NCBI GenBank assembly: GCA_046723735.1
Contig: JBKOVB010000113.1
Coordinates: 2,333 to 66,332, forward strand
Reading direction: 5' to 3'
From: Actinomycetota bacterium
GTDB lineage: Bacteria; Actinomycetota; Actinomycetes; Mycobacteriales; SCTD01
Length of the DNA stretch: 64,000 bases
Positions within the stretch are counted from its first letter, which is position 1, and every line of letters begins with the position of its first letter. The notes beneath the pieces were generated by a model, which did not search any database, had not been told where the DNA came from, and saw nothing but the letters and a program-made list of their open reading frames with translations. Made by a program: the position numbers and the translations under genes. This document shows positions 1 through 64,000 of this stretch, piece by piece.

Positions 1-264
1 GAAGGCGAAGTCCTGGGGTCTCATGGCGCGAGCCGAGCCGACCTGCGCGGCCTCCTGGCCGAGCAGCGCGGCCCAGATGCCGAGCTCTCCCTGGCGCTGC
101 AGGGCGGTGGCCTCGACGTCGAAGCGACGGACGAGCACCAGGTCGCGGTAGAAGGCGCGGTACTCGTCGTCGGTCAGGTCGACGTCGTAGTCAGGGTGGT
201 GGACCCGCTCACCTTCCGGGGTGAGGAGCTGGACGAGCGGGGCCGTGCTGTCGGCGGCGGTCAC
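1..264 (-). CDS. pdhA: Pyruvate/2-oxoacid dehydrogenase E1 alpha subunit, 5' part (runs off window)
   Basis: Manual translation from GTG at 264 (GGAG RBS): MTAADSTAPLVQLLTPEGERV...YRDLVLVRRFDVEATALQRQGELGIWAALLGQEAAQVGS; LQRQG and GQEAAQVG are E1-alpha motifs. Not in the ORF track. Confidence 0.9.
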   Translation of the reverse strand, partial: MTAADSTAPLVQLLTPEGERVHHPDYDVDLTDDEYRAFYRDLVLVRRFDVEATALQRQGELGIWAALLGQEAAQVGSARAMRPQDFAF

Positions 265-334
265 GGGGTCCTCCGGGGCTCGGCTGCCTGTGGCCTGATC
301 CTGGCACGACTCGCCGCTGGGTGTGACCCAGATC

Positions 335-853
335 TCAGGGGTGCTTGCCCTGGCCCAGGTGCTTGCCGTTGTCGTCCGGGTGAGGTGGGTGCACAGGGTG
401 CACAGGGTGCACCGGGTGGGCAGGGTGCGGCTTGCGGCCCAGCCACTCGGCGGGCGGCTGCACGCTCGGTACCAGGACAGGGCCGGAGGGCGCACTCGGC
501 TCCGGGACGGGCTGCGGGAGCGGTGCGGGGTTGTGGACCGCCACCGCCACCTGCCGGTCGGGGTCGGCCGAGGCTGCGGGCTCCGCCGTCGCCGGCACCC
601 GCACCGGTGCCGCGACCGTGGTCAGCGGGGGCGTCACCTGTCGCGTCGTCGTGGGCGAGACGCTCCCCGGCGGCCGCTGCACGAACAGCGGCGGCGCGGG
701 CCGTGGGGAGGTCGTCGCCGGGGAGGGCGTCGTGGAGCGGTGAGGCGCGAGGGTGCCGGTGCCGTTGGAGATGAGCACGGCCGTCCCGGCCGAGGCCAGG
801 CCGACCAGGGCGACCGTGGTCGCGCCGATCACAAGCCGGGATCCATCGGGCAC
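335..853 (-). CDS. Pro/Thr-rich secreted or membrane-anchored protein with His-Pro C-terminal tail
   Basis: Real part of ORF 335..2968; GTG at 853 after AGGGAAGGA; hydrophobic N-terminus, P/T/S-rich body, tail HPAHPVHPVHPVHPPHPDDNGKHLGQGKHP. Confidence 0.6.
   Translation of the reverse strand: MPDGSRLVIGATTVALVGLASAGTAVLISNGTGTLAPHRSTTPSPATTSPRPAPPLFVQRPPGSVSPTTTRQVTPPLTTVAAPVRVPATAEPAASADPDRQVAVAVHNPAPLPQPVPEPSAPSGPVLVPSVQPPAEWLGRKPHPAHPVHPVHPVHPPHPDDNGKHLGQGKHP
387..431. repeat. 9-bp tandem repeat (GGGTGCACA-like, 5 units, last two degenerate) encoding H-P-x repeats
   Basis: gggtgcaca gggtgcaca gggtgcacc gggtgggca gggtgcggc. Confidence 0.8.
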
Positions 854-951
854 GTGTGGGGTCCTTCCCTCACGAAACGCCACCAAACGGGGACGCTGCG
901 TGCACTGTGAGGATGCACCCGTTCGCCGTAACGCCGACAGGGCCGAACGGG

Positions 952-1410
952 CTACTTCTCCGCTTCGGCCTTGATCGCCGCGAGGGTGTGCTCCATACCG
1001 CGCGCCGTCGCGGCCTCCCGGTCGAGCACGCCGGTGGCGAGACCCGCGGGGGTCTTGAACCAGCCCGGGCGCTCGTCCACCCAGCTCTCGGTGAGGCTGA
1101 CGCCGCCGTCGACGGGCTCGAGGTCGTAGGTCCAGCGCGCCACCGGGATGCCGAACGATGTGACCCGGAACGAGAACGTCCGTCCCGGCTCGGCCTGCTC
1201 CACCCGGCACGTCGTGGACCAGCGGCGCCAGCCGTTGCGGTTCCGGCCGCGGAACCGGACGCCAGGCGCCGGGCCGGTGGCCCCGCCGAGCCAGCGGCCC
1301 CCGGTGTTCTCGGGGCTGAGCCGACCCATGCCGGGGAGGTCGCTCACGAGGGCGTAGATCTTCTCCGGCGTTGCGCTGACGAGGGCGGTGCGGCTCAGGC
1401 GGCTGCTCAT
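952..1410 (-). CDS. SRPBCC (polyketide cyclase/dehydrase-like) family protein
   Basis: ATPEKIYALVSDL..MGRLSPE..G.RFRGRNR..WSTTC.V..AEPGR.FSF pattern. Confidence 0.85.
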   Translation of the reverse strand: MSSRLSRTALVSATPEKIYALVSDLPGMGRLSPENTGGRWLGGATGPAPGVRFRGRNRNGWRRWSTTCRVEQAEPGRTFSFRVTSFGIPVARWTYDLEPVDGGVSLTESWVDERPGWFKTPAGLATGVLDREAATARGMEHTLAAIKAEAEK

Positions 1411-1441
1411 AGCGCCGGAGAGTACTGACTACGGTTGTCCC

Positions 1442-3109
1442 GTGACCTGGCCGCGCCCCGTGCCCCTGATCGGCGACACGACGTCGGCCGCCGACCGGGC
1501 CGCCGCCCCGGATGCCTGGGCGTTCTCCCCGGCGGCGCGTGAGGCACTCCAGGACGTGATCGCCGCCCGCCGCGACGTGCGGCGCTACCGCCCCGACGCG
1601 GTGCCCGACGAGGTCCTCGAACGCGTGCTCGCCGCCGGCCACCGCGCACCTTCGGTGGGCCACTCCCAGCCCTGGCGCTTCGTCGTCGTTCGCGATCCTG
1701 CGCTGCGGGAGCGTGCCGCGTGGATGGCCGACCAGGAGCGGCTCGCCCAGGCCGCGCAGCTTGCCCCCGAGTCGGCCCGGCAGCTGCTCGACCTGCAGCT
1801 CGAGGGGATCCGCGAGGCGCCGCTCGGCGTCGTGGTGTGCTGCGACCGCCGTACGCCGGCAGCCGGCGTCCTCGGCCGGGCGACCTTTCCCGACGCCGAC
1901 CTGTGGTCGTGCGCGTGCGCCATCCAGAACCTGTGGCTCGCCAGCCGCGCCGAGGGCCTGGGCATGGGATGGGTCACGCTGTTCGACCCGGAGGCGCTCG
2001 GCGACCTGCTGGGCCTGCCGGACGGCGTCACGACCCTCGGCTGGCTGTGCCTGGGCTGGCCCGACGAGCGTCCGCCGGCCCCAGGCCTCGAGCGCGCAGG
2101 TTGGTCCAGCCGGCTGCCGCTCGCCGACGTGGTCCTGACGGACCGCTGGTCCGAGACCGCGCCGCCCGCCTCCCACCTGCGCGCACCCTCGCAGCAGCAG
2201 GTCGTCGGTGCCCGCGACGAGTCCGACCGGCTCCTCACGCCTCCCGGGTCGCTGGGCGTGCTCGACCGCGCGGTCGACCGAGCAGTCGCGCTCGGCCACG
2301 TCTCCCTGACGGCAGGCGTGCTGGTGCTCGCCGCCGGGCGGCACCCCGTGACCGACCTCGGCGTGTCCGCCTTCGAGCCGTCGGTCACCGACGACGTGCT
2401 CGCGGCGGCAGACGCCGGAAGCGCCGTGGGCACCGTGGCGGCGGCGGCGGCGGGGCTGCGGTCCGTCGTCGTCGACTGCGGTACGGCGACAGGAGACCTC
2501 CTCCACGACGACGCCCTCTCGCCCGATGCGGTCACCGAGCTCGTGGCGCGCGGCCGTTCGCTCGGCAGCTCCTTGGGCCCCGACGGGCTGGTGGCGCTGG
2601 GCGAGGTCGGCATCGGCAACACCACCGTGGCGGCCGCGCTGTCCGCCGTACTCCTCGGGGTGCCGGCGCAGGACGTGGTGGGGCTCGGGTCCGGGGCGGA
2701 CACCGCGATGCTGGTCCGCAAGCGGGAGGTCGTCGCGGGGGCGCTGGCCCGCGTCGGCTCGGTCAACAGCCCGCTGCGTGCGCTGGCCGCGGTGGGCGGG
2801 CCGGAGGTGGCCTTCCTGACCGGGGTGACGCTCGGGGCCGCCTCGGCCGGCGTGGTCGTGGTGCTCGACGGGCTGCTCACCTCGGTCGCGGCGCTGTGCG
2901 CGGTGCTGCTCGAACCCGCGGTGGCGCAGCACCTGGTGGCCGGCCAGCGCAGCCGCGAACGGGCCCACGCCTTGGTGCTGGAGCGCCTGGGCCTCGAGCC
3001 GCTGCTCGACCTACGGTTGCGCGCCGGCGAGGGCGCGGGGGCCTGCCTGGCGGCGCAGCTGCTGCTGTCAGGTTTGCGGGTACGGCGGGAGACCGCCCGC
3101 ACCTCCTGA
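1442..3109 (+). CDS. bluB: 5,6-dimethylbenzimidazole synthase fused to nicotinate-nucleotide-DMB phosphoribosyltransferase (BluB-CobT)
   Basis: N-terminal nitroreductase fold (RRDVRRY, APSVGHSQPWRF, CAIQNLWLASRAEGLGMGWV) followed by CobT motifs (PPGSLGVL, GEVGIGNTT, GGPE, LDLRLRAGEGAGA). GTG 1442 lies 6 nt after TACGGT. Confidence 0.9.
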   Translation: MTWPRPVPLIGDTTSAADRAAAPDAWAFSPAAREALQDVIAARRDVRRYRPDAVPDEVLERVLAAGHRAPSVGHSQPWRFVVVRDPALRERAAWMADQERLAQAAQLAPESARQLLDLQLEGIREAPLGVVVCCDRRTPAAGVLGRATFPDADLWSCACAIQNLWLASRAEGLGMGWVTLFDPEALGDLLGLPDGVTTLGWLCLGWPDERPPAPGLERAGWSSRLPLADVVLTDRWSETAPPASHLRAPSQQQVVGARDESDRLLTPPGSLGVLDRAVDRAVALGHVSLTAGVLVLAAGRHPVTDLGVSAFEPSVTDDVLAAADAGSAVGTVAAAAAGLRSVVVDCGTATGDLLHDDALSPDAVTELVARGRSLGSSLGPDGLVALGEVGIGNTTVAAALSAVLLGVPAQDVVGLGSGADTAMLVRKREVVAGALARVGSVNSPLRALAAVGGPEVAFLTGVTLGAASAGVVVVLDGLLTSVAALCAVLLEPAVAQHLVAGQRSRERAHALVLERLGLEPLLDLRLRAGEGAGACLAAQLLLSGLRVRRETARTS

Positions 3110-3159
3110 CCCGCTCCTCCCTTACGTCCTCACGATGTGCCCAAAGGTCCGCGTGAGCG

Positions 3160-4221
3160 TTAGGGCGCAGCGAGGGGGACGGTCCCCTGAGCGCTCGGCA
3201 GGCCGGGGCCGGTCATCTCCCACCGGACCGTCAGCGTCACCGCGGCGTCGTCTGGCACCTGTAGGCGCATCTCGTACCGAACCGTCTGCCCCGCTGCGAT
3301 CGAGCTGACCGTCGCGCAGTTGAGCGTGTAGCTCTCCTTGGTGGGCGCTTCGAGGTAGGACGGGCACCAGCGGTCGAAGCTGACCGGCTCGTTCGTCGGG
3401 TTGGTGAGGTCGACGACGTAGACCAGAGGCTCGCCGGCCTTCGCCGTCTGCGGCAGCTCCAAGGAGGCGGCCAGGTCGCTCAGCGGGTCGTGCGGCGCCA
3501 CCGGCGCCTGCTCCTCGACGTAGAACCGCGTGAGGTGCAGGCCGCAGGTGAGGTTCAGACCGTCCGTCGGGCCCGCCGGCGTGACGGTTCCGCCGCCGGT
3601 GAGCGTGATGTCGACGTGGTGGTACAGCTGAGCCGGCTTCGCGCCGGCAGGGTTGGCGGGGCACAGCGAGTCTGTCTGCAGCCCGAGGAGCGTGGTGCCG
3701 CCCGGTGCCATGTTCGCGGTCGTCGACTGCGGGAAGTAGCTGCCGTTCGTCGCGACGACGTCGGGCTTCCCGGGCTCGGATGCGGTCACCCTGGCCGGGA
3801 ACCCCTTCAGCACGCACGTCGAGCTGCTGGTGTTGCGGAACACGACGTAGTTCACCAGGTGTCCGGTCGCACCGTCTCGGCCGTCAAACGACGCGGTGAC
3901 GTCCCCCGCCGTGCAGTCACGCGCGTCCGTGGGGACCGGCCCTGATGGCGCGGGCGGTGCCTGGTACGGCGTGGGCGGGAGGTCCACCCAGGGCACGGTG
4001 CCGGTGAGGTCGACCCCGGTCGCGACCCGAGTGCTCGGGGGCGACGACGGCAGCGTCAGCGCGACCCCTCCGACGACGCCCGCGACGGCCACGACACCGA
4101 CGGCCGTCGCCCAGCGGGCGGCCCTGCGGCGACGCACCCGTCGTACGACGTCGTCGAACGCCACCCCCTCGGAGGGCGGCGCTGCCTCGTGCAGCAGCGC
4201 GGCGAGCCGCTCCTCACCCAT
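3160..4221 (-). CDS. Membrane-anchored anti-sigma-like protein with DUF4232-like extracytoplasmic domain
   Basis: Overlaps the ECF sigma stop; short cytoplasmic N-terminus, RRRRR + TM helix, then C..GD....DGATGH..VVFRNTSSSTCVLKGFP. Confidence 0.65.
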   Translation of the reverse strand: MGEERLAALLHEAAPPSEGVAFDDVVRRVRRRRAARWATAVGVVAVAGVVGGVALTLPSSPPSTRVATGVDLTGTVPWVDLPPTPYQAPPAPSGPVPTDARDCTAGDVTASFDGRDGATGHLVNYVVFRNTSSSTCVLKGFPARVTASEPGKPDVVATNGSYFPQSTTANMAPGGTTLLGLQTDSLCPANPAGAKPAQLYHHVDITLTGGGTVTPAGPTDGLNLTCGLHLTRFYVEEQAPVAPHDPLSDLAASLELPQTAKAGEPLVYVVDLTNPTNEPVSFDRWCPSYLEAPTKESYTLNCATVSSIAAGQTVRYEMRLQVPDDAAVTLTVRWEMTGPGLPSAQGTVPLAAP

Positions 4222-4714
4222 GGCTGGCCTCCTCGTCCCAGACTCCTCCGAGCGGGCACTGACGAAGCTTGCCGAGCGCCTTGGCGCTCTGGCTCTTCAC
4301 GGTGCCGACGGAGCACCCCATCGCCTGCGCGGTCTGCGCCTCGGTGAGGTCGTCGAAGTAGCGGAGCACCACGACTGCCCGCTGACGCGGCGGCAGCGAC
4401 AGCAGCGCCTGGCGCACCGCGCTGCGAAGGTCCGCGTCGGCGAACGCGTCGCCCGGCACAGGGCGGTCCGGCAGGGAGCCGGGCGCCGTCTCGGCCCGGC
4501 GACGACGACGGGCACTGACGAAGCTGGTCACGATGACCCGTCGTACGTAGGCCTCGGGCGCGTCCAGGCGCGCCCAGCGGTTCCAGGTCTTGGCCAGCGC
4601 CGTCTGCACCAGGTCCTCCGCCTCGCCTCTGTCACCCGTGAGCAGCCAGGCGTGGCGGACGAGCGCGCCCGATCGCGCGACGACGAAGTCGCGGAACCCC
4701 TCCGGCTCACGCAC
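4214..4714 (-). CDS. ECF RNA polymerase sigma factor, SigE-like family
   Basis: FRDFVVARS..LVRHAWLLTGD..EAEDLVQTAL; LPPRQRAVVVLRYFDDLTEAQTA..MGCSVGTVKSQ; GTG 4714 with GGAGG RBS. Confidence 0.9.
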   Translation of the reverse strand: MREPEGFRDFVVARSGALVRHAWLLTGDRGEAEDLVQTALAKTWNRWARLDAPEAYVRRVIVTSFVSARRRRRAETAPGSLPDRPVPGDAFADADLRSAVRQALLSLPPRQRAVVVLRYFDDLTEAQTAQAMGCSVGTVKSQSAKALGKLRQCPLGGVWDEEASHG

Positions 4715-4740
4715 AGGCCACCTCCGGTGCTCATCCTGGT

Positions 4741-4768
4741 AGACGCACGCGCCGTCGCGGAGGGTTGC
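4741..4768 (-). promoter_or_regulatory. Putative ECF-sigma (autoregulatory) promoter GCAACC-N17-CGTCT
   Basis: Minus strand GCAACC CTCCGCGACGGCGCGTG CGTCT, ~27 nt upstream of the sigma gene; matches the AAC/CGTC ECF consensus. Confidence 0.55.
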
Positions 4769-4895
4769 CCGGGCGGGGCGCGTTGCTCCTGGCACCAATT
4801 TTTCTGCCGCAGCAGGAGACGACGCGGCCACGTCGAAAGAGGACGACCACGAGCGCGGTGTGCTGCGGCCCAGGGCTGCAAGCCGCGCCAAGTCC

Positions 4896-4928
4896 AGCGG
4901 GGCGCTTCCGGGGGGAGGCGCCCCGCTG
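4896..4928. terminator. GC-rich hairpin, probable terminator
   Basis: CAGCGGGGCGCTTCC-GGG-GGAGGCGCCCCGCTG downstream of the 5037-8668 minus-strand operon. Confidence 0.55.
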
Positions 4929-5036
4929 TCGTTGCCCGGTCAGGTCGAGCAGGCTGTCGCCGTCGAGGAAGGCGAGGCCGCCGATGTCGGCGGACCCAGC
5001 CGTACTCCCCCCAGAACGTGAGCCGGTCCGACGCCA

Positions 5037-5903
5037 TCAACCGCCCGCGCCGGCGTGGTCTCGTCGTTGCGGCACCCTCGCTCCCCGGGTGGCCGCGGCC
5101 TGCTCACCTCGTCGAATCGCGTCGACGACACCCTCGATGAACGCGTCCGGCGCGTCGTACGGCGCCGCATGCGCGGCTCCGGTGATCTCGCGCGGTCGCG
5201 CGGTGGGGATCGCGTCGCTCAGCGCGCGCATCGCCGAGCGCATGTAGGTGCGGCTGCGAGACCCGTAGGTGCAGACGACCGGTGCCGTGACCTTCGCCAG
5301 ATCCGAAGCGCGGGGGCGTTCGCCAAGGGTGCTGTGCAGGTCGGCGATGACGGATCGCCCGTTGTCGCGGGCGGTGCGTCGCCACGACTCAGGGAAGGCG
5401 TCCCAGGCGCTGCCGCCGTCGCGATAGCCGTACACGTAGCGCAGCAGCACCTCGGCGGCGTCGGCATGGCGGCTGCGCAGGGCCAACCACTCCACCCGGG
5501 CGAGCGTGGCCAGCGCCGAGGCGGTGGGATGGCGCAGCGCTCGCCACGGCGCCTCGTGGACGAGCACGGCCAGGACGAGGTCGGGACGGCGCACGGCGAG
5601 ATCCAACGCGATGGTCGCCCCGGCGCTCGTCCCCACCACGACCGCGGGCGCCGAGGTCAGCGCTCCCAGCACCGCCGCTGCGTCGCGGGTGTGCACCGCG
5701 GCGGAGCGCACGACGCCGCCACCGGAGCGGGTGTAACCGCGCCGGTCGTAGGCGATGACCCGGCCGACGGCAGCCAGCCCGTCGACGACGTCCCCCCAGG
5801 TCGAGGCGGTGGCACCGGAGGGAGGGATCAGCAGGATCGGCGGGCCGGCGCGGCCCTTCTCCTCGTAGTAGAGCCTGGCTCCGCCTGCGTCGACGTACGC
5901 CAT
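5037..5903 (-). CDS. Alpha/beta fold hydrolase
   Basis: RVIAYDRRGYTRS, GTSAG nucleophile elbow, C-terminal GAAH. Confidence 0.85.
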   Translation of the reverse strand: MAYVDAGGARLYYEEKGRAGPPILLIPPSGATASTWGDVVDGLAAVGRVIAYDRRGYTRSGGGVVRSAAVHTRDAAAVLGALTSAPAVVVGTSAGATIALDLAVRRPDLVLAVLVHEAPWRALRHPTASALATLARVEWLALRSRHADAAEVLLRYVYGYRDGGSAWDAFPESWRRTARDNGRSVIADLHSTLGERPRASDLAKVTAPVVCTYGSRSRTYMRSAMRALSDAIPTARPREITGAAHAAPYDAPDAFIEGVVDAIRRGEQAAATRGARVPQRRDHAGAGG

Positions 5904-5940
5904 GACCGGCCCTCCCTGTCTGTTTCCTCCGCGTTGACGG

Positions 5941-6372
5941 CTAGGCAGGCGGGGGCGCCGGGATGAGCCCGAGCTGCACGAGGACGGCCACGTTGTCGTA
6001 GTAGAGGTTGTCGACGACCATCAGCCCGTCGTGGACCTGCACCATCTCCATCCCTCTGATCTCCACCCGGTTGGCGGTCGGAGCGATGGTGGTGCCCTCC
6101 GGCAGCGTGAGCGCGCCGGTGTGCATGCCGGCGAAGACGAACTCGTCCGCGAAGAGGTCGCCTCGCTCGACGTAGCTCACCAGCGTGAAGCTGAAGTCGG
6201 AGAACGCCGCGAGCTCGCGGGCGAACCGGTCGCGGATCTCGGCGCGGCCCTTGAAGGTGCCCTCGGGTGTGGTGAGCACGGCGTCAGGGCTGTAGAGGTC
6301 GACGTACCCGTCGAGGTCGCCGGCGTTGTAGATCTCGACCGCACGGTCGAGCAGATCGCGGTTGCTCGTCAT
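5941..6372 (-). CDS. SnoaL-like ester cyclase / NTF2 family protein
   Basis: YNAGDLDGYVDLYSPDAV..GRAEIR..GMHTG..DG...YYD. Confidence 0.8.
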   Translation of the reverse strand: MTSNRDLLDRAVEIYNAGDLDGYVDLYSPDAVLTTPEGTFKGRAEIRDRFARELAAFSDFSFTLVSYVERGDLFADEFVFAGMHTGALTLPEGTTIAPTANRVEIRGMEMVQVHDGLMVVDNLYYDNVAVLVQLGLIPAPPPA

Positions 6373-6379
6373 CGCCGTC

Positions 6380-7063
6380 TCACCTCGCAGCCAGCGCGCG
6401 GACGAGGGCGTCCTCCCACGCGTCGTCCTGCTGGAAGTTCGCGTTGCCTTCGCGCATCAGGTCGGCGACCCACCACAGCGAGTAGAGGCCGAGCGTGAAC
6501 ACCACGGCGATGATGCGCCCGACGTAGTTGTGCGGCTGCTTTGTAGCCGGGGTCGGCACCGGCAGCGACACCCCGAGCTCGGTGAAGGCTTCGGTGATCC
6601 CGGCTGCGGCGGCGCGCTCGTGCCGCTCGTGGCGGACCAGGTCCTGGTCGATCAAGATCGCGCCGGCGAGCCAGACGAGCCCACCTCCGACGATGCTGAA
6701 CAGCAGCCAGAGCGCCGGTTCCCGAAAGTCACCGGTCATCGAGCGGAGCGGCTGGACGTCGCGACCGATCTGCTCGAACTGCGGCCGCATCGCCTCGGCG
6801 CGTCCCTGGTCGACGGCGCGGTCCCAGGCGATCTCGTTCGCGGCCTGAAGCAGATCCGCCCGACGCCGGTTGTGGTCGCGAGAGCGCTGGATCATCCGGT
6901 AGAAGACGTAGAACGAGTAGAGACCGAGCGAGAGCACGGTCCAGCCGAACGCCGTCCAGAAGTTGAACACGTAGTCGGTGGCGGAGCGCTCACCGACGGT
7001 CCGCCTGAGCTGCTCCGCCGCTGTCGGCGCTGGCACTGTCATGGGGCTCGTCATCTCACTCAC
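6380..7063 (-). CDS. Membrane protein with two DUF4234-like repeats
   Basis: Two copies of the (S/T)LGLYS.YW-type TM motif (LSLGLYSFYVFY; FTLGLYSLWWV). Confidence 0.55.
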   Translation of the reverse strand: MSEMTSPMTVPAPTAAEQLRRTVGERSATDYVFNFWTAFGWTVLSLGLYSFYVFYRMIQRSRDHNRRRADLLQAANEIAWDRAVDQGRAEAMRPQFEQIGRDVQPLRSMTGDFREPALWLLFSIVGGGLVWLAGAILIDQDLVRHERHERAAAAGITEAFTELGVSLPVPTPATKQPHNYVGRIIAVVFTLGLYSLWWVADLMREGNANFQQDDAWEDALVRALAAR

Positions 7064-7065
7064 CG

Positions 7066-7440
7066 TCAGACCGTCGGCTCGAGCTCGAGGCCTTGCAGGA
7101 ACGACCAGCTGCTGATGCCGCCGGCGTGCTTCTCGGCGAGTGCGACGAGTGTCGGCGACACCTCGCCGTACGCCGTCATCCGATGGCCCGACGCGTACTT
7201 CGCGAACAGCTCGGCGCGGGCGTCCATGATGTGCCGGTTGTGCTCGAACAGGCCTTCTTCGCTCTTGTACGCCTCGTGCACCTCACACTCGGTGCCGTCG
7301 GCGCTGATGAACCAGTCGTAGCGCAGCGTCTGGGTGTCGAGCTCCTTGGTCAGCCGCATGATCTCGGCCGCCTGGGCCTTGAACCCCTCCAGCCCCCCCG
7401 GCCGGATCTTCAGCTGCGCGCGCAGCTCCAGGTGACTCAT
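7066..7440 (-). CDS. ABM-like (putative quinol monooxygenase) dimeric alpha/beta barrel protein
   Basis: MSHLELRAQLKIRPGGLEGFK..TLRYDWFISADGTECEVHEAY; ATG 7440 with GAGGAGG RBS. Confidence 0.7.
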   Translation of the reverse strand: MSHLELRAQLKIRPGGLEGFKAQAAEIMRLTKELDTQTLRYDWFISADGTECEVHEAYKSEEGLFEHNRHIMDARAELFAKYASGHRMTAYGEVSPTLVALAEKHAGGISSWSFLQGLELEPTV

Positions 7441-7454
7441 GACTCCTCCTCGGC

Positions 7455-7934
7455 TCACGCGATCGTCTTGGGGACGTGGCCGTTCAGCGAGTAGATGGTG
7501 CGCATCACCTTGTGTCCGAAGTCGGCGGTGCCGTCGAACATGCACGGGCAGCCGCCGTCGATGACCGTGATGCCGTTGGCGCGTCCGTACTCCGTCGCCG
7601 TCGGCGACACGCTGCCCCCGCCGGTGGACCGGTGCATCCAGACATGCTTGATGCCGAGCTCGGCGCACTCGCGCATCGTCGCGTCGGCGACCTCCGGACG
7701 GGTGCCGATGACGACCGCGTCGACACCACCGGGGATCGACGTCAGGTCGTGGTAGCAGACGTCGTTCTCGACGTTGTCGGCGTTGGGGTTGACGGCGAAG
7801 ACGTCGTACCCGCGCTGCCGCAGCCGCTGGTAGACGACATTGCTGCCGTGACCCTTCGGGTGCCGGGAGACGCCGGTGACGGCGATGCGGCGGTTGGCGA
7901 GGAAGTCGTCCGCTGCCTCCTTGATGGTCTTCAT
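7455..7934 (-). CDS. CoA-binding protein (YccU-like)
   Basis: RIAVTGVSR..K..NVVYQRL..GYDVFAVNP..VDAVVI..GIKHVWMH..GGCPCM. Confidence 0.85.
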   Translation of the reverse strand: MKTIKEAADDFLANRRIAVTGVSRHPKGHGSNVVYQRLRQRGYDVFAVNPNADNVENDVCYHDLTSIPGGVDAVVIGTRPEVADATMRECAELGIKHVWMHRSTGGGSVSPTATEYGRANGITVIDGGCPCMFDGTADFGHKVMRTIYSLNGHVPKTIA

Positions 7935-8668
7935 GAGCGTCCCTCCTTGCGGATGCGTGCGAGAGGTACGGCGATCAGGCTGGCCGCTGCGACCAGCAGC
8001 AGCCCGCCGGCGACGAACAGCGCGACCGCGACCCAGACCAGGCCGGGCAACGTCGCGCCGATGTCAGCGGTGACGCTGACTCCGCGGGTGGCGTCCGGGT
8101 GCATGACCACGACGGTCGTGTCGCTCCGCGGGTCCCAGGCGAGCGACTGGGTGCCGGTGCCGGACACCTGGTGGGTCCAGATGCTCCTCGCGCCCGGGGC
8201 GGTCGGCGGCGCCGTACCGGCCGCCGGCAGCTGATCGGTCTCGAAGGGGAACCAACCGGTGACGACGGTGCGGTCGACCCCGGTGAGGTACTGGTCGACC
8301 GCAGACGCCGGCGCGACCCCGATGAACACGGCGCTGCCGTCGGTCGTCGTGGCCCGCAGCCGCACGTCACCGAGCGAGCCGGCGTAGGCCCGGTCGGCCA
8401 GCTCGGCGAACTCGTCGCTGGTGATGACGTAGCCGCCGGTGCTGATGGTGTGGCTGCTGGCGTTGACGTAACCGGTCGCGTCGCGGTCGGCGTTGGTCTC
8501 CCAGGTCGCCAGGCCACCGAAGCTCAGCAGGGTGAGCGACAGCAGCGCGGCGAAGCAGCCGGCGACGAGGGAGACGATGCGTGCAGGGGTCCAGCCGCGG
8601 CCGTTGACCGGTGGTGATGGTGTGACGGCAGGCGGGGCCGACGGTTGGACGGACGGCGTCACAGACAT
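7931..8668 (-). CDS. Two-TM membrane protein (similar to the N-terminal half of DUF4389 proteins)
   Basis: GWTPARIVSLVAG TM, RDATGY, VFIGVAP..VDQYL.GV, GTGTQSLAW..VVVMHPDA.RGV; ATG 8668 with GGAGG RBS. Confidence 0.6.
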   Translation of the reverse strand: MSVTPSVQPSAPPAVTPSPPVNGRGWTPARIVSLVAGCFAALLSLTLLSFGGLATWETNADRDATGYVNASSHTISTGGYVITSDEFAELADRAYAGSLGDVRLRATTTDGSAVFIGVAPASAVDQYLTGVDRTVVTGWFPFETDQLPAAGTAPPTAPGARSIWTHQVSGTGTQSLAWDPRSDTTVVVMHPDATRGVSVTADIGATLPGLVWVAVALFVAGGLLLVAAASLIAVPLARIRKEGRS

Positions 8669-8892
8669 GACAACACCTCCCGCAAGGGCGCTGGACCGCG
8701 GGTCAGGCTTCGGACCTCGTGCTGGTGCCGGCACTGCCAGGCACGTCGTGACCGACGTCGCGCTGGCTGCCTCAACCGGACGCTGGGATGCGGGTGACGT
8801 CCCCCGGTGCGCCACCCGCGGTCACTCTCACCGCGAGCATGGCGTCCTCCCTTGGACGTAGAGAAGCCTCCAACCTTCCGCTGGTCGCAGCC

Positions 8893-8908
8893 AGGGTCGA
8901 AGGTCCCA
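8893..8908. promoter_or_regulatory. DosR/DevR-like box
   Basis: Minus strand TGGGACCTTCGACCCT matches GGGAC-N4-GNCCC, upstream of the 8668->5037 operon. Confidence 0.45.
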
Positions 8909-9003
8909 CGCTGGTGACCTGTCTGGCTGGCCCTCCGACGAGCCCTTGCGTCCTAGGGAGCGGGCAGGGCCTGCGGCCAGCCGCTGTGACACAACGAGGG
9001 GAC

Positions 9004-10308
9004 TCAGCGCAGGCGTGGGCGCAACGGTGCGGCGGACCTGTGCCGCAGACAACCTGCGAGGACCCCGGCGCCGTAGGCCGCCTCGTCGAGCAGGGTGCGG
9101 CCCGCGTACGTCAGCGGGTCCTCCGTCGGCCGCCGGTGCCACCACTCGCGCAGCACGGGGCCGAGCAGCAAGGCGGCGGCCCGGCGGTCCTTGACGGCCA
9201 GCGCCCAGGCGAACGGACCGGCCAGGGCCAGTGCCCGACCTAGCCCCAGGGCGGTGCCGGCGGTGGCACTGCCGATCAGCTGGACCGAGGTGACGGGGTG
9301 GCGCACCTGTCGGTCGAGCCGAGCGGCGGCAAGGGCAGCGGCCGCGGCTCCGAGCAGCGGCCGACGTCCAAGGAGCAGGACCACCACCGCGGTCGGCCAG
9401 GGCGGCAGCACCACGTGGACGAGGTGGTCCGGGTGGCGCGCGGCCAGCGGTGCGGCCGAGGTGCCGTACCGGTACCGCCGCACCAGCCGGTCGCGCAGCC
9501 GGGCCGGCTCGTCGTGCGCCACCACGACCGAGGGGTCGTAGCGGATCGTCCACCCGGCATCGGTCAGCCGCCACACGAGGTCCACGTCCTCGCCGTACCG
9601 CAGGCTCTCGTCGAAGGGCGTGAGCGCAGCGACCCGGACGAGGAGCGCGGCAGTGGGGACGTAGGCCAGCGCCGTGCCCGGCCGGACGGCACCCTCGTCC
9701 GGGCCCAGGTCGAGGGGGGACCGTGGGCCACCCACGACGCGAGGCGCGACGGCCGCCACGGCAGGGTCCTCGAGGTGCCCCCGCAGCGTCGCGAGCCAGC
9801 CGGGCGGCGGGACCGCGTCGCTGTCGAGGAAGGCCACGAATGGCTTGTGCAGCAAGGGGATCGCTGTGTTCCGGGCGGCGGCAGGACCGCCGTTGGGCCG
9901 GTGCACGTAGCGGGCGCTGTGCCGTTCCGCGACCGTGCGAACGGCGGCAGGGTCGTGGGAGCCGTCGTCGACGACCAGCACGTCCGGGTGCGCGAGGGCG
10001 GCCAGGCACCGGTCGAGCTCGGGCGTCCGGTCGCGGACCGGGATGACGACCGTGACGTCGTGCGGTGCGACGGGGAGCGGCCGAGGGTGGCTGGCACCGG
10101 CGTCGAGGAGCGTCCGCGCCAGACGGCGGGCGGCCTCGGTTCCCGCTCCCTGGCGCAGGGCGGCGACGACCGCGGGCCCACGCTCGCTGAGCCGCAGCAT
10201 CCGGCCCGTCGGGGTGAGCAGGGTGCGGCCGCTGTCGAGCCGGCGGGTGCGGGGGTCGAGCACCACCCGCCAGCCGGCCGGGACCGGCGCGTCAGAGGGC
10301 GAGGCCAC
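9004..10308 (-). CDS. mftF: Mycofactocin biosynthesis glycosyltransferase (GT2)
   Basis: VTVVIPVRDR, VLVVDDGS, NGGPAAARN, VAFLDSD, SPLDLGP, YVPTAALLVR, GEDVDLVWRL, YGTSAAPLA.RHP; last gene of the mft operon. Confidence 0.92.
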   Translation of the reverse strand: MASPSDAPVPAGWRVVLDPRTRRLDSGRTLLTPTGRMLRLSERGPAVVAALRQGAGTEAARRLARTLLDAGASHPRPLPVAPHDVTVVIPVRDRTPELDRCLAALAHPDVLVVDDGSHDPAAVRTVAERHSARYVHRPNGGPAAARNTAIPLLHKPFVAFLDSDAVPPPGWLATLRGHLEDPAVAAVAPRVVGGPRSPLDLGPDEGAVRPGTALAYVPTAALLVRVAALTPFDESLRYGEDVDLVWRLTDAGWTIRYDPSVVVAHDEPARLRDRLVRRYRYGTSAAPLAARHPDHLVHVVLPPWPTAVVVLLLGRRPLLGAAAAALAAARLDRQVRHPVTSVQLIGSATAGTALGLGRALALAGPFAWALAVKDRRAAALLLGPVLREWWHRRPTEDPLTYAGRTLLDEAAYGAGVLAGCLRHRSAAPLRPRLR

Positions 10309-11065
10309 CGTCGACCGCGACGTCCGCACCGGTGACACCGCTGCTGTGCGGCCCGGCGAGCCACACGAGGGCCGCGGCGACCTCCTCCGGCTCGAGCAAC
10401 CGCTCGAGCGGCTGCTGCCGTGCGAAGTGCTCGGCGTCGGCAAGGCCGTAGAGCCGGGCGCTCTCCTCGAGCACCGGCGTGCGGGTGGAGCCCGGGCTCA
10501 CCGCGCTGGCCGTGACACCTGTGCCCCGCAGCTCCGCGGCGAGCCCGCGCACCAACCCGTTCACGCCGGACTTGGCGGCGCAGTAAGCCGCGAGCATCGG
10601 CAGCCCGCGGGTCGCGGCCGCGGACGAGACCGCGACGAACCGGCCCGACCGCGGTACGGGGCGGCGCAGGAGCGCGGGGATGGCGACCCGAGCGAGCGTG
10701 ATGACGCCGAGCAGGTCGACGTCGAGGACCGCCTGCAGCGCCTGCTCGTCCTGCTCCCACAGGGGGACGCCGCCGGCGACCACGCCGGCCACCGCGAGCG
10801 CGGCGTCCAGCCCGCCGAAGCGGTCCTCGGCGACCGCGACCGCCTCGCGCACGGCGGCGAGGTCGGTGGTGTCGGCCACCACCGTGGCCACCTGCGGTCC
10901 CGCCAGTGCGTCGAGCTCCTCCTTGGTGGCCAAGGGGTAGGGCAACCGTGGGTCGTCGGCGCACCGGTCGGTGGCGACCACGTCCCAGCCCTCGGCCACG
11001 AGGGCACGAACCGTGGCGGCCCCGATGCCCCGCGCGGCTCCGGTCACGAGCGCGACGCGGCTCAT
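10292..11065 (-). CDS. Mycofactocin-coupled SDR oxidoreductase
   Basis: VALVTGAARGIG, D.C.D...YPLAT.EEL insertion typical of mycofactocin SDRs, YCAAK, PG.T.TP. Confidence 0.9.
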   Translation of the reverse strand: MSRVALVTGAARGIGAATVRALVAEGWDVVATDRCADDPRLPYPLATKEELDALAGPQVATVVADTTDLAAVREAVAVAEDRFGGLDAALAVAGVVAGGVPLWEQDEQALQAVLDVDLLGVITLARVAIPALLRRPVPRSGRFVAVSSAAATRGLPMLAAYCAAKSGVNGLVRGLAAELRGTGVTASAVSPGSTRTPVLEESARLYGLADAEHFARQQPLERLLEPEEVAAALVWLAGPHSSGVTGADVAVDGGLAL

Positions 11066-11712
11066 CCGGTCCACCCCCTCACGAACGCCTCAAGCTCCCT
11101 GACCGCCTCGGTGAGGAGCATCTCGCCCTCGGCGGCCGTCGCGCCCGTCGCATCGCCGAGCACGCCGTTGGAGCTCACCGCGCGTACGCCGCCCTGCCGC
11201 ATCGCGGCCATGAGCTCCGCCACCGGGGCGGTGACCCCGACCGGCCGCTCCGGCCCGACCGGCCGGCCGAGCGCGAGCAGCACCGAGGTCTCGGTCCGGC
11301 CGGCGTGCGCGTCTCCGCCAAAGGACGGCCCCCAGGCGCGCACGTCACGGCCCTCGTCGCGGAGGAGCGTGACCGCCCGGCGTACCGGGTCGACGTTGCC
11401 TCCGTGCCCGTTGAGCAGCAGAACCCTTGCTGCGTCGGCAGAACGGACGAGCTCGACGAGCACGATCCGAAGGGCCTCCTGGCCGATCGAAAGCGTCCCA
11501 GGGAATCCGGCGTGCTCCCCGCTGGAGCCGTACGGCAGAGCGGGCGCGACCAACGTGCCGGTACGACGGGTAGCAAGCCTGTTCGCAAGCACCACCGCCA
11601 CGTCGGTGTCGGTCGACAGCGGCAGGTGGGGCCCGTGCTGCTCGGTGGAGCCCAGCGGCACGACCAGCAGATCCCCTGCGACCGCGGGGGAAACCAGGTC
11701 GGCCAGCTGCAT
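11062..11712 (-). CDS. mftE: Mycofactocin biosynthesis peptidase (creatininase family)
   Basis: PLGSTEQHGPHLPLSTD, YGSSGEH.GFPGTLSIG, NGHGGN, DAHAGRTETS, SSNGVLGD. Confidence 0.95.
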   Translation of the reverse strand: MQLADLVSPAVAGDLLVVPLGSTEQHGPHLPLSTDTDVAVVLANRLATRRTGTLVAPALPYGSSGEHAGFPGTLSIGQEALRIVLVELVRSADAARVLLLNGHGGNVDPVRRAVTLLRDEGRDVRAWGPSFGGDAHAGRTETSVLLALGRPVGPERPVGVTAPVAELMAAMRQGGVRAVSSNGVLGDATGATAAEGEMLLTEAVRELEAFVRGWTG

Positions 11713-12572
11713 CAGAGGGCCTTCCAGCCGGTACGCGCCTCGGAGAGGTAGCCGTGCTTCGCCAGGAACTCGAGCAGCACATCAGCAGCCTCGGCGGCAT
11801 CCACGGGACCCACGATCATGGGCGGGTCGTGGGAGAGCAGCGCCCCGGTGAGCGCCAGCAGACGCTCGCGCGCACTACCGGTGGGCGGCGGCAGGTGGTG
11901 CGGTCGCGGTCGCGACGGGCGGGCCTGCACCACCCGTACGGCGGTCTCGGGCAGCACCGCGCGGACCACCGGGACGGGCGCCTCGGCCGCGGTGAGCGCA
12001 GCCTGCAGCCCTGCTCGGCGCAGCCGCACGCCCGCCTCGACCGAGCACACCGCCGGCAGGGGCACGCGCATGCGCTCCCTTCGGCCGTGGTCGAGGCGGC
12101 GCTCGGCGACGAGGTCCTTCCCCTGCAGCTGCAAGGAGACCAGGCCTGGTGCCTGCACCACGCCCAGCTCCTCCGCGACGAAGGCCGGAAGGGCTCCGGT
12201 CCCGCGGTCGGCAGAGCGGTCGCCGCACAGCACCAGGTCCGGGTGCTCGTCGCCGAGCGACCGGACGAGCACCTTGGCGAGCGCCCGCTCGTCGCACACG
12301 AGGTCGTCGAGGTAGGCGAGGGGGAGATCCACCCGCCGTACCTCGGCACCGAGGGCCAGCGCCTCGCGCAGGGGACTCTCGACCTCGTCGCCACCCGCGG
12401 ACAGCGCCAGAACCCTTGCGTCCCAGGCCTTCGCGAGCACGAGCGCGTGCTCGAGAGCCGCCTGGTCGGCGGGCGAGAGCGCGGCGAGCCGGGCGTCACG
12501 GGTCACGACAGCGGTGAGCGGGTCCACCTGGGCACGCAGGTCGGTGGCCCGGAGCAGGACGACGACGAGCAC
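11712..12572 (-). CDS. etfB: Mycofactocin-associated electron transfer flavoprotein beta subunit
   Basis: LSPADQAALEHAL, LREALALGA, PDLVLCGDRSADRGTG, ERRLD.GRRE..LPAVCSVE. Confidence 0.85.
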   Translation of the reverse strand: MLVVVLLRATDLRAQVDPLTAVVTRDARLAALSPADQAALEHALVLAKAWDARVLALSAGGDEVESPLREALALGAEVRRVDLPLAYLDDLVCDERALAKVLVRSLGDEHPDLVLCGDRSADRGTGALPAFVAEELGVVQAPGLVSLQLQGKDLVAERRLDHGRRERMRVPLPAVCSVEAGVRLRRAGLQAALTAAEAPVPVVRAVLPETAVRVVQARPSRPRPHHLPPPTGSARERLLALTGALLSHDPPMIVGPVDAAEAADVLLEFLAKHGYLSEARTGWKAL

Positions 12573-12575
12573 GGC

Positions 12576-12866
12576 TCAGCCCTGCCGGAAGACGACGCCG
12601 TGGCCGCCGTCGGGGTAGGTCCAGCTGATCGCACCCTCGCCGTTGCAGACCTGATAGCAGGTGCCGCACTCGAAGCACTGCTCGTAGTTGAACAGGATGC
12701 CGCCGTCGGAGGTCGGGGCGAACAGGTTCGCCGGGCAGGCGGTGACGCAGGCCTTGGTCGTGCAGGAGCGGCACACGTCGCTGTCGACCACGATGTGCGC
12801 GCGCTCGGCGACCCGGAACTCGACCGTGTCCATCCGGTCCTCGAAGGCGAGCTCGGTATAGGTCAT
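12576..12866 (-). CDS. fixX: FixX-like ferredoxin
   Basis: CRSCTTKACVTACPA..YEQCFECGTCYQVC..ISWTYPDGGHGVVFRQG. Confidence 0.92.
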   Translation of the reverse strand: MTYTELAFEDRMDTVEFRVAERAHIVVDSDVCRSCTTKACVTACPANLFAPTSDGGILFNYEQCFECGTCYQVCNGEGAISWTYPDGGHGVVFRQG

Positions 12867-14161
12867 CGGAACGCCCTCGCTCCCTTGGCCGCGTCGACGA
12901 CCAGGTCGCGCAGCCGCACCCCGTTGCCCTTCGCGGCAGTGCGCAGCAGCCTCGACCAGGCGGGCTTCGGTGCCGGGTTGACCACGGTGAACAGTCCCTC
13001 GACGACGTCAGCCATCAGGCCGGGGTACTGCTGCTGCACGCGAGGCGACATGACCAGGTCCGGGGCGTGCCGGAGCCGCCTGTGGTCCTGCAGCACGAAC
13101 GTCTTGTGCAACGCCTTCGGGTAGGCCGCGAGCCGCTTCTTGGTGGCGTCGCCGGCCCTGGCCGCCGCCGCCGCGACCCGGCCTGCCTCGAGGCCGGACC
13201 CGATCGCGAAGTTCACGCCCTCGAGCCAGATGCCGGCGGCCAGCGTGAGGCCGGCCGCGTCGCCGGTGACCAGGAAGCCGTCCGCGTGCAGCGGTGGGAT
13301 CTCGTGGTAGCCGCCCTCGGGGATCAGGTGCGCGGCGTACTCCTTGAGCTCGCCGCCGCGCACCAGCGGGGCGATCGCCGGGTGCGCCTTGAGGTCCGCC
13401 ACGAGCTCCTCCGCGCGCACCTTCGCCTGCGCCAGCCCGGCGATGCTCACGACGACGCCGACCGCGACCGAGTCGCGGTTGGTGTAGACGAAGCCGCCGC
13501 CGCTGATGCCACGGGTGCAACCGAGCACCTCGATGTCGACCCCGTGGTCGCCGCTGACCCCGAACCGCTCCTCGATCACCTCCCGGGGCAGGGCCAGCAC
13601 CTCCTTCACGCCGAGCGTGAGGTGCTCGCTCTGGGTGCGCGGCAGCAGCCCGAGCTCCTTGGCGCAGAAGGAGTTCACGCCATCGGCGGCGATGACGACC
13701 TGGGCGCGGAGGTCGCCTTCGGGCCGGTCGGTGCGCACGCCGACGACCTTCTCCCCGTCGCGGAGCAGGCCGGTCACGACGGTGCTCGTGACCAGGTGCG
13801 CCCCCGCCTCCACGGCCTTGCCGGCGAGCCAGCTGTCGAAGTCCGCCCGGAACGTCGTGCACCCGTTGTACGGCGGCCGACCCCACGCCTCGGTCCGGAA
13901 GTCCACCGTCAGGGCCTGGTGCCCGGTCAGCATCATGGTCTGCCGACGCGTGACCCAGCGCTGCACCGGGAGCTCGTCCCACCATCCGGGGAGCACGTCG
14001 TCGAGCACCCTGGGGTAGACGACTCCGCCGTACACGTTCTTGGAGCCGGGGAACGGCCCGCGCTCGACCATGACCACCTTCGCGCCGGCCCGGGCGGCCG
14101 TGAGCGCCGCGGCGGCACCCGCAGGTCCGGCGCCGACCACGACGACGTCCCAGTCGGTCAT
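12863..14161 (-). CDS. fixC: FixC-like FAD-dependent ETF:quinone oxidoreductase
   Basis: DVVVVGAGPAG, ERGPFPGSKNVYGG, FDSWLA, ADGVNS, LGVKEV, GGGFVYTN, EYAAHLIPEGG, GDAAG; ATG 14161. Confidence 0.92.
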   Translation of the reverse strand: MTDWDVVVVGAGPAGAAAALTAARAGAKVVMVERGPFPGSKNVYGGVVYPRVLDDVLPGWWDELPVQRWVTRRQTMMLTGHQALTVDFRTEAWGRPPYNGCTTFRADFDSWLAGKAVEAGAHLVTSTVVTGLLRDGEKVVGVRTDRPEGDLRAQVVIAADGVNSFCAKELGLLPRTQSEHLTLGVKEVLALPREVIEERFGVSGDHGVDIEVLGCTRGISGGGFVYTNRDSVAVGVVVSIAGLAQAKVRAEELVADLKAHPAIAPLVRGGELKEYAAHLIPEGGYHEIPPLHADGFLVTGDAAGLTLAAGIWLEGVNFAIGSGLEAGRVAAAAARAGDATKKRLAAYPKALHKTFVLQDHRRLRHAPDLVMSPRVQQQYPGLMADVVEGLFTVVNPAPKPAWSRLLRTAAKGNGVRLRDLVVDAAKGARAFR

Positions 14162-15129
14162 GGGTTCACCCCCAGCCGGTCGGCGAGCTCCACCAGTAGC
14201 GCGCGCGCGTCCGTGACGAGACCCAGGTCGGCCATGGCGGTCATGGGGCAGCTCGGGTCGGTGTTGACGCTGACGACGTGCCGGGGGCTGCCGAGCCCGC
14301 CGGTGTGCTGCGAGGCGCCCGCGACGCCGAAGGCGACGTAGAGCTCCGGGTCGATGCCTACGCCGGTGGTGCCGATCTGGCGGTCGTGCCCCATCCAGCC
14401 GGCGTCCGTGACGACGCGCGTGGCGCCTGCGCCGGCGCCGAGCCGGGCTGCGACCGCGGCGAGCAGCGCGAAGGTGTCCGTGGGCTCTCCGCCCCTGGCC
14501 ACTAGGCCGGCTCCGCCGCCGAGGACCCGGGTCGCCTCCGCCAGGTCCATCGTCGTCGGGTCCGGCTCGAGCACCTCGAGGCGCTCCGCGTCGATGCCCG
14601 CCGGCACGTCGAGAAGGAGCTCGAAGACCTCGCCGTTGCTCGGCGGCAGCGGGCTGCGGGAGCCGGGCAGCAGCGTCACCACCACCGGGCCGTCGCAGCG
14701 CACCTCGACGTCGAGGCGCCCGGCGAGCCGGCTGAGGACAGCGGTCACGCCCTCCTCGTCGACGCCGGCGAAGGTGGCGTTCGCGAGCAGCGGTCGGTCG
14801 AGGGCGGCCGCCAGGCGAGGGGCGAAGTCGCGCCCGTCCGGGCTGGCGGGCAGGACGAGCATGCGCACGTCCTGCAGCAGCGGCACCAGCGCCTTCGACA
14901 GCCCGGCCGGCGCGGCCCCGACGGTCTCGGCCTGCCAGGCGCGCGGGGCGCCGAGCTCGGCGGCGGCCTGCGCCGTACCCGAGCCGAGCAGCAGCACGCG
15001 ACCGCCGGCCTCGGCCGTGGCCTCGCCGGCTCCCGCGGGCAACGCTCCGTTGCGGGCGATCACAACCGCGAGGCGGCTCAGCTCGAGCGGCTCCTGGGTG
15101 GCGCCTCGATGGACGCTGGTGACCGTCAC
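14158..15129 (-). CDS. etfA: Mycofactocin-associated electron transfer flavoprotein alpha subunit
   Basis: DGRDFAPRLAA, GATRVVTDAGW..RQIGTTG..PELYVAFGVAGASQH..G. Confidence 0.9.
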   Translation of the reverse strand: MTVTSVHRGATQEPLELSRLAVVIARNGALPAGAGEATAEAGGRVLLLGSGTAQAAAELGAPRAWQAETVGAAPAGLSKALVPLLQDVRMLVLPASPDGRDFAPRLAAALDRPLLANATFAGVDEEGVTAVLSRLAGRLDVEVRCDGPVVVTLLPGSRSPLPPSNGEVFELLLDVPAGIDAERLEVLEPDPTTMDLAEATRVLGGGAGLVARGGEPTDTFALLAAVAARLGAGAGATRVVTDAGWMGHDRQIGTTGVGIDPELYVAFGVAGASQHTGGLGSPRHVVSVNTDPSCPMTAMADLGLVTDARALLVELADRLGVNP

Positions 15130-15145
15130 AGGCCACCACCCTCGC

Positions 15146-15209
15146 GCCGATCATGGAGTTGTGGAACGGACGCTGAGCGTGGCGCGCGTGCCACAACTCC
15201 ATGATCGGC
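15146..15209. repeat. REP-like inverted repeat (19-bp perfect arms) inside the mft operon
   Basis: GCCGATCATGGAGTTGTGG (15146-15164) ... CCACAACTCCATGATCGGC (15191-15209). Confidence 0.85.
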
Positions 15210-15223
15210 AGGGAAGGGGGCGG

Positions 15224-17176
15224 TCACAGGGACACCGCCACGCGATGGCCGTCCACCACGGCGGCGTGCGCCCTGCGCGGGGCGAGGCAGTCGCCGACCC
15301 GGTGGACCGCGAACGGCGCGCCCTTGAGCTCGTGCCACAGGTGGTCGTCGGCGCGCTGCTGGCCGGCGACGACGACCCAGTCGACCGTGCGCGTCACGTC
15401 CGTGCCGGTCGGGTGGTGCTGGAACGTGAGCGTGACCCGTCCGCCCTCCTCGCTCGCCGCCATCGGCACGACGTCGGTGAGCTGCCCGATCCCCTTGGCG
15501 TCCGCCTTCACGTTCCAGGTCTCGAGGTCGAGGGTGATGCCCAGGTCCTGACCGACGACCATGCCGGGAGTCGCGACCTCGACGGCGCAGCCGCGGTCGG
15601 CGAGCAGCTCCGCCACCGACGTGGCCGGGTGGAAGCCGAGCTCGTCGAGCACGAGGACTCGCCCCGACGGCTCGACTCGGCCCTCGAGCACGTCGCGGAC
15701 GTCGACCACGCGCGCCACATCCCCTGCCCACCAGGGCTTCTGGGGCACGGCACCCGTGGCAAGCACGACGGCGTCGGGGGCCTCGTCGCGGAGCAGGTCG
15801 GCAGTCGCCTCGCACGACAGCTTCACGTCCACCCCGAGCCGCTGGGCCGCGGCGACGAGGTTGCGCGTGAGGTCGAGGAACTCGGCCCGGCTCGGCACGC
15901 TCGCTGCCGTGGGCACCTGGCCGCCCAGGCGCTCCGACCGCTCGAACAACGTCACGTGGTGCCCGCGCTCGGCCGCCGTGACGGCGGCCTGCAGCCCGCC
16001 CGGGCCGCCGCCGACGACCAGCACCCGCTGCGTCCGCCGGCGCGGCTCGGGGAGCAGCACCGACTCCCGGCCGGTGCGCGGGTTCTCGATGCAGCCAAGC
16101 CAGCGGTTCAGCCCCATCCGGCCCACGCACTCCTGGTTGCAGGACAGGCAGGTGCGGATGTCGGTCGCGGCGCCCGACCGCGCCTTGCGGACGAAGTCGG
16201 GGTCGGCGATCTGGCCTCGGACGACGCCGATCAGGTCGGCCTGTCCGGCGGCGAGCGCGCGGTCCGCCTGCACAGGGTCCTTGAACCGCCCCACCCCGAC
16301 GACCGGCAGCGACACGGCCTCGCGGATGGCGGACGGGATGAACATCGCGTAGCCCGGCGGCACCTGCATCGACGCCTCGATCATGTAGAGCGTGGCGGTC
16401 GCGACCCCGATCGAGGTGTTGATGTAGTCGACCTGGCCGGTGGCCTCGACCATCCTGGCGACCTCGACGGCCTCCTCGATCGTGGTCCCGCCCTCGATGA
16501 GCTCGTCGCCGCACAAGCGCACGCCCAGCGCCTTCTGCGGGCCCAGCACCGCGCGCACCGCGGCCACCACCTCGAGCAGCAGCCGGGCCCGGTTGGCCAG
16601 CGGGCCGCCGTACTGGTCGGTGCGGGCGTTCGTGGCGGGGCTCAGGAAGCCGCGCACGATGGACGAGTGCGAGCACTGCAGCTCCACGCCGTCGAACCCG
16701 CCCGCCATGCAGTGCTCCGCCACCTGCGCGTAGCCCTCGACGACCGAGCGGATCTCGTGCAGCTCCAAGGCCTTCGGCACCTCGCGGAACAGCGGGTCCG
16801 GGATCGGGCTCGGCCCCCAGACGGGCAGTCGGGAGAACATCGACGAGGCCTGCCCGCCGTTGTGGTTCAGCTGTGCCAGCACCGGTACGCCGTGCGCGTG
16901 CACGGCCTCGGTGATGCGGCGGTATCCGGGAATCACCCGCGAGTCGAAGCCGTGGATGAGCTTCTCGTAGGGCCAGTCCGTGACGTGGGTCGAGTGCTCC
17001 TCGGTGATGATCAGCCCGGCGCCCCCGGCGGCCCTGGCCGCGTAGTACGCGGCGTGCTGCGTGGACGGCAGCCCGTCCTGGGCGTAGTTGGTGAGGTGCG
17101 CGCTGAAGACGATTCGGTTGCGAAGGGTCAGGGGTCCCAGCCGCAGCGGCGAGAAGAGATGCTTGTAGCGGCTCAT
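15224..17176 (-). CDS. Mycofactocin-system FadH/OYE family oxidoreductase 2
   Basis: LFSPLRLGPLTLRNRIVFSAHLTNY, DWPYEK, CLSCNQEC..CIENP [4Fe-4S] motif, VLVVGGGPGG, GDCLAPR; ATG 17176. Confidence 0.9.
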   Translation of the reverse strand: MSRYKHLFSPLRLGPLTLRNRIVFSAHLTNYAQDGLPSTQHAAYYAARAAGGAGLIITEEHSTHVTDWPYEKLIHGFDSRVIPGYRRITEAVHAHGVPVLAQLNHNGGQASSMFSRLPVWGPSPIPDPLFREVPKALELHEIRSVVEGYAQVAEHCMAGGFDGVELQCSHSSIVRGFLSPATNARTDQYGGPLANRARLLLEVVAAVRAVLGPQKALGVRLCGDELIEGGTTIEEAVEVARMVEATGQVDYINTSIGVATATLYMIEASMQVPPGYAMFIPSAIREAVSLPVVGVGRFKDPVQADRALAAGQADLIGVVRGQIADPDFVRKARSGAATDIRTCLSCNQECVGRMGLNRWLGCIENPRTGRESVLLPEPRRRTQRVLVVGGGPGGLQAAVTAAERGHHVTLFERSERLGGQVPTAASVPSRAEFLDLTRNLVAAAQRLGVDVKLSCEATADLLRDEAPDAVVLATGAVPQKPWWAGDVARVVDVRDVLEGRVEPSGRVLVLDELGFHPATSVAELLADRGCAVEVATPGMVVGQDLGITLDLETWNVKADAKGIGQLTDVVPMAASEEGGRVTLTFQHHPTGTDVTRTVDWVVVAGQQRADDHLWHELKGAPFAVHRVGDCLAPRRAHAAVVDGHRVAVSL

Positions 17177-19098
17177 CCGTGGCCTCCGGTCACGACGCCA
17201 CACAGCTCGAGAGCACGCCGTCGGCCCTCGAGCACAGCCTCAAGCACGGTCCGCGGCGCGACGCAGTCCCCAGCCCTGAGCGTGCCGGTCGTGTAGAGCG
17301 ACTCCTGAGGCAGCCGGTGGCCGCAGTCGACGACGACGGCGCAGGGCACCTCGCGCCGGACGCCGGTCCAGACGTCTTCGAGCACCGCAGTGCCACTGGA
17401 AGCCTTGCGCAGCAACGACTTCAGCTCGCGCGGCACGCCGGCACGCAGCAGCCGGGTGTTGCAGTCGGCGAGGTCTCCGGTCAGCGACAGCTGGGTGCCG
17501 ACGACCGGGTCCTGGGTCACGAGCCGGACCTCGCGCCCTTCGCGCGCGAGTCGCTCGGCGACGCTCACGCCGACCGGGCCACCCACTGGGTCCAGCACGA
17601 CGACCGGGCCCTCGGGCGCGAGTCCCCGCAGCGCCTGGCGGCTGTCGAGGACCGGGACGTCCAGGACGAGCTCACGGCGCCGCGACCCGGTGGCCAGCAC
17701 GACCGGTCCGGCCCAGGTCTCGAGCTCGGCCTCGGTCACGGTGGTGTCGGTGCGGACGGTGACGCCGAGCCGGTCGCACTCCGCGGCGAGCCAGTCGGTG
17801 AGGGCACGCAGCCGCTCACGGCCGGCGCCCAGGGACGCGTCGTTGACCGCGCCGCCGAGCACCGGGAGCGCCTCGTGCAGCTCGACCTGGCGGCCCTGCA
17901 GCGCCAACACGCGCGCGCACTCCATGCCCGCGGGGCCTCCGCCGACGACCAGCACCGGCTCGCCGCCGCCACCTCGTTGCGTCCGCTCGGCTGCCGCGCG
18001 GCTCGAGCGGATGCAAGGCTCGGGGTCCGTGGTCTCGTGCCCTGACCGGGGCTCGCCGATGCACGACACGAGCGGGTTGCGGGCATCCCGGACGCGGCAG
18101 GCCTGGTTGCACAGCACGCACGGCCGCGGCGTCTCGCCGGTGCGCAGCTTCGCCACGAGCGAGGGCTCGGCGATCTGCGCGCGGGTCATCTCGACCACCT
18201 CGCACACCTGGTCGGCGAGCGCCTTCTCGGCGACCGCCGGCGACACGACAGACCCCTGCAGCACAACGGGAACGCCTGCGACAGCGCGGATCTGCGCACA
18301 CAACTCGCGGTTGAACGCCTCAGAAACGTGGGCGTCCGGCCGGTACGCCGACCCGGCGAACGGCCCGGCCTTCACCACCACGAGCAGGTCCACGAGCCCG
18401 GTCACCGACTCGACAACCGGCACGACGTTCTCAGGGGTGATGCCGGCCCACGGCGCGAGCTCGTCGCAGGACAGCCGCAGCGACAGGAGCTTGTCCCCGA
18501 CGGCCTCGCGTACGGCGGTCAGCACCTCGCGGAGCAGGCGGCCCTTGTCGGTGCCGTAGCCGTCGCCCCGCTGGTTGGTGACCCCGGACACGAACTGCCG
18601 CAGCAGCGAGCGGTCGCCCGCCTCGACCTCGACGCCGTCGCAGCCGGACGCGACCGCGAGCGCGGCCGCGGACGCGAAACCTGCTGTCAGCGCGGCGATC
18701 TCGTCGTCCTCCATGACCTGCGGCATCTCGCGGTTGACCGCGTCCGCCACCGGCGAGGCCCCCCAGAGCGCGGCCTGGGAGTACGCCGAGGAGCCCTGGT
18801 TTCCGGTGTGCCCGAGCGAGGCAAGCACGAGCGCCGGGCCGCACGCGTCCTTGACCGCCCGCCAGCCTGGGCCGCACTCGGACGCGAGCGGCGCCCTCTC
18901 GTAGGGCCAGTCCGACGCGTGCACCGACGCGGTCTCGGTCACGACGACGCCGCACCCGCCGGCCGCACGCGCGGCGTAGTAGGCCACGTGCCGGTCGGAC
19001 AACGCGCGACCGCGGCCGAGGTTGGTCTCGTGCGGCCCGAAGAGCACGCGCGCCGGGGCGGTGACCCCGCCGAGGTCGACGGGCGAGGTGAGCAGCAT
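17173..19098 (-). CDS. Mycofactocin-system FadH/OYE family oxidoreductase 1
   Basis: RVLFGPHETNLG, DWPYERAP, CVLCNQAC..CIGEP, VLVVGGGPAG, GDCVAPR; ATG 19098 overlaps the mftC stop. Confidence 0.9.
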   Translation of the reverse strand: MLLTSPVDLGGVTAPARVLFGPHETNLGRGRALSDRHVAYYAARAAGGCGVVVTETASVHASDWPYERAPLASECGPGWRAVKDACGPALVLASLGHTGNQGSSAYSQAALWGASPVADAVNREMPQVMEDDEIAALTAGFASAAALAVASGCDGVEVEAGDRSLLRQFVSGVTNQRGDGYGTDKGRLLREVLTAVREAVGDKLLSLRLSCDELAPWAGITPENVVPVVESVTGLVDLLVVVKAGPFAGSAYRPDAHVSEAFNRELCAQIRAVAGVPVVLQGSVVSPAVAEKALADQVCEVVEMTRAQIAEPSLVAKLRTGETPRPCVLCNQACRVRDARNPLVSCIGEPRSGHETTDPEPCIRSSRAAAERTQRGGGGEPVLVVGGGPAGMECARVLALQGRQVELHEALPVLGGAVNDASLGAGRERLRALTDWLAAECDRLGVTVRTDTTVTEAELETWAGPVVLATGSRRRELVLDVPVLDSRQALRGLAPEGPVVVLDPVGGPVGVSVAERLAREGREVRLVTQDPVVGTQLSLTGDLADCNTRLLRAGVPRELKSLLRKASSGTAVLEDVWTGVRREVPCAVVVDCGHRLPQESLYTTGTLRAGDCVAPRTVLEAVLEGRRRALELCGVVTGGHG

Positions 19099-20243
19099 CA
19101 GACCGGCGATTCGTTGCAGGGTCGCGCGCTGATGGTCACGGGCACCGGGCCTCCGCGGACGCCGCCCCGGTGGGAGTGGTCGCCGCTCGGCCTGGGTGCG
19201 GAGGAGACCCCGGCGAGGGCCAGCTCGCCGTACCCCTGCACGCACTCGGGGTCGGGACCGTCGAGCGGCAGGCCGGTGAAGAACTTCGCCGCCATGCAGC
19301 CGCCCTGGCAGCTGTCGTAGAACGAGCACGACGTGCAGGCGCCGGCAGACTGCGGCTGGCGCAGCGATGCGAACAGCTCCGACCCCCGCCACACCTGCTG
19401 GAAGCCCCCGGGCTCGCGGACGTTGCCGGCGAGGAACTCGTCGTGGATCGCGAACGGGCAGGCGTACACGTCTCCCACCGGGTCGATGAGGCACACCACG
19501 CGCCCGGCGCCGCACAGGTTCAGGCCGGGAAGCGCTGCACCGTAAGCGGAAAGGTGGAAGAACGAGTCTCCCGTGAGCACCTGCTCCCCGTGGGCGAGCA
19601 GCCAGTCATAGAGCTCACGCTGCTGCTCCGGCGTCGGGTGCAGCTCGTCCCACACGTCCGCGCCTCGTCCGCTCGGCCGCAGCCTGGTCAGCCGCAGCGT
19701 GGCGCCGAAGGAGTCGGCCAGCGCCTTGAAGGCGTCGAGCTGGCCGACGTTGTGCCGGGTGCAGACGACGCTGATCTTCGCGTCCTTGAAACCCGCGTCA
19801 CGCAGGTGCCCGAGCGCCCGCAGCGCCATGTCGAACGATCCCTGCCCGCGCACCGCGTCGTTGACCGCGGCGGTCGCGCCGTCGAGCGAGATCTGCACGT
19901 CCACGTAGTCGCTCGCCGCGAGCCGGGACGCCACCTCGGCGTCGATCCGCACCCCGTTGGTCGAAAACTTCACGCCGACCTTGTGCGCGGTGGCGTAGTC
20001 GACGAGCTCCCAGAAGTCCGCGCGCACGGTGGGCTCGCCGCCGCCGATGTTCACGTAGAACACCTGCATACGCTCGAGCTCGTCGATGACCGCCTTGCAC
20101 TCGTCGGTCGACAGCTCCCGCGGGTCGCGCCGACCCGACGACGACAGGCAGTGCACGCAGGCGAGGTTGCACGCGTAGGTGAGCTCCCACGTCAGGCAGA
20201 TGGGTGCGTCCAGCCCGGTCTTGAAGTGCTCGACCAGCTTCAC
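19098..20243 (-). CDS. mftC: Mycofactocin radical SAM maturase
   Basis: GLDAPICLTWELTYACNLACVHCLSSSG; SPASM domain CGAGRVVC..ACPF..CTSCSFYDSCQGGCMAAKFFTG. Confidence 0.98.
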   Translation of the reverse strand: MKLVEHFKTGLDAPICLTWELTYACNLACVHCLSSSGRRDPRELSTDECKAVIDELERMQVFYVNIGGGEPTVRADFWELVDYATAHKVGVKFSTNGVRIDAEVASRLAASDYVDVQISLDGATAAVNDAVRGQGSFDMALRALGHLRDAGFKDAKISVVCTRHNVGQLDAFKALADSFGATLRLTRLRPSGRGADVWDELHPTPEQQRELYDWLLAHGEQVLTGDSFFHLSAYGAALPGLNLCGAGRVVCLIDPVGDVYACPFAIHDEFLAGNVREPGGFQQVWRGSELFASLRQPQSAGACTSCSFYDSCQGGCMAAKFFTGLPLDGPDPECVQGYGELALAGVSSAPRPSGDHSHRGGVRGGPVPVTISARPCNESPV

Positions 20244-20482
20244 GACGTCAGCATCCCGGTGGTCTCCAGCGTGGCCAGCGCCGTGCGGAACGCCGGCCGC
20301 TCTCCCTCCGGTACGCCGGACAGCGCCTCCTCGACCGACGTGCTGCCGTCGAGCCGCTGCACGACCTCGAGCAGGCGGCGGTCCTTGAGGAACGACAGCC
20401 GCCTGGTGCCGAAGTGGTAGAGCAGCGCGCCGAACGGCTCGGGCCGGACGGACACCTGCGGGTGGAGCGCGAGCACCGGCAT
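20240..20482 (-). CDS. mftB: Mycofactocin biosynthesis chaperone (RRE/PqqD-like)
   Basis: LHPQVSVRPEPFGALLYHFGTRRLSFLK signature; alternative GTG start at 20494. Confidence 0.95.
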   Translation of the reverse strand: MPVLALHPQVSVRPEPFGALLYHFGTRRLSFLKDRRLLEVVQRLDGSTSVEEALSGVPEGERPAFRTALATLETTGMLTS

Positions 20483-20541
20483 GGGACTCGCCACGGCTCG
20501 CCCGTCGCTCGTTGCCGTGGGCAACTCCCTTCTCCTGCTCG

Positions 20542-20649
20542 CTAGTAGACGCCGCACATGCCGTCGATGGACACGTCCTCGACGAGCAGGTCCTCCTCGA
20601 CCAGGGTGTCGTCGACGACCTCGACCTCGAGCTCAGCGGTCTCAGGCAC
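20542..20649 (-). CDS. mftA: Mycofactocin precursor peptide, 35 aa
   Basis: Manual translation MPETAELEVEVVDDTLVEEDLLVEDVSIDGMCGVY*, with AGGAGG RBS and GTG start; conserved IDGMCGVY C-terminus. Below the ORF-track size cutoff. Confidence 0.98.
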   Translation of the reverse strand: MPETAELEVEVVDDTLVEEDLLVEDVSIDGMCGVY

Positions 20650-20693
20650 GGTTCCTCCTAGGGTGACGGCGGTCACAAGCAGGTGGCACCATA

Positions 20694-20712
20694 AACGGCA
20701 CTCGGTGCAACA
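20694..20712. promoter_or_regulatory. Putative MftR operator
   Basis: GGCA-CTCGG-TGCA at 20697-20709 between divergent mftA and mftR; one mismatch to the GGCA-N5-TGCC MftR operator as I recall it from mycobacteria. Confidence 0.7.
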
Positions 20713-20732
20713 AACAAGAGGAGTCCCGCAGG

Positions 20733-21293
20733 GTGAGACCAGGGCGTCCGGCCGTGACGAGCCGCGGCGAGCTCGAGCTCGTCGCGCTGGACCTTTTCGC
20801 CGAGCGGGGCTTCGACAGCACCACCGTCAACGACCTGGCCGAGGCCGCGGGAATCGGGCGCCGCACGTTCTTCCGCTACTTCCCGAGCAAGAACGACGTC
20901 GTGTGGGGCGACTTCGAGGCGGCACTGCAGGGGTTGCGCGAGCGGCTGGCCGCGGTGCCCACCGACGTGCCGCTGCTCGACGGGATCCGGGAGGCGGTGC
21001 TCGCCTTCAACGCCCTGCCCAAGGAGGCCGAGCCGCAGCACCGCGTGCGGATGGCGATGGTCCTGCACACCCCGGCGCTGCAGGCGCACTCCACGCTCCG
21101 GTATGCCGGGTGGCGGGCCGTCATCGCCGAGCACGTGGCCGAGCGCACGGGTGCCCGGCCGGACGACTTCGGGCCGCGGTTGGTCGCGCACCAGGCGCTG
21201 GCCACCGCGGTCGCGGCGTACGAGCAGTGGCTCGAGCATCCCGGCTCGGAGCTGCAGCGCTTGCTCGACGAGGCCTTCCGCTCGCTCGGCTGA
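20733..21293 (+). CDS. mftR: Mycofactocin system TetR-family regulator
   Basis: GRPAVTSRGELE..LFAERGFD.TTV..GIGRRTFFRYFPSKNDVVWGDF; PALQAHSTLRYAGWR. Confidence 0.95.
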   Translation: MRPGRPAVTSRGELELVALDLFAERGFDSTTVNDLAEAAGIGRRTFFRYFPSKNDVVWGDFEAALQGLRERLAAVPTDVPLLDGIREAVLAFNALPKEAEPQHRVRMAMVLHTPALQAHSTLRYAGWRAVIAEHVAERTGARPDDFGPRLVAHQALATAVAAYEQWLEHPGSELQRLLDEAFRSLG

Positions 21294-21297
21294 CGGC

Positions 21298-22281
21298 TCA
21301 GCGGGCGGGGTCGCGCACCGCGGCGACGTCGAAGAACGGCGCCAGCCGAAGCGGGGATGCGAACGCGAGCCCGTCCACGTGCCGACGGCTCATCAGCACC
21401 ACGCCGTCGCGCATCTCGAGCCGCGGCCGGACGTCGATGTCGACCTGGATGGTGAAGCCGGCGTCCCGCAGCTGCCGCCGGCCGGCGGGCGTGGGCCGGG
21501 AGCCGTACGGGTAGACGAGGACGTCGACCGGCCCGAGCACGTCGGCGACGCGCGCCCAGCGTGCGAGGTCGTGGACGATCACGGTGCGGGACGCGGACGC
21601 GAGCGTGACGTGGCCGAACGTGTGGCTGGCGAGGGTCCACCCATGCACCCGCAGCCAGTCGGCGAGCGCCCGCACCTGCGGCGATCCGGGGTCGGGGTCG
21701 CCGAAGAAGCCCTCGTATCCCGTAAGGGCGAGGACTCCCCTGGCGCCATCCGCGGAGAAGTCGGGGTGCGCGGCAACGAAGCGCTCGACGAGAGGCACGA
21801 CGTCCTGATCGGACGGCGCCCCGTCCACGACCGCCCGCGGCCCGGCCGGCGTGAGCACCAGGCCGGAGGCGAGTCCGCGGCCGCGGAAGTACGCGTAGTA
21901 GTTGACGTCGTCCTCATACAGCACGAGTGGCTTGCGGCCCTCGGGGACGTGCACCGTGCCCTCCGCCACCCGGTGGACGTCGACGAGGGTCCAGCCCCGC
22001 GACTCGAGGCCGCTCAAGACCCCCGAGAACTCGCGCGCCGTCACGAAGTAGTCGCGGAAGCCCTGACCGAGGCGGTCCGCGCGGAAGGCACGGGCGGGGT
22101 CCAGCACGAGAGGGTGCACGAACAGCTGCTCGACGGGGCCGTGCCAGGGGACCAGCCGCACGGACGCCGTCGGCGAGACCGAGGGCGTGGGGGCGGCCGA
22201 GGGGCGGGAGACCACGGCAGGCCCGGAGGCGCAGGCCGTCGCCAGCGCCAGGACCGCGAGCGCGACCGCGCCGCCCCTCAT
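21298..22281 (-). CDS. Polysaccharide deacetylase-family lipoprotein
   Basis: Lipobox LATAC; VEQLFVHPL, PEGRKPLVLYEDDVNYY, LALTGYEG, ASHTFGH, VYPYG. Confidence 0.8.
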   Translation of the reverse strand: MRGGAVALAVLALATACASGPAVVSRPSAAPTPSVSPTASVRLVPWHGPVEQLFVHPLVLDPARAFRADRLGQGFRDYFVTAREFSGVLSGLESRGWTLVDVHRVAEGTVHVPEGRKPLVLYEDDVNYYAYFRGRGLASGLVLTPAGPRAVVDGAPSDQDVVPLVERFVAAHPDFSADGARGVLALTGYEGFFGDPDPGSPQVRALADWLRVHGWTLASHTFGHVTLASASRTVIVHDLARWARVADVLGPVDVLVYPYGSRPTPAGRRQLRDAGFTIQVDIDVRPRLEMRDGVVLMSRRHVDGLAFASPLRLAPFFDVAAVRDPAR

Positions 22282-22386
22282 GGCTCCTCCACCCCTCGTC
22301 GGCCGCTGGTCGACGACCCGCGCAGTAGACCGCCTCGAGCACTCCCGGAGCCAGCACCCGGGCGGGTCGACCCGTTGCTGTCGTAC

Positions 22387-22400
22387 TGGAACAGGTTCTA
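22387..22400. promoter_or_regulatory. KstR-type operator overlapping a -10 element (TAGTCT, 22399-22404)
   Basis: TGGAACAGGTTCTA is an exact match to TNNAACNNGTTNNA; GTG start lies 6 nt after the -10 (leaderless). Confidence 0.75.
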
Positions 22401-22410
22401 GTCTGAACCC

Positions 22411-22893
22411 GTGCTGAACGGGCCCGTCACGCAGACCTGCTGGGTCGTGCCCGACGTCGCGACGACGGAGAAGGCGCTGGACGAGCTCCTGGGCGTCACG
22501 CGCTGGACCCGGATGGAGGACGTGGTCTTCCCGGCCGAGGTCACGTCGTACCGGGGCCGGCCAGCCGAGATCATCGCGCACGTCTCGCTGGCCTACCACG
22601 GCGACCTGCAGCTCGAGCTCATCCAGCCGGTGCGCGGCAGCAGCATCTACACCGAGCTCCTCGACCGGGTCCCGACCGGCGGCCTGCACCACGTCGCGGT
22701 CGAGGTCGATGACCTCGACGCCGCGATCGCCGACGCCGGCTGGCCGGTGGCGCAGCAGGGCTCGATGGCGGACGGCGCGATCCGGTTCGCCTACGTCGAC
22801 GGCGCCACGTTCGGCGTGCCCTTCGTCGAGCTCATGCAGATCGCCCCCGCGATGCGCGCGTTCTACGACCACGTCAAGCAGGAGAGCCAGTGA
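22411..22893 (+). CDS. VOC (glyoxalase/methylmalonyl-CoA epimerase-like) family protein
   Basis: QTCWVVPD, LQLELIQPVRGSSIY, GGLHHVAVEVDD, FAYVD, FVELM. Confidence 0.85.
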   Translation: MLNGPVTQTCWVVPDVATTEKALDELLGVTRWTRMEDVVFPAEVTSYRGRPAEIIAHVSLAYHGDLQLELIQPVRGSSIYTELLDRVPTGGLHHVAVEVDDLDAAIADAGWPVAQQGSMADGAIRFAYVDGATFGVPFVELMQIAPAMRAFYDHVKQESQ

Positions 22894-22945
22894 ACTCACC
22901 CCACCACGTCGCTCGCAGCCGCTCACGACGCGGCGGGGGCCCCGC

Positions 22946-24394
22946 ATGAGCAGCGAGATCCCCGCCACCGTCGCCGCGGCCGACGTCCAGGACTGGTCTG
23001 ACGAGGTCGACGTCCTCGTCGTCGGCTTCGGGATCGCAGGCGGCTGTGCCGCGGTCGAGGCGGCGGCTGCAGGCGCGAAGGTCCTGCTGCTCGAGCGGGC
23101 TGCCGTCGCGGGCGGCACCACCTCGATGGCCGGTGGGCACTTCTACCTCGGCGGCGGTACGGCGGTGCAGAAGGCCACCGGCCACGAGGACTCCCCGGAG
23201 GAGATGGAGAAGTACCTCACGGCGGTGGCTCTGGAGCCGGAGCCGGACAAGATCCACGCCTACGCCCAGGGAAGCGCGGCACACTCGGACTGGCTGGAGG
23301 CGTTGGGCTTCCAGTTCGAGCGCAGCTTCTACCCGGAGAAGGCCGTCATCCAGCCCGGCACCGAGGGCCTGATGTACACGGGCAACGAGAAGGTCTGGCC
23401 CTACCGGGAGATGGCCAAGCCGGCCCCCCGCGGCCACAAGGTGCCGGTGCCGGGCGACACCCAGGGTGCGAAGATCGTCATCGACCTGCTCGTGAAGCGG
23501 GCCGCCGACCTCGGGGTCGAGGTGCGGTACGAGACGGGTGCAACCCAGCTCGTCGTCGACGGCGAGTCGGTGGTCGGTGTCGGCTGGCGACGCTTCGACG
23601 AGACGGCGTTCATCCGGGCCAGGGCCGTGGTCATCGCTGCCGGCGGGTTCGTGATGAACAAGGAGATGGTGGCCGAGCACGTCCCGCAGCTCGCGGAGAA
23701 GCCGTTCGTGCTCGGCAGCACCTACGACGACGGCCTCGGCATCCGGCTCGGGCAGTCGGCCGGCGGCGCCACGAAGTTCATGGACCAGCCGTTCATCACC
23801 GCGCCGGTCTACCCGCCGTCGCGGCTGCTGACCGGGATCATCGTCAACAAGGACGGGCAACGGTTCGTCGCCGAGGACTCCTACCACTCGCGCACCTCGG
23901 GCTACGTCATGGACCAGCCCGAGCGGCGGGCCTACCTCGTCGTCGACAGCGCGCACATCGAGCACCCCGACTTCCCGCTCGTGCCCTTCGTCGACGGCTG
24001 GGAGACGGTCGAGGAGATGGAGGCCGCACTCGGCATCCCGACCGGGGCGCTGGCCGCCACGCTCGACCGCTACAACGCGAACGCCTTGGAGAAAGACGAC
24101 CCGGACTTCCACAAGGCCGAGGAGTACCTCGAGCCGCAGGACCGGGGACCCTGGGGCGCCTACGACCTGTCGCTCGGCAAGGCCATGTACGCCGGGTTCA
24201 CGATCGGTGGGCTGGCCACCTCCGTAGACGGCCAGGTCCTGCGCGCGGACGGCTCCGTCGTACCTGGGCTGTACGCCGCCGGAGCCTGCGCTGCCAACCT
24301 CGCCCAGGACGGCAAGGGCTACTCGAGCGGGACGCAGCTGGGCGAGGGGTCGTTCTTCGGCCGACGCGCAGGCAGGCACGCCGCGTCGCTGTGA
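22946..24394 (+). CDS. FAD-binding 3-ketosteroid dehydrogenase-like flavoprotein (delta-4 type)
   Basis: DVLVVGFGIAGGCAA, GGTTSMAGGHFYLGGGT, AAGGF, RFVAEDSYH, FTIGGL, GLYAAG, GYSSGTQLGEGSFFGRRAG; preceded by a KstR box. Confidence 0.8.
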   Translation: MSSEIPATVAAADVQDWSDEVDVLVVGFGIAGGCAAVEAAAAGAKVLLLERAAVAGGTTSMAGGHFYLGGGTAVQKATGHEDSPEEMEKYLTAVALEPEPDKIHAYAQGSAAHSDWLEALGFQFERSFYPEKAVIQPGTEGLMYTGNEKVWPYREMAKPAPRGHKVPVPGDTQGAKIVIDLLVKRAADLGVEVRYETGATQLVVDGESVVGVGWRRFDETAFIRARAVVIAAGGFVMNKEMVAEHVPQLAEKPFVLGSTYDDGLGIRLGQSAGGATKFMDQPFITAPVYPPSRLLTGIIVNKDGQRFVAEDSYHSRTSGYVMDQPERRAYLVVDSAHIEHPDFPLVPFVDGWETVEEMEAALGIPTGALAATLDRYNANALEKDDPDFHKAEEYLEPQDRGPWGAYDLSLGKAMYAGFTIGGLATSVDGQVLRADGSVVPGLYAAGACAANLAQDGKGYSSGTQLGEGSFFGRRAGRHAASL

Positions 24395-24495
24395 GCGGAG
24401 GGGCGAGCCGCCGAAGGCAGCGTGCGCCGTAGCGAACCGGGAATACTGAGCGAACAGGCGTGCGTCCTCACGGGGACGTCTGCAAGGGTGACCTC

Positions 24496-25248
24496 ATGAC
24501 CTCCCCCCTCCCCGAGCCCGGCACCGACCTGGCCGTTCACGCCGTCGACGTCCGCAAGACTTACGGGAAGGGCGAGACCGCCGTGCTCGCGCTCGCGGGC
24601 GTCTCGCTGGACGTGCCGCGAGAGCAGATGTGCGCGGTGATGGGCCCCAGCGGGTCCGGCAAGTCGACCCTCATGCACTGCCTCGCCGGCCTCGACACCG
24701 TCGACAGCGGGCTCATCACCATCGGCGGCACCAACGTCACGGGCCTGGGCGACCGCGCGCTCACCGCGCTGCGGCGCGACCGGGTCGGCTTCGTCTTCCA
24801 GCAGTTCAACCTGCTCCCGACCCTCACCGCCGCGGAAAACATCACGTTGCCGCTGGACATCGCCGGCCGGAAGCCCGACCCCTCCTGGTACGACGAGGTG
24901 GTCAAGACCCTCGGCCTCGAGGACCGCCTCCGGCACCGACCCTCCGAGCTCTCGGGCGGACAGCAGCAGCGGGTCGCCTGCGCCCGCGCACTCATCACCC
25001 GGCCGGACGTGGTGTTCGCCGACGAGCCGACCGGCAACCTCGACTCGCGGTCGGGGGCGGAGGTGCTGTCGTTCCTGCAGCGCAGCGCCCGCGAGCTCGG
25101 CCAGACGGTGGTCATGGTGACCCACGACGCCAACGCCGCGTCGTACGCCGACCGGGTCGTGTTCCTGGGGGACGGGCTGATCGTCGACGACATGACCGAG
25201 CCGACCGCTGAGCGGGTGCTCGACCGCCTGAAGAAGCTGGGCGAGTAG
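24496..25248 (+). CDS. ABC transporter ATP-binding protein (LolD/MacB-like)
   Basis: GPSGSGKST, LSGGQQQR, VFADEPTGNLD, VTHD. Confidence 0.95.
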   Translation: MTSPLPEPGTDLAVHAVDVRKTYGKGETAVLALAGVSLDVPREQMCAVMGPSGSGKSTLMHCLAGLDTVDSGLITIGGTNVTGLGDRALTALRRDRVGFVFQQFNLLPTLTAAENITLPLDIAGRKPDPSWYDEVVKTLGLEDRLRHRPSELSGGQQQRVACARALITRPDVVFADEPTGNLDSRSGAEVLSFLQRSARELGQTVVMVTHDANAASYADRVVFLGDGLIVDDMTEPTAERVLDRLKKLGE

Positions 25249-25250
25249 CC

Positions 25251-27785
25251 GTGCTGCGCATCACCCTCCGCTCGCTGTTCGAGCGCAAGCTGCGCCTGCT
25301 GCTGTCGGGCCTCGCGGTCGTGCTCGGCGTGGCGTTCGTGTCCGGCACCTTCGTGCTCACCGACACGATGCAGAAGGTCTTCGACACCCTGTTCTCCGAC
25401 GTCTACAAGGGCACCGCCGTGACCGTGCAGGGCACATCTGCGCTCGGCGGAGGGAGCGAGAACGACCGCGCCCCCGTGCCGCAGGCGGTGCTCGACCGGG
25501 TGAAGCGTGTGCCGGGGGTCGCCGAGGCCGAGGGCGTGGTGAGCGCCGACCAGGTGCAGATCGTCAAGAAGGACGGCAAGGTCTACACGACCCACGGCGG
25601 GCCGACCCTCGGGTTCAGCTTCAACCCGAACAGCCGCCAGGAGTCCCTGAAGGTCAAGCAGGGCCGCGCGCCGCAGGGCCCGGACGAGTTCGCCGTCGAC
25701 GAGACCACGTTCAAGAAGGCGCACCTCCGAGTCGGCGAGCAGGTGAAGATCCTCCCGAAGGGGACGCCGCGCACCATGACGCTCGTCGGGGTCGTCGGCC
25801 TGGACACCGCCCCCAGCCTGGGCGGCGCGAGCCTGACGCTATTCGATCCCCCGACGGCGCAGCAGGTCATCGGGACGCCGGGCACGTGGAGCCAGCTCAA
25901 CCTGGCGGCGGCCTCCGGAGTCTCCAACGCTGAGCTGAAGCAGCGGGTCGCCGCCGTGCTCCCCCAGGGCTACGGGGCGCTCACCCAACAGCAGCAGATC
26001 GACGACGCCTCGAAGGACATCAAGCGGGGCCTGTCGGTCTTCAACACCGTGCTGCTTGCCTTCGGCTTCATCGCGCTGTTCGTCGGGATGTTCCTCATCT
26101 TCAACACGTTCTCGATGCTCATCGCGCAGCGGACCCGCGAGCTGGCGCTGCTGCGCGCGATGGGCGCGAGCCGGCAGCAGGTCACGCTCTCGGTCCTGGT
26201 CGAGGCAGTGCTCGTCGGCACTGTGAGCGCGTTGATCGGTTTCGTGCTGGGCATCGGCGTCGCGGTCGTGCTCCGCAAGCTCCTCAAGGCGCTGGGCATC
26301 GAGCTGCCGGGCGGTTCCACGGTGGTGCTGCCACGCACCTTTGTCATCTCCATGCTGGTCGGCGTGCTCGTGACCGTCGCCGCCGCCCTCATCCCGTCCC
26401 GCAAGGCGGCGCGGGTCGCCCCGGTGCAGGCGATGCGCGAGTCGGGCCCGGCGGAGGACCGCTCGCTCGGCCGGCGCACGATCATCGGCTCCGTCCTGCT
26501 CCTCGGCGGCGTGGCGGCGCTCGCATCCGGGCTCAACGGCAACGGCGGCATCCAAACCGTCGGCCTGGGCGCCGCGTTGTCCTTCCTCGCCGTCGCCACG
26601 CTGAGCCCGCTCGTGGCTCGACCCGTCGTGGCGGCCCTGGGTGCGCCGTTCCGACGCCTCGGGACCCCAAGCACGCTGGGCCGGGCGAACGCGATGCGCA
26701 GCCCCCGGCGTACGGCGGCGACGGCGTCGGCGCTGATGATCGGGCTGGCTCTCGTCGCGATGGTGTCGACCTTCGGCGCCAGCGTGAAGAAGAGCCTCGC
26801 GAACTACGTCGACCGCTCGCTCGGCGCCGCCTTCGTGCTGCTTCCCGAGGGCGGCTTCGACAGCCAGTTCTCGCCGGTCGTCGCCACGCGGCTGCGCCAG
26901 CAGCCGGCGATCGACGAAGTGGCGTCCTACCGCTTCGTGCAGAAGGTGAAGGTCGACGGCTCCAACGTCCAGATGCAGGGCGTCGAGGCCGGACCCTTCG
27001 TCACGACCCTGTCGGTGAAGACGCTCACCGGCGACATCACGAGCATCGATCGGGGTGAGCTGGCGATCTCCAAGAAGGTCGCCGACTCGCGGAACCTCAA
27101 GGTCGGCGACAAGGTGGACGTCGTCTGGTCAAAGACCGGAAACCAGCCGATGACGATCGGCGCCGTCTACGCGGACAACCTGTTCGCCGGCGACTACGTC
27201 GTCGGCGGTCAGGTGGCCGACGCCAACCTCACCGACCCGCTGCTGGGCGTCGTGGCCGTGACGCTCAAGCCGGACGTCACCGCGGCGCAGGGCCGCGCTG
27301 CCGTCGAACGCGTGACGAAAGCCTTCCCGAACGTCAAGGTCCGGGACCAGGCGGGGCTCGTGCAGGACCAGCGCAAGCAGATCGACGGCCTGCTCAACGT
27401 CGTCACCGCGCTGCTGATCTTCTCGGTGCTCATCGCGGTGCTCGGGATCATCAACACGCTGGCCCTGTCGGTCCTGGAACGCACCCGCGAGCTGGGGCTG
27501 CTGCGCGCAGTCGGTCTCTCCCGTCGCCAATTGCGTCGGATGATCCGCTGGGAGAGCGTGCTCATCTCGATCTTCGGCGCGATCCTCGGGATCCTCGTCG
27601 GGCTCGCGTTCGGCTGGGCGCTCGTCCAGGCGCTCAAGGACCAGGGCATCGACCAGTTCGCGTTGCCCGTCGCACGGCTGCTGCTGGTGCTCGTCGCCGC
27701 GGCACTGGGCGGCGTGATCGCCGCGGCGCTGCCCGCCCGTCGCGCGGCGCGTCTGAACGTCCTGACCGCCATCGCCGAGGAGTAG
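25251..27785 (+). CDS. ABC transporter permease with two MacB/FtsX repeats
   Basis: IFNTFSMLIAQRTRELALLRAMGASRQQV and INTLALSVLERTRELGLLRAVG. Confidence 0.92.
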   Translation: MLRITLRSLFERKLRLLLSGLAVVLGVAFVSGTFVLTDTMQKVFDTLFSDVYKGTAVTVQGTSALGGGSENDRAPVPQAVLDRVKRVPGVAEAEGVVSADQVQIVKKDGKVYTTHGGPTLGFSFNPNSRQESLKVKQGRAPQGPDEFAVDETTFKKAHLRVGEQVKILPKGTPRTMTLVGVVGLDTAPSLGGASLTLFDPPTAQQVIGTPGTWSQLNLAAASGVSNAELKQRVAAVLPQGYGALTQQQQIDDASKDIKRGLSVFNTVLLAFGFIALFVGMFLIFNTFSMLIAQRTRELALLRAMGASRQQVTLSVLVEAVLVGTVSALIGFVLGIGVAVVLRKLLKALGIELPGGSTVVLPRTFVISMLVGVLVTVAAALIPSRKAARVAPVQAMRESGPAEDRSLGRRTIIGSVLLLGGVAALASGLNGNGGIQTVGLGAALSFLAVATLSPLVARPVVAALGAPFRRLGTPSTLGRANAMRSPRRTAATASALMIGLALVAMVSTFGASVKKSLANYVDRSLGAAFVLLPEGGFDSQFSPVVATRLRQQPAIDEVASYRFVQKVKVDGSNVQMQGVEAGPFVTTLSVKTLTGDITSIDRGELAISKKVADSRNLKVGDKVDVVWSKTGNQPMTIGAVYADNLFAGDYVVGGQVADANLTDPLLGVVAVTLKPDVTAAQGRAAVERVTKAFPNVKVRDQAGLVQDQRKQIDGLLNVVTALLIFSVLIAVLGIINTLALSVLERTRELGLLRAVGLSRRQLRRMIRWESVLISIFGAILGILVGLAFGWALVQALKDQGIDQFALPVARLLLVLVAAALGGVIAAALPARRAARLNVLTAIAEE

Positions 27786-27801
27786 CGAGCACAATGCTCC
27801 G

Positions 27802-28311
27802 GTGCGATGGGGGGAGCGGGTCGAACAGCACCCGGTAGGACAGGCGGTCATCGGCCTGGGCATGGCCGCGCTCGTCGGCCTGCTGGTGCTGTGGAACCTG
27901 CCCGCCGGGCCCGCCCACGACCTCGCGCAACCGGTCGTCCGGCCGGCTGTGCAGGCGATCGGGCTGGAGCAGGACTGGGCGCTGTTCGCCCCCGACCCGC
28001 GCGGCTTCAGCGTCGGCGTGTACGCCACGGTGACGTTCGCCGACGGCCGAGTGCAGGCCTGGGTGCCCCCGCACAACGGCCTTTTGGTGAGCCCGTACCG
28101 GACCTACCGCTGGCAGAAGTACGTCGAGCGGCTGCGCGCCGATGACTACGCCGGGCTGTGGGAGCCCACGGCGCGCTGGGTCGCGCGGCAGGCCGGCCCC
28201 GGGGTGGTGCGCGTGGTCCTGACCAGGACGTTCCAGGACGTCCAGGCACCGGGCACGAGCACGCGGCCCACGCCCGGTCGCTACGACTTCTACACGCTGG
28301 AGCTCACGTGA
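27802..28311 (+). CDS. SdpA/DUF5819-like membrane-anchored protein
   Basis: N-terminal TM, GLEQDWALFAPDP motif; coupled (GTGA) to the HTTM gene. Confidence 0.6.
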   Translation: MRWGERVEQHPVGQAVIGLGMAALVGLLVLWNLPAGPAHDLAQPVVRPAVQAIGLEQDWALFAPDPRGFSVGVYATVTFADGRVQAWVPPHNGLLVSPYRTYRWQKYVERLRADDYAGLWEPTARWVARQAGPGVVRVVLTRTFQDVQAPGTSTRPTPGRYDFYTLELT

Positions 28312-29189
28312 ACGGCCTGCGCCGCTGGGTCTTCACACCCGTGGACACCGCCCCCATGGCAGCGCTGCGGATCGCCTGCGGCCTGCTCGCGCTGGGCTGG
28401 ACGCTCTCGCTCCTGCCGGACGCGCAGACGTTCCTCGGCGACCACGGTCTGACCTCCGGACCAACCACCGGGGACGCCGGCTGGTGGACGGTGAGTCACT
28501 TCCCGCCGTACGGCGTGCTGGCCCTGCTCGCGGCCGCGTCGGTCGCCCTCGCGCTGGGCTGGCGGACCCGCCTCGTGGCCGTCGTCGTCGCCGTGCTCCT
28601 GACCGTCGTCCAGCGGCGCGACGTGTACGCGCTCAACAGCGGGGACCTGCTGCTGCGGGAGCTGGCCTTCTACGTGGCCCTCATGCCGGCGGGGGAGTGC
28701 TGGTCGCTCGACGCGCGGCGGCGCGGGGAGCCACGGCCCCGGGCGCCGTGGGGCCTGCGCCTGCTGCAGGTGCAGGTGTCGCTGATCTACGCCTCGTCGG
28801 TGGTGGCCAAGCTGCACGGCACCAGCTGGCAGGACGGCACCGCGGTCGGCAAGGCGCTTCAGCTGGGCGACCTGCAGCGCTTCGTGGTGCCGCACGCGCT
28901 GACCACCAGCGTGACGGTGTCGGCGTTGCTGACCTACGGGACGCTGCTCGTCGAAGCGGCCCTCGTGGCCGGGCTCTGGATGCCCCGGGCCCGCTGGTGG
29001 GTGATGGGCGCGGGCGTCGCCATCCACCTCGGCATCGAGGCGACCCTGCTCGTCGGCTGGTTCTCCTTGACGGTCATCGCCTGCTACCTGGCGTTCGTGC
29101 CCGCGCCGGTGCTGCGGGCCGCAGTGGCCAGGGTGCACGCAAGGGGGACGGAACCGGTCTGGGAGGATGCGCCCATCGTCGCTTCCTGA
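28308..29189 (+). CDS. HTTM-domain membrane protein (SdpB / vitamin K-dependent carboxylase-like)
   Basis: MAALRIACG, LGWRTR, NSGDLLLR, WSLDARR, QVSLIYASSVVAKL.G.SWQDGTA, IHLGI. Confidence 0.85.
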   Translation: MNGLRRWVFTPVDTAPMAALRIACGLLALGWTLSLLPDAQTFLGDHGLTSGPTTGDAGWWTVSHFPPYGVLALLAAASVALALGWRTRLVAVVVAVLLTVVQRRDVYALNSGDLLLRELAFYVALMPAGECWSLDARRRGEPRPRAPWGLRLLQVQVSLIYASSVVAKLHGTSWQDGTAVGKALQLGDLQRFVVPHALTTSVTVSALLTYGTLLVEAALVAGLWMPRARWWVMGAGVAIHLGIEATLLVGWFSLTVIACYLAFVPAPVLRAAVARVHARGTEPVWEDAPIVAS

Positions 29190-29199
29190 AGGAGTCCCC

Positions 29200-29982
29200 G
29201 TGCTCGACCTCGCTGGAACCTCGTCCGTCGTCACCGGTGGCGCGTCCGGTCTGGGCGAGGCCTGCGCCCGTCAGATCGCCGCTCGCGGTGGCCGCGTCGT
29301 CGTCGTCGACCTCAACGACGACAAGGGCGTCAAGGTCGCCGGCGACATCGGCGGCACCTACGTCCGCGCGGACGTGTCAGACCCCGAGCAGGTGATCGCT
29401 GCGATCAGTGCCGCTGAAGAGCTCGGCACGTTCCGCACGCTCGTCACCGCGGCCGGCATCGGCTGGGCGTCCCGCACGATCGGCCGTGACGGCACCTACG
29501 AGTCGGCGCACGACCTCGACGCGTTCAAGAAGGTCCTTACCGTCAACCTGGTGGGCACCTTCAACTGTGTGCGCCTCGCGGCCACCGCGATGAGCCGCAC
29601 CGAGGCGTTCGACGCCGACGGGCAGAAGGGCGCCATCTGCACGATGGCCTCCATCGCCGCGTTCGACGGCCAGATCGGCCAGGCGTCGTACTCCGCCAGC
29701 AAGGGCGGCGTCGTCGGCATGACGGTGCCGATCGCCCGTGACCTCGCCGCCGCCGGTATCCGCATCAACTGCGTCGCCCCCGGCCTCATCGACACGCCCA
29801 TCTACGGCGAGGGCCCGGCGTCCGAGGCGTTCAAGGACAACCTCAAGCGCGACGTGGTCTTCCCCAAGCGCCTGGGCAAGGCGGACGAGCTCGCCTCCAT
29901 GGTGCTCGAGCTGCTGACCAACACGTACGCCAACGGCGAGGTCGTCCGCGTCGACGGTGCGGCTCGGCTCCAGCCCAAGTAG
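29200..29982 (+). CDS. SDR, 3-hydroxyacyl-CoA dehydrogenase type II (HSD17B10-like)
   Basis: VVTGGASGLG, NLVGTFN, ASIAAFDGQIGQASYSASKGGVVGMTVPIARDL. Confidence 0.92.
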   Translation: MLDLAGTSSVVTGGASGLGEACARQIAARGGRVVVVDLNDDKGVKVAGDIGGTYVRADVSDPEQVIAAISAAEELGTFRTLVTAAGIGWASRTIGRDGTYESAHDLDAFKKVLTVNLVGTFNCVRLAATAMSRTEAFDADGQKGAICTMASIAAFDGQIGQASYSASKGGVVGMTVPIARDLAAAGIRINCVAPGLIDTPIYGEGPASEAFKDNLKRDVVFPKRLGKADELASMVLELLTNTYANGEVVRVDGAARLQPK

Positions 29983-30011
29983 TCCCGGCGGCCTCAGCCC
30001 GCAGCCCACAG

Positions 30012-30096
30012 CCCCCTTTTCTTGATCAACAGGACTTCCGGCCGCGACACGCCGGGCGTGTCGCGGCACCGTTTCCTGTTGATCAAGGAAGGGGGG
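30012..30096. repeat. REP-like nested inverted repeat between convergent genes (possible bidirectional terminator)
   Basis: Outer arms CTTGATCAACAGGA (30021-34) / TCCTGTTGATCAAG (30074-87); inner arms GCCGCGACACGCC (30041-53) / GGCGTGTCGCGGC (30055-67). Confidence 0.85.
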
Positions 30097-31170
30097 TCAG
30101 CGGACCAGCGGCCAGACATCGGCTTGCTGACCGAGGGCGAGCGCGGCCGCCTGGCGTGCGCACAGCGCCCCCACCACGTTGCCTGTGCCGTTGTAGCCGC
30201 CGACCGCCCAGACGCCCTGCCGGACCTCGCCGAGGAAGGGCAGGGCGTCCGCCGTGTAGCCGACTGACGCGGCCCAGCGGTGCGTGACCGGAGCGCTGAC
30301 GCCGAGGCACTCGCGCAGGAAGCCCTCGAGGGCTGCTTGCACGCGGGGTGACGTGTCGGTGGAGCGGGTCTCCTCCTCGGCGCCGCCGAGGTCGCGGAAG
30401 CCACCGAGCGCGAGGCGGCCGTCGGGCAGCTGCTGCCAGTACTCGAACCCGTGACGGCGGTACACCGGGCGGGGCCAGGCCGGCGGCACCGGAGCGGTGG
30501 CCAGCATCTGCAGCCGCACGGTGCGGACAGGCACCTCGGGCAGGAGCAGGTCGAGGTTGCCGTCGACCGCCACGATCACGCCGCCGCAGCGCACCGAGCC
30601 GTGCGGCGTCGTGACGCAGGTGCCAGTCAGGCCCGTCACGGGAGAGTGCTCGAAGAGCGACGAGACGGCCTGGTGTGCAAGGGTTCTGCAGCGCGCCAGC
30701 GGCTGCAGCACCCCGTCGGCAGGGAACAGCAGCCCGCGGCCCTCGGGCCCGTCGTACTCCTCGACGGCGAAGCCGTCCGCGCGCAGCTCCTCGGCCTGGC
30801 GGACGCAGTCGGCCAGCGCCGCCTCGTCGTCCTCGATGCGCAGCGAACCGACCCGGCGGGTGTGCGGCGTGCGGTCCATCTCCTCGAGCGTGCGGCGGTA
30901 CAGCAGCGCGGCCGTCTCACGGCCCAGAGTGGCGACCACCTCGTGGTACGGCGGGGCCAGCCCGGCGAGGAGGAAGCCGCCATTGCGGCCCGCGGCGCCA
31001 CCGCCGACCGTGCCGGCGTCGAGCCCGACGACCGCGGCACCACGGGACTCGAGCTCCTGGACGGCGGTCAGCCCGGAGCCGCCCAGGCCGATGACGCAGA
31101 CGTCCGCGACCACGTCGCCCTCGAGCCGCGGCAACCGCAGCTGCCCGCCGTCCTCCCAGACCGGGTCCAC
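30097..31170 (-). CDS. FAD-dependent oxidoreductase, DadA/PuuB family
   Basis: ADVCVIGLGGSGL, GAAGRNGGFL, YWQQLPDGRLALGG, GGYNGTG. Confidence 0.85.
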   Translation of the reverse strand: MDPVWEDGGQLRLPRLEGDVVADVCVIGLGGSGLTAVQELESRGAAVVGLDAGTVGGGAAGRNGGFLLAGLAPPYHEVVATLGRETAALLYRRTLEEMDRTPHTRRVGSLRIEDDEAALADCVRQAEELRADGFAVEEYDGPEGRGLLFPADGVLQPLARCRTLAHQAVSSLFEHSPVTGLTGTCVTTPHGSVRCGGVIVAVDGNLDLLLPEVPVRTVRLQMLATAPVPPAWPRPVYRRHGFEYWQQLPDGRLALGGFRDLGGAEEETRSTDTSPRVQAALEGFLRECLGVSAPVTHRWAASVGYTADALPFLGEVRQGVWAVGGYNGTGNVVGALCARQAAALALGQQADVWPLVR

Positions 31171-31194
31171 ATGCCCATCCTCTACGTTGCTCGG

Positions 31195-32067
31195 ATGAAG
31201 TACGCCGTCGTCGCGCCCGTCGCCGCGAACGTCACCGCCGACCCTGTCTGGATGACGGCCTTCGCGCAGCACGTGGAGGCGTGCGGGTTCGAGTCGCTCG
31301 TGGTCGTGGAACACACCGTGGTGACCCACGGGTACACGAGCCGCTACCCGTACGACACCTCGGGCCGGATGGAGCTCGACGAGAGCTGCGAGATCCCGGA
31401 TCCCTTGGAGCTGCTGGCGTTCCTGGCCGGACGGACGACCCGGCTGGGCCTCGCGACCGGCGTGCTGGTGCTCCCCAACCACCACCCGGTCGTGCTGGCG
31501 AAGCGGCTCGCCACGCTGGACGTGCTGTCCGGCGGTCGGCTGCGGCTGTGCGTCGGGATGGGCTGGATGCGCGAGGAGGTCGAGGCCTGCGGCGCCGACT
31601 TCGACAGCCGCGGCCGCCGCGCCGACGAGCAGCTGGACGTCATGCGCAAGCTCTGGTCGCCCGGTGAGAAGGGCGCCGACCACCAGGGCGAGTTCTTCCG
31701 GCTCGACCGCGCCATGAGCTTCCCCAAGCCGCTCGGCGCCATCCCCGTGCACATCGGGGGACACAGCAGGGCTGCCGCCCGTCGTGCAGGTCGGCTCGGC
31801 GACGGCCTCCAGCCGCTGGGCGTCCACGGGGGGCAGCTCACCGAGCTGGTGGACCTCATGCACCGTGAGGCCGAAGCCGCCGGCCGCGACCCTGCCGCGC
31901 TCGAGCTCTCGCTGGGGCACCTCGTCCGCCGCATCGACCGGGCGAGAGCGGAGACGCTCGCCGCCAAGGGTGCCGACCGGCTGGTGCTCGCCATGACGCC
32001 GACGTCCGACCTCGAGCGGGCCAAGGACGAGCTGTCCGCCTGCGCCCAACGTCTGGAGCTCCGATGA
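31195..32067 (+). CDS. LLM-class (probably F420-dependent) oxidoreductase
   Basis: GFESLVVVEH, PDPLELLAFLAGRTTRLGLATGVLVLP, LDVLSGGRL..GMGW..EE, IGGHS..AARRAG..GDG. Confidence 0.9.
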   Translation: MKYAVVAPVAANVTADPVWMTAFAQHVEACGFESLVVVEHTVVTHGYTSRYPYDTSGRMELDESCEIPDPLELLAFLAGRTTRLGLATGVLVLPNHHPVVLAKRLATLDVLSGGRLRLCVGMGWMREEVEACGADFDSRGRRADEQLDVMRKLWSPGEKGADHQGEFFRLDRAMSFPKPLGAIPVHIGGHSRAAARRAGRLGDGLQPLGVHGGQLTELVDLMHREAEAAGRDPAALELSLGHLVRRIDRARAETLAAKGADRLVLAMTPTSDLERAKDELSACAQRLELR

Positions 32068-32504
32068 ACGTCGACGACCGCCTGGCCCTGCTCGACCTCG
32101 TCCACCGCTACGCGCTCCTCGTCGACAATCGCGACCTCGACGCGGCTGTCGCGCTGTTCACGGCTGACGGCGTGCTCTCCACCCCTGACCCGCCTGAGCA
32201 CCTCGACCCGGTGCACGAGCACGCGGGGCATGACGCGGTGCACGAGGCGTTGGCGATCGTGACCTCGGTGGAGCGCACCTTCCACGAGGTCGTCGGCACG
32301 GTCCTCGACCTCGACGGCGACGGCGCGCGCGGCCAGGTGGCCTGCGTCGCGCACCACCTGGTGACCCGCGACGGCGAGACGAAGGACCACGTCTGGCACC
32401 TGCGCTACGACGACGCCTACCGCCGTACGCCGGAGGGCTGGCGCATCGCCCGCCGCTCCCTGCACGTCGCGTTCCTGGAGACCCGGCCCGTCCGGACCGG
32501 GTGA
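32064..32504 (+). CDS. SnoaL_4 / NTF2-like protein
   Basis: LVHRYALLVD.RD....LFTADG..TFH..RYDD.Y.R...GWRI.RR. Confidence 0.85.
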   Translation: MNVDDRLALLDLVHRYALLVDNRDLDAAVALFTADGVLSTPDPPEHLDPVHEHAGHDAVHEALAIVTSVERTFHEVVGTVLDLDGDGARGQVACVAHHLVTRDGETKDHVWHLRYDDAYRRTPEGWRIARRSLHVAFLETRPVRTG

Positions 32505-32509
32505 GCGCC

Positions 32510-34183
32510 TCAGCGAGTGTTCAACAGCAGCTGGGTCGGGTGCTGCGCGTCGTGGAACAGCAGGTTGCGGCCGGCCGCAGGAACCGGCTCGTGCGTGGGC
32601 GAGTCGCCGCTCGCGAACCACAGCCGCAGCCGGTGGCCCTTCGCCACCGTGAACGCGACGTCCCAGATGTCGAGCCGGTACTCCGTGGTCAGCCCGATCG
32701 TGACTGGCAGGTGCCGGTCGTCGGTGAGGTACGGAGCCCCCGGTCGAGACCGCGCCGGGTCGACGTGCCGGAAGTTGGCGCGCAGCCACCCCTGGGTGAT
32801 GGGCGTTTCGGTGCCGTCCGGCGCCACGTCCGCGAGCCGAGCCACCCAGGCCATGTCGGCGGCCTCGGTGATGGCCCAGAACCGCAGCTCGGCCGGGCCG
32901 GCCAGCCGCAGCGGTCCTTTCAGCGGGGCGGTCGTGTAGGTCAGGCCACGGGTGTCGTCGAGCCGCTGGTCGGTGTGCACGTAGGGCGCGAAACCGTCCG
33001 GTCCCTCCCACCCCATGGGCACCGAGGCACCGGTGGTCGGGTCGTAGACGTAGGACTCCTGGTAGGCGTCCCGACCGGTCGGGACGTGAGTGACCAGCGA
33101 GCCGTCGTTCAGCGACGACGCGCTGCCCGTCGTCGCCCCCGACAGGAACAGCCGTGTGATCCCGGGGGCGGCAGCCCGCCACGAGGACGCGGTGTGCCAG
33201 GTGCGGTCCCCGAGGTCGAAGTAGGTGACCCGCGGCTGGCGGTCGACCCCGTTCTTCGCATCTTTGGCGTAGTGGTCGAGCCAGCGCAGCACCTGCCCGG
33301 GCGGCGGGGACGCGGACAGCGACGGCGTCAGGTCGGTCGCACCACCGCCGTACGGCGCCCCCACCTCCCCGATGTTGCCGGTGCCGTGGTGCGTGGATGC
33401 GTCGATCCAGAGCTGTGCCGGGACGTGGAGCGCGTCGATGAGCCGCAGGTCGCCGCGGCTGTACATGTCGTGCCAGCCGGTGAACACGTAGACCGGGACC
33501 TTGATGCGGGCGACCTTGGCGAGGACCGAGCGCTCCTGGTACAGCGGCCCGTCCAGGTCGTTGAACCGGGTCTCGAACGCGAACAGCTGGTCCTTGCGGT
33601 CGAGGTACTGCGGCTGCGGCCCGAGCCCCAGCGCCTGGGCCCCCGTCTGGCCGGCGAACCACTGCTCGACGAAGCCCTGGTCGTAGAGCCCGTTGTGCCA
33701 CAGCACATCGCGGTAGGGGTCCGTGGGCGGGTGCCCCACCACGACGGTCGTCAGGTGCGGCGGTTGCAGGGCCGCGCCCAGCAAGGCGGTGATGGCCGAG
33801 TAGGAGTAGCCGTAGAGGACGACCCTGCCGTTGCTCCACGGCTGGCGAGCGACCCACTCCACGACGTCGTAGACGTCCTGCTGCTCACGCAAGCAGAGCA
33901 GGCACAGCGCGCCGCCGCTCTTGCCCGAGCCGCGTACGTCGGTGTTGACGTGGGCGTACCCGTTCGGCACGTACGTGGTGGCACTGGAACGCCCGTACGG
34001 CTCCATGTCCACGATCGCCGGAAAGCGCCCCGAGGCCGCGGGCAGGTGCACGTCGCCGACCAGATGCACCCCGTCGCTCGCCGTGATGGTCACGTCGGTG
34101 AGGTCCTTGGTCGCCGCAGTGGCTGGGAGGGCCGCACCGGTCACGGCCAGCGCTGCGGCGACGACCAGGGGACGGAGACGCAC
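32510..34183 (-). CDS. Secreted CocE/NonD family hydrolase (peptidase S15)
   Basis: Signal peptide; DGVHLVGDV, PYG, DVRGSGKSGG, QPWSNGRV..GYSY, C-terminal PepX_C domain (GHRLRL); GTG 34183 with GGAGG RBS. Confidence 0.9.
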   Translation of the reverse strand: MRLRPLVVAAALAVTGAALPATAATKDLTDVTITASDGVHLVGDVHLPAASGRFPAIVDMEPYGRSSATTYVPNGYAHVNTDVRGSGKSGGALCLLCLREQQDVYDVVEWVARQPWSNGRVVLYGYSYSAITALLGAALQPPHLTTVVVGHPPTDPYRDVLWHNGLYDQGFVEQWFAGQTGAQALGLGPQPQYLDRKDQLFAFETRFNDLDGPLYQERSVLAKVARIKVPVYVFTGWHDMYSRGDLRLIDALHVPAQLWIDASTHHGTGNIGEVGAPYGGGATDLTPSLSASPPPGQVLRWLDHYAKDAKNGVDRQPRVTYFDLGDRTWHTASSWRAAAPGITRLFLSGATTGSASSLNDGSLVTHVPTGRDAYQESYVYDPTTGASVPMGWEGPDGFAPYVHTDQRLDDTRGLTYTTAPLKGPLRLAGPAELRFWAITEAADMAWVARLADVAPDGTETPITQGWLRANFRHVDPARSRPGAPYLTDDRHLPVTIGLTTEYRLDIWDVAFTVAKGHRLRLWFASGDSPTHEPVPAAGRNLLFHDAQHPTQLLLNTR

Positions 34184-34289
34184 GGTAGGTCCTCCAGGGA
34201 GTCGCGGGACTGTGCAGAGTTCGTCCCGTGCGACCGGACTCCTGCCGCCGGCTCCTGGCGCGTCGCCCGCCGACCCGTCCAGGTTGAGC

Positions 34290-34775
34290 TCACGAACCGG
34301 GCTTGCCCTCCTGGGGACCCAGCACCGGCTCGAAGGCGGCGACGTAGCGCTCGAAGCGCGGCTCCCAGTCCTCGCCGACGGCGCCGACCAGCCGGTCGAG
34401 GCAGACCTCCCAGCCGGCAGCGTTGCGGGCCGCCCTGCTCGCGCCGAGCTCCTCAGCCAGCACGAAGGTCGTCCCGCCCTCGGCCGCCGACAGCTCGAAC
34501 GTGATGGTGTCCTCACCCCACGTGAACGACAGCCGGTGCGGCGCATCGTAGGCGAGCACCTTTCCCGGCAGCGGCCCGAACGGCTGGTCGTCGAAGTGGT
34601 GGGTCAACGAGGCGCCCGTCTCCCAGCGGTCGATCTCGATCCGGGTCGGGAACCAGGCCTTCATCTCGGTCGGGTCGGTGACGGCCCGCCAGACCTCCTC
34701 CACCGGCCGCGGCAGGAACCGCTCGAACCGCAGGACCGGCTTGTCGCCGCTCGAGATCAGGGTGGCTTCACGCAT
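34290..34775 (-). CDS. SRPBCC/AHSA1 family protein
   Basis: LRFERFLPRPVEEVWRAVTDP..WFP; AAGWEVCLDRL. Confidence 0.85.
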   Translation of the reverse strand: MREATLISSGDKPVLRFERFLPRPVEEVWRAVTDPTEMKAWFPTRIEIDRWETGASLTHHFDDQPFGPLPGKVLAYDAPHRLSFTWGEDTITFELSAAEGGTTFVLAEELGASRAARNAAGWEVCLDRLVGAVGEDWEPRFERYVAAFEPVLGPQEGKPGS

Positions 34776-34845
34776 CACGGGCTCCTTCGGTGAGGTGTGC
34801 CTCCAGGCGGTCGAGGCTGCCGACCCACGAGCAGTCATTCGCCTG

Positions 34846-35946
34846 TCAGGGCATGGAGAGGGATCTCCTCACGGCGCCCCGCAGCACGACGTACGACGGG
34901 TGGGCCAGGACGTCGAGGGTCAGCCGCGGGTCCTCGGCGTAGACGACGAGGTCCGCCGGCGCCCCCTCCGACAGGCCCGGTCGCCCGAGCCACGAGCGCG
35001 CCGACCAGGTCGCGGCCGCCAGCGCCGCCGTACGGGACAACCCTGCGGCGTGCAGCTCGCGGACTTCGTCCGCGATCCGGCCGTGCGCCAGCGACCCACC
35101 GGCGTCGGTGCCGGCGTACACCGGGATGCCGGCGTCGAAGGCCGCGAGCACGGTGTCGTGCCGGCGCGCGTGCAGCGCTCGCATGTGCATGGCGTACGCC
35201 GGGAACTTCTCCTGGGCGCCCGTCGCGATCGACGGGAAGGTCGCGATGTTGATGAGGGTCGGAACGATTGCGATCCCTTGTGCCGCAGCGGTTTCCACCG
35301 TCGAGGGGGTCAGCCCGCACGCGTGCTCGACGCAGTCGATGCCGGCCGCAAGGAGGTCGGGCAGGCACTCCTCGCCGAAGCAGTGCGCCGTCACGCGAGC
35401 ACCGAGCTCGTGGGCGGCGGCGATGGCGGGGCGGAGGGCGTCAAGCGGCCAGCACGGCGCGAGATCACCGACGTCGCGGTCGATCCAGTCCCCGACCAGC
35501 TTGACCCAGCCGTCGCCGCGACCGGCTTGCTCCCGGACGGCGTCCACCAGCGAGGCGGGCTCGATCTCGACGCCGTAGTTACGGATGTAGCGCCTGCTGC
35601 GGGCGATGTGCCGGCCGGCGCGCACCACCACCGGCAGGTCGTCGCGGTCGTCGATCCAGCGGGTGTCCCCCGGCTGGCCGGCGTCACGGACCAGCAGGGT
35701 GCCGGCGTCGCGGTCGGTGAGCGCCTGCTGCTCCGCCACCTCCGACGGCACCTCGCCGTGGGCGTCGAGCCCGATGTGGCAGTGGGCGTCGGCCAGTCCC
35801 GGCAGAACCCAGCCCTCGAGCGAGAAGGTGTCGCCCCCGGGCGGCTGGAAGGTCAGTCGCCCGTCCACGACCCAGGCCTCGGCGACCTCCTCGTCCGGCC
35901 CGACGAGCAGCGGGCCGCGCAGGTGGAGGACGTCGTGGGTGGCCAT
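34846..35946 (-). CDS. Metal-dependent amidohydrolase
   Basis: LPGLADAHCH, WVKLVGDWIDR, VTAHCFG, IDCVEHA, AGTDAGG, PADLVV. Confidence 0.9.
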   Translation of the reverse strand: MATHDVLHLRGPLLVGPDEEVAEAWVVDGRLTFQPPGGDTFSLEGWVLPGLADAHCHIGLDAHGEVPSEVAEQQALTDRDAGTLLVRDAGQPGDTRWIDDRDDLPVVVRAGRHIARSRRYIRNYGVEIEPASLVDAVREQAGRGDGWVKLVGDWIDRDVGDLAPCWPLDALRPAIAAAHELGARVTAHCFGEECLPDLLAAGIDCVEHACGLTPSTVETAAAQGIAIVPTLINIATFPSIATGAQEKFPAYAMHMRALHARRHDTVLAAFDAGIPVYAGTDAGGSLAHGRIADEVRELHAAGLSRTAALAAATWSARSWLGRPGLSEGAPADLVVYAEDPRLTLDVLAHPSYVVLRGAVRRSLSMP

Positions 35947-36176
35947 CAGACCAGCGTGACCTCGACGCTGGTGCGTCCGTCGAGGTGCTGGTGCACCTGG
36001 TACGTCCGGCCGTTCGTGACCCAGGTCCAGGTCGACAGCGCCTCGCCGATCGTGAGGGTTCGCTCCACGTCGGCGTCGGCCGGCAGGCCGGCGAGGGTGT
36101 TGGCGTACGCGAAGGCGTCCTGCAGCCGCTGCTCGCTGGTGCGCACGCGCTCCCAGTGGCGCCGCTCCTCGGTCAT
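35946..36176 (-). CDS. Hypothetical protein, 76 aa
   Basis: GAAGGAGG RBS, typical codon usage, stop overlaps the amidohydrolase ATG. Confidence 0.65.
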   Translation of the reverse strand: MTEERRHWERVRTSEQRLQDAFAYANTLAGLPADADVERTLTIGEALSTWTWVTNGRTYQVHQHLDGRTSVEVTLV

Positions 36177-36203
36177 CCGCCCTCCTTCGACGTACGCCGG
36201 ACG

Positions 36204-36824
36204 TTAGCGCCGAGGGGCAGGCAGGAGCGCGCGCAGCCCGGCGACGAGCACCTCCGCGAGCGTGCCCACCACGTCCACGTCCTCGGTCACCTCGGTGAGC
36301 TCGTGCAGCACGGGGAAGTCCTGCAACGGCAGCGGTTCCAGGTCGGTGGTGAGCTCCTGGCCCGCGGCCAAGGAAGCCTGCTCGACGGCGGCCCCGAGCA
36401 CCGCCACGGTCACGGCCTTGAGCGCGGCGTAGGCATGCGTGGTGTCCATCCCCGCCCGGCAGAACGCCTCGAGGGCCGCCTCGAACGTCGCCAGCGCCCG
36501 GGGACCCTGCACGGGGCGCCGCATGAGGACGGTGAAGGCACCCGGGTGCTGGATCGACAGGTGCGAGAGGGCCGTGGCGAACCGGCGTACCCAGTCCTCC
36601 CACGGCACCTCGCCGTCCGGCAGCTCGGCCTCGGCGAGCAGTTCTTCCGCGACTCCGTCGAGCAGGGCTTCCTTGGTGGCGACGTGGTTGTACAGGGAGG
36701 TCACGTGGACGCCCAGCTCGGCTGCGACCTTGCGCAGGCTGGTCGCGTCGAGGCCGTCCCGGTCCGCGACGCGCACCGCGGTGGCCAGGATCCGCTCACG
36801 GCTGAGGGGCAGCGCAGCAGTCAC
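36204..36824 (-). CDS. TetR family regulator with TetR_C domain
   Basis: LSRERILATA...DRDGL...SLRKVAAELGV..TSLYNHV.TKEALL. Confidence 0.92.
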   Translation of the reverse strand: MTAALPLSRERILATAVRVADRDGLDATSLRKVAAELGVHVTSLYNHVATKEALLDGVAEELLAEAELPDGEVPWEDWVRRFATALSHLSIQHPGAFTVLMRRPVQGPRALATFEAALEAFCRAGMDTTHAYAALKAVTVAVLGAAVEQASLAAGQELTTDLEPLPLQDFPVLHELTEVTEDVDVVGTLAEVLVAGLRALLPAPRR

Positions 36825-36844
36825 TTGACGAGTCTAGCGAGGCG

Positions 36845-36888
36845 TGACCTACAGTGTTGACCTACAGCGTTGACCTACGCCGTAGGTC
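36845..36888. promoter_or_regulatory. Three tandem 13-bp repeats ending in a palindrome; probable TetR operator
   Basis: TGACCTACAGTGT TGACCTACAGCGT TGACCTACGCCGT AGGTC; GACCTACG-C-CGTAGGTC is a perfect palindrome. Confidence 0.7.
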
Positions 36889-36907
36889 GATCCACGTGGG
36901 AGGACGC

Positions 36908-38278
36908 ATGGCTCTGCAGGACAAGGTGACCGAGCTCGTCGAGGAGCTGAAGGTGCCTGGCGTCTCGGCCGGGATCGTGCTCGACGGCGAGGTGCAGACG
37001 GCCTTCGCGGGCGTGACGAGCGTCGAGAACCCGCTGCCCGTGGACGAGACGACGCTCTTCCAGTTCGGCTCGACCGGCAAGACCTACACCGCCACCGCCC
37101 TCGTGCGCCTCGCCGAGCAAGGGCTGGTGGACCTCGACGCCCCCGTGCGCACCTACGTGCCCGAGCTGCAGCTCAAGGACGAGGACGTCGCCGCGCGGGT
37201 GACCGTCCTCCAGCTCCTCAACCACACCGCGGGGTGGGACGGCGACCTGATGACCGACACCGGCAACGGTGACGACGCCCTGGCGAAGTACCTCGTCAAG
37301 ATGGCCGACATCGAGCAGGTCTCACCCCTGGGCGCCACGGTCTCCTACAACAACGCCTCGCTGTCCCTGGCCGGACGGGTCATCGAGAAGGTCACCGGGT
37401 CCACCTTCGAGCGCGCGATCAGCGAGCTCCTGCTCGAGCCCCTGGGCATGACGAGCACCCTGTTCTTCCCGCAGGACGTGATGACACGCCGCTTCGCAGT
37501 GGGGCACGTGCTGCACGACGACGGCACCCTCACCGTCGCCCGGCCCTGGGCCATGCCCCGCAGCGCCGCGCCGGCGGGCGGCATGGTCGCGACCGCCGCG
37601 GACCAGCTCGCCTGGGCGCGCTTCCACCTCGGGGACGGCACCGCCGCCGACGGCAAGCGGGTGCTGGGCGAGGAGTGGCTCCGACGCATGCAGCAGCCGA
37701 CCGCGCAGATGCCGGGCAGCGCGCTCGGCGACGCAGTGGGAGTCAGCTGGCTGCTCGGCGAGGTGGCCGGGATCGGCACCGTCTCGCACGGCGGCACCAC
37801 CAACGGCCAGCACTCGCTGTTCAAGCTCGTGCCAGAGCGCGGGTTCGGGCTCATCTCGATGACCAACAGCGGGCCCAACGGTCCCGTGCTCAACGACCGG
37901 CTGTGGGCGTGGGCGCTGGAGCACTTCCTCGGCCTGGTCGAGGAGCAGCCCGAGCCGGTGCGTCTCCCCGACGCCGAGCTCGCGCCGTACACGGGCACGT
38001 TCGAGACCATCGCGGCCGTCGTGGACATCACCGCGGTCGACGGGCGGCTGTCCGCGAAGGTGAACGTCAAGCCGGGGATGGCCGCCATCCTGCGCGAGCA
38101 GGGCGAGGCGCTGCCCGAGCAGCCGCCGTTCCTGCTGGCGATCGTGAAGGGCCAGCCGGACCGGTACGTCGTGGACGAGGGCGACGGCAAGGGGATGCGC
38201 GGCTACTTCGCGCGCGGCGGCGACGGCAGCGTCGAGGGCGTGCACCTCGGCGGCCGGCTGGCGACCCGGGTGCGGTAG
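36908..38278 (+). CDS. Serine hydrolase, beta-lactamase class C-like family
   Basis: FQFGSTGK (SxxK), LLNHTAG, SYNN (YxN), HGGTTNG. Confidence 0.9.
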   Translation: MALQDKVTELVEELKVPGVSAGIVLDGEVQTAFAGVTSVENPLPVDETTLFQFGSTGKTYTATALVRLAEQGLVDLDAPVRTYVPELQLKDEDVAARVTVLQLLNHTAGWDGDLMTDTGNGDDALAKYLVKMADIEQVSPLGATVSYNNASLSLAGRVIEKVTGSTFERAISELLLEPLGMTSTLFFPQDVMTRRFAVGHVLHDDGTLTVARPWAMPRSAAPAGGMVATAADQLAWARFHLGDGTAADGKRVLGEEWLRRMQQPTAQMPGSALGDAVGVSWLLGEVAGIGTVSHGGTTNGQHSLFKLVPERGFGLISMTNSGPNGPVLNDRLWAWALEHFLGLVEEQPEPVRLPDAELAPYTGTFETIAAVVDITAVDGRLSAKVNVKPGMAAILREQGEALPEQPPFLLAIVKGQPDRYVVDEGDGKGMRGYFARGGDGSVEGVHLGGRLATRVR

Positions 38279-38358
38279 TGAGGAAGGCCCACACGGCTGT
38301 TCCGGTTCCATCCTTCGCACACCCCCGCGGCGTCCGCCGGGGTGGAGGATCAGGAACC

Positions 38359-39906
38359 GTGGCTGTCCGCCTCGGTCCGCTCTCACTGCTTCTGGTCGCC
38401 GTGCTGGCCGCCGGCTGCGGGTCCACCGTGCAGGTCACCTCCTCCCGCCAGCAGGGGACGACGGACGACAGCCTGTCCGTCCCCGGCTCCGACGGCCTCG
38501 GTGGTACTGCTACCGGCGTGGGGCTGCCGCAGGGCACCGCCGGCCCCCAGGTGCCCGGCGCCGCGACCGCTGGGACGACGCCTGCGACCGGGTCGAGCCG
38601 CGTCCTGGGGCAGACCGGGTCCACCGCGACGCTGTCCGGGCCCGGCGTGACGGCCAAGGAGATCTACGTCGGCTTCGTGCACGACGGGAACGCGGACGGC
38701 GTCAACAGCGCCGCAGGCGTCGGGTCCATCACCCATGGGGACGACCAGGCGAACGCCCTCGCGGTTGTCGACGACATCAACAAGCACGGCGGCATCGCCG
38801 GCCGCAAGGTGGTCCCGGTCTTCGCCCGTTTCGACTCGACCTCGACCCAGACGCTGGACCAGCAGTGGGCGGCGGTCTGCCAGACCTTCACGCACGACAA
38901 GCGGGTGTTCGCATACGCCGCCGGAACCTCCGGGCGCCCCTCGCTCCGCGACTGCCTGGCGCGGGCCGGCGTCGCGATGCTCAGCTCCGGGCTGCCGACG
39001 GTCGGTGCCTCGGACTTCGCCCAGCACCCGGCGTACATAGAGATGGGCTACCCCAACGTCGACCGGCTCGCCGCCTACACCGTCACGCCCTTGGTCGAGC
39101 AGAAGTACTTCACGCCGTGGGACACGGTGAACGGCAAGCCGGCAGCCGCGGGGGTCGTGAAGGTGGGGGTGCTCACCTACGACGACAGCACGTTCTCTCA
39201 CGCGGTCGACCAGTACCTGGTCCCCGCGCTGCGACGCCTGGGCTACGACCCGGTCGTCCAGAAGATCGCGCAGATCTCCGGCGCCTCCGACATCGGCGCC
39301 CAGGCGGCGGCCGTGAAGGCGGCCCAGCTGGCGTTCGCGAGCAACGGGGTCACGCACGTCATCCCGTTCGAGGCGAACGGTGGCCTGAGCACCTTCTTCC
39401 TGCCGACGGCCCGCACCCAGGGCTACTACCCGCGGTACGGCGTGAGCTCGGCCTCCGGGTCGGAAGCCCTGATGGAGTCCGGCGTCGTGGACGCCCAGCA
39501 GTTCAACGGTGCGGTCGGCTTCGGCTGGATCCCGGCCATCGACCTGGCCTCCGCCGACAACAGGCCGGACGGTCCGTACTCCAATGCCAACCGGCGCGCC
39601 TGCCTGAAGGTGATGCACGACCACGGCATCACCTTCGACAGCGGCAACGCGGAGGCCATCGGGCTCACCACCTGCGCCACCCTGTACCTGCTCAAGGCGG
39701 CGCTGGACCGCACGCCCCGACAGGTCACGGTGGCGACGCTCCTCCGGTCCGTGGAGGGGCTGGGCGCGTCGTACCAGCCGGCCGGCTCGGTGGGCATCCG
39801 GTTCCGACCGGGGCGGCACGACCCTGCCGAGACGGCCTACCACTGGCGGTTCGTGAGCTCCTGCACCTGCTTCCGCTACGACGGCGAGCCCCACACCGTT
39901 CCCTGA
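38359..39906 (+). CDS. Type-1 periplasmic-binding-fold lipoprotein (orphan ABC substrate-binding protein)
   Basis: Lipobox LAAGC, G/T/P-rich linker, GPGVTAKEIYVG, INKHGGIAGRKV. Confidence 0.75.
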   Translation: MAVRLGPLSLLLVAVLAAGCGSTVQVTSSRQQGTTDDSLSVPGSDGLGGTATGVGLPQGTAGPQVPGAATAGTTPATGSSRVLGQTGSTATLSGPGVTAKEIYVGFVHDGNADGVNSAAGVGSITHGDDQANALAVVDDINKHGGIAGRKVVPVFARFDSTSTQTLDQQWAAVCQTFTHDKRVFAYAAGTSGRPSLRDCLARAGVAMLSSGLPTVGASDFAQHPAYIEMGYPNVDRLAAYTVTPLVEQKYFTPWDTVNGKPAAAGVVKVGVLTYDDSTFSHAVDQYLVPALRRLGYDPVVQKIAQISGASDIGAQAAAVKAAQLAFASNGVTHVIPFEANGGLSTFFLPTARTQGYYPRYGVSSASGSEALMESGVVDAQQFNGAVGFGWIPAIDLASADNRPDGPYSNANRRACLKVMHDHGITFDSGNAEAIGLTTCATLYLLKAALDRTPRQVTVATLLRSVEGLGASYQPAGSVGIRFRPGRHDPAETAYHWRFVSSCTCFRYDGEPHTVP

Positions 39907-39916
39907 GCCCCACCTC

Positions 39917-39960
39917 TTGACGGCTCCCCTGTCAGGTGCCATGCTCAACCTGTCAGTTGA
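39917..39960 (+). promoter_or_regulatory. Sigma-A-like promoter plus palindromic operator of the ArsR gene
   Basis: TTGACG-N17-CATGCT, immediately followed by TCAAC-N6-GTTGA (39945-39960). Confidence 0.6.
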
Positions 39961-39981
39961 TAAAAGAACTGGTTGACCACG

Positions 39982-40317
39982 ATGCCTGACGACCCGCTGA
40001 GCAAGGTGTACGCCGCGCTCGCCGACCCGACCCGCCGCGCGATCCTCGAGCGACTGGCGAACGGCGAGGCGACCGTCAACGAGCTGGCGGAGCCGTTCGC
40101 CATGTCGCTGCAGGCGGTCTCCAAGCACCTCAAGGTGCTGGAGGCGGCGGGCCTCATCAGCCGCGGCAAGCAGGCCCAGTGGCGGCCGGCGTCCCTGAAC
40201 GGCGACCGCCTCGAGCAGGCCGCCGACTGGCTGGAGCGCTACCGCGTGTTCTGGGAAGGCTCGTTCGACCGGCTCGACACGCACCTGCGCACCCTCAAGA
40301 ACAAGGGAGAGACGTGA
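39982..40317 (+). CDS. ArsR/SmtB family regulator
   Basis: AALADPTRRAILERL..GEATVNELA.PF.MSLQAVSKHLKVLE.AGLI. Confidence 0.92.
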   Translation: MPDDPLSKVYAALADPTRRAILERLANGEATVNELAEPFAMSLQAVSKHLKVLEAAGLISRGKQAQWRPASLNGDRLEQAADWLERYRVFWEGSFDRLDTHLRTLKNKGET

Positions 40318-40763
40318 TGTACGACGACACCCGCGGCTACACGATCACCCGCGTCTTCGACGCGCCTCGCGACCTGGTCTGGCGCTGCTGGACCCAGCCG
40401 GAGGACTTCGCCGTCTGGTTCGGCGGCCACCAGGGCCGCATGGAGGGCATGGTCGTCGAGCCGGTGAAGGACGGCCGCTGGGGCGGCACGATGGTGCTGC
40501 CCGACGGCCACCGGATGCAGTGGACCGGGACCTTCCTCGAGGTCGACCCGCCGAACCGGCTGGTGCTGGCGTTCACCGACCAGGAGAACCTCGACGAGTA
40601 CGACACCTTCACCGTCACGCTCACCGACGTGGACGGGAAGACCGAGCTCGTGCTGCGGCAGAGCGGTGGGCACCTCACCGACGAGCAGTACCTGCAAGCG
40701 CAGCAGGGCACCGGGACCTTCCTCGACGTGATGGCCGAGCATTTGGCAGCCATCCAGGCGTGA
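40317..40763 (+). CDS. SRPBCC/AHSA1 domain protein
   Basis: ITRVFDAPRDLVWRCWT, FLEVDPPNRLV; coupled to ArsR. Confidence 0.88.
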   Translation: MYDDTRGYTITRVFDAPRDLVWRCWTQPEDFAVWFGGHQGRMEGMVVEPVKDGRWGGTMVLPDGHRMQWTGTFLEVDPPNRLVLAFTDQENLDEYDTFTVTLTDVDGKTELVLRQSGGHLTDEQYLQAQQGTGTFLDVMAEHLAAIQA

Positions 40764-40847
40764 CGTCGTTCGTCCGTTTGGCCCCGTCCAGGCAGATGAT
40801 CCGAGATGACCATGGTGTCGGGTGTCCGGCTTGGGCAGGTTCGTGTC

Positions 40848-41192
40848 ATGAACACGTGCTCCTGCTCCGGCACCCGCAACAGCATCTGCTTCGACTCCGC
40901 GGTGGTGCTCTGGCGCTGCGGCTCCTGCGGCAGCCAGCAGTGGAGCGCTGACGGTCGCCCGGTCGGGCGGGCGGTGGCGCTCGGACTGCTGCGCCAGGCG
41001 TTCACGGACCACCGCTACGACCGGCCGGCACGGCAGGTGCGCACGATCCCGAGCCCGCGCCCGGTGCAGGTCGTGGACGTGCGTACCCCCGCCCCGGTGC
41101 CCAGCACCCCCGCCGACCTGCAGGCCTCGCTCGACGCCTTCCTCGCCGAGAAGGGTCTGTCCGGCTCTTGGCGGGTCGGCGTCAGCGCCTGA
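40848..41192 (+). CDS. Small Cys-rich hypothetical protein (possible zinc ribbon)
   Basis: MNTCSC..C..WRCGSCGSQQW; high GC3 codon usage. Confidence 0.5.
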   Translation: MNTCSCSGTRNSICFDSAVVLWRCGSCGSQQWSADGRPVGRAVALGLLRQAFTDHRYDRPARQVRTIPSPRPVQVVDVRTPAPVPSTPADLQASLDAFLAEKGLSGSWRVGVSA

Positions 41193-41607
41193 TCCTCCTG
41201 TGCACCAGGGCGAAGTCGCGGCGCCAGTGCTCGCCGTCCTCCGCGATCTCCCAGGCGCCCTGGACGATGTCGCCGTCCGCGCTGAGCTCCCCGACGTACC
41301 GCTGGGCGAAGTCCAATGGGCTGACGTCGGGCTCCGTGCGTGACAGCGTCCAGGTGCGGCCGTCGAAGGTCATCCGGTAGAGCCGAGCCACACCGCGCGC
41401 GTCGAAGTAGTGCTGCACGTAGGTGCCCTCGCCACCCGGCACCACGACGCTGAGGCTGTCCGGGACGGGGGAGCCGGGGGCGGTCGACCGCAGCACGAGG
41501 AGCTCGCCGAGCCACTCGACAACCACGTGCCCGCGCGCGTCCTCGGCGCCCGGCAGGTCGACCGAGACCTCCCACTCCCCGACCAGCGGTTGCAGCGGTG
41601 AGGTCAT
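41182..41607 (-). CDS. Hypothetical beta-barrel protein (DUF1579-like)
   Basis: LQPLVGEW, YFDARGVARLY, DG..I.GAWE...DG..W..DF. Confidence 0.65.
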   Translation of the reverse strand: MTSPLQPLVGEWEVSVDLPGAEDARGHVVVEWLGELLVLRSTAPGSPVPDSLSVVVPGGEGTYVQHYFDARGVARLYRMTFDGRTWTLSRTEPDVSPLDFAQRYVGELSADGDIVQGAWEIAEDGEHWRRDFALVHRRIRR

Positions 41608-42782
41608 CGTGGTCCTCCCCCGAGAGCGACGGTGAGGGCGAGCACCGTTTCCGGGTCGTGCAGCTTCGCGCCGTACAGCTCGCGCAGCTGGCCCATCCGA
41701 TACCGCACCGTCTGGGGGTGCACGAACAGCGCGGCCGCCACGTCCTCGCGCCGGCCCTGGTGCAGCAGCCAGGCACGCAGGGTCTCCTCAAGCTTCTCGG
41801 CGCTGGAGGGGCGCTGCGCGGCCAGCGGCGCGAGGACCCGCGCGCGCAGGTCGGCGAGCGCCTCGCCGTCGGCCGTGAGCACGAGCTCGACGAGCCGCTC
41901 CTCGGTGTCGCGCGGCGAGCCCGGAAGCGTGCGGGCGCGCAGCACCCGCCGGTACGACGAGGCCACCTCCTGCCACGGACGGGCGGGCCCCACCACCGCC
42001 TCCCGGTCCTGCACGGCACGCAGCAGCCGCGGTCGACCGCGGCCCTCGGCGTCCGGGACCAGCAGCAGCGCCAGGCCCGTCGTCCCCTCGAGCCCCGGCA
42101 GGTCCTCGGTGAGCCGCAGCGCGCGGCCCTCGCCCAGGGCGTCCAGGGCATGGACCTGCGACTCCGGCAGCAGCACCGCAGTGAGGGTGCGGGGCACCGG
42201 CCAGTCAGCGCGCTCTGCAGCGGCGAGCAGCGCGGGTTCGGGGTCGCCGGCGAGCAGCCGACGCCCGAGCCGGTCGAGGTACCGCTCGCGCACCCGCCCG
42301 CTGACCGCGAGCTCGTCGGTGTGCCCCGCGACGCTGGAGGCGGACAGCTGGTCGATGTAGGCGAAGACGAGCTCGGCGAACTGCACCAGCACCGCCGCGG
42401 GCAGCCCGAGCGCGACACCTTGGTCGGCGAGCTCGCGCCAGGCGACCCGCGCACCGACGCGGTACGCCGACAGCAGCGCGTCCACAGACCGGCCGCTGCG
42501 CGCCTCGCCGCGCCCGATGGCGTACGCGCCCTCGAGCGCCGGGGCCAGCGGGGTGGTCGGGTCCCCGGCCCGCGAGCCCGACGCCAGGCTCAGGAAGCCG
42601 CGCAGCGCGAGCTCCACCATCTCGCGGATCGTGTCGCCCATCGTCCCGGTGAAGGCGTCGGCGTACGGCGGGACCTCGGCGACGATCGCGGCCACCGTCC
42701 GCTCCGCGACGCTGGGCAGCTGCGCGCGCAAGATGGCCGTGGTGGTGGAGTCGAGGTCGAGGCCGAGCGGGGTCGCGGTCAT
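41604..42782 (-). CDS. PucR/CdaR family transcriptional regulator
   Basis: GRGEARSGRS.DALLSAYRVGARVAWR; C-terminal HTH VAAALFVHPQTVRYRM; divergent from the desaturase operon. Confidence 0.9.
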   Translation of the reverse strand: MTATPLGLDLDSTTTAILRAQLPSVAERTVAAIVAEVPPYADAFTGTMGDTIREMVELALRGFLSLASGSRAGDPTTPLAPALEGAYAIGRGEARSGRSVDALLSAYRVGARVAWRELADQGVALGLPAAVLVQFAELVFAYIDQLSASSVAGHTDELAVSGRVRERYLDRLGRRLLAGDPEPALLAAAERADWPVPRTLTAVLLPESQVHALDALGEGRALRLTEDLPGLEGTTGLALLLVPDAEGRGRPRLLRAVQDREAVVGPARPWQEVASSYRRVLRARTLPGSPRDTEERLVELVLTADGEALADLRARVLAPLAAQRPSSAEKLEETLRAWLLHQGRREDVAAALFVHPQTVRYRMGQLRELYGAKLHDPETVLALTVALGGGPR

Positions 42783-42870
42783 CGGATCTGTCCTCCCTGC
42801 ACAAAACAGAGCCGCGAGATCACGCGTACAGGTCAGGACTTTACGCCCTGCAGCGCACCACCATGAAGCC

Positions 42871-43932
42871 ATGCCCGCTGCACCGACCCTGCTGCGCCGG
42901 GCTGCTGCGCTCGCAGAGCTGGCGGCCACGCCGCTCGTGCCCGGCGACTACCTCGACCTCGTGCACCCCCTGCGGGCTGGTGCGCCGCTGCGCGCCCGGG
43001 TCATGGAGGTGCGCCCGGAGACGCGCGACGCGGTCACCCTCGTGCTCGAGCCCGGCCGCGACTGGCGCGGCCACACCCCTGGCCAGTACCTGCGCGTGGG
43101 CGTGGACGTCGACGGGGTCCGGCTGTGGCGGGCCTACTCCCTGACCTCCGCCCCCTCCCGGGACCGCCGCATCTCCATCACCGTCAAGGCGATCCCGGAC
43201 GGGAAGGTCAGCACCCACCTGGTACGACGGGCCCGCCCCGGCATGCTCCTGCAGCTCGACCAGGCCACTGGGGACTTCACCCTTCCGGCCACGCCGCCCG
43301 CCAAGGTGCTGTTCGTCACCGGCGGCAGCGGCATCACGCCGGTGATGGGCATCCTGCGCAGCAACCTGCACCGGCTCGCGGACGTGGTGGTCGTCCACTC
43401 CGCACTCACCCGGGACGACGTCGTGTTCGGCGGCGAGCTGCGGGCACTCGCCGCGCGCGACCGGATCCGGCTGGTCGAGCTGCACACCGATGTGGACGGG
43501 ATGCTCACCGCTTCCCAGCTGACCGAGCTCGTCCCCGACCTCGCCGAGCGCGAGACGTGGGTGTGCGGGCCGACCGGTCTCATGGACCTCGTCGAGAAGC
43601 ACTGGGAGACCGCGGGTCTGACCGTGCCGCTGCACACCGAGCGGTTCCGGCCCAGCATCGTGGTGCCCGGCGACGGCGGGCGGGTGCGCTTCCGTCGTAC
43701 CGGGGTGGAGACCGACGCCGACGGCGCCACCACCCTGCTCGCGACCGGGGAGGCCGCGGGCGTCCTCATGCCCAGCGGGTGCCGGATGGGCATCTGCTAC
43801 GGCTGCGTCCTGCCGCTCAAGGAGGGCGCAGTGCGCGACCTTCGCGACGGCGCCCTCACGGAGGCCGGCGACGGCGTCCTCGTCCAGACCTGCATCAGCG
43901 CGGCCGCCGGCCCCTGCGAACTGGAGATCTGA
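42871..43932 (+). CDS. NADPH oxidoreductase partner of stearoyl-CoA desaturase (FNR + 2Fe-2S)
   Basis: PGQY..GV...WRAYSLTS, GGSGITP, WVCGP, GCRMGICYGC..QTC. Confidence 0.92.
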   Translation: MPAAPTLLRRAAALAELAATPLVPGDYLDLVHPLRAGAPLRARVMEVRPETRDAVTLVLEPGRDWRGHTPGQYLRVGVDVDGVRLWRAYSLTSAPSRDRRISITVKAIPDGKVSTHLVRRARPGMLLQLDQATGDFTLPATPPAKVLFVTGGSGITPVMGILRSNLHRLADVVVVHSALTRDDVVFGGELRALAARDRIRLVELHTDVDGMLTASQLTELVPDLAERETWVCGPTGLMDLVEKHWETAGLTVPLHTERFRPSIVVPGDGGRVRFRRTGVETDADGATTLLATGEAAGVLMPSGCRMGICYGCVLPLKEGAVRDLRDGALTEAGDGVLVQTCISAAAGPCELEI

Positions 43933-43933
43933 C

Positions 43934-45070
43934 ATGACTGCCCTGCAGCACAAGCAGACCAGCCCGATCGCCCACCTGACCACGGCCGACGTCGAGCAGC
44001 TCGGCAAGGAGCTCGACGCCATCCGGCAGCAGGTGCTCGACAGCCGGGGCGAGCGCGACGCGGCCTACATCCGTCGCGTCATCAAGACCCAGCGGATGCT
44101 CGAGATGAGCAGCCGCGGCGTGCTGCTGCTGTCGCTGTTCCCTCCGGCGTGGCTCGCCGGCACGGCCGGGCTGTCGGTCGCGAAGATCCTCGAGAACATG
44201 GAGATCGGCCACAACGTCATGCACGGCCAGTGGGACTGGATGCGCGACCCGGCGATCCACTCCTCCACCTGGGAGTGGGACAACGTCGTGCCGGCCGAGC
44301 AGTGGAAGCACTCGCACAACGAGGTGCACCACACCTGGACGAACGTGCTCGGCAAGGACAACGACCTCGGCTACGGCATCATGCGCGTGGACGAGGACCA
44401 GAAGTGGCACCCGTTCTACCTCGGTCAGCCGCTGTGGAACTTCCTGAACATGTGCCTGTTCGAGTACGGCATCGCGGCCTACGACCTCGAGATCGGCAAG
44501 GCGCTCAAGGGGCGGGTCGACAAGCAGGAGTTCCGCCGCAAGGCCCGGGGCGTGCTGGGCAAGCTGAAGAAGCAGGTCCTCAAGGACTACCTGGTGCACC
44601 CGCTGCTGTCCGGCCCGTCGGCCGCGACCACCCTGGCGGCCAACGCGACCGCGAACCTGGTGCGCAACGTCTGGACCCACTCGGTCATCATGTGCGGCCA
44701 CTTCCCCTCGGGCATCGAGACCTTCACCAAGTCCTCGATCGAGGGCGAGACCCGTGGCGAGTGGTACCTCCGGCAGATGCTGGGGTCGGCGAACATCAGC
44801 GGCGGGCCGCTGCTGCACCTCATGACCGGCAACCTGTCCTACCAGGTGGAGCACCACCTGTACCCGGACCTGCCCAGCAACCGCTACCAGGAGATCGCGC
44901 CGAAGGTGCAGGAGATCTTCGAGCGCTACGGGCTCACCTACGTCACCGGGCCGCTGCCCAAGCAGGTGGCCTCGGCGTGGGCCAAGGTGCTGCGCCTGTC
45001 ACTGCCCAGCTCGCCCGGGCGTACGACGACCGCGGCTCCGGCCGAGGAGGCCGCGGACCCCGCGGCCTGA
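43934..45070 (+). CDS. desA3: Membrane acyl-CoA delta-9 desaturase
   Basis: ENMEIGHNVMHGQWDW, HNEVHHTWTN, QVEHHLYPDLP His boxes. Confidence 0.9.
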   Translation: MTALQHKQTSPIAHLTTADVEQLGKELDAIRQQVLDSRGERDAAYIRRVIKTQRMLEMSSRGVLLLSLFPPAWLAGTAGLSVAKILENMEIGHNVMHGQWDWMRDPAIHSSTWEWDNVVPAEQWKHSHNEVHHTWTNVLGKDNDLGYGIMRVDEDQKWHPFYLGQPLWNFLNMCLFEYGIAAYDLEIGKALKGRVDKQEFRRKARGVLGKLKKQVLKDYLVHPLLSGPSAATTLAANATANLVRNVWTHSVIMCGHFPSGIETFTKSSIEGETRGEWYLRQMLGSANISGGPLLHLMTGNLSYQVEHHLYPDLPSNRYQEIAPKVQEIFERYGLTYVTGPLPKQVASAWAKVLRLSLPSSPGRTTTAAPAEEAADPAA

Positions 45071-45182
45071 GGCCGGCCCCCGAACCCAGCAAGGGATGAA
45101 CGCCAGCCGCCGGCCGCACGTGTGTCAGGGCAGGCGTGCGTCACGCGTGTCTCCCCGCGTGACCACGCCGCTCAGCAACCAG

Positions 45183-46307
45183 TCAGTCGACGGTCTCGAG
45201 GAAGCGACGCTCCTCGTCCTCGTACCTCGAGGGGTTCACGTTCCAGGCCTCCACGTGCTCCACACCCTCGGGGTGCTGGAACGTCACGCGCTCCGGCACC
45301 TTGTCCGCCAGCACCTCGCTGCCACTGACCGGCACGAGCGTGTCGCCGCTCCCGTGCACCAGCAGCGTCGGCACCTTCACCCAGCTCGTGTCGTCCAGGT
45401 AGTCGAGCGCACCCCAGTCCAGGCCGTACCGCAGGGTGGCCAGGCGCTTCGCGCTCCACACGACCGGGCTCGGCAGCGGCAGCGAGTACTCCTCCGCCCC
45501 CAGGTCCACGGCGCGCTCGAACGACAGCAGCGGCGAGTCGAGCAGCATCCCGGACACGACCGACGCGCGCGGCGAGTGCTGCATGAAGGCCGCCACGATC
45601 GCGCCGCCCATGCTGGCCCCGACCAGGACCACGCGCCGAGCTCCCTGCTGCTGCGCCCACGCCACGGCGGCCTCGAGGTCGCGCCACTCGGTCTGGCCGT
45701 ACTGATACCGGCGTGAGCGGTCGAGCGGGAGGGCCGCGTCGTTGCGGTAGGTGATGTCCAAGGCCGACAGGCCAAGCCGCACCGGCACGCGCATCATCCG
45801 GAGCATCTCCTCGCGGCTCGCGCCCTTCCCGTGCACGAGCAGGACCCAGGTGCTCGACCGGCCGGGCACGTACCACGCCGGGAAGGTGCCGGCCGGCGAC
45901 CGGTACGTCACCTGCTGCACCGGTACGCCGAGGGCCAGCTGCGGTATGGCGGGGAACGCGTCCTCGGTCAGCGCCACGGCCTGCCCCAGCTCAGGCACGT
46001 GCCCGGTGAGCAGCCGGAAGGGCCTGGTGACCTCGCCGCCCCGGGACCCGCGCCCGCTGATCTGGCCGTACCCGCCGGACCACTGCACGCCGTACACGCC
46101 CGGCTCGTGGAGCTCGAGGACGTGCTCCTTCTCCCGCAACGTGATCGACGTGCCGCTCAGCGCCGTGACCACGAGGTCCTTGTCCGGGAACCACGGCTCG
46201 ACCGCGAAGCCCTGCTCCTCGATCTGCCCCGCGAAGTACCAGCCGGTGCCGAGCAGGAGCACACCCAAGGCCACCACGAGCGCGGACAGCAGCCTGAGCG
46301 GGCGCAT
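45183..46307 (-). CDS. Secreted/membrane-anchored alpha/beta hydrolase
   Basis: N-terminal TM, LLVHG, YRND, GASMG, HGSGD..VP, HVEAWN. Confidence 0.85.
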   Translation of the reverse strand: MRPLRLLSALVVALGVLLLGTGWYFAGQIEEQGFAVEPWFPDKDLVVTALSGTSITLREKEHVLELHEPGVYGVQWSGGYGQISGRGSRGGEVTRPFRLLTGHVPELGQAVALTEDAFPAIPQLALGVPVQQVTYRSPAGTFPAWYVPGRSSTWVLLVHGKGASREEMLRMMRVPVRLGLSALDITYRNDAALPLDRSRRYQYGQTEWRDLEAAVAWAQQQGARRVVLVGASMGGAIVAAFMQHSPRASVVSGMLLDSPLLSFERAVDLGAEEYSLPLPSPVVWSAKRLATLRYGLDWGALDYLDDTSWVKVPTLLVHGSGDTLVPVSGSEVLADKVPERVTFQHPEGVEHVEAWNVNPSRYEDEERRFLETVD

Positions 46308-46420
46308 GGCCCCAGTGAAGCGAGCAGGAGCGCGGGAAGGAAGGCATGAGTTCGCCTTATCCCGCCCTTAGCCCCCGCCCCGGCAGCATGGCGGCACCCC
46401 CCGACCGACGAGGAAACCCC

Positions 46421-46906
46421 TTGGACATCGCGAATCTGTTCGGCCTGCCCGCCCATCCCCTGATCGTGCACGCGGTCGTCGTGCTTGTGCCGCTGGTCGC
46501 GCTCGGCGCGATCGCGATCGCGGTGTCGCCCTCGCTGCGTGCCCGCTACGGGACGCTCGTCGCCGCCGGCGCCGTGCTCGACGTGCTGCTGGTCCCTCTC
46601 GCCACCGGCAGCGGCGAGCAGCTGCAGCCGCGGGTGCAGGCGAGTGCGCTGCTCGAGCGGCACACCCAGCTCGGCGAGCAGCTGCTGCCCTTCGTGATCG
46701 CCCTCGCGGTCGCCACGGTCTACCTCATCGCCGCCCCCCGCCTGCGGGCCCGGCGCCCCGACGGCTCGCCGTGGTGGGCTGCACCGTGGATCGCCTCCGC
46801 CATGGTGGTCGTGGCGTTGCTCGGAGGCGCGGGCGCGTTGGTGCAGACGGTCCGCATCGGGCACAGCGGCGCGCAGGCCGCGTGGTCGGGCGTCGCCAAG
46901 CAGTAG
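46421..46906 (+). CDS. DUF2231 membrane protein
   Basis: GLPAHPLIVHAVVVLVPL, ATGSGE.L, H..LG, IGHSGA.AAW; TTG start after GAGGA. Confidence 0.8.
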   Translation: MDIANLFGLPAHPLIVHAVVVLVPLVALGAIAIAVSPSLRARYGTLVAAGAVLDVLLVPLATGSGEQLQPRVQASALLERHTQLGEQLLPFVIALAVATVYLIAAPRLRARRPDGSPWWAAPWIASAMVVVALLGGAGALVQTVRIGHSGAQAAWSGVAKQ

Positions 46907-46924
46907 CCGCAGTACGTTCGGCCC

Positions 46925-47806
46925 GTGGACGCGGCGATCTCGGTCTCGGGCCTGGTCAAGTCGTACGGTCGCACTCTCGCCCTGGACGGGCTCGACCTCA
47001 CGGTCCGCACCGGTGAGGTGCACGGCTTCCTCGGTCCCAACGGCGCCGGCAAGTCCACGACGCTGCTAATCCTGCTGGGGCTGCTGAAGAAGGACGCCGG
47101 CGGGATCCGGCTGCTCGGCGGCGACCCGTGGCGTGACGCGGCGACCCTGCACCGCCGGCTGGCGTACGTGCCCGGCGAGGTGAACCTGTGGCCCACGCTC
47201 ACCGGCGGGGAGGTCATCGACCTGCTCGGCCGGCTGCGGGGCGGCGTCGACCCGGCACGTCGGGCCGCGCTGCTCGACCGGTTCGACCTCGACCCGACCA
47301 AGAAGGGCCGGACCTATTCCAAGGGCAACCGGCAGAAGGTCGCGCTGGTCGCCGCGCTCGCCTCCGACGTCGAGCTGCTGCTGCTCGACGAGCCGACAGC
47401 CGGGCTCGACCCGATCATGGAGGCGGAGTTCCGGGCGTGCGTCGGGGAGGAGCGCTCCCGAGGCCGCACCGTGCTGCTGTCCAGCCACCTGCTCGACGAG
47501 GTGGAGGCCGTCTGCGACGCCGTCAGCATCATCCGCGCCGGACGCACGGTCGAGAGCGGCTCGCTGGAGGAGCTGCGGCACCTCCGCCGTACGACGGTGA
47601 CCGCCGAGCTCGACGCGGTGCCGGAGGGCGTCGCGTCGCTGCCGGGGGTGCACGACGTCGTCGTCGAGGGCGGCCGGCTGCGCTGCCACGTCGAGCCGGA
47701 CGCGCTCAACGGGCTGCTGGCCGTGCTGACCCGCGCCGGCGTGCGGTCGCTGCGCAGCGAGCCGCCGACCCTGGAGGAGCTGTTCCTCCGGCACTACACG
47801 TCATGA
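46925..47806 (+). CDS. ABC exporter ATP-binding protein (TnrB2/polyether-ionophore resistance-like)
   Basis: [45 protein letters not shown]. Confidence 0.9.
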
Positions 47807-49386
47807 GCGCGTACGCCGGCACCTGGCGCCTCCTGCGACTGGTGCTGCGCCGCGACCGGGTGCTGTTGCCCGCGTGGCTCGCCGTGCTGCTGCTCAGCGT
47901 CTGGAGCTCCGCCTCCGCGACCGCCGACCTGTACCCGACTCAAGCCTCTCGGGTCGCGGCCGCCCGCGGCATCAACAGCAGCACGTCGCTGGTGGCGCTC
48001 TACGGCCGGGTGTACGACGAGACCTCGCAGGGAGCGGTGTCGCTCATCAAGATGATCGCCTTCGGGTCGGCGATGGTGGCCCTGCTCGCGATCGTGCTCG
48101 TGGTGCGGCACACCCGCGGCGAGGAGGAGAACGGTCGGCTGGAGCTGCTCGGCGCCACCGTGGTGGGCCGCCGCGCGGCGCTCGCCGCGGCGGTGCTCGG
48201 GGTGAGCGGCGCGATGACAGTCCTCGGCCTGCTCGCCGCGCTGGCGCTACGCGCCTGCGGGCTGCCGCTCGACGGATCGCTGGTGTTCGGGCTGGCCTGG
48301 GCCGGCAACGGGATCGCCTTCGCCGCCGTCGCGGCGCTGACCGCGCAACTGACGACGAGCGCGCGGGCCGCGACCGGGCTGGCCGCGACCGGGCTCGGCG
48401 CGAGCTACTTGCTGCGCGCGCTCGGCGACGCCGGCTCGCCGTCGTGGCTCACCTGGCTCAGCCCAGTGGGCTGGGCCGAGCAGCTCCGACCCTTCGCCGG
48501 CAACCGCTGGGCCGTGGTGCTGCTGACCCTCGGGTTCGCGCTCGCCTGCGGGGTGGCGGCGTTCCAGCTCGCCGCCCGGCGCGACCTGGGCGCCGGTGTG
48601 CTCGCCGACCGACCGGGGCCGGCGCACGGCCGGCTCGGCAGCCCGCTCGGGCTGGCGTGGCGGCTGCAGCGCTGGGGCCTGCTGGGCTGGACAGCGGGGT
48701 TCGTCGTCCTCGGCGCCGTGATCGGCAGCCTCGCGTCGACGGTGGGCGACCTGCTCAGCAGCGAGCAGGCGCAGGACTGGATCCGACGCCTGGGCGGGCA
48801 GCAGCACCTCACCGACGCCTTCCTCGCGACAGAGCTCGGCTTCGGAGCGGTCATCGCCTCGGCGTACGGCATCTCGTCGGTCAACCGGCTGCGCGCGGAG
48901 GAGACCGGGCTGCGCGCCGAGCCGGTGCTCGGCACCGCCACGAGCCGTACCCGCTGGATGGCCGGCCACGTCACCCTGGCCCTCGGCGGGACGGTCTGGC
49001 TGATGCTCGCGCTCGGCGTGACCGCCGGGGTCGCGCACGGGGTGACGACGCACGACGTGGCGAGCACCCTGCCGCGGCTGCTCGGAGCCGCCGCAGCACA
49101 GCTGCCGGCGGTGTGGCTGGTGGTCGGCATCGCGCTTGCGGCGTTCGGGCTGACGCCGAGGCTGGGCAACCTCGGGTGGACGGCGCTGGTCGGGTTCCTG
49201 CTGCTCGGGGAGCTCGGCCCGGTGCTGCGCCTCGACCGGTGGGTGATGGACCTGTCGCCGTACGCCCACACCCCGCGGCTACCCGGCACCGCCGCAGACC
49301 TCAGCCCGCTGGCCGCGCTCAGCGCCCTCGCGGTCGCGCTCCTCGTTGCAGGGTTCGTGGGCTTCCGACGCCGCGACGTCGGCTGA
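47803..49386 (+). CDS. ABC exporter permease (TnrB3-like polyketide antibiotic transporter)
   Basis: [49 protein letters not shown]. Confidence 0.85.
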
Positions 49387-49443
49387 CCCCGTTCACCCGT
49401 CCGGGTCACCACCACCGCTCGGAGGGCGTCGAGACCACCTGGC

Positions 49444-50361
49444 ATGGAGCCCGACAGCAGCACCCACCCCTGGATGCACCGGGCGCCTTGGGTCATCGGC
49501 CTGCTGGTCGTCGCCGCCCTGGCCGCGGCGCCTGTCGTCACCGGTCGGGCGCTGCACCCGATGGGTCTCGCCGAGGCAGCGGCCGGGGCGGTGCTCGCGA
49601 CCACCTGTTCCGGCCTCGCACTGGCCAGCTCTCGCCGTACCCGCCTGCCGCTGCGGGTCGCAGCTCCGGCCGTGCTGGCGGTCACCGCCTGCAACGCCAT
49701 CACCCCGGCCGGGGTGGGCGGCACCGTGCTGACGCACCGCATCCACCGGCGTACCGGGCTGTCCCCGCCCGAGGCGAACGCAGCGCTCGCCGTCCGCGGC
49801 ATCGCCGGCTCGCTCGCGGCCTTCAGCGGCGGCGTGTTCGCCGCCCGCTACGCCGGGGTCGTGACCCACCACGCGCTGCCCGGCCTGCGCACCGTCGCCC
49901 TCGGCGCCGGCGTCGTGCTGCTCGTCGTCGGAGCCACCCTGGTCGTGCAGCGGCACCGCGCCGTCTCGCTGCTCGACCAGGCCCGCGCCGCGCTCGTCAG
50001 CGCCGCCGGGCACCTGCGCCACCCCGGTCGTACCGCGGTGCTGCTGCTCGCCACCCACGGCCTGCTCGTCGCGCAGATCGTCTGCTTGCACGGCGCGCTC
50101 AACGCGGTCGGCCTCGCACCCAGCCTGCCTGTGCTGCTCGTGGCACAGGTCGGCGCGAACACCATGAAGAGCGCGAGTCCTTGGACCCCAGGCGGTCTGG
50201 GTGCCATCGAGGGCACCCTGGTGGCCGCCCTGCACAGCGGCGGGCTGCCGGCGGGCACGGCCGCGATGGGCGTGCTCGTCTACCGCGCCCTCGGCTGGTG
50301 GACGCCCGTGCTGCTCGGCATCGTGTCCCTCGGCGTGTTTCGCCGCCGGGGCCTGGTCTAA
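49444..50361 (+). CDS. Lysylphosphatidylglycerol synthase TM-domain (YbhN-like) membrane protein
   Basis: N.ITPAGVGG, TPGGLGAIEG, VLVYR...WW.P. Confidence 0.8.
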   Translation: MEPDSSTHPWMHRAPWVIGLLVVAALAAAPVVTGRALHPMGLAEAAAGAVLATTCSGLALASSRRTRLPLRVAAPAVLAVTACNAITPAGVGGTVLTHRIHRRTGLSPPEANAALAVRGIAGSLAAFSGGVFAARYAGVVTHHALPGLRTVALGAGVVLLVVGATLVVQRHRAVSLLDQARAALVSAAGHLRHPGRTAVLLLATHGLLVAQIVCLHGALNAVGLAPSLPVLLVAQVGANTMKSASPWTPGGLGAIEGTLVAALHSGGLPAGTAAMGVLVYRALGWWTPVLLGIVSLGVFRRRGLV

Positions 50362-51161
50362 GCGGACAGCCGCTGCTTGGCGCGGGCCCGGTGGGGGCCC
50401 TGCCGCCAGGTCTCCGGTACGGCGAGAGCACCGCTGCGCAGCAGGTGCACCACCGCGGTGGCGCCCAGGTCGGTCGTCGGGAGCCCGGGCGTCCGGTACA
50501 TCCGCCGCGCCCACCGCGGCAGCAGCGCGAACGCGGTCGTGCTCAGCAACGTCCACAGCGGCAGCGCCGGGAGGGCCCTCCGAGGAACCGGCGGCAGCAG
50601 GACGAACCGCGCCGCCGCCCGGGCGGGCTCGGTGGCGCGCAGCTGGGGCCGCATCGCGGCGAAGTACGCGTCCATCTCCCGCTGCGAGGACGGCACATCC
50701 CCGAGCCCGAGGAGGTGCGCGCTGCGGACCTGCTCGGCGTAGTACCCGTCGCGCTCCTCGGGGGTGAGGCGCAGCCCGCCGCGCACCGCCGTGGTGAGGA
50801 ACGACGACGTCTCGCAGCAGTGCACCCAGCGCAGCAGCTCGGGATCGTCAGCGCGGTACCGCCGACCGCTCTCTGGCTCGATCCCGGTCACCTTGGTGTG
50901 GATCCGGCGCACCTTGGACGCGGCCTGCTCGGCCTGGGACGCGGTCCCGAAGGTCGTGACGCCGACGTACTCCGCCGTACGACGAAGCCGCCCCCACGGG
51001 TCGTCACGAAACCCTGAGCTCTGGGCCACGGCCGCCATCGGCAGCGGGTGCAGGGCCTGCAGCAGCAGGGCGCGCAGCCCGCCCAGCACCATCGTCGGGT
51101 CGCCGTGCACGCGCCAGGTCACGCTGTCGGGGCCGAACAGCCCCAGCTCGTCGGAGCCCAT
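50358..51161 (-). CDS. Oxygenase MpaB/DUF2236 family protein
   Basis: GLFGPDSVTWRVH, LLLQALHP, YRADDPELLRWVH. Confidence 0.88.
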   Translation of the reverse strand: MGSDELGLFGPDSVTWRVHGDPTMVLGGLRALLLQALHPLPMAAVAQSSGFRDDPWGRLRRTAEYVGVTTFGTASQAEQAASKVRRIHTKVTGIEPESGRRYRADDPELLRWVHCCETSSFLTTAVRGGLRLTPEERDGYYAEQVRSAHLLGLGDVPSSQREMDAYFAAMRPQLRATEPARAAARFVLLPPVPRRALPALPLWTLLSTTAFALLPRWARRMYRTPGLPTTDLGATAVVHLLRSGALAVPETWRQGPHRARAKQRLSA

Positions 51162-51213
51162 CCCGCCATCCTGACGGCCTCGGGCTGGTACGTCATCCCC
51201 TTCTCGGGAAGCG

Positions 51214-52407
51214 TCAGATCATCGCGCGCATCGGCCCCGGCGGCGGCTCGATGTCGATCTGGCCGAGCGCGGACACGTGGTTGATCGAGCCGGGCACGTG
51301 GATCGCGTGAGCCAGGCCCATGTGGGCGTCGCGCCAGAACCGCTGCAGCGGATGGTCCATCCGCAGGCCGTTGCCCCCGGAGCGGGCCACGATCTCGTCG
51401 ACCGCCCGCACTGCGCGCCAGGCCGCGGCCACCTGGTCGCGCCGGCCCTCCGCGCGCTCGGCGAAGGTGAAAGTCTTGCCCTTGCTCACGCCGTCGTAGA
51501 AGCGGGCCACGTTGTCCAGGAGCACGGTGCGCGAAGCCTTGATCTCCGCGCTTGCCTCGCCGATGGCGGTAAGGACGTACGGGTCGTCCTTGATCTGCGT
51601 GCCGGTGATCTGCACGCGGGTCTTCTGGTACTCGAGGTGGTGCGCCAGGGCGCCCTCGGCCATGCCGATGACGGCCGAGGTGATCCCGAGCGGGAAGACC
51701 GCGGAGAACGGCACCTGGTAGAGCGGGTTCTCGAGCCCCATCTCCCGCCCGGCGGTGCCCTCGAAGATCTTGTTGATCAGCTCGGGGCCCATGACGCGGT
51801 AGTCCGGGACGAACGCGTCCTTGACGACGATGTCCTTGCTACCGGTGCCCTTCAGTCCGACGACGTCCCAGCTGTCCGGGACGATGGTGTAGTCCGACCG
51901 CGGGATCAGCACGTGCGCCATCTTCGGCGGCATGATCGGCGCGCCGTTCTCGTCGCCGACCAGGGCGCCGAGGAAGCACCAGTCGCAGTGGTCGGTGCCG
52001 GACGAGAACTGCCACCGGCCGGTGAAGCGGTAGCCGCCCTCGACCGGCTTGAGCACGCCCATGGGCGCGTACGGCGAGGCGATCCAGACGTCGGTGTCCG
52101 CACCCCAGATCTCCTGCCGGACGCGGTCGTCGGCGAAGGCCATCTCCCAGGGGTGGATGCCGACGATGCCGCCCAGCCAGCCGGTCGAGCCGTCGAGGGA
52201 CGCCAGGCGCATCACCGCCTCGGCCCACTCGACCGGGTGGGTCTCGTACCCGCCGTACTCCTTGGGGGCGAGCATCCGCATGATCCCGACCTCGCGCAGG
52301 ATCTTGGCGGCGCCCTCGGTGAGCTTGCCCTCGGCCTCGTTCGCCGGCCCGAAGGCGGCGATCTCGGCGGCACGCTCCTCGATGGCCGCCATCACGGATC
52401 CGGTCAC
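51214..52407 (-). CDS. Flavin-dependent hydroxylase, HsaA-like (acyl-CoA dehydrogenase fold)
   Basis: GRWQFSSGTDHCDW, SWDVVGLKGTGSKDI, PLQRFWRDAH. Confidence 0.85.
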   Translation of the reverse strand: MTGSVMAAIEERAAEIAAFGPANEAEGKLTEGAAKILREVGIMRMLAPKEYGGYETHPVEWAEAVMRLASLDGSTGWLGGIVGIHPWEMAFADDRVRQEIWGADTDVWIASPYAPMGVLKPVEGGYRFTGRWQFSSGTDHCDWCFLGALVGDENGAPIMPPKMAHVLIPRSDYTIVPDSWDVVGLKGTGSKDIVVKDAFVPDYRVMGPELINKIFEGTAGREMGLENPLYQVPFSAVFPLGITSAVIGMAEGALAHHLEYQKTRVQITGTQIKDDPYVLTAIGEASAEIKASRTVLLDNVARFYDGVSKGKTFTFAERAEGRRDQVAAAWRAVRAVDEIVARSGGNGLRMDHPLQRFWRDAHMGLAHAIHVPGSINHVSALGQIDIEPPPGPMRAMI

Positions 52408-52501
52408 GGTCTACCCCTTTTGCTCAGCGGTTCGTGCTCGCAGAGTGTTCAGGACGTAGCAGCAGGGCAGGCTGACGCGGGTCTCACCCAGCGGGACAGG
52501 C

Positions 52502-52861
52502 TCAGCCGAGGTGGCGGAACTCCGGCCACAGCTGCGACCACTGTGTCCGGGGCACGCAGAGCCGCAGGCTCGCCCCGTTCTCGTCGTTGTCCACGTGGTA
52601 CGGCGTGTGCAACCGCCCCAGATCCTGCACCTCGCTGCACCGCTGGTCGCCGCCACCTGCTGCCGGCGCGAGCAGGGCCAGGCCTCGTGCCAGGAGCGGG
52701 ACGAGCGGCGGCTGGTCCGGATAGCCCCAAGCCGGGTGGTGCCCAGCGGTGAGGAAGTAGAGCTCGTCGCGGTGGTAGCCGTCGCGACCCGAGACCAGCA
52801 GCAGCACCAGCCCGGTAAGACCGGCGACGAGCAGCACCGGACGGCGGGCGAAGGCGCTCAC
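52502..52861 (-). pseudogene. Internally deleted GT39/PMT_2 glycosyltransferase
   Basis: N-terminal GYHRDELYF..AG.H.AWGYPDQPPLVPLLAR joined in frame to the family C-terminus VDNDENG....C.....WSQLWP.FRHLG; only 119 aa. Confidence 0.75.
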
Positions 52862-52880
52862 GGGCCGTGACGCTAGGCCC

Positions 52881-52976
52881 TGTCTTGCGAGATTGCCGTC
52901 AGGCGGGACCGACCGAGCCGCTCCCACGCACACGAAGCCGGCCGGAGCCGGCAGCACTCAGCGATCTCGCAAGACA
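52881..52976. mobile_element. MITE-like element with terminal inverted repeats
   Basis: TGTCTTGCGAGATTGC ... GCGATCTCGCAAGACA (13 bp perfect, 15/16 overall); CTAGGCCC on the left flank. Confidence 0.5.
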
Positions 52977-52996
52977 AGCAAGGGAGTGGGGCCGGG

Positions 52997-53413
52997 TCAG
53001 TCCTTCTGGCCGGTGGCGAGCCACTCGAAGTTCTCGTAGATCTTCGGCTCGCCCGACTCCTCGCGGTGGTGCAGCGCGATCGCCTTGCAGCGCTCCCAAG
53101 CCCCCGCGACCCAGAGCAGGTCGTAGACGAGGTCCTTGTCCAGCAGGCCGTTCTTCACGAAGGTCCCGATGGTCTCGTTGAAGTTGAGCACCGCGTTGAC
53201 GCAGCGCGAGCCGTCGCTGCCGCGCGGGTGGTCCTTCGAGAACTGCTCGTACGACGGCGGCTTGTCGTAGCCGAAGAGCAGCTCCATCCCGTCGCTGGCC
53301 CGCTCCGCCACCGGGGTGCTCATGATCTGGACGAGCAGCTCGGCATCCTGGCGGGTGGCCGTGCGGGTGACGGTGAGGTCGCGGGCAGACTTGGCCCTGG
53401 TCGTGGTGGGCAT
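52997..53413 (-). CDS. DUF4760-like hypothetical protein
   Basis: VLNFNETIGTFVKNGLLDKDLV..W...R......YENFEWLA; GGAGGGG RBS. Confidence 0.65.
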   Translation of the reverse strand: MPTTTRAKSARDLTVTRTATRQDAELLVQIMSTPVAERASDGMELLFGYDKPPSYEQFSKDHPRGSDGSRCVNAVLNFNETIGTFVKNGLLDKDLVYDLLWVAGAWERCKAIALHHREESGEPKIYENFEWLATGQKD

Positions 53414-53507
53414 GGTCCCCTCCGATCGGAGGCGCGCGCGGGCGGCCCGCCCCCTTCGCCGGAGTGAAGCACCGGGCCGAGCGGGTGCCTAGACCTGGGG
53501 AGTGTCG

Positions 53508-56429
53508 TCACTCCGACACGCGGGTCGCCAGCGCCGGCAGGATCTTCGCGGCCCGGCGGGCCGGTGCCAGGGTGGCCAGCAGCGATGCGCCCAGCGTTAC
53601 GACCGCCATGACACCCACGGTCCCCCACATCACCGGGAAGCCGGTCTTGATGCCCGCGAACACGGAGCTCTTCTGGTAGATGAGCCAGGTCGTCAGCACG
53701 CCCAGCACCGAGCCGAGCACGATGCCTTCGAGGGCGACGAAGCCGCTCTCCACCAGGAACGACCGCTGGATGGTCGGGGCCCGGAAGCCCAGCGCCCGCA
53801 GGATCCCGATCGTGCGGCGCCGCTCCCGGACCGCGCGGACCATGACGACGCCCAGACCCGTGATGCCGACCAGCAGCCCGAGGGCGAGGAAGCCCTCCAT
53901 GAGCCGGAAGAACGCGAGGTTCGCGTCGAAGAGCCGGCGCACCGTGTCCGCCAGCGGCGTCGCCACGAGGCTGTGCTGCAGGTACCCGGCCTGCAGCTGC
54001 GCGCCGAACGCCTTCGGGCTCACGCCGGCCCGCGTGCTGACGAGCGCGCTCGCCACCCGCGCCGACGGGCCGAACTGCTGCTCCACCGCCGCCGCGCTCG
54101 TCACGAGCGGGAAGGACGTCGGGCTGAGCGGTGAGTAGAAGGCCTGCGCGTTGCTGAGGATCCCGGCGATGGTCTTGCGCGAGGACAGCCCGGTGCGCAT
54201 GTCGGTGACCGTGAAGGTGTCGCCGGGCTTGAAGAACTCGGCGCCTGGGCCCCCGGTGGAGCCGTAGAACGCGTCGACCGCGACGTAGTCCATGTGAGTG
54301 GCGATGGCCTGCCACACCTGGCGGTCGGTGGTGAGGCTCGACAGCCGCTTCTGGAACCGCATGGTCGCCATGCGATCCGGCGGCACGCCCACGACGAGGG
54401 TGTCGAGGGGCTCCGCGGTCCGACGCCCGGGGTCGCTGGCTCGGGCCGCCACGGAGGTCAACGGGGCGATGCCACTCACGTCGCCGCCGTACCGGCTCTG
54501 CAGGAGCGTGCTCACCGGGCTGTCGTCGCGCAGATCACCGTTGAAGTCCAGGCGTACGTCGTAGCCCGCGGTGGCCCTGGCGATCTGCCAGTCGACGCTC
54601 TTGGTCAGCACTCCGCTGATCTCCGTGAGCAGCACCAGGACGAGCACGACGATCGTGTACATGATCAGCGTGGAGCCGGTGCGGAACCGCTTGGCGAGCG
54701 GGTACGCCAGGCCGAGCCGACCGGCGAGACCGGCCTCGGTCGGGCGCTCCACCCACCGCCGTACCGGCCGCAGCAGCACGTGCTGGTTCTGGCTGAGCAG
54801 GATCACCGCGGAGAACGCGACGAGCGTCCCGAGCACGATGTAGACGGCCATCGAGGGCGTGTCGTAGAGCCGCGGCCGCAGCACGTTCGCGAGCAGCGTC
54901 CAGGCGAGCACGCCTGTGGAGGCCGCGGTGTACGCCGCGCGCCGGCCCCAGTACCTCGTGAGCAGCGGCGTCAGGCACAGCACCGCCAGCGACGGCAGCA
55001 GGAACACCCACAGCCCAGCACTGGAGACGACCGCGGGGACCGACAGCAGCCCGAGCAGCACCGCGGCGGTGGTGGACAGGCGAAGCGTCCGGCGCCGGGC
55101 GCGGGCCGCCGGCTCGACCTCGAGGTCCCGGATCGCCGCGATGATGTTGAAGCGGCTGATCCTCACGCTCGTGACCAGCACCGTCAGCAGCGAGATGACC
55201 AGCCCCATCGCGAAGCCGTTCACCAGGCTGGTGCGGGTGACCGCGAAGGTGACGTCCAGGCCGCTCGCGTCGACCGAGTACGAGTCGAAGATGCTCGCGG
55301 CGACCAGCGCCACCCCGCGCCCCACCAGCACGCCGAGACCCAGGCCCAGCACCCCGGCGACGACGGCGTAGACGCTGCCCTCCAGGGCGAACGCGCCGAC
55401 CAGCTCCGAGCGCTTCATCCCGGCCGCACGAAGCATGCCGAGCTGGCCCTTCCGCTCCTCGGCCAGCATCACGAAGATGTTCACCAGCAGCAGCGCACCC
55501 GCGATGATCGCGAAGCTGCCGATCATGAGGAACAGCGCTCCGAGGGTGTCACCGGTCTTGTCGGCCGCGGTCAGCACCTCGTCCTTGGGCGTCTCCACCG
55601 CCGCGACCGAGCCCAGCGGTCCGAGCGCTTCGCGGATCTCACGGACCACAGTCGGCGTGAGGTCGCGCCCCTCCACCACGCCTCCGCGGTTGGACACCCA
55701 GGTGACCAGCCGGGTCTCGGGCGCAGCGGCCGACAGCGTGCCGGCGGGCAGGAACGCGTTGCGGTTCTGGTTGGCGCCGAAACCCGTCCCGGCGAGCCCA
55801 CGCTCGGGGACGACCCGGCTCACGACGTACGACGAGGGGTGACCCGCGAGGTAGACCGTGACGCGGTCGCCGGCCCCCACCTCGAGAGACCGGGCCAGCG
55901 GCGCGTTGACGACGACGTGGCCGGGAGCGGGGGCCCGGCCGTCGAGCCCGGAGGGTCCGCCCTCGGCACCGAACTGCGCGGCCTGCGTGAAGTCCAGGTC
56001 CCAGGCGAGCACGCGCGGCTCGGCCAACGCCTCGCCGCTGGTCCGGCTGAGCGCCGCCGCCTGCTGGACGCGGGCGGTCAGCACGCCGTCGACGTCACGT
56101 GTGGCGTTCAGGTCGTCCCGGATCCGCTGGGCCACCTGCAGCCCGGCCGGACCGGACGAGGTCATGACCCGTTCGTCGACGGGTCCGAGGGTGCGGAAGG
56201 CGCCCTGGCGCACCGAGAAGCCCAGCGTGTCGCCCACGACGAGGGCGCCGACGATGATCGCCGTGCCGAGCATCGAGCCGGCCACGACGAGCAACGCCTC
56301 AGTACGGCGGCGGGTGATCTGCCTCAGCGCCAGGCGACGGAGCACGCTCTGCCGCACCACGCCGACGAGGAGCACGACGAGCGCGATCCCGAGGAGGACC
56401 AGGAGCGGAGCGGTGAGGCCGGGATACAT
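53508..56429 (-). CDS. Large FtsX/MacB-type ABC permease
   Basis: NIFVMLAEERKGQLGMLRAAG and RAVRERRRTIGILRALG. Confidence 0.9.
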   Translation of the reverse strand: MYPGLTAPLLVLLGIALVVLLVGVVRQSVLRRLALRQITRRRTEALLVVAGSMLGTAIIVGALVVGDTLGFSVRQGAFRTLGPVDERVMTSSGPAGLQVAQRIRDDLNATRDVDGVLTARVQQAAALSRTSGEALAEPRVLAWDLDFTQAAQFGAEGGPSGLDGRAPAPGHVVVNAPLARSLEVGAGDRVTVYLAGHPSSYVVSRVVPERGLAGTGFGANQNRNAFLPAGTLSAAAPETRLVTWVSNRGGVVEGRDLTPTVVREIREALGPLGSVAAVETPKDEVLTAADKTGDTLGALFLMIGSFAIIAGALLLVNIFVMLAEERKGQLGMLRAAGMKRSELVGAFALEGSVYAVVAGVLGLGLGVLVGRGVALVAASIFDSYSVDASGLDVTFAVTRTSLVNGFAMGLVISLLTVLVTSVRISRFNIIAAIRDLEVEPAARARRRTLRLSTTAAVLLGLLSVPAVVSSAGLWVFLLPSLAVLCLTPLLTRYWGRRAAYTAASTGVLAWTLLANVLRPRLYDTPSMAVYIVLGTLVAFSAVILLSQNQHVLLRPVRRWVERPTEAGLAGRLGLAYPLAKRFRTGSTLIMYTIVVLVLVLLTEISGVLTKSVDWQIARATAGYDVRLDFNGDLRDDSPVSTLLQSRYGGDVSGIAPLTSVAARASDPGRRTAEPLDTLVVGVPPDRMATMRFQKRLSSLTTDRQVWQAIATHMDYVAVDAFYGSTGGPGAEFFKPGDTFTVTDMRTGLSSRKTIAGILSNAQAFYSPLSPTSFPLVTSAAAVEQQFGPSARVASALVSTRAGVSPKAFGAQLQAGYLQHSLVATPLADTVRRLFDANLAFFRLMEGFLALGLLVGITGLGVVMVRAVRERRRTIGILRALGFRAPTIQRSFLVESGFVALEGIVLGSVLGVLTTWLIYQKSSVFAGIKTGFPVMWGTVGVMAVVTLGASLLATLAPARRAAKILPALATRVSE

Positions 56430-56435
56430 GGCGGC

Positions 56436-57149
56436 TCACCCCACAGGCTCCGGGACGCGCAGGACGTTCTCCACGAGCTCGCCGTCGCGCATCCTCACCA
56501 GCCGGCCGGCGCGCGCCCCGATGCCCGGGTCGTGGGTGACCAGCACGATCGTCTGGCCCTCCTCGGCGTTGAGCTCGCACAGCAGGTCCATGATCTGCTC
56601 GGCCATCCGGGAGTCGAGGTTGCCGGTGGGCTCGTCGGCCCAGACGATGGCCGGCTTGCCGACGAGGGCGCGCGCGACGGTCACGCGCTGCTGCTCGCCG
56701 CCGGACAGCTCGTTGGGGCGGTGCTGTGTCCGGTGGCCGAGCCCGACCCGCTGCAGCATCGCCTCGGCCCGGGCCCGCGCCTCGGCGAGCGGTACACCCG
56801 TGAGCAGCAGCGGGAGCTCCACGTTCTCGGTCGCCGAGAAGACGGGGATGAGGTTGAAGGCCTGGAAGATGAAGCCCATCGCACGAGCACGGTGCTCGGT
56901 CCGCTTCGCGTCCGACATCGCGAACAGGTCGTTGCCCTGCACGATGACGGTGCCCTCGTCGATGTCGTCGAGCCCGGACAGGCAGTTGAGCAGGGTCGTC
57001 TTGCCGGAGCCGGAGGCTCCCATCACGGCAACGAGTTCACCCGCGTCGACCCGCAAGGTCAGCCCCTTGAGCGCCTCCACCTCGACGCTCCCGGTGCGGT
57101 ACACCTTCCGCACACCGGTCGCCTGCAGCAGCGCGTCCGTAGTGGCCAT
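56436..57149 (-). CDS. ABC transporter ATP-binding protein (LolD/MacB-like)
   Basis: GASGSGKTT, LSGGEQQR, WADEPTGNLD. Confidence 0.95.
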   Translation of the reverse strand: MATTDALLQATGVRKVYRTGSVEVEALKGLTLRVDAGELVAVMGASGSGKTTLLNCLSGLDDIDEGTVIVQGNDLFAMSDAKRTEHRARAMGFIFQAFNLIPVFSATENVELPLLLTGVPLAEARARAEAMLQRVGLGHRTQHRPNELSGGEQQRVTVARALVGKPAIVWADEPTGNLDSRMAEQIMDLLCELNAEEGQTIVLVTHDPGIGARAGRLVRMRDGELVENVLRVPEPVG

Positions 57150-57224
57150 ACCTTCACCATCCCACGCCGCAGGCGCCGCCGTGCAGGAGACAGACGTCCA
57201 CCTGAGGGGGGACCTAGGTCATCC

Positions 57225-57650
57225 CTAGCCGGTCTTGGCGTCGATGCTCGCGACGTGCTCCTCGGTACGGCGCAGCAGCGTCTCGAGCTCGCGGCTCACC
57301 GCCAGGAGCTGCATGGTGAGCGACCGCAGCTCGGCGACCGACGCCGCGGTGCTGTGGACGTCTGTCGCCGCGCCGCGCGTGGTGGCCAGCAGGGACTGCG
57401 CGGCGGAGAGCAGCTGCGCCACCTGGGTCTCGTTGCGCTGCAAGCTGTCACGCGTGGTGGTCGCGATCGCGAGCTGGTCGCGCAGCACCCTCAGCTGCTC
57501 CTCCGCGGTGGCCAGCTGCTTGGACAGCAACGCCTGCTGGTCGTTGACGTCGTTGCGGACCTGGCGCAGCGGCACGAGGGCCGCCGACGCCAGGCCGAGC
57601 AGGAGCAGCACCGCGATGCTGATCGCCAGGGCGCGCGTGGCTCGGGTCAC
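57225..57650 (-). CDS. Single-TM coiled-coil hypothetical protein
   Basis: N-terminal TM then heptad-like Q/L/A-rich helix, ending HVASIDAKTG. Confidence 0.6.
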   Translation of the reverse strand: MTRATRALAISIAVLLLLGLASAALVPLRQVRNDVNDQQALLSKQLATAEEQLRVLRDQLAIATTTRDSLQRNETQVAQLLSAAQSLLATTRGAATDVHSTAASVAELRSLTMQLLAVSRELETLLRRTEEHVASIDAKTG

Positions 57651-57688
57651 GCACCCTCTCTACCCGGAATGTCCGGCGGTGACCAGAC

Positions 57689-58675
57689 CTACGGCGCCGG
57701 GTGGAACGCAGAGGGGCCGATGGCCAGCAACGAGCCGGGCCCTCCCGCGAGGTTCGCGCTTCCGGCGTACAGCACACCCCTGCCCCAGTCGAGGCCCGTC
57801 GGACCGGGCACGTCGGCCACCGAGACTGCGCCACCGCTGAGCCGGAACACGGTGTTCGCGAACAACGAGGCGGCGAAGATGGTGCCGTCGCCGGCAACCG
57901 CGACACCGGTCAGCGGCGGGAAGCCGCGGTGGGTCTCGACGATCGCACCGGTGGTGGCGTTGACCTTCCAGATGAAGCCCTCCACCTCGGCGCCGAGGCC
58001 GGACACGTAAAGGAACCCGTCCGGGCCGAGCGCGATCTCGGTCGGGACCGGGTCGCAGCCGCCGTTGGGCACGCCGTTGTTGGTGGCCGTGGCGCACTCG
58101 CCCGCGAAGCTGACCGGGAAGACGGTGAGCGTGCGCATCGCGCCGTTGGAGCGGATCTCCACGATGTCGTTGCCGGCCGCGTCACCGACCAGCACCCGGC
58201 CGGGCAGCGCGAGCACGGAGTACGGGTTGGAGATGGCGTCCTCGGTGTTCTGCGGCTGGCCGTCCGGGTTGTGCGCAAGCTCGTAGGCGAGCATGTTCGC
58301 GACCTGCTTGCTCGGTCCGCCGGGCGTGACCCGGCGCAGGGTCGTGGAGGTCGCCGCGAACGGGTCAGCTCCCTCGCTGAACGTGTAGTAGATCTGCTGG
58401 CCCTTGACCTCGACGCCAGGCGTGAAGCCCTGGTGCTGCACGACGGTCGTGACACTGCCCGTCCTGGTGTTGACGCGGTCGATCGCGCCGGCGAACGCGT
58501 CAGCCACGATCACGTCCCCGTTGGGTGCCACGGCGACGTGCAGCGGGCCGGCGAACCCCGTCGCGATGGTGCGGATGCCTTCCTGGGCGGACGCGGTGAC
58601 GGCCGGTACGGCGAGTGCTGCGACCAGCCCGGTCGTGGACGCGGCCACGACGGCTGCCCGGGTGAAGCTCTTCAC
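57689..58675 (-). CDS. Secreted ScyD/ScyE-family beta-propeller protein
   Basis: Signal peptide; E...NPDG....SNPY, DAAGND, VPT.IALGPDG.LYVS; GTG 58675 with AAAGGGGG RBS. Confidence 0.8.
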   Translation of the reverse strand: MKSFTRAAVVAASTTGLVAALAVPAVTASAQEGIRTIATGFAGPLHVAVAPNGDVIVADAFAGAIDRVNTRTGSVTTVVQHQGFTPGVEVKGQQIYYTFSEGADPFAATSTTLRRVTPGGPSKQVANMLAYELAHNPDGQPQNTEDAISNPYSVLALPGRVLVGDAAGNDIVEIRSNGAMRTLTVFPVSFAGECATATNNGVPNGGCDPVPTEIALGPDGFLYVSGLGAEVEGFIWKVNATTGAIVETHRGFPPLTGVAVAGDGTIFAASLFANTVFRLSGGAVSVADVPGPTGLDWGRGVLYAGSANLAGGPGSLLAIGPSAFHPAP

Positions 58676-58803
58676 GGTGCCCCCTTTCGGCCCCGGCCCC
58701 CTTGCCGACGCCCGTGCTGGGGAGGCTGCCGTAGGAATCACGGGGTAGGAAGGGAAGTGACGGGACAGGACCCGTGCGGTCACGCAACGTAAGAGGAGGC
58801 CCG

Positions 58804-59370
58804 ATGAGGCGTCTCGTGCACTTCGCGTCCGTCTCCGTCGACGGGTTCATGGCAGGTCCGCACGGCGAGCTGGACTGGTCGCTCGTCGACGAGGAGGTGC
58901 ACCTGCACTTCAACGAGGTGCTCGCGAAGATGGGGGCGTTCCTCGAAGGCCGGGTGACCTACGAGCTCATGGCGGACTTCTGGCCGACCGCCGACCGCAA
59001 CCCGGCGAGCACCCCCGCGATGCTGGAGTTCGCCGCCATCTGGCGTGACATGCCGAAGATCGTCTACTCCCGCACGCTGGAGCGCGCGGAGTGGGCCACC
59101 ACGATCCTGCGGGAGGTGGTGCCGGACGAGGTGCGCGCGCTCAAAGCCGAGCCCGGTGGCGACCTGGTGCTCGGCAGCGCCGACCTGGCCGCGACCTTCC
59201 TGCAGCACGACCTGGTCGACGAGCTCCGCTACTACGTGCACCCGGTCGTGCTCGGCCAGGGCAAACGCCTGCTCGGGCCGCGCGACGAGCGCCTTCCCCT
59301 GCGGCTGCTGGAATCCCGCACCTTCACGAGTGGCGTCGTCCTGCTGCACTACGAGCGCGTGCGGGACTGA
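58804..59370 (+). CDS. Dihydrofolate reductase family / RibD C-terminal domain protein
   Basis: SVSVDGFMAGP, GRVTYE, PKIVYSRTL, GSADLA..F...DLVDE...VHPVVLG.G. Confidence 0.9.
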   Translation: MRRLVHFASVSVDGFMAGPHGELDWSLVDEEVHLHFNEVLAKMGAFLEGRVTYELMADFWPTADRNPASTPAMLEFAAIWRDMPKIVYSRTLERAEWATTILREVVPDEVRALKAEPGGDLVLGSADLAATFLQHDLVDELRYYVHPVVLGQGKRLLGPRDERLPLRLLESRTFTSGVVLLHYERVRD

Positions 59371-59381
59371 GCAGCGCGCGC

Positions 59382-59851
59382 TCAGGGCGCGCCGAGCACG
59401 GGCGGGCGCGGGTGACCGGCCGCCTCGGCGAAAGCCAGGTAGGTCTCCAGGACCAGCGTGGCGTCCACGACGAGCTCGACCCTGCCGTCGGCGGCGAGGT
59501 TGAGGTTCGCCCCGTGCACCACGAACCACACCAGCGTCGGCTCGGCGTTGGTCTCGGGCACCGTCAGCGTGTGCAGCGACCCGGCCGGCTCGAACAGGTA
59601 CGACCCGGCGCGGTTCACCTCGTGGGGGTACTGGCGTAGAACCAGCTGCCCTGCTCCGTGAACGCGTACACCGGTCCCGTGTGGCGATGCGTCTGCACGA
59701 CCGTGCCCGGCGCGAAGCGGTTGCGGATGATCCAGATGCCCTCATCCAGGTCGACCTGCAGCACCTTGAGCTCGATGCCGTCCCCGAGGCCGACCCAGGG
59801 CAGGTCGTCGTCGGTGCGCAGCTGGGCAGGAGGTTGGACGAGTGCGGTCAT
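59382..59851 (-). pseudogene. 2,4'-dihydroxyacetophenone dioxygenase-family cupin split by a 1-bp frameshift
   Basis: THRHTGPVYAFT..G.W.Y in one frame and EVNRAGSYLFEPAGSLHTL in the next; one base missing at 59632/59633 (TAC GCC AG TAC CCC). Confidence 0.75.
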
Positions 59852-59884
59852 GCCCGAAGTGTCGCCTTCCGACATACCGCTGCG

Positions 59885-61342
59885 CTACCGGTCGGTGAAG
59901 ACCTTCTTGTGCGGGTCCCACGGGCTCATGCCCTGGCCGCGCTCGATGATCCGCACCGACTCGCCGGTGACCTGGATGTACGCGTAGCCCGCGTTGTCGC
60001 GCTCGTTGCTCTCGAGCACGTGGTTCTTGATGTCGACGACCGACCGCACGACGTACAGCCCGTCTCCGTCGCCGGCGAACTCGACGTACTGACCAGGGCG
60101 TTGCCAGCGGTAGACGTCGCCCCACCCGACGCTCAGGCCGAACGTGGAGACGCCGACCGAGCGCGCGGTGGTCGCGCCCTCGACGTACTGGCCCTCCTCC
60201 TGGCTGAAGGTGAACCAGTCGGCGAACAGCTGGTCCGCCGGGCTGAAGCCCGCCTTCGTGCCGCGGCCGGCGGGGGTGAGCCGGTGGCCCGGGCCGACCC
60301 GCCAGATCGTGTAGTCGAGGATGTCCTGGTAGTGGTAGTGCGCGTGCGTCTTGTGGAACAGGAAGCCGCCCGCCGGACGTGACGTGATGGACCCGTCGCT
60401 CCAGTGCAGGTACTGCGTGACCGGTCCCTCCTCCAGCAGCCCGAGCTCGTGCTCGTAGGGCACGTACCCGAGGTCCATCGGCCCGGTGCCCGCGTTGCGC
60501 GGCCCGGTCGTGAACCGCAGGCACCGCTTCGCGCCCTCCTCCGCCGCCTCGTCGGCCGCGCACGACAGCGGGTGGTAGCCCAGCACGTCCAGCGGCGGGT
60601 TGACGGTGTCCGGCGGGTAGAGGCCGTTGAGCGGGTTGGCCGGCGCGACGAACCCGAACTCGTACGGCGGCGTGGCCTGCAGGTTCGGCAGCAGCAACGT
60701 CTTCTTCTTGTACGACGGCAGCGGGCCTTCTTCCTTGGCGCGCAGCCGAAACCGGGCGTAGGCGGCGTCGCGCGGGACGACCCGCACCGTGTAGGTGCCC
60801 GCCGCAGGCATGGCAACGAACGCCTCGATGTCGAAGCGGTTGCTGTTGGTGGCCGAGCCGACGACGGTGCCCGCCGCGTCCTTCACCTCCACTGTGAACG
60901 ACGACTCGCGCGAGGGGGTGTCGAGCCCCACCCGGAGCCGGTGCGCCTTGCCGGTCAGCTGCACGGTCCAGCTCCAGCACCGGGTGACCTGGCAGGCCTC
61001 GTCGGTGGGCAGCTGCGTCGTGACGACGTGCTGCTCGACGTACCCGCCCATCCAGAAGACCGCGTCGCCGACCCGCAGCCGCCCCACCAGCGCCCCGTCA
61101 GGGGTCGGGGTCTGCTCGCTCTCCGCCTTCCCCCAGTGCGACAGCGTGTCCGTGACGCTGTCGGCTGCCGTACGCCGGTCGAGCCGGTGCGTGTCGGCGA
61201 GCGCTGCGAAGCGAGGGCTGAGGCCGTGACCGTCCGCGGCGACGAGCGGGCCCGCTGGCAGGCGGGAGCCGCCTGCGGCGAGCGCGTGGCCGGCGACGAG
61301 CAGGGCGAGGGCGGAGCTGCCGAGAAGGAGGCGGGGGCGCAT
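59885..61342 (-). CDS. Secreted lysyl-oxidase-family protein with N-terminal PPC-like domain
   Basis: Signal peptide; CLRFT...N.G.GP, FLFHKTHAHYH Cu motif, TKAGF, GLSVGWGDVY, Q......DG.Y.....D....V.ESNE.DN. Confidence 0.75.
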   Translation of the reverse strand: MRPRLLLGSSALALLVAGHALAAGGSRLPAGPLVAADGHGLSPRFAALADTHRLDRRTAADSVTDTLSHWGKAESEQTPTPDGALVGRLRVGDAVFWMGGYVEQHVVTTQLPTDEACQVTRCWSWTVQLTGKAHRLRVGLDTPSRESSFTVEVKDAAGTVVGSATNSNRFDIEAFVAMPAAGTYTVRVVPRDAAYARFRLRAKEEGPLPSYKKKTLLLPNLQATPPYEFGFVAPANPLNGLYPPDTVNPPLDVLGYHPLSCAADEAAEEGAKRCLRFTTGPRNAGTGPMDLGYVPYEHELGLLEEGPVTQYLHWSDGSITSRPAGGFLFHKTHAHYHYQDILDYTIWRVGPGHRLTPAGRGTKAGFSPADQLFADWFTFSQEEGQYVEGATTARSVGVSTFGLSVGWGDVYRWQRPGQYVEFAGDGDGLYVVRSVVDIKNHVLESNERDNAGYAYIQVTGESVRIIERGQGMSPWDPHKKVFTDR

Positions 61343-61489
61343 GGCGGTCTGGTTCGCGCCGCCACCCGCGGTCCCTGGACAGGTTGTGTGAAACCTCGGG
61401 AACAGGTGTGTTTCCGGATGCTCACAGTGGTCCGGCCGTCGGAGTGCGGGGGACCATACGACCGTGACCGCGCGGTGGGGCCGGCACCG

Positions 61490-64000
61490 GTGAGCCTGCA
61501 CCTCCAGGACGCGGCGGAGCCGACGCCCGCCGTCGTGGCGGCAGGCTCGGACACGGGGTATCGCCTCACCCAGCGCCTGCTGCGCGGGCCGCTGCGGCCG
61601 CTCGTCGGCGGGCAGTGCCTGGGCCAGGCGGCGGACGGACTGGCTCAGATCGCGTTCGCCCAGCTCGTCGTGTTCGACACCGGCAGGGGCGCGACCCCGC
61701 AACGCATCGCCGCGGTGCTCGCGGTCACGCTGCTGCCCTTCAGCCTGATCGGGCCGTTCGCCGGCGTCGTCATCGACCGCTGGCCCCGCCGCCAGGTGCT
61801 TCACGTCGTGTCCCTCGTGCGCGCCCTGATCACGCTCGGAGCCACGGCGACGGTCGTGGTCGGCTCGGAGGTCGGCGCGTTCGTGGGCGTGCTCCTGCTG
61901 CTGTCGAGCTCGCGGTTCGCCTTGGCGGCGAAGGGCGCGGCCCTGCCGTCGACCGTGCCGAAGCAGGACCTCGTGCCGGCCAACGCGCTGTCCTCGGTGG
62001 CAGGCATGACCGCGGGGTTCCTCGGCGCGATCACCGGCGCCGGTGTCGTGGGCTGGACGCCCGCCGCGGGTTTCGTGGCGGCGAGCCTGCTCTACCTCGC
62101 CGCCGCGTCCGTCTTCACCCGACTGCCGGACGTCGGCGGTGGCGGCACCCACCCGACCGTCCGCCAGGTGGTCGCCGACCTTGAGGACGGCCTGCGCACG
62201 ATCGCCCGGACACCGGCGGTCCGGGTGCCGTTGACGGCGGTCTGGGTGCACCGGCTGCTGTCCGGCGCCGGCTTCGTGGTGCTCGTGCTCGCCGCCGATG
62301 CCCGCTTCCACCTGCACATCGCGGGCTACGCCCTGGCGCTCCTCGTGACGGGAGCCGCCTCGTTCGCCGGCAGCCTGCTCGCGCCCGTGAGCGCGCGACG
62401 CTGGTCGCCGGTGGCGTTGCTGCCGGTCGCGTTCCTGCCGCCCGCCGTCGCGGCGTACGCCGGCGGGCTCGCACCCAGCCTCGTGCTGCTGCTCGTCGGC
62501 CTGGCCACCACCGCCCTGTTCTTCCAGGTGCTCAAGGTGCTCGTCGACGCGCTGGTCGGTGGCGGCAGCCCGCAGGCCGTCCGCGGCCGGGTGTTCTCGG
62601 TCTACGACGTGCTCTACAACGTCGCGTTCGTCGCTGCCGGGCTGCTGATGATCCCGCTGTGGCAGCCGAACCGGGTCCGCCCGCTGCTCTGGCTGCTCGC
62701 CGCCGGCTTCGCCCTGGGCTGGCTGGGGTTCGCGCGCCTGCTCCAGGTGTGGCCGTTCGCCGCCACCGTCCCGCTGCCCCGGCCGGCCCGACGCTGGCGA
62801 CGGCGCGTCGTCGCGGTCGCGTGCGGCGCGCTCCCCGTGCTCGCCTTCCCTGCCGTCGCGTGGTGGTGGCTCGCCTGGGTGGCGCTGGTCCCGTTGCTCC
62901 TCGTGGTGCGGGACGCCCCGACCCCGCGTGAGGGCGCGGTCCGCGGCTGGTGCGGCGGGGCGGGCTTCGTCGCGGCCACCATGGGCTGGCTGCTGCCCGT
63001 GACCGGTCCCGGTCTGGTCCTGATGGGTGCTGCGCTCGGGGTGCTGTGGCTGCCGTGGGGGTGGGCCGCGCAGCAGCTGCTGTCCGGCGTACCGGACCGG
63101 GCCCGGGCGGTCGGCGCCCTGCTGGTGCTGCCTGCCGGCTGGGTGGCGATCGAGGCGGTCCGGTCCTGGCAGAGCCTTGGGGGTCCGTGGGCGCTGCTGG
63201 GTGCGTCGCAATGGAACGCCCCCTCGATGCTGGCGTCCGCGGCACTGGGCGGGGTGTGGCTCACCGGGTTCCTCGTCGTGCTCGTCAACGTGACCGTGGT
63301 GCTCGTGCTCGTCGGCTCCTCGCTACGGGTCCTTGCAGCCGGTACGGCGGTCCTCGCCCTGCTCGTCGGGCCGGCGTGGGCCGGGCTGCGCCCTGTGCCG
63401 CACGCCGGCCGCGACGTCCGGGTGGCGGTCGTGCAGCCGGGCGTGGTGCACGCCGCGGGACCGCGCTTCGACCGGCAGGTCGCTCTGACCGCCGCCGTGG
63501 CCGACCGGCACCCCGACCTGGTCGTCTGGAGCGAGAGCAGCGTCAGCTTCGACCTGCCCAGCAACCCTCGTCAGACGGCGCAGCTGCTGGCACTGTCCCG
63601 CAACATCGGCGCCGACCTGCTCGTCAACGTCGACGCCCGCCGCGGCGGCCGGGGCATCTACAAGTCCACGGTGCTCGTTACCCCGGACGGGCTCGGGCCG
63701 CACTACGACAAGACCCGGCTGGTGCCCTTCGGCGAGTACATCCCGCTGCGCAACGCGCTCTCGTGGCTGACCCTCGTCAGCAGGGCCGCGAGCGAGAACC
63801 GGCACCGCGGGCACGGTCCGGTGGTCATGCACGATCGGTCGGTCGTGCTGGGAGCGCTGATCTGCTTCGAGTCGGCGTTCCCCGACATGTCGCGCCGCGA
63901 GGTCCAGCTCGGTGCGCAGCTGCTCGTCTTCCAGGCCGCGACGTCGACCTTCCAGGGCTCGTGGGCCCAGCCGCAGCACGCCGCGCTCGCCGCCGTGCGG
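61490..64000 (+). CDS. lnt: MFS transporter fused to apolipoprotein N-acyltransferase (3' end beyond window)
   Basis: I translated this frame codon by codon with no stop: MFS (GPFAGVVIDRWPRR, RGRVFSVYDVLYN), then from ~62800 Lnt (LAFP..WWLAWV, GGPWALLGASQ, VAVVQPG, VVWSES, YDKTRLVPFGEY, LICFES). Confidence 0.88.
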   Translation, partial: MSLHLQDAAEPTPAVVAAGSDTGYRLTQRLLRGPLRPLVGGQCLGQAADGLAQIAFAQLVVFDTGRGATPQRIAAVLAVTLLPFSLIGPFAGVVIDRWPRRQVLHVVSLVRALITLGATATVVVGSEVGAFVGVLLLLSSSRFALAAKGAALPSTVPKQDLVPANALSSVAGMTAGFLGAITGAGVVGWTPAAGFVAASLLYLAAASVFTRLPDVGGGGTHPTVRQVVADLEDGLRTIARTPAVRVPLTAVWVHRLLSGAGFVVLVLAADARFHLHIAGYALALLVTGAASFAGSLLAPVSARRWSPVALLPVAFLPPAVAAYAGGLAPSLVLLLVGLATTALFFQVLKVLVDALVGGGSPQAVRGRVFSVYDVLYNVAFVAAGLLMIPLWQPNRVRPLLWLLAAGFALGWLGFARLLQVWPFAATVPLPRPARRWRRRVVAVACGALPVLAFPAVAWWWLAWVALVPLLLVVRDAPTPREGAVRGWCGGAGFVAATMGWLLPVTGPGLVLMGAALGVLWLPWGWAAQQLLSGVPDRARAVGALLVLPAGWVAIEAVRSWQSLGGPWALLGASQWNAPSMLASAALGGVWLTGFLVVLVNVTVVLVLVGSSLRVLAAGTAVLALLVGPAWAGLRPVPHAGRDVRVAVVQPGVVHAAGPRFDRQVALTAAVADRHPDLVVWSESSVSFDLPSNPRQTAQLLALSRNIGADLLVNVDARRGGRGIYKSTVLVTPDGLGPHYDKTRLVPFGEYIPLRNALSWLTLVSRAASENRHRGHGPVVMHDRSVVLGALICFESAFPDMSRREVQLGAQLLVFQAATSTFQGSWAQPQHAALAAVR

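What the first reader, a model, noticed from the sequence alone, without database searches (positions are those of the whole stretch)
9004..20649. MftD-less mycofactocin operon with two OYE flavoenzymes and a complete ETF-FixC-FixX electron conduit
Seen: the order is mftA-B-C-OYE1-OYE2-etfA-fixC-fixX-etfB-mftE-SDR-mftF, with most junctions overlapping (ATGA/GTGA/TGATG). No alpha-hydroxy-acid-oxidase (MftD) or GMC oxidoreductase (MftG) gene is in the window, and the inserted genes sit where mftD lies in mycobacteria. Established: MftD oxidatively deaminates AHDP to premycofactocin; FMN/[4Fe-4S] enzymes of the TMADH/histamine-dehydrogenase class oxidise amines and pass electrons to ETF; FixCX is an ETF:quinone oxidoreductase. 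Mft-associated OYE and ETF families are defined bioinformatically but, to my knowledge, uncharacterised. Inference: this is either an O2-independent deamination route replacing MftD, or a route that re-oxidises mycofactocinol into the quinone pool in place of MftG.
Basis: partly seen in the sequence, partly recalled or inferred. Interest (0 to 1): 0.85.

Follow-up and report, generated by a model that had tools for sequence, protein, structure and literature searches.

The report
MftD-less mycofactocin operon with ETF
This is a complete gene cluster for the redox cofactor mycofactocin that lacks the usual oxidising enzymes MftD and MftG and instead carries two iron-sulfur flavoenzymes and an electron-transfer chain to quinone; the cluster type is widespread and already named in databases, but nobody has tested what does MftD's job.

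Summary
The minus strand of 9004-20649 holds mftA-B-C, OYE1, OYE2, etfA, fixC, fixX, etfB, mftE, an SDR and mftF. Ten of the twelve genes score above NCBIfam cut-offs, and 7 of 11 junctions overlap. The 98%-complete genome has no MftD and no MftG.

The cluster type is not new. NCBIfam already names both OYEs and both ETF subunits as mycofactocin-associated. A 2024 paper noted Saccharopolyspora clusters that lack mftD and carry the OYE, and S. erythraea is reported to make mycofactocinones.

In 90 MftC-positive genomes the ETF/FixCX module and MftD are complementary: 50 have ETF only, 35 have MftD only, 5 have both, none has neither. This holds across 8 independent tree contrasts. MftG was found in 0 of 55 ETF-type genomes.

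OYE1 and OYE2, however, also sit beside mftD and mftG in Rhodococcus and Prescottella, without ETF and with the same conserved residues. So the OYEs alone do not replace MftD.

Best reading (about 0.45): an OYE (probably OYE2) to ETF to FixCX to quinone chain supplies the oxidising steps that MftD and MftG supply elsewhere. Substrates and electron flow are inferred, not shown.

The parts
20733..21293 (+). mftR, TetR-family regulator, divergent from the operon
   Evidence: TIGR03968 267 bits against cut-off 224.9, matched from residue 24 of the stop-to-stop frame 20667-21293. GTG start at 20733.
20542..20649 (-). mftA precursor peptide, 35 aa, ending in IDGMCGVY
   Evidence: TIGR03969 44.7 bits against 25 and PF23709 41.3 bits. 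GTG at 20649 lies behind AGGAGG.
20240..20524 (-). mftB chaperone (start uncertain: TTG 20524 or ATG 20482)
   Evidence: TIGR03967 105.2 bits against 33. Candidate starts are listed.
19098..20243 (-). mftC radical SAM/SPASM maturase
   Evidence: TIGR03962 661.3 bits against 265. Pfam Radical_SAM and SPASM domains.
17173..19098 (-). OYE1, FMN/[4Fe-4S] flavoenzyme (TIGR03996), 641 aa
   Evidence: 825.5 bits against 627.9. The ATG overlaps the mftC stop as TGATG. Four invariant Cys, C327/C330/C334/C346. Best PDB matches: DCR 137.7 bits, HADH 127 bits.
15224..17176 (-). OYE2, FMN/[4Fe-4S] flavoenzyme (TIGR03997), 650 aa
   Evidence: 997.4 bits against 793.15. ATGA overlap with OYE1. Best PDB matches: NCR 297 bits, DCR 284, HADH 198, TMADH 186.
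15130..15223 (.). 94-nt spacer holding a dispersed palindromic repeat element (a 20-bp perfect stem); an insertion, not part of the machinery
   Evidence: Fold energy -65.7 kcal/mol, z = -7.95. The arm occurs 13 times on 8 contigs of the genome. In 5 of the 10 relatives looked at, OYE2 and etfA overlap instead.
14158..15129 (-). mycofactocin-associated ETF alpha subunit
   Evidence: NF038209 412.1 bits against 240. Pfam ETF and ETF_alpha.
12863..14161 (-). FixC-like FAD oxidoreductase (ETF-QO type)
   Evidence: PRK10015 341.8 bits (cut-off 466) and PRK10157 FixC 319.4 bits (cut-off 610), both matched over full length. ETFQO_UQ-bd 24.8 bits, under its cut-off of 27.7.
12576..12866 (-). FixX-like ferredoxin
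   Evidence: PRK15449 FixX 56.5 bits (cut-off 166). 4Fe-4S dicluster Pfam domains.
11712..12572 (-). mycofactocin-associated ETF beta subunit
   Evidence: TIGR04503 313.8 bits against 200. Best PDB match 4kpu_B at 70.4 bits.
11062..11712 (-). mftE peptidase
   Evidence: TIGR03964 261.6 bits against 172.
10292..11065 (-). mycofactocin-coupled SDR (subfamily 2)
   Evidence: TIGR04504 360.3 bits against 250.
9004..10266 (-). mftF glycosyltransferase
   Evidence: TIGR03965 324.5 bits against 280, matched from residue 60 of the longest ORF. GTG at 10266.

Best explanation
This is an 'ETF-type' mycofactocin operon, one of a widespread class.

MftA (core Val-Tyr), MftB, MftC, MftE and MftF make (glycosylated) AHDP as in mycobacteria. 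This is inferred from family membership.

Elsewhere, two oxidising steps are carried out by MftD (AHDP to premycofactocin) and by MftG (mycofactocinol to the respiratory chain). Here I propose that one electron-transfer chain carries them out. An OYE-type FMN/[4Fe-4S] dehydrogenase takes the hydride from C3 of AHDP and/or mycofactocinol. It passes electrons through its cluster to the dedicated ETF (EtfAB), which is re-oxidised by FixCX into the menaquinone pool. The dehydrogenase is most probably OYE2, whose gene is coupled to etfA.

OYE1 and OYE2 are general partners of mycofactocin systems and also occur together with MftD and MftG. What stands in for MftD/MftG is therefore the OYE plus the ETF-FixCX sink, not the OYEs alone.

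Shown: gene content, absence of MftD/MftG, the phyletic complementarity, and the conserved cofactor motifs. Inferred: substrates, direction of electron flow, and which OYE docks ETF.
For: 1. First survey. Of 401 genomes sampled from the phylum, 46 have MftC.
- 32 of the 46 have MftD.
- 10 have mft-ETF alpha. These are exactly the 10 with OYE1 (9 over the cut-off, plus G368 where it is split in two pieces). All 10 lack both MftD and MftG.
- 2 more MftD-less genomes (G030, G399) carry mftA (ending DGICGVY)-B-C-OYE2-ETF-like-fixC-fixX-mftF.
- The last 2 MftD-less genomes are fragmentary (G199, G351).

2. Second survey. Of 80 OYE1 loci, 58 show etfA and 9 show mftD; none shows both. Genome-wide, 40 of the 45 genomes that are neither type B nor ETF-less 'odd' lack MftD, and 0 of 45 have MftG. 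All 5 ETF-less OYE genomes searched have MftD, and 4 of those 5 have MftG.

3. On an MftC tree of 90 scored genomes: ETF only 50, MftD only 35, both 5, neither 0. There are 8 independent contrasts on starred branches. MftD goes the opposite way in a mean of 7.4 of them and the same way in 0 (median sign-test p 0.016).

4. etfA-fixC-fixX-etfB stays joined to mftE-mftF even where the cluster is split over three contigs (G251, G264). OYE2 and etfA lie 50 nt or less apart in 41 of 47 loci and overlap in 24.

5. Both OYEs keep four cluster cysteines and a GxGxxG for the FAD/ADP domain. Both have lost the GxGxxG of the NAD(P)H domain, as HADH has in the aligned stretch. That fits a protein electron partner rather than NAD(P)H.

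6. The SDR and the other accessory genes are not universal in this cluster type. The genome has no FMN_dh paralogue.

7. Literature. S. erythraea NRRL 2338 makes MMFT-2, MMFT-2H2 and MMFT-3 (PMC9679996, Table 2 passage). Saccharopolyspora mft clusters lack TIGR03966 and carry TIGR03997 (PMC11162802, passages).
Against: - OYE1 and OYE2 coexist with MftD and MftG, without ETF, in 9 Rhodococcus/Prescottella loci and 3 others. No conserved residue is changed there. Their shared function is therefore not simply MftD's, and the model does not say what they do or where their electrons go in those clusters.
- 5 of the 45 genomes have MftD as well. In 2 of them it lies next to a second MftC; in 3 it stands alone. 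One further genome (G445) has a 420-bit hit just below the cut-off.
- 22 MftD-positive genomes manage without MftG, ETF or OYE, so a dedicated re-oxidising route is not obligatory.
- By sequence the OYEs are nearer to reductases (NCR, DCR, BaiCD, bilirubin reductase) than to amine dehydrogenases.
- No biochemical or structural test was possible. The one complex-prediction job was not folded.
- Three ETF-type genomes hold FMN_dh paralogues of 275-301 bits. The same class of paralogue also occurs beside true MftD in other genomes.
- The second survey was picked through OYE1 likeness, and I chose the 50 genomes from it. The completeness of those genomes is not known.
Confidence: 0.45

Rival explanations
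1. The module replaces only MftG. OYE to ETF to FixCX re-oxidises mycofactocinol into the quinone pool. AHDP deamination in MftD-less genomes is done by an unlinked, not yet recognised enzyme such as a transaminase or a general amine oxidase.
For: MftG was found in 0 of 55 ETF-type genomes but in 4 of 5 ETF-less OYE genomes and in 8 of 9 type B loci. MftG is a mycofactocinol dehydrogenase that feeds respiration, and 25% of MftC genomes lack it, which the authors call an open question (PMC11778925, passages). ETF/FixCX is by homology a route to quinone.
Against: It leaves the ETF/MftD complementarity unexplained (50:35:5:0, 8 independent contrasts). 22 MftD-positive genomes lack MftG without acquiring ETF, so ETF tracks the absence of MftD more closely than the absence of MftG. 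No other conserved candidate lies in the clusters, and this genome has no FMN_dh paralogue.
Confidence: 0.2
2. OYE1 and OYE2 are mycofactocinol-dependent reductases, that is ene- or enoyl-CoA-type reductases like DCR, NCR or BaiCD. They use the cofactor as reductant for a metabolic substrate and have no part in making or recycling it through ETF. ETF-FixCX would then work with another, unidentified front-end enzyme.
For: The best sequence relatives are reductases: OYE2 against NCR 297 bits, DCR 284 bits and BaiCD 406.6 bits. The OYEs are present in both the ETF-type and the MftD/MftG-type clusters with unchanged conserved residues. The NAD(P)H motif is lost, so another hydride donor is needed.
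Against: OYE2 and etfA are adjacent in 41 of 47 loci and often overlap. mft-ETF occurs in exactly the OYE1/OYE2-bearing genomes of the sample, 10 of 10. The minimal divergent clusters keep OYE2 with ETF-like genes and FixCX. No other dehydrogenase is conserved next to the ETF.
Confidence: 0.12
3. One reading: OYE1 and/or OYE2 by themselves are the non-orthologous replacement of MftD, acting as an amine dehydrogenase of the TMADH/HADH kind.
For: OYE1 directly follows mftC, where mftD lies in mycobacteria. The gap is 50 nt or less in 55 of 70 loci. In the first sample OYE1 and MftD never co-occur, 0 of 46. The third domain resembles that of HADH.
Against: OYE1 and OYE2 coexist with mftD in 9 of 80 loci, and with MftD elsewhere in the genome in 3 more. 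Conserved residues are the same there. There is no Cys at the covalent-FMN position, and the Cys spacing is of the DCR type. The divergent clusters lack OYE1 altogether.
Confidence: 0.08
4. The EtfAB-FixCX set is a flavin-based electron-bifurcating complex like FixABCX or EtfABCX. It splits electrons from NADH or mycofactocinol between menaquinone and a low-potential acceptor, either the OYE [4Fe-4S] clusters or the radical-SAM enzyme MftC.
For: All characterised EtfAB+FixCX complexes bifurcate (PMC5861303, passages; listing). The best solved relative of mft-EtfB is the bifurcating A. fermentans EtfB, at 70.4 bits against 47.5 for the W3A1 ETF and 41 for the human one. The top EtfA matches are CarE and Thermotoga EtfABCX. 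The nearest solved relative of OYE2 is NCR; that NCR performs a very low-potential reduction is my recollection.
Against: The other bifurcating EtfBs score no better than the non-bifurcating ones, 36-40 bits. Whether the beta subunit binds FAD or AMP could not be tested. Bifurcation does not explain why MftD becomes dispensable.
Confidence: 0.08

Closest known systems
Mycobacterial mycofactocin system mftABCDEF(G)
   Same: mftA (IDGMCGVY), mftB, mftC, mftE, mftF and a divergent mftR, all above curated cut-offs. MftC is about 75% identical to that of a mycobacterial-type cluster.
   Different: There is no MftD and no MftG anywhere in the genome. Six extra genes (OYE1, OYE2, etfA, fixC, fixX, etfB) lie between mftC and mftE.
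ETF-type mycofactocin clusters of Saccharopolyspora, Amycolatopsis, Streptomyces, Frankia, and Acidimicrobiales MAGs (NCBIfam TIGR03996, TIGR03997, NF038209, TIGR04503; noted for Saccharopolyspora in PMC11162802)
   Same: Same gene set and order. 58 of 80 OYE1 loci show etfA, and 55 of those also show fixC. The closest are Frankiales and Mycobacteriales MAGs, 65-76% identical in OYE1.
   Different: Nothing essential. Here a palindromic repeat element is inserted between OYE2 and etfA. The position of the SDR varies among the loci.
Rhodococcus/Prescottella clusters: mftB-C-D-OYE1-SDR-OYE2-E-F-G
   Same: OYE1 is 53-57% and OYE2 61-68% identical, with the same conserved residues.
   Different: They have mftD and mftG and no ETF or FixCX, either in the locus (9 of 9) or in the genome (2 of 2 searched).
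Trimethylamine dehydrogenase with its ETF (Methylophilus W3A1), and histamine dehydrogenase
   Same: Three-domain FMN/[4Fe-4S] enzyme whose third domain lacks the NAD(P)H glycine motif. Aligned over full length with HADH. A dedicated ETF is encoded next to it.
   Different: No Cys at the 6-S-cysteinyl-FMN position. CxxCxxxC rather than CxxCxxC. Lower scores than to DCR and NCR for OYE2. Substrate unknown.
2,4-dienoyl-CoA reductase FadH (1PS9) and 2-naphthoyl-CoA reductase (6QKG)
   Same: Best solved relatives. Same cluster motif CxxCxxxC-x11-C, and an FAD-type GxGxxG after the barrel.
   Different: The NADPH-site GxGxxG of DCR is replaced: PVGGPVG in OYE1 and DELGFH in OYE2. The partner is encoded as an ETF.
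FixABCX / EtfABCX
   Same: EtfA, EtfB, a FixC-like flavoprotein with a weak ETF-QO quinone-domain hit, and a FixX-like ferredoxin.
   Different: Gene order is etfA-fixC-fixX-etfB. FixC and FixX score below curated cut-offs. The set is embedded in a cofactor-biosynthesis operon. Bifurcation was not tested.

Membership tests
Mycofactocin biosynthesis system | MftA precursor with C-terminal Val-Tyr core, MftB and radical-SAM MftC | tested here: met
   TIGR03969 44.7 against 25, TIGR03967 105.2 against 33, TIGR03962 661.3 against 265. The peptide ends in IDGMCGVY.
Mycofactocin biosynthesis system | MftE peptidase and MftF glycosyltransferase | tested here: met
   TIGR03964 261.6 against 172 and TIGR03965 324.5 against 280.
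Mycofactocin biosynthesis system (mycobacterial form) | MftD (TIGR03966), the AHDP deaminase | tested here: not met
   Best whole-genome hit 26.4 bits against 470.85. No full-length PF01070 protein. The 7 closest relatives' genomes also lack it, 0 of 7 (G401-G407).
Mycofactocin biosynthesis system (mycobacterial form) | MftG (TIGR03970), a GMC oxidoreductase | tested here: not met
   Best hit 35.8 bits against 387.45.
NCBIfam mycofactocin system FadH/OYE oxidoreductases 1 and 2 | Score above the curated cut-off, and location in an mft cluster | tested here: met
   825.5 against 627.9 and 997.4 against 793.15. Located between mftC and etfA.
NCBIfam mycofactocin-associated ETF alpha and beta | Score above the curated cut-off | tested here: met
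   NF038209 412.1 against 240 and TIGR04503 313.8 against 200.
FixC/FixX (ETF:quinone oxidoreductase of the FixABCX type) | Curated family score | tested here: not met
   FixC PRK10157 319.4 bits, below 610. PRK10015 341.8, below 466. FixX 56.5, below 166. These are full-length homologues, so 'FixCX-like' is justified but equivalog membership is not.
FixC/FixX | Quinone reduction and membrane association | not testable with these tools
   The only evidence is a sub-threshold ETFQO_UQ-bd hit, 24.8 against 27.7.
TMADH / histamine dehydrogenase class | Cys that forms 6-S-cysteinyl FMN (in the PHC motif) | tested here: not met
   OYE1 has PHE and OYE2 has AHL where HADH has PHC in the printed alignments. 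The role of that Cys is my recollection.
TMADH / histamine dehydrogenase class | [4Fe-4S] motif CxxCxxC-x(n)-C | tested here: not met
   Both OYEs have CxxCxxxC-x11-C, as in DCR.
TMADH / histamine dehydrogenase class | Electron transfer to an ETF | not testable with these tools
   Only co-occurrence (10 of 10) and adjacency (41 of 47) are available. The complex prediction was not folded.
2,4-dienoyl-CoA reductase (FadH) | NADPH-binding GxGxxG in the third domain | tested here: not met
   Where DCR has GCGGIG, OYE1 has PVGGPVG. OYE2 has DELGFH at the place of HADH's non-binding DDDHYY.
Bifurcating (group II) ETF | Second FAD in EtfB in place of AMP; NADH oxidation | tested here: inconclusive
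   The best PDB match is a bifurcating EtfB (70.4 bits), but the other bifurcating EtfBs score 36-40 bits, like the non-bifurcating ones.

The most novel reading that the evidence does not exclude
The mycofactocin-linked EtfAB-FixCX is an electron-bifurcating complex that uses mycofactocinol (or NADH) as its mid-potential donor. It sends one electron to menaquinone and the other, at low potential, into the [4Fe-4S]/FMN of the OYE enzymes. The same machine would both mature AHDP and couple the mycofactocin pool to energy conservation, making the cofactor a bifurcation substrate.
Probability: 0.07. Interest if true: 0.85.

Novelty: new member of a known kind. Interest (0 to 1): 0.5.

Why it matters
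Two gaps in mycofactocin biology are stated in print.
- It is not known what replaces MftG in the roughly 25% of MftC-encoding genomes that lack it (PMC11778925).
- It is not known how mftD-less clusters, such as those of Saccharopolyspora, make a cofactor that needs oxidative deamination (PMC11162802).

This window is a clean example of the class that bears on both gaps. The comparative result obtained here is that ETF/FixCX, not the OYE pair, is complementary to MftD and MftG. That narrows the experiment to a few knockouts and one in-vitro assay in non-pathogenic, culturable actinomycetes.

If the chain works as proposed, it would be:
- a quinone-coupled route for maturing and recycling a RiPP-derived cofactor;
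- a second natural case, after TMADH, of an OYE-type Fe-S flavoenzyme with its own ETF.

Tried and rejected
- Structure and docking. It gives no evidence either way. I then sent neither OYE to any structure tool, so no fold-based active-site analysis was done.
- Expression. No RNA holder was listed for window 11000-20700, and read laying was not used.
- Earlier findings.
- Papers. The MftD paper (JACS 2019) and the 2019 review were not held. MftD's oxygen dependence and the review's occurrence analysis are therefore unchecked. Supplementary tables of PMC11778925 and PMC9679996, which list genomes, were closed and may already show part of the pattern reported here.
- Searches for prior statements. 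'mycofactocin' + 'mftD' + 'electron transfer flavoprotein' gave 0 papers. 'mycofactocin' + 'old yellow enzyme' gave 1 irrelevant paper. In a six-term search on mycofactocin, bifurcation, Fix and ETF, none of the 20 listed papers held the word 'mycofactocin'. The 40 listed of 92 mycofactocin papers since 2022 yielded only PMC11162802. Haft 2011 (PMC3023750) holds neither 'FadH' nor 'electron transfer flavoprotein'.
Its lack of MftD outside the cluster is therefore unverified.
- The SDR as an MftD substitute: rejected, because it is missing from several ETF-type clusters.
- Slips.
  - Alignment A2 held a stray 2-base reference. It was rebuilt as A3.
  - In the first MftC tree, 5 rows were read in a wrong open frame. 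They were refitted by tblastn. Only one search is used.
  - Searches were format or coordinate errors, corrected in the next call.
- Rows left out of the 90-genome table:
  - G152 and G056 (MftD-positive, ETF-negative; not fetched for the tree);
  - G199 and G351 (fragmentary; neither trait found);
  - the second clusters of G431 and G442;
  - L043 and L083 (no mftC in the locus);
  - the 30 of 80 OYE1 loci whose genomes were not searched.

Full report
**What is there.** The window is 70-76% G+C, so open frames alone mean little. I called genes by family match and start-codon context.

On the minus strand of 9004-20649 lie, in order, mftA, mftB, mftC, OYE1, OYE2, etfA, a fixC-like gene, a fixX-like gene, etfB, mftE, a mycofactocin-coupled SDR and mftF. 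A divergent mftR lies at 20733-21293.

Ten of the twelve genes score above NCBIfam's curated cut-offs. These include both OYEs (TIGR03996, 825.5 against 627.9; TIGR03997, 997.4 against 793.15) and both ETF subunits (NF038209, 412.1 against 240; TIGR04503, 313.8 against 200). The FixC-like and FixX-like proteins are full-length homologues but score below their cut-offs: 341.8 against 466 and 319.4 against 610 for FixC, and 56.5 against 166 for FixX.

MftA ends in IDGMCGVY, the canonical core. Seven of the 11 junctions overlap. The one long gap, 94 nt between OYE2 and etfA, is filled by a dispersed palindromic repeat.

**Absence of MftD and MftG.** The genome (3.39 Mb, 176 contigs, 98.3% complete) has no match to TIGR03966 above 26.4 bits (cut-off 470.85). 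It has no match to TIGR03970 above 35.8 bits (cut-off 387.45). PF01070 gives only partial matches of 50 bits or less. None of the seven closest relatives' genomes has MftD either (G401-G407), so an assembly gap is an unlikely explanation.

**What was already known.**
- The four accessory families are curated by NCBI as mycofactocin-associated.
- Haft 2011 (PMC3023750, passages) said that the MftD family occurs in most but not all mycofactocin species.
- The BGCFlow paper (PMC11162802, passages) reported 17 Saccharopolyspora clusters with the IDGMCGVY precursor. These lack the TIGR03966 profile and carry a TIGR03997 gene 'with unknown function'.
- Ellerhorst et al. (PMC9679996, passages including Table 2) detected MMFT-2, MMFT-2H2 and MMFT-3 in S. 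erythraea NRRL 2338.
- Graça et al. (PMC11778925, passages) state that about 25% of MftC genomes lack MftG, and that it is open whether other enzymes take over.
- I found no paper that links mycofactocin with ETF or FixCX.

The architecture is therefore a described but uncharacterised class, and this window is a further member of it.

**First survey.** From 401 genomes drawn evenly from the window's phylum, 46 have MftC above the cut-off. In those 46:
- MftD is above its cut-off in 32.
- MftG is above its cut-off in 10, all of them MftD-positive.
- OYE1 is above its cut-off in 9, plus one genome (G368) where it is split into two adjacent pieces.
- OYE2 is above its cut-off in 12.
- mft-ETF alpha is above its cut-off in 10.

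The 10 ETF genomes are exactly the 10 OYE1 genomes, and all 10 lack MftD and MftG. Two more MftD-less genomes (G030, G399) have a divergent cluster: mftA (ending DGICGVY), mftB, mftC (331 bits), OYE2 (927 bits), ETF-like alpha and beta (116 and 77 bits, below their cut-offs), fixC, fixX and mftF. They have no OYE1, and no mftE was seen. The remaining two MftD-less genomes are fragmentary: G199 has 150 contigs, and G351 is 89% complete with MftC at a contig edge.

Twenty-two MftD-positive genomes have neither MftG nor ETF nor OYE1.

In the 9 other ETF genomes the block etfA-fixC-fixX-etfB-mftE is kept; in one of them the locus ends inside fixC at the contig edge (L011). In two genomes whose cluster is split over three contigs, that block stays with mftE-mftF, OYE1 stays with mftABC, and OYE2 stands apart next to an SDR.

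**Second survey.** A scan of one genome per species with an OYE1 alignment found at least 553 relatives, of which the best 80 loci were kept. I laid the window's proteins on them, together with an MftD and an MftG taken from a mycobacterial-type cluster. The result:
- 58 loci show etfA, and 55 of those also show fixC.
- 9 loci show mftD, 8 of them with mftG.
- No locus shows both etfA and mftD.
- 13 loci show neither. Ten of these are cut by a contig end. The other three (L050, L072, L098) are 'odd': they have full flanks but no ETF and no mftD.

The 9 mftD loci are Rhodococcus and Prescottella. Their order is mftB-C-D-OYE1-SDR-OYE2-E-F-G, contiguous in R. opacus. So OYE1 and OYE2 do coexist with MftD and MftG, which the first sample had not shown.

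I then searched 50 of the 80 genomes whole. I chose them to spread taxa and to include all the odd ones. MftD is above its cut-off in 10:
- both type B controls;
- all three 'odd' genomes, which have no mft-ETF anywhere;
- 5 of the other 45. Two of these five have a second MftC beside the MftD, and three have a lone MftD.

One further genome (G445) has a 420-bit hit just below the cut-off. MftG is above its cut-off in 4 of the 50, all of them ETF-less, and in 0 of the 45.

**Independence.** On a FastTree of MftC I scored 90 genomes for both traits. The counts are ETF only 50, MftD only 35, both 5, neither 0. There are 8 phylogenetically independent pairs on well-supported branches that differ in ETF. 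MftD goes the opposite way in a mean of 7.4 of them and never the same way (median sign-test p 0.016).

On a concatenated MftC+OYE1+OYE2 tree of 70 OYE-bearing clusters, the ETF-less state needs two changes.

Limits of this analysis:
- It is a gene tree built with a fast method.
- The second set was selected through OYE1 likeness.
- The completeness of those genomes is not given.
- Rows were left out, as listed under Tried and rejected.

**The OYE proteins.**
- Both keep four cysteines spaced CxxCxxxC-x11-C, as in 2,4-dienoyl-CoA reductase, and a GxGxxG after the barrel. The cysteines are invariant in 9 OYE1 sequences, and in OYE2 three are invariant and one is at least 90% conserved across 26 sequences.
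- In both, the glycine motif of DCR's NADPH domain is lost. The stretch aligns with the non-binding one of histamine dehydrogenase.
- Neither has a Cys where HADH has its PHC motif.
- The solved relatives of OYE2 rank NCR 297 bits, DCR 284, HADH 198, TMADH 186. Those of OYE1 rank DCR 138, HADH 127 and 125, NCR 121.

They are therefore three-domain Fe-S flavoenzymes that probably do not use NAD(P)H at the usual site. They are not members of the TMADH/HADH class by the features I could test.

Of 177 OYE1 positions that are at least 95% conserved in 69 ETF-type sequences, none is consistently different in the 12 sequences from ETF-less, MftD-bearing clusters. For OYE2 the figure is 3 of 327, all conservative. 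The OYEs therefore most probably do the same chemistry in both settings.

**The ETF and FixCX.**
- The best solved relative of mft-EtfB is the bifurcating A. fermentans EtfB (70.4 bits). The TMADH partner ETF scores 47.5 bits, and all others score 36-41 bits, whether bifurcating or not.
- The top EtfA matches are CarE, Thermotoga EtfABCX and A. fermentans, at 90-94 bits. Paracoccus follows closely at 88 bits. This does not settle the ETF type.
- OYE2 and etfA lie within 50 nt of each other in 41 of 47 loci and overlap in 24. Start codons were assigned by rule.

**Synthesis.**
- Shown: the cluster type exists in hundreds of species. It lacks MftD and MftG. Across the phylum a mycofactocin genome has either MftD or the ETF/FixCX module, rarely both and never neither.
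- From the literature: at least one host genus of this type makes authentic mycofactocinones.
- Inferred: the module makes MftD dispensable.

An ETF and FixCX only carry electrons, and the only conserved dehydrogenase candidates next to them are the OYEs. The most economical mechanism is therefore OYE (probably OYE2, the one kept in the minimal divergent clusters and coupled to etfA), then ETF, then FixCX, then menaquinone.

AHDP and/or mycofactocinol would be the hydride donor. The two molecules differ only in NH2 against OH at the carbon that is oxidised (structures as given in PMC8728441, and PMC7491314).

That MftG is absent from all 55 ETF-type genomes, but present in 4 of 5 ETF-less OYE genomes, suggests that the same chain also does MftG's job. 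The model does not explain what OYE1 and OYE2 do in Rhodococcus-type clusters or where their electrons go there. This is the main reason for a confidence of only about 0.45.

**Rivals.**
- The module replaces MftG only (0.2).
- The OYEs are mycofactocinol-dependent reductases unconnected with maturation (0.12).
- The OYEs alone replace MftD (0.08).
- The complex is bifurcating (0.08).

**Verdict.** The complementary element is ETF/FixCX rather than the OYE pair. The TMADH analogy is functional at best. The class was already annotated and partly noted in print. It is ordinary as a sequence feature. It is of moderate interest as a sharply testable answer to two open questions about mycofactocin.

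Noticed in passing
window 15130-15223: The OYE2-etfA spacer is a dispersed palindromic repeat with a 20-bp perfect stem (-65.7 kcal/mol, z = -7.95). Its 16-base arm occurs 13 times on 8 contigs of the genome, including three other complete paired copies. The closest relative (L025) has a similar hairpin at the same place, whereas five other relatives have overlapping OYE2 and etfA. It looks like a REP- or MITE-like insertion inside an operon.
   Followed up: partly
L023 (G030:C13:1-20000) and L024 (G399:C6): A divergent, minimal mycofactocin-like cluster: mftA ending DGICGVY, mftB, mftC (314-331 bits), OYE2 (about 930 bits), ETF-like alpha and beta below cut-offs, fixC, fixX and mftF. There is no OYE1 and no MftD, and no mftE was detected. 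L023 also holds a truncated Zn-ADH fragment upstream.
   Followed up: partly
L022 13321-15304 (G368) and L021 6235-8460 (G122): OYE1 of G368 is split into two adjacent frames (residues 1-177 and 179-632), either a frameshift or a true split. OYE1 of G122 carries an insertion of roughly 50 residues, a repetitive Pro/Ala/Asp-rich stretch, between the Fe-S motif and the FAD domain.
   Followed up: no
L113 (G443:C17:1-6398): In a Frankiaceae MAG with an ETF-type cluster, a lone mftD on another contig has its own divergent mftR-like regulator (53% identical to the window's MftR).
   Followed up: no
window 1358-3109 (+): One ORF joins a nitroreductase-family domain (119 bits) to a DBI_PRT phosphoribosyltransferase domain (233 bits). 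By recollection this resembles a BluB-CobT-type fusion for the lower ligand of cobamides.
   Followed up: no
window 21298-24394: Next to mftR lies a 607-aa minus-strand ORF with no Pfam or NCBIfam match. It overlaps the 5' part of a plus-strand FAD-binding protein (PRK07121.1-1, 874 bits, matched from residue 80). The true gene boundaries there are unresolved.
   Followed up: no
window 28146-29189 (+) and 30352-32067 (+): An HTTM-domain protein (58.6 bits), and a luciferase-like monooxygenase whose domain starts only at residue 301 of a 571-aa ORF. The long N-terminal part is unassigned, or the start is over-called.
   Followed up: no
G139:C1:4481-10584 and 5978863-5984966: Identical MftC, MftD and MftG matches at both ends of a single-contig genome. 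This is probably an un-trimmed overlap of a circular assembly rather than a duplicated cluster.
   Followed up: no

Follow-up and report, generated by a model that had tools for sequence, protein, structure and literature searches.

A gene of a soil actinobacterium almost certainly encodes a genuine, inherited and bifunctional membrane protein of 20 transmembrane helices, in which an MFS transporter from the DHA3/MFS_3 neighbourhood is followed by a cytoplasmic linker and by a complete apolipoprotein N-acyltransferase (Lnt), the latter being an accessory copy that belongs to the Lnt2/BCG_2279c clade. The second Lnt is frequent in Actinobacteria and has been poorly understood since 2011-2013, and the wide occurrence of its clade as a permanent fusion with a dedicated MFS transporter of its own provides a testable clue, which makes the question assayable in cultivable, non-pathogenic carriers such as Kitasatospora. 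Because the two proteins are fused, the MFS half is conserved and the halves are predicted to dock, the fusion can be taken as a Rosetta-stone clue which suggests that the second Lnt works with a step that translocates a lipid or another amphiphile. The protein would then also be a novel instance in which a transporter in the membrane is permanently attached to an acyltransferase that acts outside the cytoplasm.

The fused gene and its reading frame

The window, by which we mean the whole stretch of 64,000 nucleotides that was analysed, corresponds to positions 2333-66332 of its parent contig. Frame 2 of the + strand is free of stops from 60404 to the window end, and the translation of 61400-64000 contains zero stops. 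The preliminary description had reported a single open frame of more than 830 codons with no stop in the window, and both statements hold, since 837 of the 919 codons lie in the window and the stop codon is found on the parent contig at window-equivalent 64249, which is 249 nt past the window end. The length of 919 amino acids is counted from the GTG at 61490; the candidate in-frame starts are 61418 (an ATG), 61427, 61475 and 61490, and the gene may begin up to 72 nt upstream of 61490, at the ATG at 61418. Third-position GC is 0.58 before 61418, then 0.79, and then 0.92 after 61490, while the N-terminus is unconserved and residues 1-15 have pLDDT values below 50 in the AF2 model.

The features of the gene are collected in Table 1. 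Their layout agrees with the initial estimate of about 430 residues of MFS transporter followed by a short linker, and WPFAATVPLPRPARRWRRR is present at the MFS/Lnt junction. The topology prediction that the preliminary description had called for, made with AF2, gives 12 MFS helices and eight Lnt helices, with a cytoplasmic linker and an extracytoplasmic nitrilase-like domain; the window ends at residue 837, within the nitrilase-like domain, and does not include the last helix, H8 (residues 894-918). The neighbours of the gene are a lysyl-oxidase-like gene and ltrA.

Table 1. Features of the fused MFS-Lnt gene in window coordinates
Feature	Position	Strand	Basis or remark
Fused MFS-Lnt gene (window part)	61490..64000	+	codons 1-837 of 919 in window
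MFS transporter domain, residues 35-417	61592..62740	+	Pfam, AF2 helices, invariant columns, codons checked
Cytoplasmic Arg-rich linker, residues 418-434	62741..62791	+	AF2, alignment
Lnt membrane domain, residues 435-633, helices H1-H7	62792..63388	+	LNT_N, AF2, solved-Lnt match
Lnt nitrilase-like extracytoplasmic domain, residues 639-882	63404..64000	+	CN_hydrolase, TIGR00546, AF2
Catalytic Glu682 codon (E. coli E267)	63533-63535	+	alignment; motif VWSES
Catalytic Lys741 codon (E. coli K335)	63710-63712	+	alignment; motif YDKTRLVPFGEY
Nucleophile Cys792 codon (E. coli C387)	63863-63865	+	alignment; motif ICFES

Conservation of the fusion among relatives

The sequence comes from a draft metagenome-assembled genome in 176 contigs, with a low coverage of about 3-9 per bin in the matching run, as would suit a chimeric assembly, or an overlooked stop or frameshift, that joins two separate genes. 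The probability of such an artefact is nevertheless vanishingly small, because the same architecture recurs in homologues from many independent sources, a relative of the same genus (G005) has an identical single-frame layout at 68% identity, and the junction is covered without gaps by separately assembled contigs. All 120 of the database relatives listed are 734-1055 amino acids long with query coverage of 76-100%, and 113 of the 120 carry both the MFS and the LNT_N Pfam labels, the combination that had been proposed as a search. Some fused homologues sit on contigs of 2-9 Mb. Clustering at 50% identity leaves about six full-length fused representatives, two of which are only 43-44% identical to the query, and the fusion is kept across several actinobacterial families. 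The preliminary description had named split genes in close homologues, and a stop or indel in reads across 62700-62850, as grounds for abandoning the fusion; the closest relatives are fused, not split, and a separately assembled contig of run X1, which is possibly the sample source of the genome itself, spans 62500-63055 with 0 gaps and no indels. Runs X2-X4 yielded only short, partly fitting pieces, which come from other organisms.

The Lnt half

Pfam places LNT_N (PF20154) at residues 446-601 (86.5 bits, cut-off 27.1) and CN_hydrolase (PF00795) at residues 644-836 (41.8 bits, cut-off 23.2), and the Lnt half matches the TIGR00546 equivalog model with 280 bits, the cut-off being 132.9. A phmmer match to the solved Lnt 5n6m (E 3e-29) covers residues 6-488 of 489, the top Foldseek matches are all Lnt structures, with target TM-scores of 0.76-0.81, and the AF2 model (pLDDT 86.8) contains an eight-helix membrane domain and a nitrilase-like domain, as does E. 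coli Lnt (b0657; PDB 5N6H, 5N6M and 8B0K; TIGR00546).

The Glu-Lys-Cys triad, which had been read at the outset as intact, is confirmed by the alignment of E682, K741 and C792 with E267, K335 and C387 of the E. coli enzyme. Glu682 and Lys741 have their equivalents in all 48 aligned fused proteins; 34 of these have Cys as the nucleophile and 14 have Ser. The equivalents of two further essential E. coli residues, E343 and E389, are invariant. Phe occupies the W237 and Y388 positions, as in the canonical copy that this genome carries, and a functional mycobacterial Lnt keeps five of the seven essential residues, according to the excerpted text of PMC3850990. The protein departs from E. coli Lnt in its low identity (26%), in these two Phe residues, in its N-terminal 12-helix MFS half and in being a second copy. 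From its model score, its match to solved Lnt and its conserved residues, the Lnt half looks competent.

A second Lnt beside the canonical enzyme

The second LNT_N locus in the genome is the canonical lnt, which is directly followed by a ppm1-like GT2 gene (contig C72), and two LNT_N loci are also present in four of four other genomes that carry a fused copy. The fused protein is an accessory paralogue beside this canonical lnt-ppm1 pair; the preliminary description was right about the fusion itself, but it missed that the fused gene is a second copy and that it falls in the Lnt2/BCG_2279c clade. In an Lnt tree of 88 rows, obtained by a quick search with SH-aLRT support only, a second-Lnt clade of 82 rows is separated from six canonical rows with a support of 100 and branches of 1.02. 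Standalone paralogues from species of Streptomyces, Streptacidiphilus, Actinomadura and Mycobacterium cluster with the fused Lnt half, at 50-59% identity, and from chromosomal order set against gene numbers we take the Streptomyces members to be, probably, the published Lnt2 and not Lnt1.

In the accessible portions of PMC4941574 and PMC3850990, Streptomyces Lnt2 is described solely as subsidiary, and the standalone clade members BCG_2279c and Streptomyces Lnt2 could not stand in for the main Lnt: once it had been deleted, they left the tested lipoproteins without N-acylation, which suggests that the acceptor of the clade may be no ordinary lipoprotein. BCG_2279c of M. bovis BCG, which is split into Rv2262c and Rv2261c in M. 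tuberculosis, belongs to the same clade as the fused protein and has Ser instead of the catalytic Cys (PMC3850990, in excerpt), a change which the Mycobacterium clade members share. BCG_2279c and the Streptomyces second Lnts are standalone, whereas the present protein is fused and keeps its Cys792, without the hallmark Ser of BCG_2279c. As judged by titles and the starts of abstracts, no functional study of Rv2262c was found beyond PMC3850990.

The Ser nucleophile is confined to a sub-clade of 14 fused and 13 standalone rows, and it is present in all 13 distinct standalone Mycobacterium-type copies, while Glu, Lys and the two further Glu stay invariant throughout. These members bear on a quite improbable reading, applicable to them especially, according to which the Lnt domain would be mainly a deacylase or remodeller of outer-leaflet phospholipids, with water or another lipid as acceptor, and the MFS half would move the lysolipid or fatty acid. 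We know of no hydrolase activity for any Lnt relative, which counts against such a role, as does the fact that the window protein carries Cys, not Ser. The persistence of invariant Glu and Lys beside Ser, both in the 14 fused proteins with this nucleophile and in the standalone Mycobacterium-type copies, counts in its favour, together with the C387S variant of E. coli, which still forms the acyl-enzyme although Lnt activity is absent (quoted in the available part of PMC3850990).

The MFS and Lnt trees share their major clades, namely that of the query (16 fused rows), a Kitasatospora-type clade (10) and the Ser-type clade (14 fused). Some lineages have independently dropped one of the halves: the Lnt half alone is retained in Mycobacterium and at one further locus (L033), and the MFS half alone in four lineages, a pattern which fits two modules that can work alone and gain from proximity. 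An origin of the fusion from a split operon is rejected, since an MFS relative was found within 8 kb (E 1e-8) at 0 of 76 loci of standalone Lnt2-type genes, and within 1.5 kb of such genes at none of a second set of genome loci. In 5 of 5 genomes with a standalone Lnt2-type enzyme, a genome-wide search for an orthologue of the MFS half gave a best match that is only 31-37% identical. The idea that MFS remnants persist upstream of standalone Lnt2-type genes was also dropped; eight HSPs reach residues 354-420, only the one at L033 looked credible, and the upstream extensions in Streptomyces and M. fragae looked spurious. No conserved neighbours of the fused genes were seen at nine loci, a weak result given by a crude GC3-based gene caller that performs poorly on L030.

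The MFS half and the linker

Pfam assigns MFS_1 (PF07690) to residues 62-383 (37.8 bits, cut-off 33.4) and MFS_3 (PF05977) to residues 67-385 (31.5 bits, cut-off 27), and AF2 gives the MFS half 12 transmembrane helices in a 6+6 arrangement. Motif A is present between TM2 and TM3 as G92xxxD96R97xxR100R101, with G92, D96, R97, R100 and R101 invariant, and further invariant polar or charged residues lie in TM1 (Q42, Q46, D49), TM4 (R142, K148), TM10 (K349, D353) and TM11 (D373, N377). From these features the MFS half looks like a working transporter, and because it is also the best-conserved part of the protein (mean pairwise identity 64.5%, against 58% for the Lnt parts), it is unlikely to be a mere scaffold. 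The linker, by comparison, has a mean identity of only 26% in the 48 aligned fused proteins, in which it is 13-38 residues long and always net positive (+1 to +12).

Among the NCBIfam models, TIGR00900 of the DHA3 subfamily matches the MFS half best (E 2e-29), at 103 bits, which does not reach the subfamily cut-off of 319.6. The DHA3/MFS_3 transporters (TIGR00900; EntS, Mef) are its best sequence-family neighbours and share its 12-helix fold and motif A, but the half scores far below the subfamily cut-off and the fused-type MFS sequences form a long-branch clade of their own, with a support of 100, which contains 55 fused rows and four standalone ones. The second-best NCBIfam neighbours are the LplT domains of LplT-Aas fusions, whose models match at E 2e-11 and 6e-10 with 42 and 38 bits, the cut-offs being 1221 and 1349; no LplT-only NCBIfam model is listed up to an E value of 10. 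In hhalign comparisons, the probability is 15% over 129 columns with E. coli LplT and 43% over 282 columns with the exporter EntS. Membership of the LplT family is therefore not supported, and the kinship with LplT which the preliminary description had implied is not specific.

The LplT-Aas system (b2835/b2836; NF006386, NF005291) resembles the present protein in concept, as a lipid flippase of the MFS type that is physically attached to an acyltransferase serving the lysolipid cycle. Its partner is the cytoplasmic Aas, whereas the MFS half described here is joined to the extracytoplasmic Lnt and is neither beside nor fused with Aas. Solved relatives of the MFS half were found neither by sequence (E up to 0.01) nor by profile (E up to 1). 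Foldseek returns generic MFS folds at TM-scores of 0.6-0.72, with ferroportin, FucP, VMAT and LmrP first and the lysolipid carrier Spns1 at rank 23, a ranking that is uninformative, and the ESM Atlas returns only generic actinobacterial "MFS transporter" clusters.

Predicted docking of the two halves

When the MFS and Lnt halves were submitted to complex prediction as separate chains, ipSAE values of 0.63, 0.68 and 0.71 were obtained, compared with 0.00 for the best of three docking controls. In calibration 58 of 80 solved complexes attained the ipSAE mark, as did 2 of 110 mismatched pairs, a guide which is only rough here because an alignment of our own was used. The runs share at least 90% of their contacts, the partner pLDDT is 76-77, and the full-length AF2 model has a pTM of 0.88. 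The halves are thus predicted to dock, through MFS residues 304-328 and 411-422 against Lnt residues 892-917; no solved MFS-Lnt complex is known to us. In neither half is the conservation of the predicted contact residues above that of the remainder (0.66 against 0.74 in the MFS half, 0.57 against 0.68 in the Lnt half), and the predicted contact is formed by peripheral helices on both sides, and involves neither the MFS cavity nor the Lnt portal, which is located at H3/H4/H5 in the excerpted text of PMC5500888.

A contact of this kind, outside both cavity and portal, would suit an uncoupled protein, in which an ordinary, redundant lipoprotein N-acyltransferase is attached to an MFS half that is an independent but tethered efflux pump, or mainly a membrane scaffold or stabiliser, perhaps by analogy with the mycobacterial Lnt-Ppm1 fusion, in which the Lnt domain anchors Ppm1. 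The score above the TIGR00546 equivalog cut-off, the retention of the catalytic residues and the occurrence of each half alone in some lineages also agree with this arrangement, but we consider it unlikely, given the congruent trees of the two halves, an MFS clade which is essentially only fused, the conservation of the MFS half with its invariant transporter motifs, and the persistence of the fusion over several actinobacterial families. The Lnt-Ppm1 protein (Rv2051c/BCG_2070c) likewise combines Lnt with another membrane-associated activity in one polypeptide (PMC3850990, in excerpt), but there the Lnt is N-terminal and is followed by a GT2 synthase, whereas here an N-terminal MFS half is joined to the other paralogue, and the canonical lnt and GT2 genes of this genome are separate neighbours.

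Proposed coupling of acyl transfer to lipid translocation

Recycling of a lysolipid and export combined with acylation, both already raised in the preliminary description, are the two leading hypotheses for the role of the fusion. The explanation that we tentatively favour is that acyl transfer is coupled to the flipping of a lipid partner of the reaction, most plausibly in the form of lysophospholipid retrieval. A phospholipid of the outer leaflet would give up its sn-1 acyl chain to Cys792 of the Lnt domain, where the chain would be bound as a thioester before being handed to an acceptor amine; formation of an acyl-enzyme followed by transfer is the established ping-pong mechanism of Lnt. 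The outer MFS helices TM9 and TM12 would be held against the peripheral Lnt helix H8, and the MFS half would translocate an amphipathic lipid partner of the Lnt reaction across the same patch of membrane, the favoured cargo being the lysophospholipid by-product, brought back to the inner leaflet, where it would be re-acylated. Proximity, and not a shared channel, would provide the coupling, since neither half contributes cavity helices to the predicted contact. The protein would in this way be a functional analogue of LplT downstream of Lnt in E. coli, without belonging to the LplT family. Lnt releases lyso-PE and is named among the sources of the lyso-PE which LplT flips, and LplT-Aas fusions exist, according to the available text of PMC11416262.

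The place of LplT-Aas domains as second-best NCBIfam neighbours counts for retrieval, as does the independent loss of one half or the other in some lineages. Against it, E. coli LplT is a more distant neighbour of the MFS half than the exporter-type families are (TIGR00900 DHA3, EntS, Mef), the canonical Lnt and many standalone Lnt2-type enzymes get by with no MFS transporter of this kind, the predicted interface is not extra-conserved, and no conserved neighbours were seen at the fused loci.

The exporter-like kinship bears on the possible, though somewhat unlikely, alternative that the MFS half exports or flips an amphipathic acceptor, which the Lnt2-type domain would acylate on the outer face with a phospholipid as donor; instead of a classical lipoprotein, such an acceptor would be a metabolite or peptide with an amine, a lipid-linked intermediate or a glycolipid. 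The nearest MFS families are exporters and antiporters (TIGR00900 at E 2e-29, the Mef models, and EntS by hhalign), the fused-type MFS clade is almost only fused to the second-Lnt clade, and the failure of BCG_2279c and Streptomyces Lnt2 to replace the main Lnt on tested lipoproteins (PMC3850990 and PMC4941574, as excerpted) points the same way. A precedent is AatD of enteroaggregative and enterotoxigenic E. coli, an Lnt paralogue with the same catalytic residues, which is dedicated to a transport system and is proven to acylate a non-cysteine acceptor, an N-terminal glycine (PMC7943197, in the portion available), but which is a separate protein of Proteobacteria, belonging to an ABC/TolC-type system and without an MFS. 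No biosynthetic or substrate genes are conserved beside the fused genes, however, and the MFS half alone is retained in four lineages. Large standalone Lnt2-type groups moreover have no orthologue of the fused-type MFS, so that under export and acylation nothing would deliver their substrate to them.

A broader proposal, which we regard as doubtful, is that the fusion represents an undescribed extracytoplasmic lipidation pathway of Actinomycetota, in which an Lnt-type acyltransferase would receive its acceptor, not a lipoprotein but a glycolipid, a lipid-linked intermediate or a secreted peptide, from a dedicated MFS flippase, and the members of the Ser sub-clade, the mycobacterial BCG_2279c type among them, would be natural O-acyl-enzyme transferases and not dead enzymes. 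If this proposal were true, a function would be assigned to the "second Lnt" of Streptomyces and mycobacteria.

Literature and annotation

The preliminary description had considered the architecture to be undescribed, and this stands in so far as no paper describing an MFS-Lnt fusion was found, as judged by titles and the starts of abstracts; the architecture is, however, common in the databases. The fused proteins of about 920 amino acids are named there merely "apolipoprotein N-acyltransferase", an annotation gap in which the MFS half is passed over.

Reading frame and authenticity of the fusion

The plus-strand frame that the preliminary description had reported as one long open frame runs without a stop from 60404 to the end of the window, its translation is stop-free over 61400-64000, and alignment and codon check located the motifs and catalytic codons named there. 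The stop is reached when the contig is read past the window end, and with the GTG at 61490 as start the protein has 919 amino acids. Which start is used is uncertain over a stretch of 72 nt, with in-frame candidates at 61418, 61427, 61475 and 61490, across which third-position GC rises from 0.58 through 0.79 to 0.92. Pfam places MFS, LNT_N and CN_hydrolase domains on the protein, each above its gathering score, and with 280 bits the protein clears the cut-off of 132.9 set for the NCBIfam Lnt equivalog, TIGR00546.

A collection of 5.8 billion proteins, searched with words from the whole protein, yielded 8000 scored candidates, of which 2378 had E up to 1e-3. Among the 120 best of these 2378 relatives, which are 734-1055 aa long and have 53-68% identity over 76-100% of the query, precomputed MFS Pfam labels occur together with LNT_N in 113; the source name, where given, is 'apolipoprotein N-acyltransferase', or in two records 'hypothetical protein'. 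The same 120 include sequences from metagenome-assembled genomes (MAGs) of Nocardioidaceae, Mycobacteriales, Blastococcus, Acidimicrobiia and Actinomycetia, from Mycobacterium botniense and a Mycobacterium sp., and from about ten isolates of Kitasatospora, in part on 7-9 Mb contigs. In a library clustered at 50% identity about 6 representatives match end-to-end, two of these sharing just 43-44% identity with the query, and many fragments also cross the junction. Logan contigs of sequencing run X1, in which 0.72 of the sampled words occur and which may represent the sample that yielded the genome, tile the gene; no indels are listed in them along it, and one contig of 556 nt spans 62500-63055 with 3 mismatches and no gap, in keeping with the uninterrupted junction that had been claimed. 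The reading of the fusion as an artefact, scarcely credible given the fused architecture in 113/120 of the best relatives and this gap-free contig, is rejected.

The architecture is plentiful in sequence databases and is unremarked there, and full-text literature searches, by titles and abstract openings, found no paper on an MFS-Lnt fusion. The protein is a domain fusion that joins two known families.

Coordinates of the fused gene, its parts and the other loci discussed
Feature	Coordinates	Strand	Sequence or basis
Window	G000:C22:2333-66332		draft genome, 3.39 Mb, 176 contigs, rated 98% complete
Fused gene (GTG to stop)	61490-64249	+	window numbering; stop past window end
Pfam MFS_1/MFS_3	residues 62-385		fused protein
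Pfam LNT_N	residues 446-601		fused protein
Pfam CN_hydrolase	residues 644-836		fused protein
MFS helices, twelve	residues 35-417		AlphaFold2 model
Linker	residues 418-434		AlphaFold2 model
Lnt helices, seven	residues 435-633		AlphaFold2 model
Alpha/beta nitrilase-like domain	residues 639-882		AlphaFold2 model
Last helix (H8)	residues 894-918		AlphaFold2 model
Canonical lnt	L003 547-2001	-	contig C72
GT2 (ppm1-like) gene	L121 2924-3649	-	contig C72
Standalone Ser-type Lnt with MFS remnant	L033 5342-9596		MAG contig
Paired standalone Ser-type Lnts	L039 4239-5672 and 11058-12494		Mycobacterium ostraviense scaffold
Interrupted fused gene	L012		G233:C63
Divergent upstream neighbour	59885-61342	-	window
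HxlR/peroxiredoxin gene	L002 10826-11728	+	past window end

Domain structure and predicted docking of the halves

The AlphaFold2 model computed from an alignment of 48 fused proteins has a mean pLDDT of 86.8 and a pTM of 0.88. Its best Foldseek matches are Lnt structures throughout (target TM-score 0.76-0.81), and phmmer aligns residues 6-488 of the 489 in the Lnt half with residues 29-528 of Pseudomonas aeruginosa Lnt (E 3e-29). The equivalents of E. coli E267, K335, C387, E343 and E389 are kept, whereas W237 and Y388 are replaced by Phe, as they are in the other Lnt of the same genome. The protein contains a complete Lnt with its catalytic residues together with a conserved, transporter-like MFS. 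Over the 48 aligned proteins the linker has 13-38 residues, 26% identity and a net positive charge throughout, which fits a cytoplasmic tether, the MFS C-terminus and the Lnt N-terminus both facing the cytoplasm.

When the halves were folded as two separate chains, each with its own part of the family alignment, ipSAE was 0.63, 0.68 and 0.71, against 0.00 for the highest-scoring of three controls; in calibration such a mark is reached by 58 of 80 solved complexes against 2 of 110 mismatched pairs, which applies only roughly here because a custom alignment was supplied. The runs share at least 90% of contacts, with a partner pLDDT of 76-77. The predicted interface sets MFS residues 304-328 (TM9) and 411-422 (the end of TM12), TM9 and TM12 being outer helices of the MFS C-lobe, against Lnt residues 892-917 (H8), and the residues involved show no unusual conservation. 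Helices H1-H6 of Lnt are described as a cylinder whose substrate portal is at the cleft of H3/H4/H5, with H7 and H8 lying at the periphery (Wiktor et al. 2017, PMC5500888). Because the predicted contact uses the peripheral H8 and the outer TM9 and TM12, it would obstruct neither the portal nor the rocker-switch cavity. Docking of the halves is supported by the model as a prediction.

Kinship and conservation of the MFS half

The preliminary description had cited LplT as a known case and had proposed placing the MFS half relative to it; a specific kinship with LplT was not borne out. The nearest NCBIfam model is the DHA3 subfamily TIGR00900 (E 2e-29, 103 bits, below its cut-off of 319.6). Two models of LplT-Aas fusions come second, matched through their N-terminal LplT domains (E 2e-11 and 6e-10), ahead of Mef efflux models. 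In hhalign the family profile reaches a probability of 15% with E. coli LplT (E 1.7e-3, 129 columns) and 43% with E. coli EntS (E 2.5e-4, 282 columns). Sequence and profile searches found no solved structure matching this half; modelled alone (AF2 pLDDT 82.5) it has only generic MFS folds as Foldseek matches, and the ESM Atlas gives only generic 'MFS transporter' clusters. LplT membership is unsupported, because none of these comparisons indicates a specific kinship.

The MFS half is nevertheless the best-conserved part of the protein, with a mean pairwise identity of 64.5% against 58% for the Lnt parts. Since motif A (GxxxDRxxRR) is also invariant, as are polar residues in TM1 (Q42, Q46, D49), TM4 (R142, K148), TM10 (K349, D353) and TM11 (D373, N377), it looks like a working transporter.

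An accessory Lnt and its serine variants

The window's genome has two LNT_N loci. The other, on contig C72, encodes a standalone 484-aa Lnt, and a 241-aa GT2 protein (PF00535, 113.6 bits) starts three bases after its stop. An lnt-ppm1 arrangement is typical of Actinobacteria, and the C72 pair is the unfused form of that seen in the mycobacterial Lnt-Ppm1. A second LNT_N locus is present in 4/4 of the other genomes where a fused copy was found (G005, G057, G213, G233). The fused protein is a second, accessory Lnt.

Lnt domains in 88 rows, 48 of them taken from the alignment and 40 from 39 loci (hand-picked from 100-odd loci with an Lnt match), were placed in a tree by a rapid IQ-TREE run whose only branch support is SH-aLRT. 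The tree sets 82 rows, fused and close standalone, apart from six canonical Lnts, which include the C72 copy and L010 from the unpublished genome G030 (support 100, branches 1.02). Fused and standalone forms are intermixed within the 82-row clade. The Streptomyces members of this clade are probably Lnt2 and not Lnt1, an assignment based only on the order of the two loci along the chromosome in two complete genomes, set against gene numbers. Streptomyces Lnt2 is called subsidiary in the literature (PMC3850990, PMC4941574).

A sub-clade of 27 rows (support 100) comprises 14 fused and 13 standalone Mycobacterium-type copies with a serine nucleophile: Ser takes the place of Cys at the residue-792 column in 14/48 fused proteins of the alignment, as it does in all 13 distinct standalone Mycobacterium-type copies (loci L016, L017, L019, L020, L022, L033, L034, L039, L046, L059, L070 and L074). 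These proteins keep the Glu, the Lys and both further Glu, and the serine looks, from this pattern of residues, like a maintained variant and not decay. The same change is reported as C387S in BCG_2279c (Rv2262c/Rv2261c), a second Lnt which, for the four lipoproteins reported, did not N-acylate them when BCG_2070c was deleted (PMC3850990). A literature search by titles and abstract openings found no functional work on Rv2262c beyond that report. The Ser variants suggest a deacylase or remodelling role, which we consider quite improbable. In Mycobacterium ostraviense two near-identical standalone Ser-type second Lnts share one scaffold, about 5.4 kb from each other.

Distribution and history

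The fused gene occurs in only two of 41 genomes, a set made up of the window's genome and 40 relatives (23 belong to its genus; the unpublished G023 and G030 are counted in). The second carrier is G005, whose copy has 68% identity over residues 16-914; the other 39 have MFS and Lnt as separate genes only, at up to 39% identity. Across 401 genomes sampled evenly from the class, with an E limit of 1e-80, full-length matches occur in 4 genomes (G000, G057, G213 and G233), Lnt-half-only matches in 34 (identity 48-59%; 22/22 of one large-genome genus and 5/14 of a genus in the window's order) and MFS-half-only matches in 3 (63-65%). Named standalone relatives of the Lnt half come from Streptomyces, Streptacidiphilus, Actinacidiphila, Kitasatospora, Actinomadura and Mycobacterium, and further fused copies from a Frankiaceae MAG, an Acidimicrobiales MAG and one more actinomycete MAG. 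The fused gene of G233 has a single in-frame TAG in its LNT_N region, which may mark a pseudogene, a sequencing error or a recent split; in the congener G213 the gene is intact.

In a 67-row MFS tree, where long branches call for caution at the point where the outgroup joins, the fused-type sequences form one clade on a long branch (support 100), made up of 55 fused rows and four standalone rows that lie inside the query's sub-clade (support 99), and its major sub-clades match those of the Lnt tree. No orthologue of the fused-type MFS was found in 5/5 genomes with a standalone Lnt2-type enzyme, the best match having 31-37% identity, and at 76/76 standalone loci a search out to 8 kb found no MFS relative. 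At L033, on an actinobacterial MAG contig of 4 Mb, a standalone Ser-type Lnt still has a remnant of MFS helix 12 upstream of it, direct evidence that the MFS was secondarily lost; the rest has been replaced by unrelated DNA including a DUF2637/HTH gene, and a mobile element may have caused the loss. The matching trees, the largely fused MFS clade, the absent orthologues and the L033 remnant indicate one old fusion, co-inherited, with either half occasionally lost. The base of the second-Lnt clade is a polytomy, so the large Streptomyces group may be older or younger than the fusion.

Possible roles of the fused protein

The two halves are co-inherited and are held by a short cytoplasmic tether with compatible topology, in a protein that is accessory beside canonical lnt. 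The Lnt domain would form an acyl-thioester from an outer-leaflet phospholipid and would then pass the acyl chain to an acceptor, and the MFS would move an amphipathic partner of the acyl-transfer reaction. We tentatively favour the retrieval of lysophospholipid by the MFS, because lyso-PE, which LplT flips, is documented to arise from Lnt (PMC11416262), because the short list of MFS models matched includes LplT domains, and because the independent loss of the halves suggests modules each able to work alone. That the halves are tethered yet functionally independent is, in our judgement, unlikely. The main rival is that the MFS exports a non-lipoprotein acceptor which is then acylated; this is possible if rather doubtful, and draws support from the kinship of the MFS half with exporter-type families, from the report that standalone clade members did not act on the lipoproteins examined (PMC3850990) and from the precedent described for AatD (PMC7943197). 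The main value of the fusion is as a lead to the function of the second Lnt.

Neighbouring genes

The divergent upstream neighbour encodes 485 aa with a signal-peptide-like N-terminus and a His-rich stretch, HKTHAHYHYQD; it matches lysyl oxidase weakly (PF01186, 22.2 bits; cut-off 20.4). Past the window end, a gene for a 300-aa protein that combines an HxlR-type helix-turn-helix with an AhpC/TSA peroxiredoxin domain adjoins a divergently transcribed MFS gene of 409 aa.
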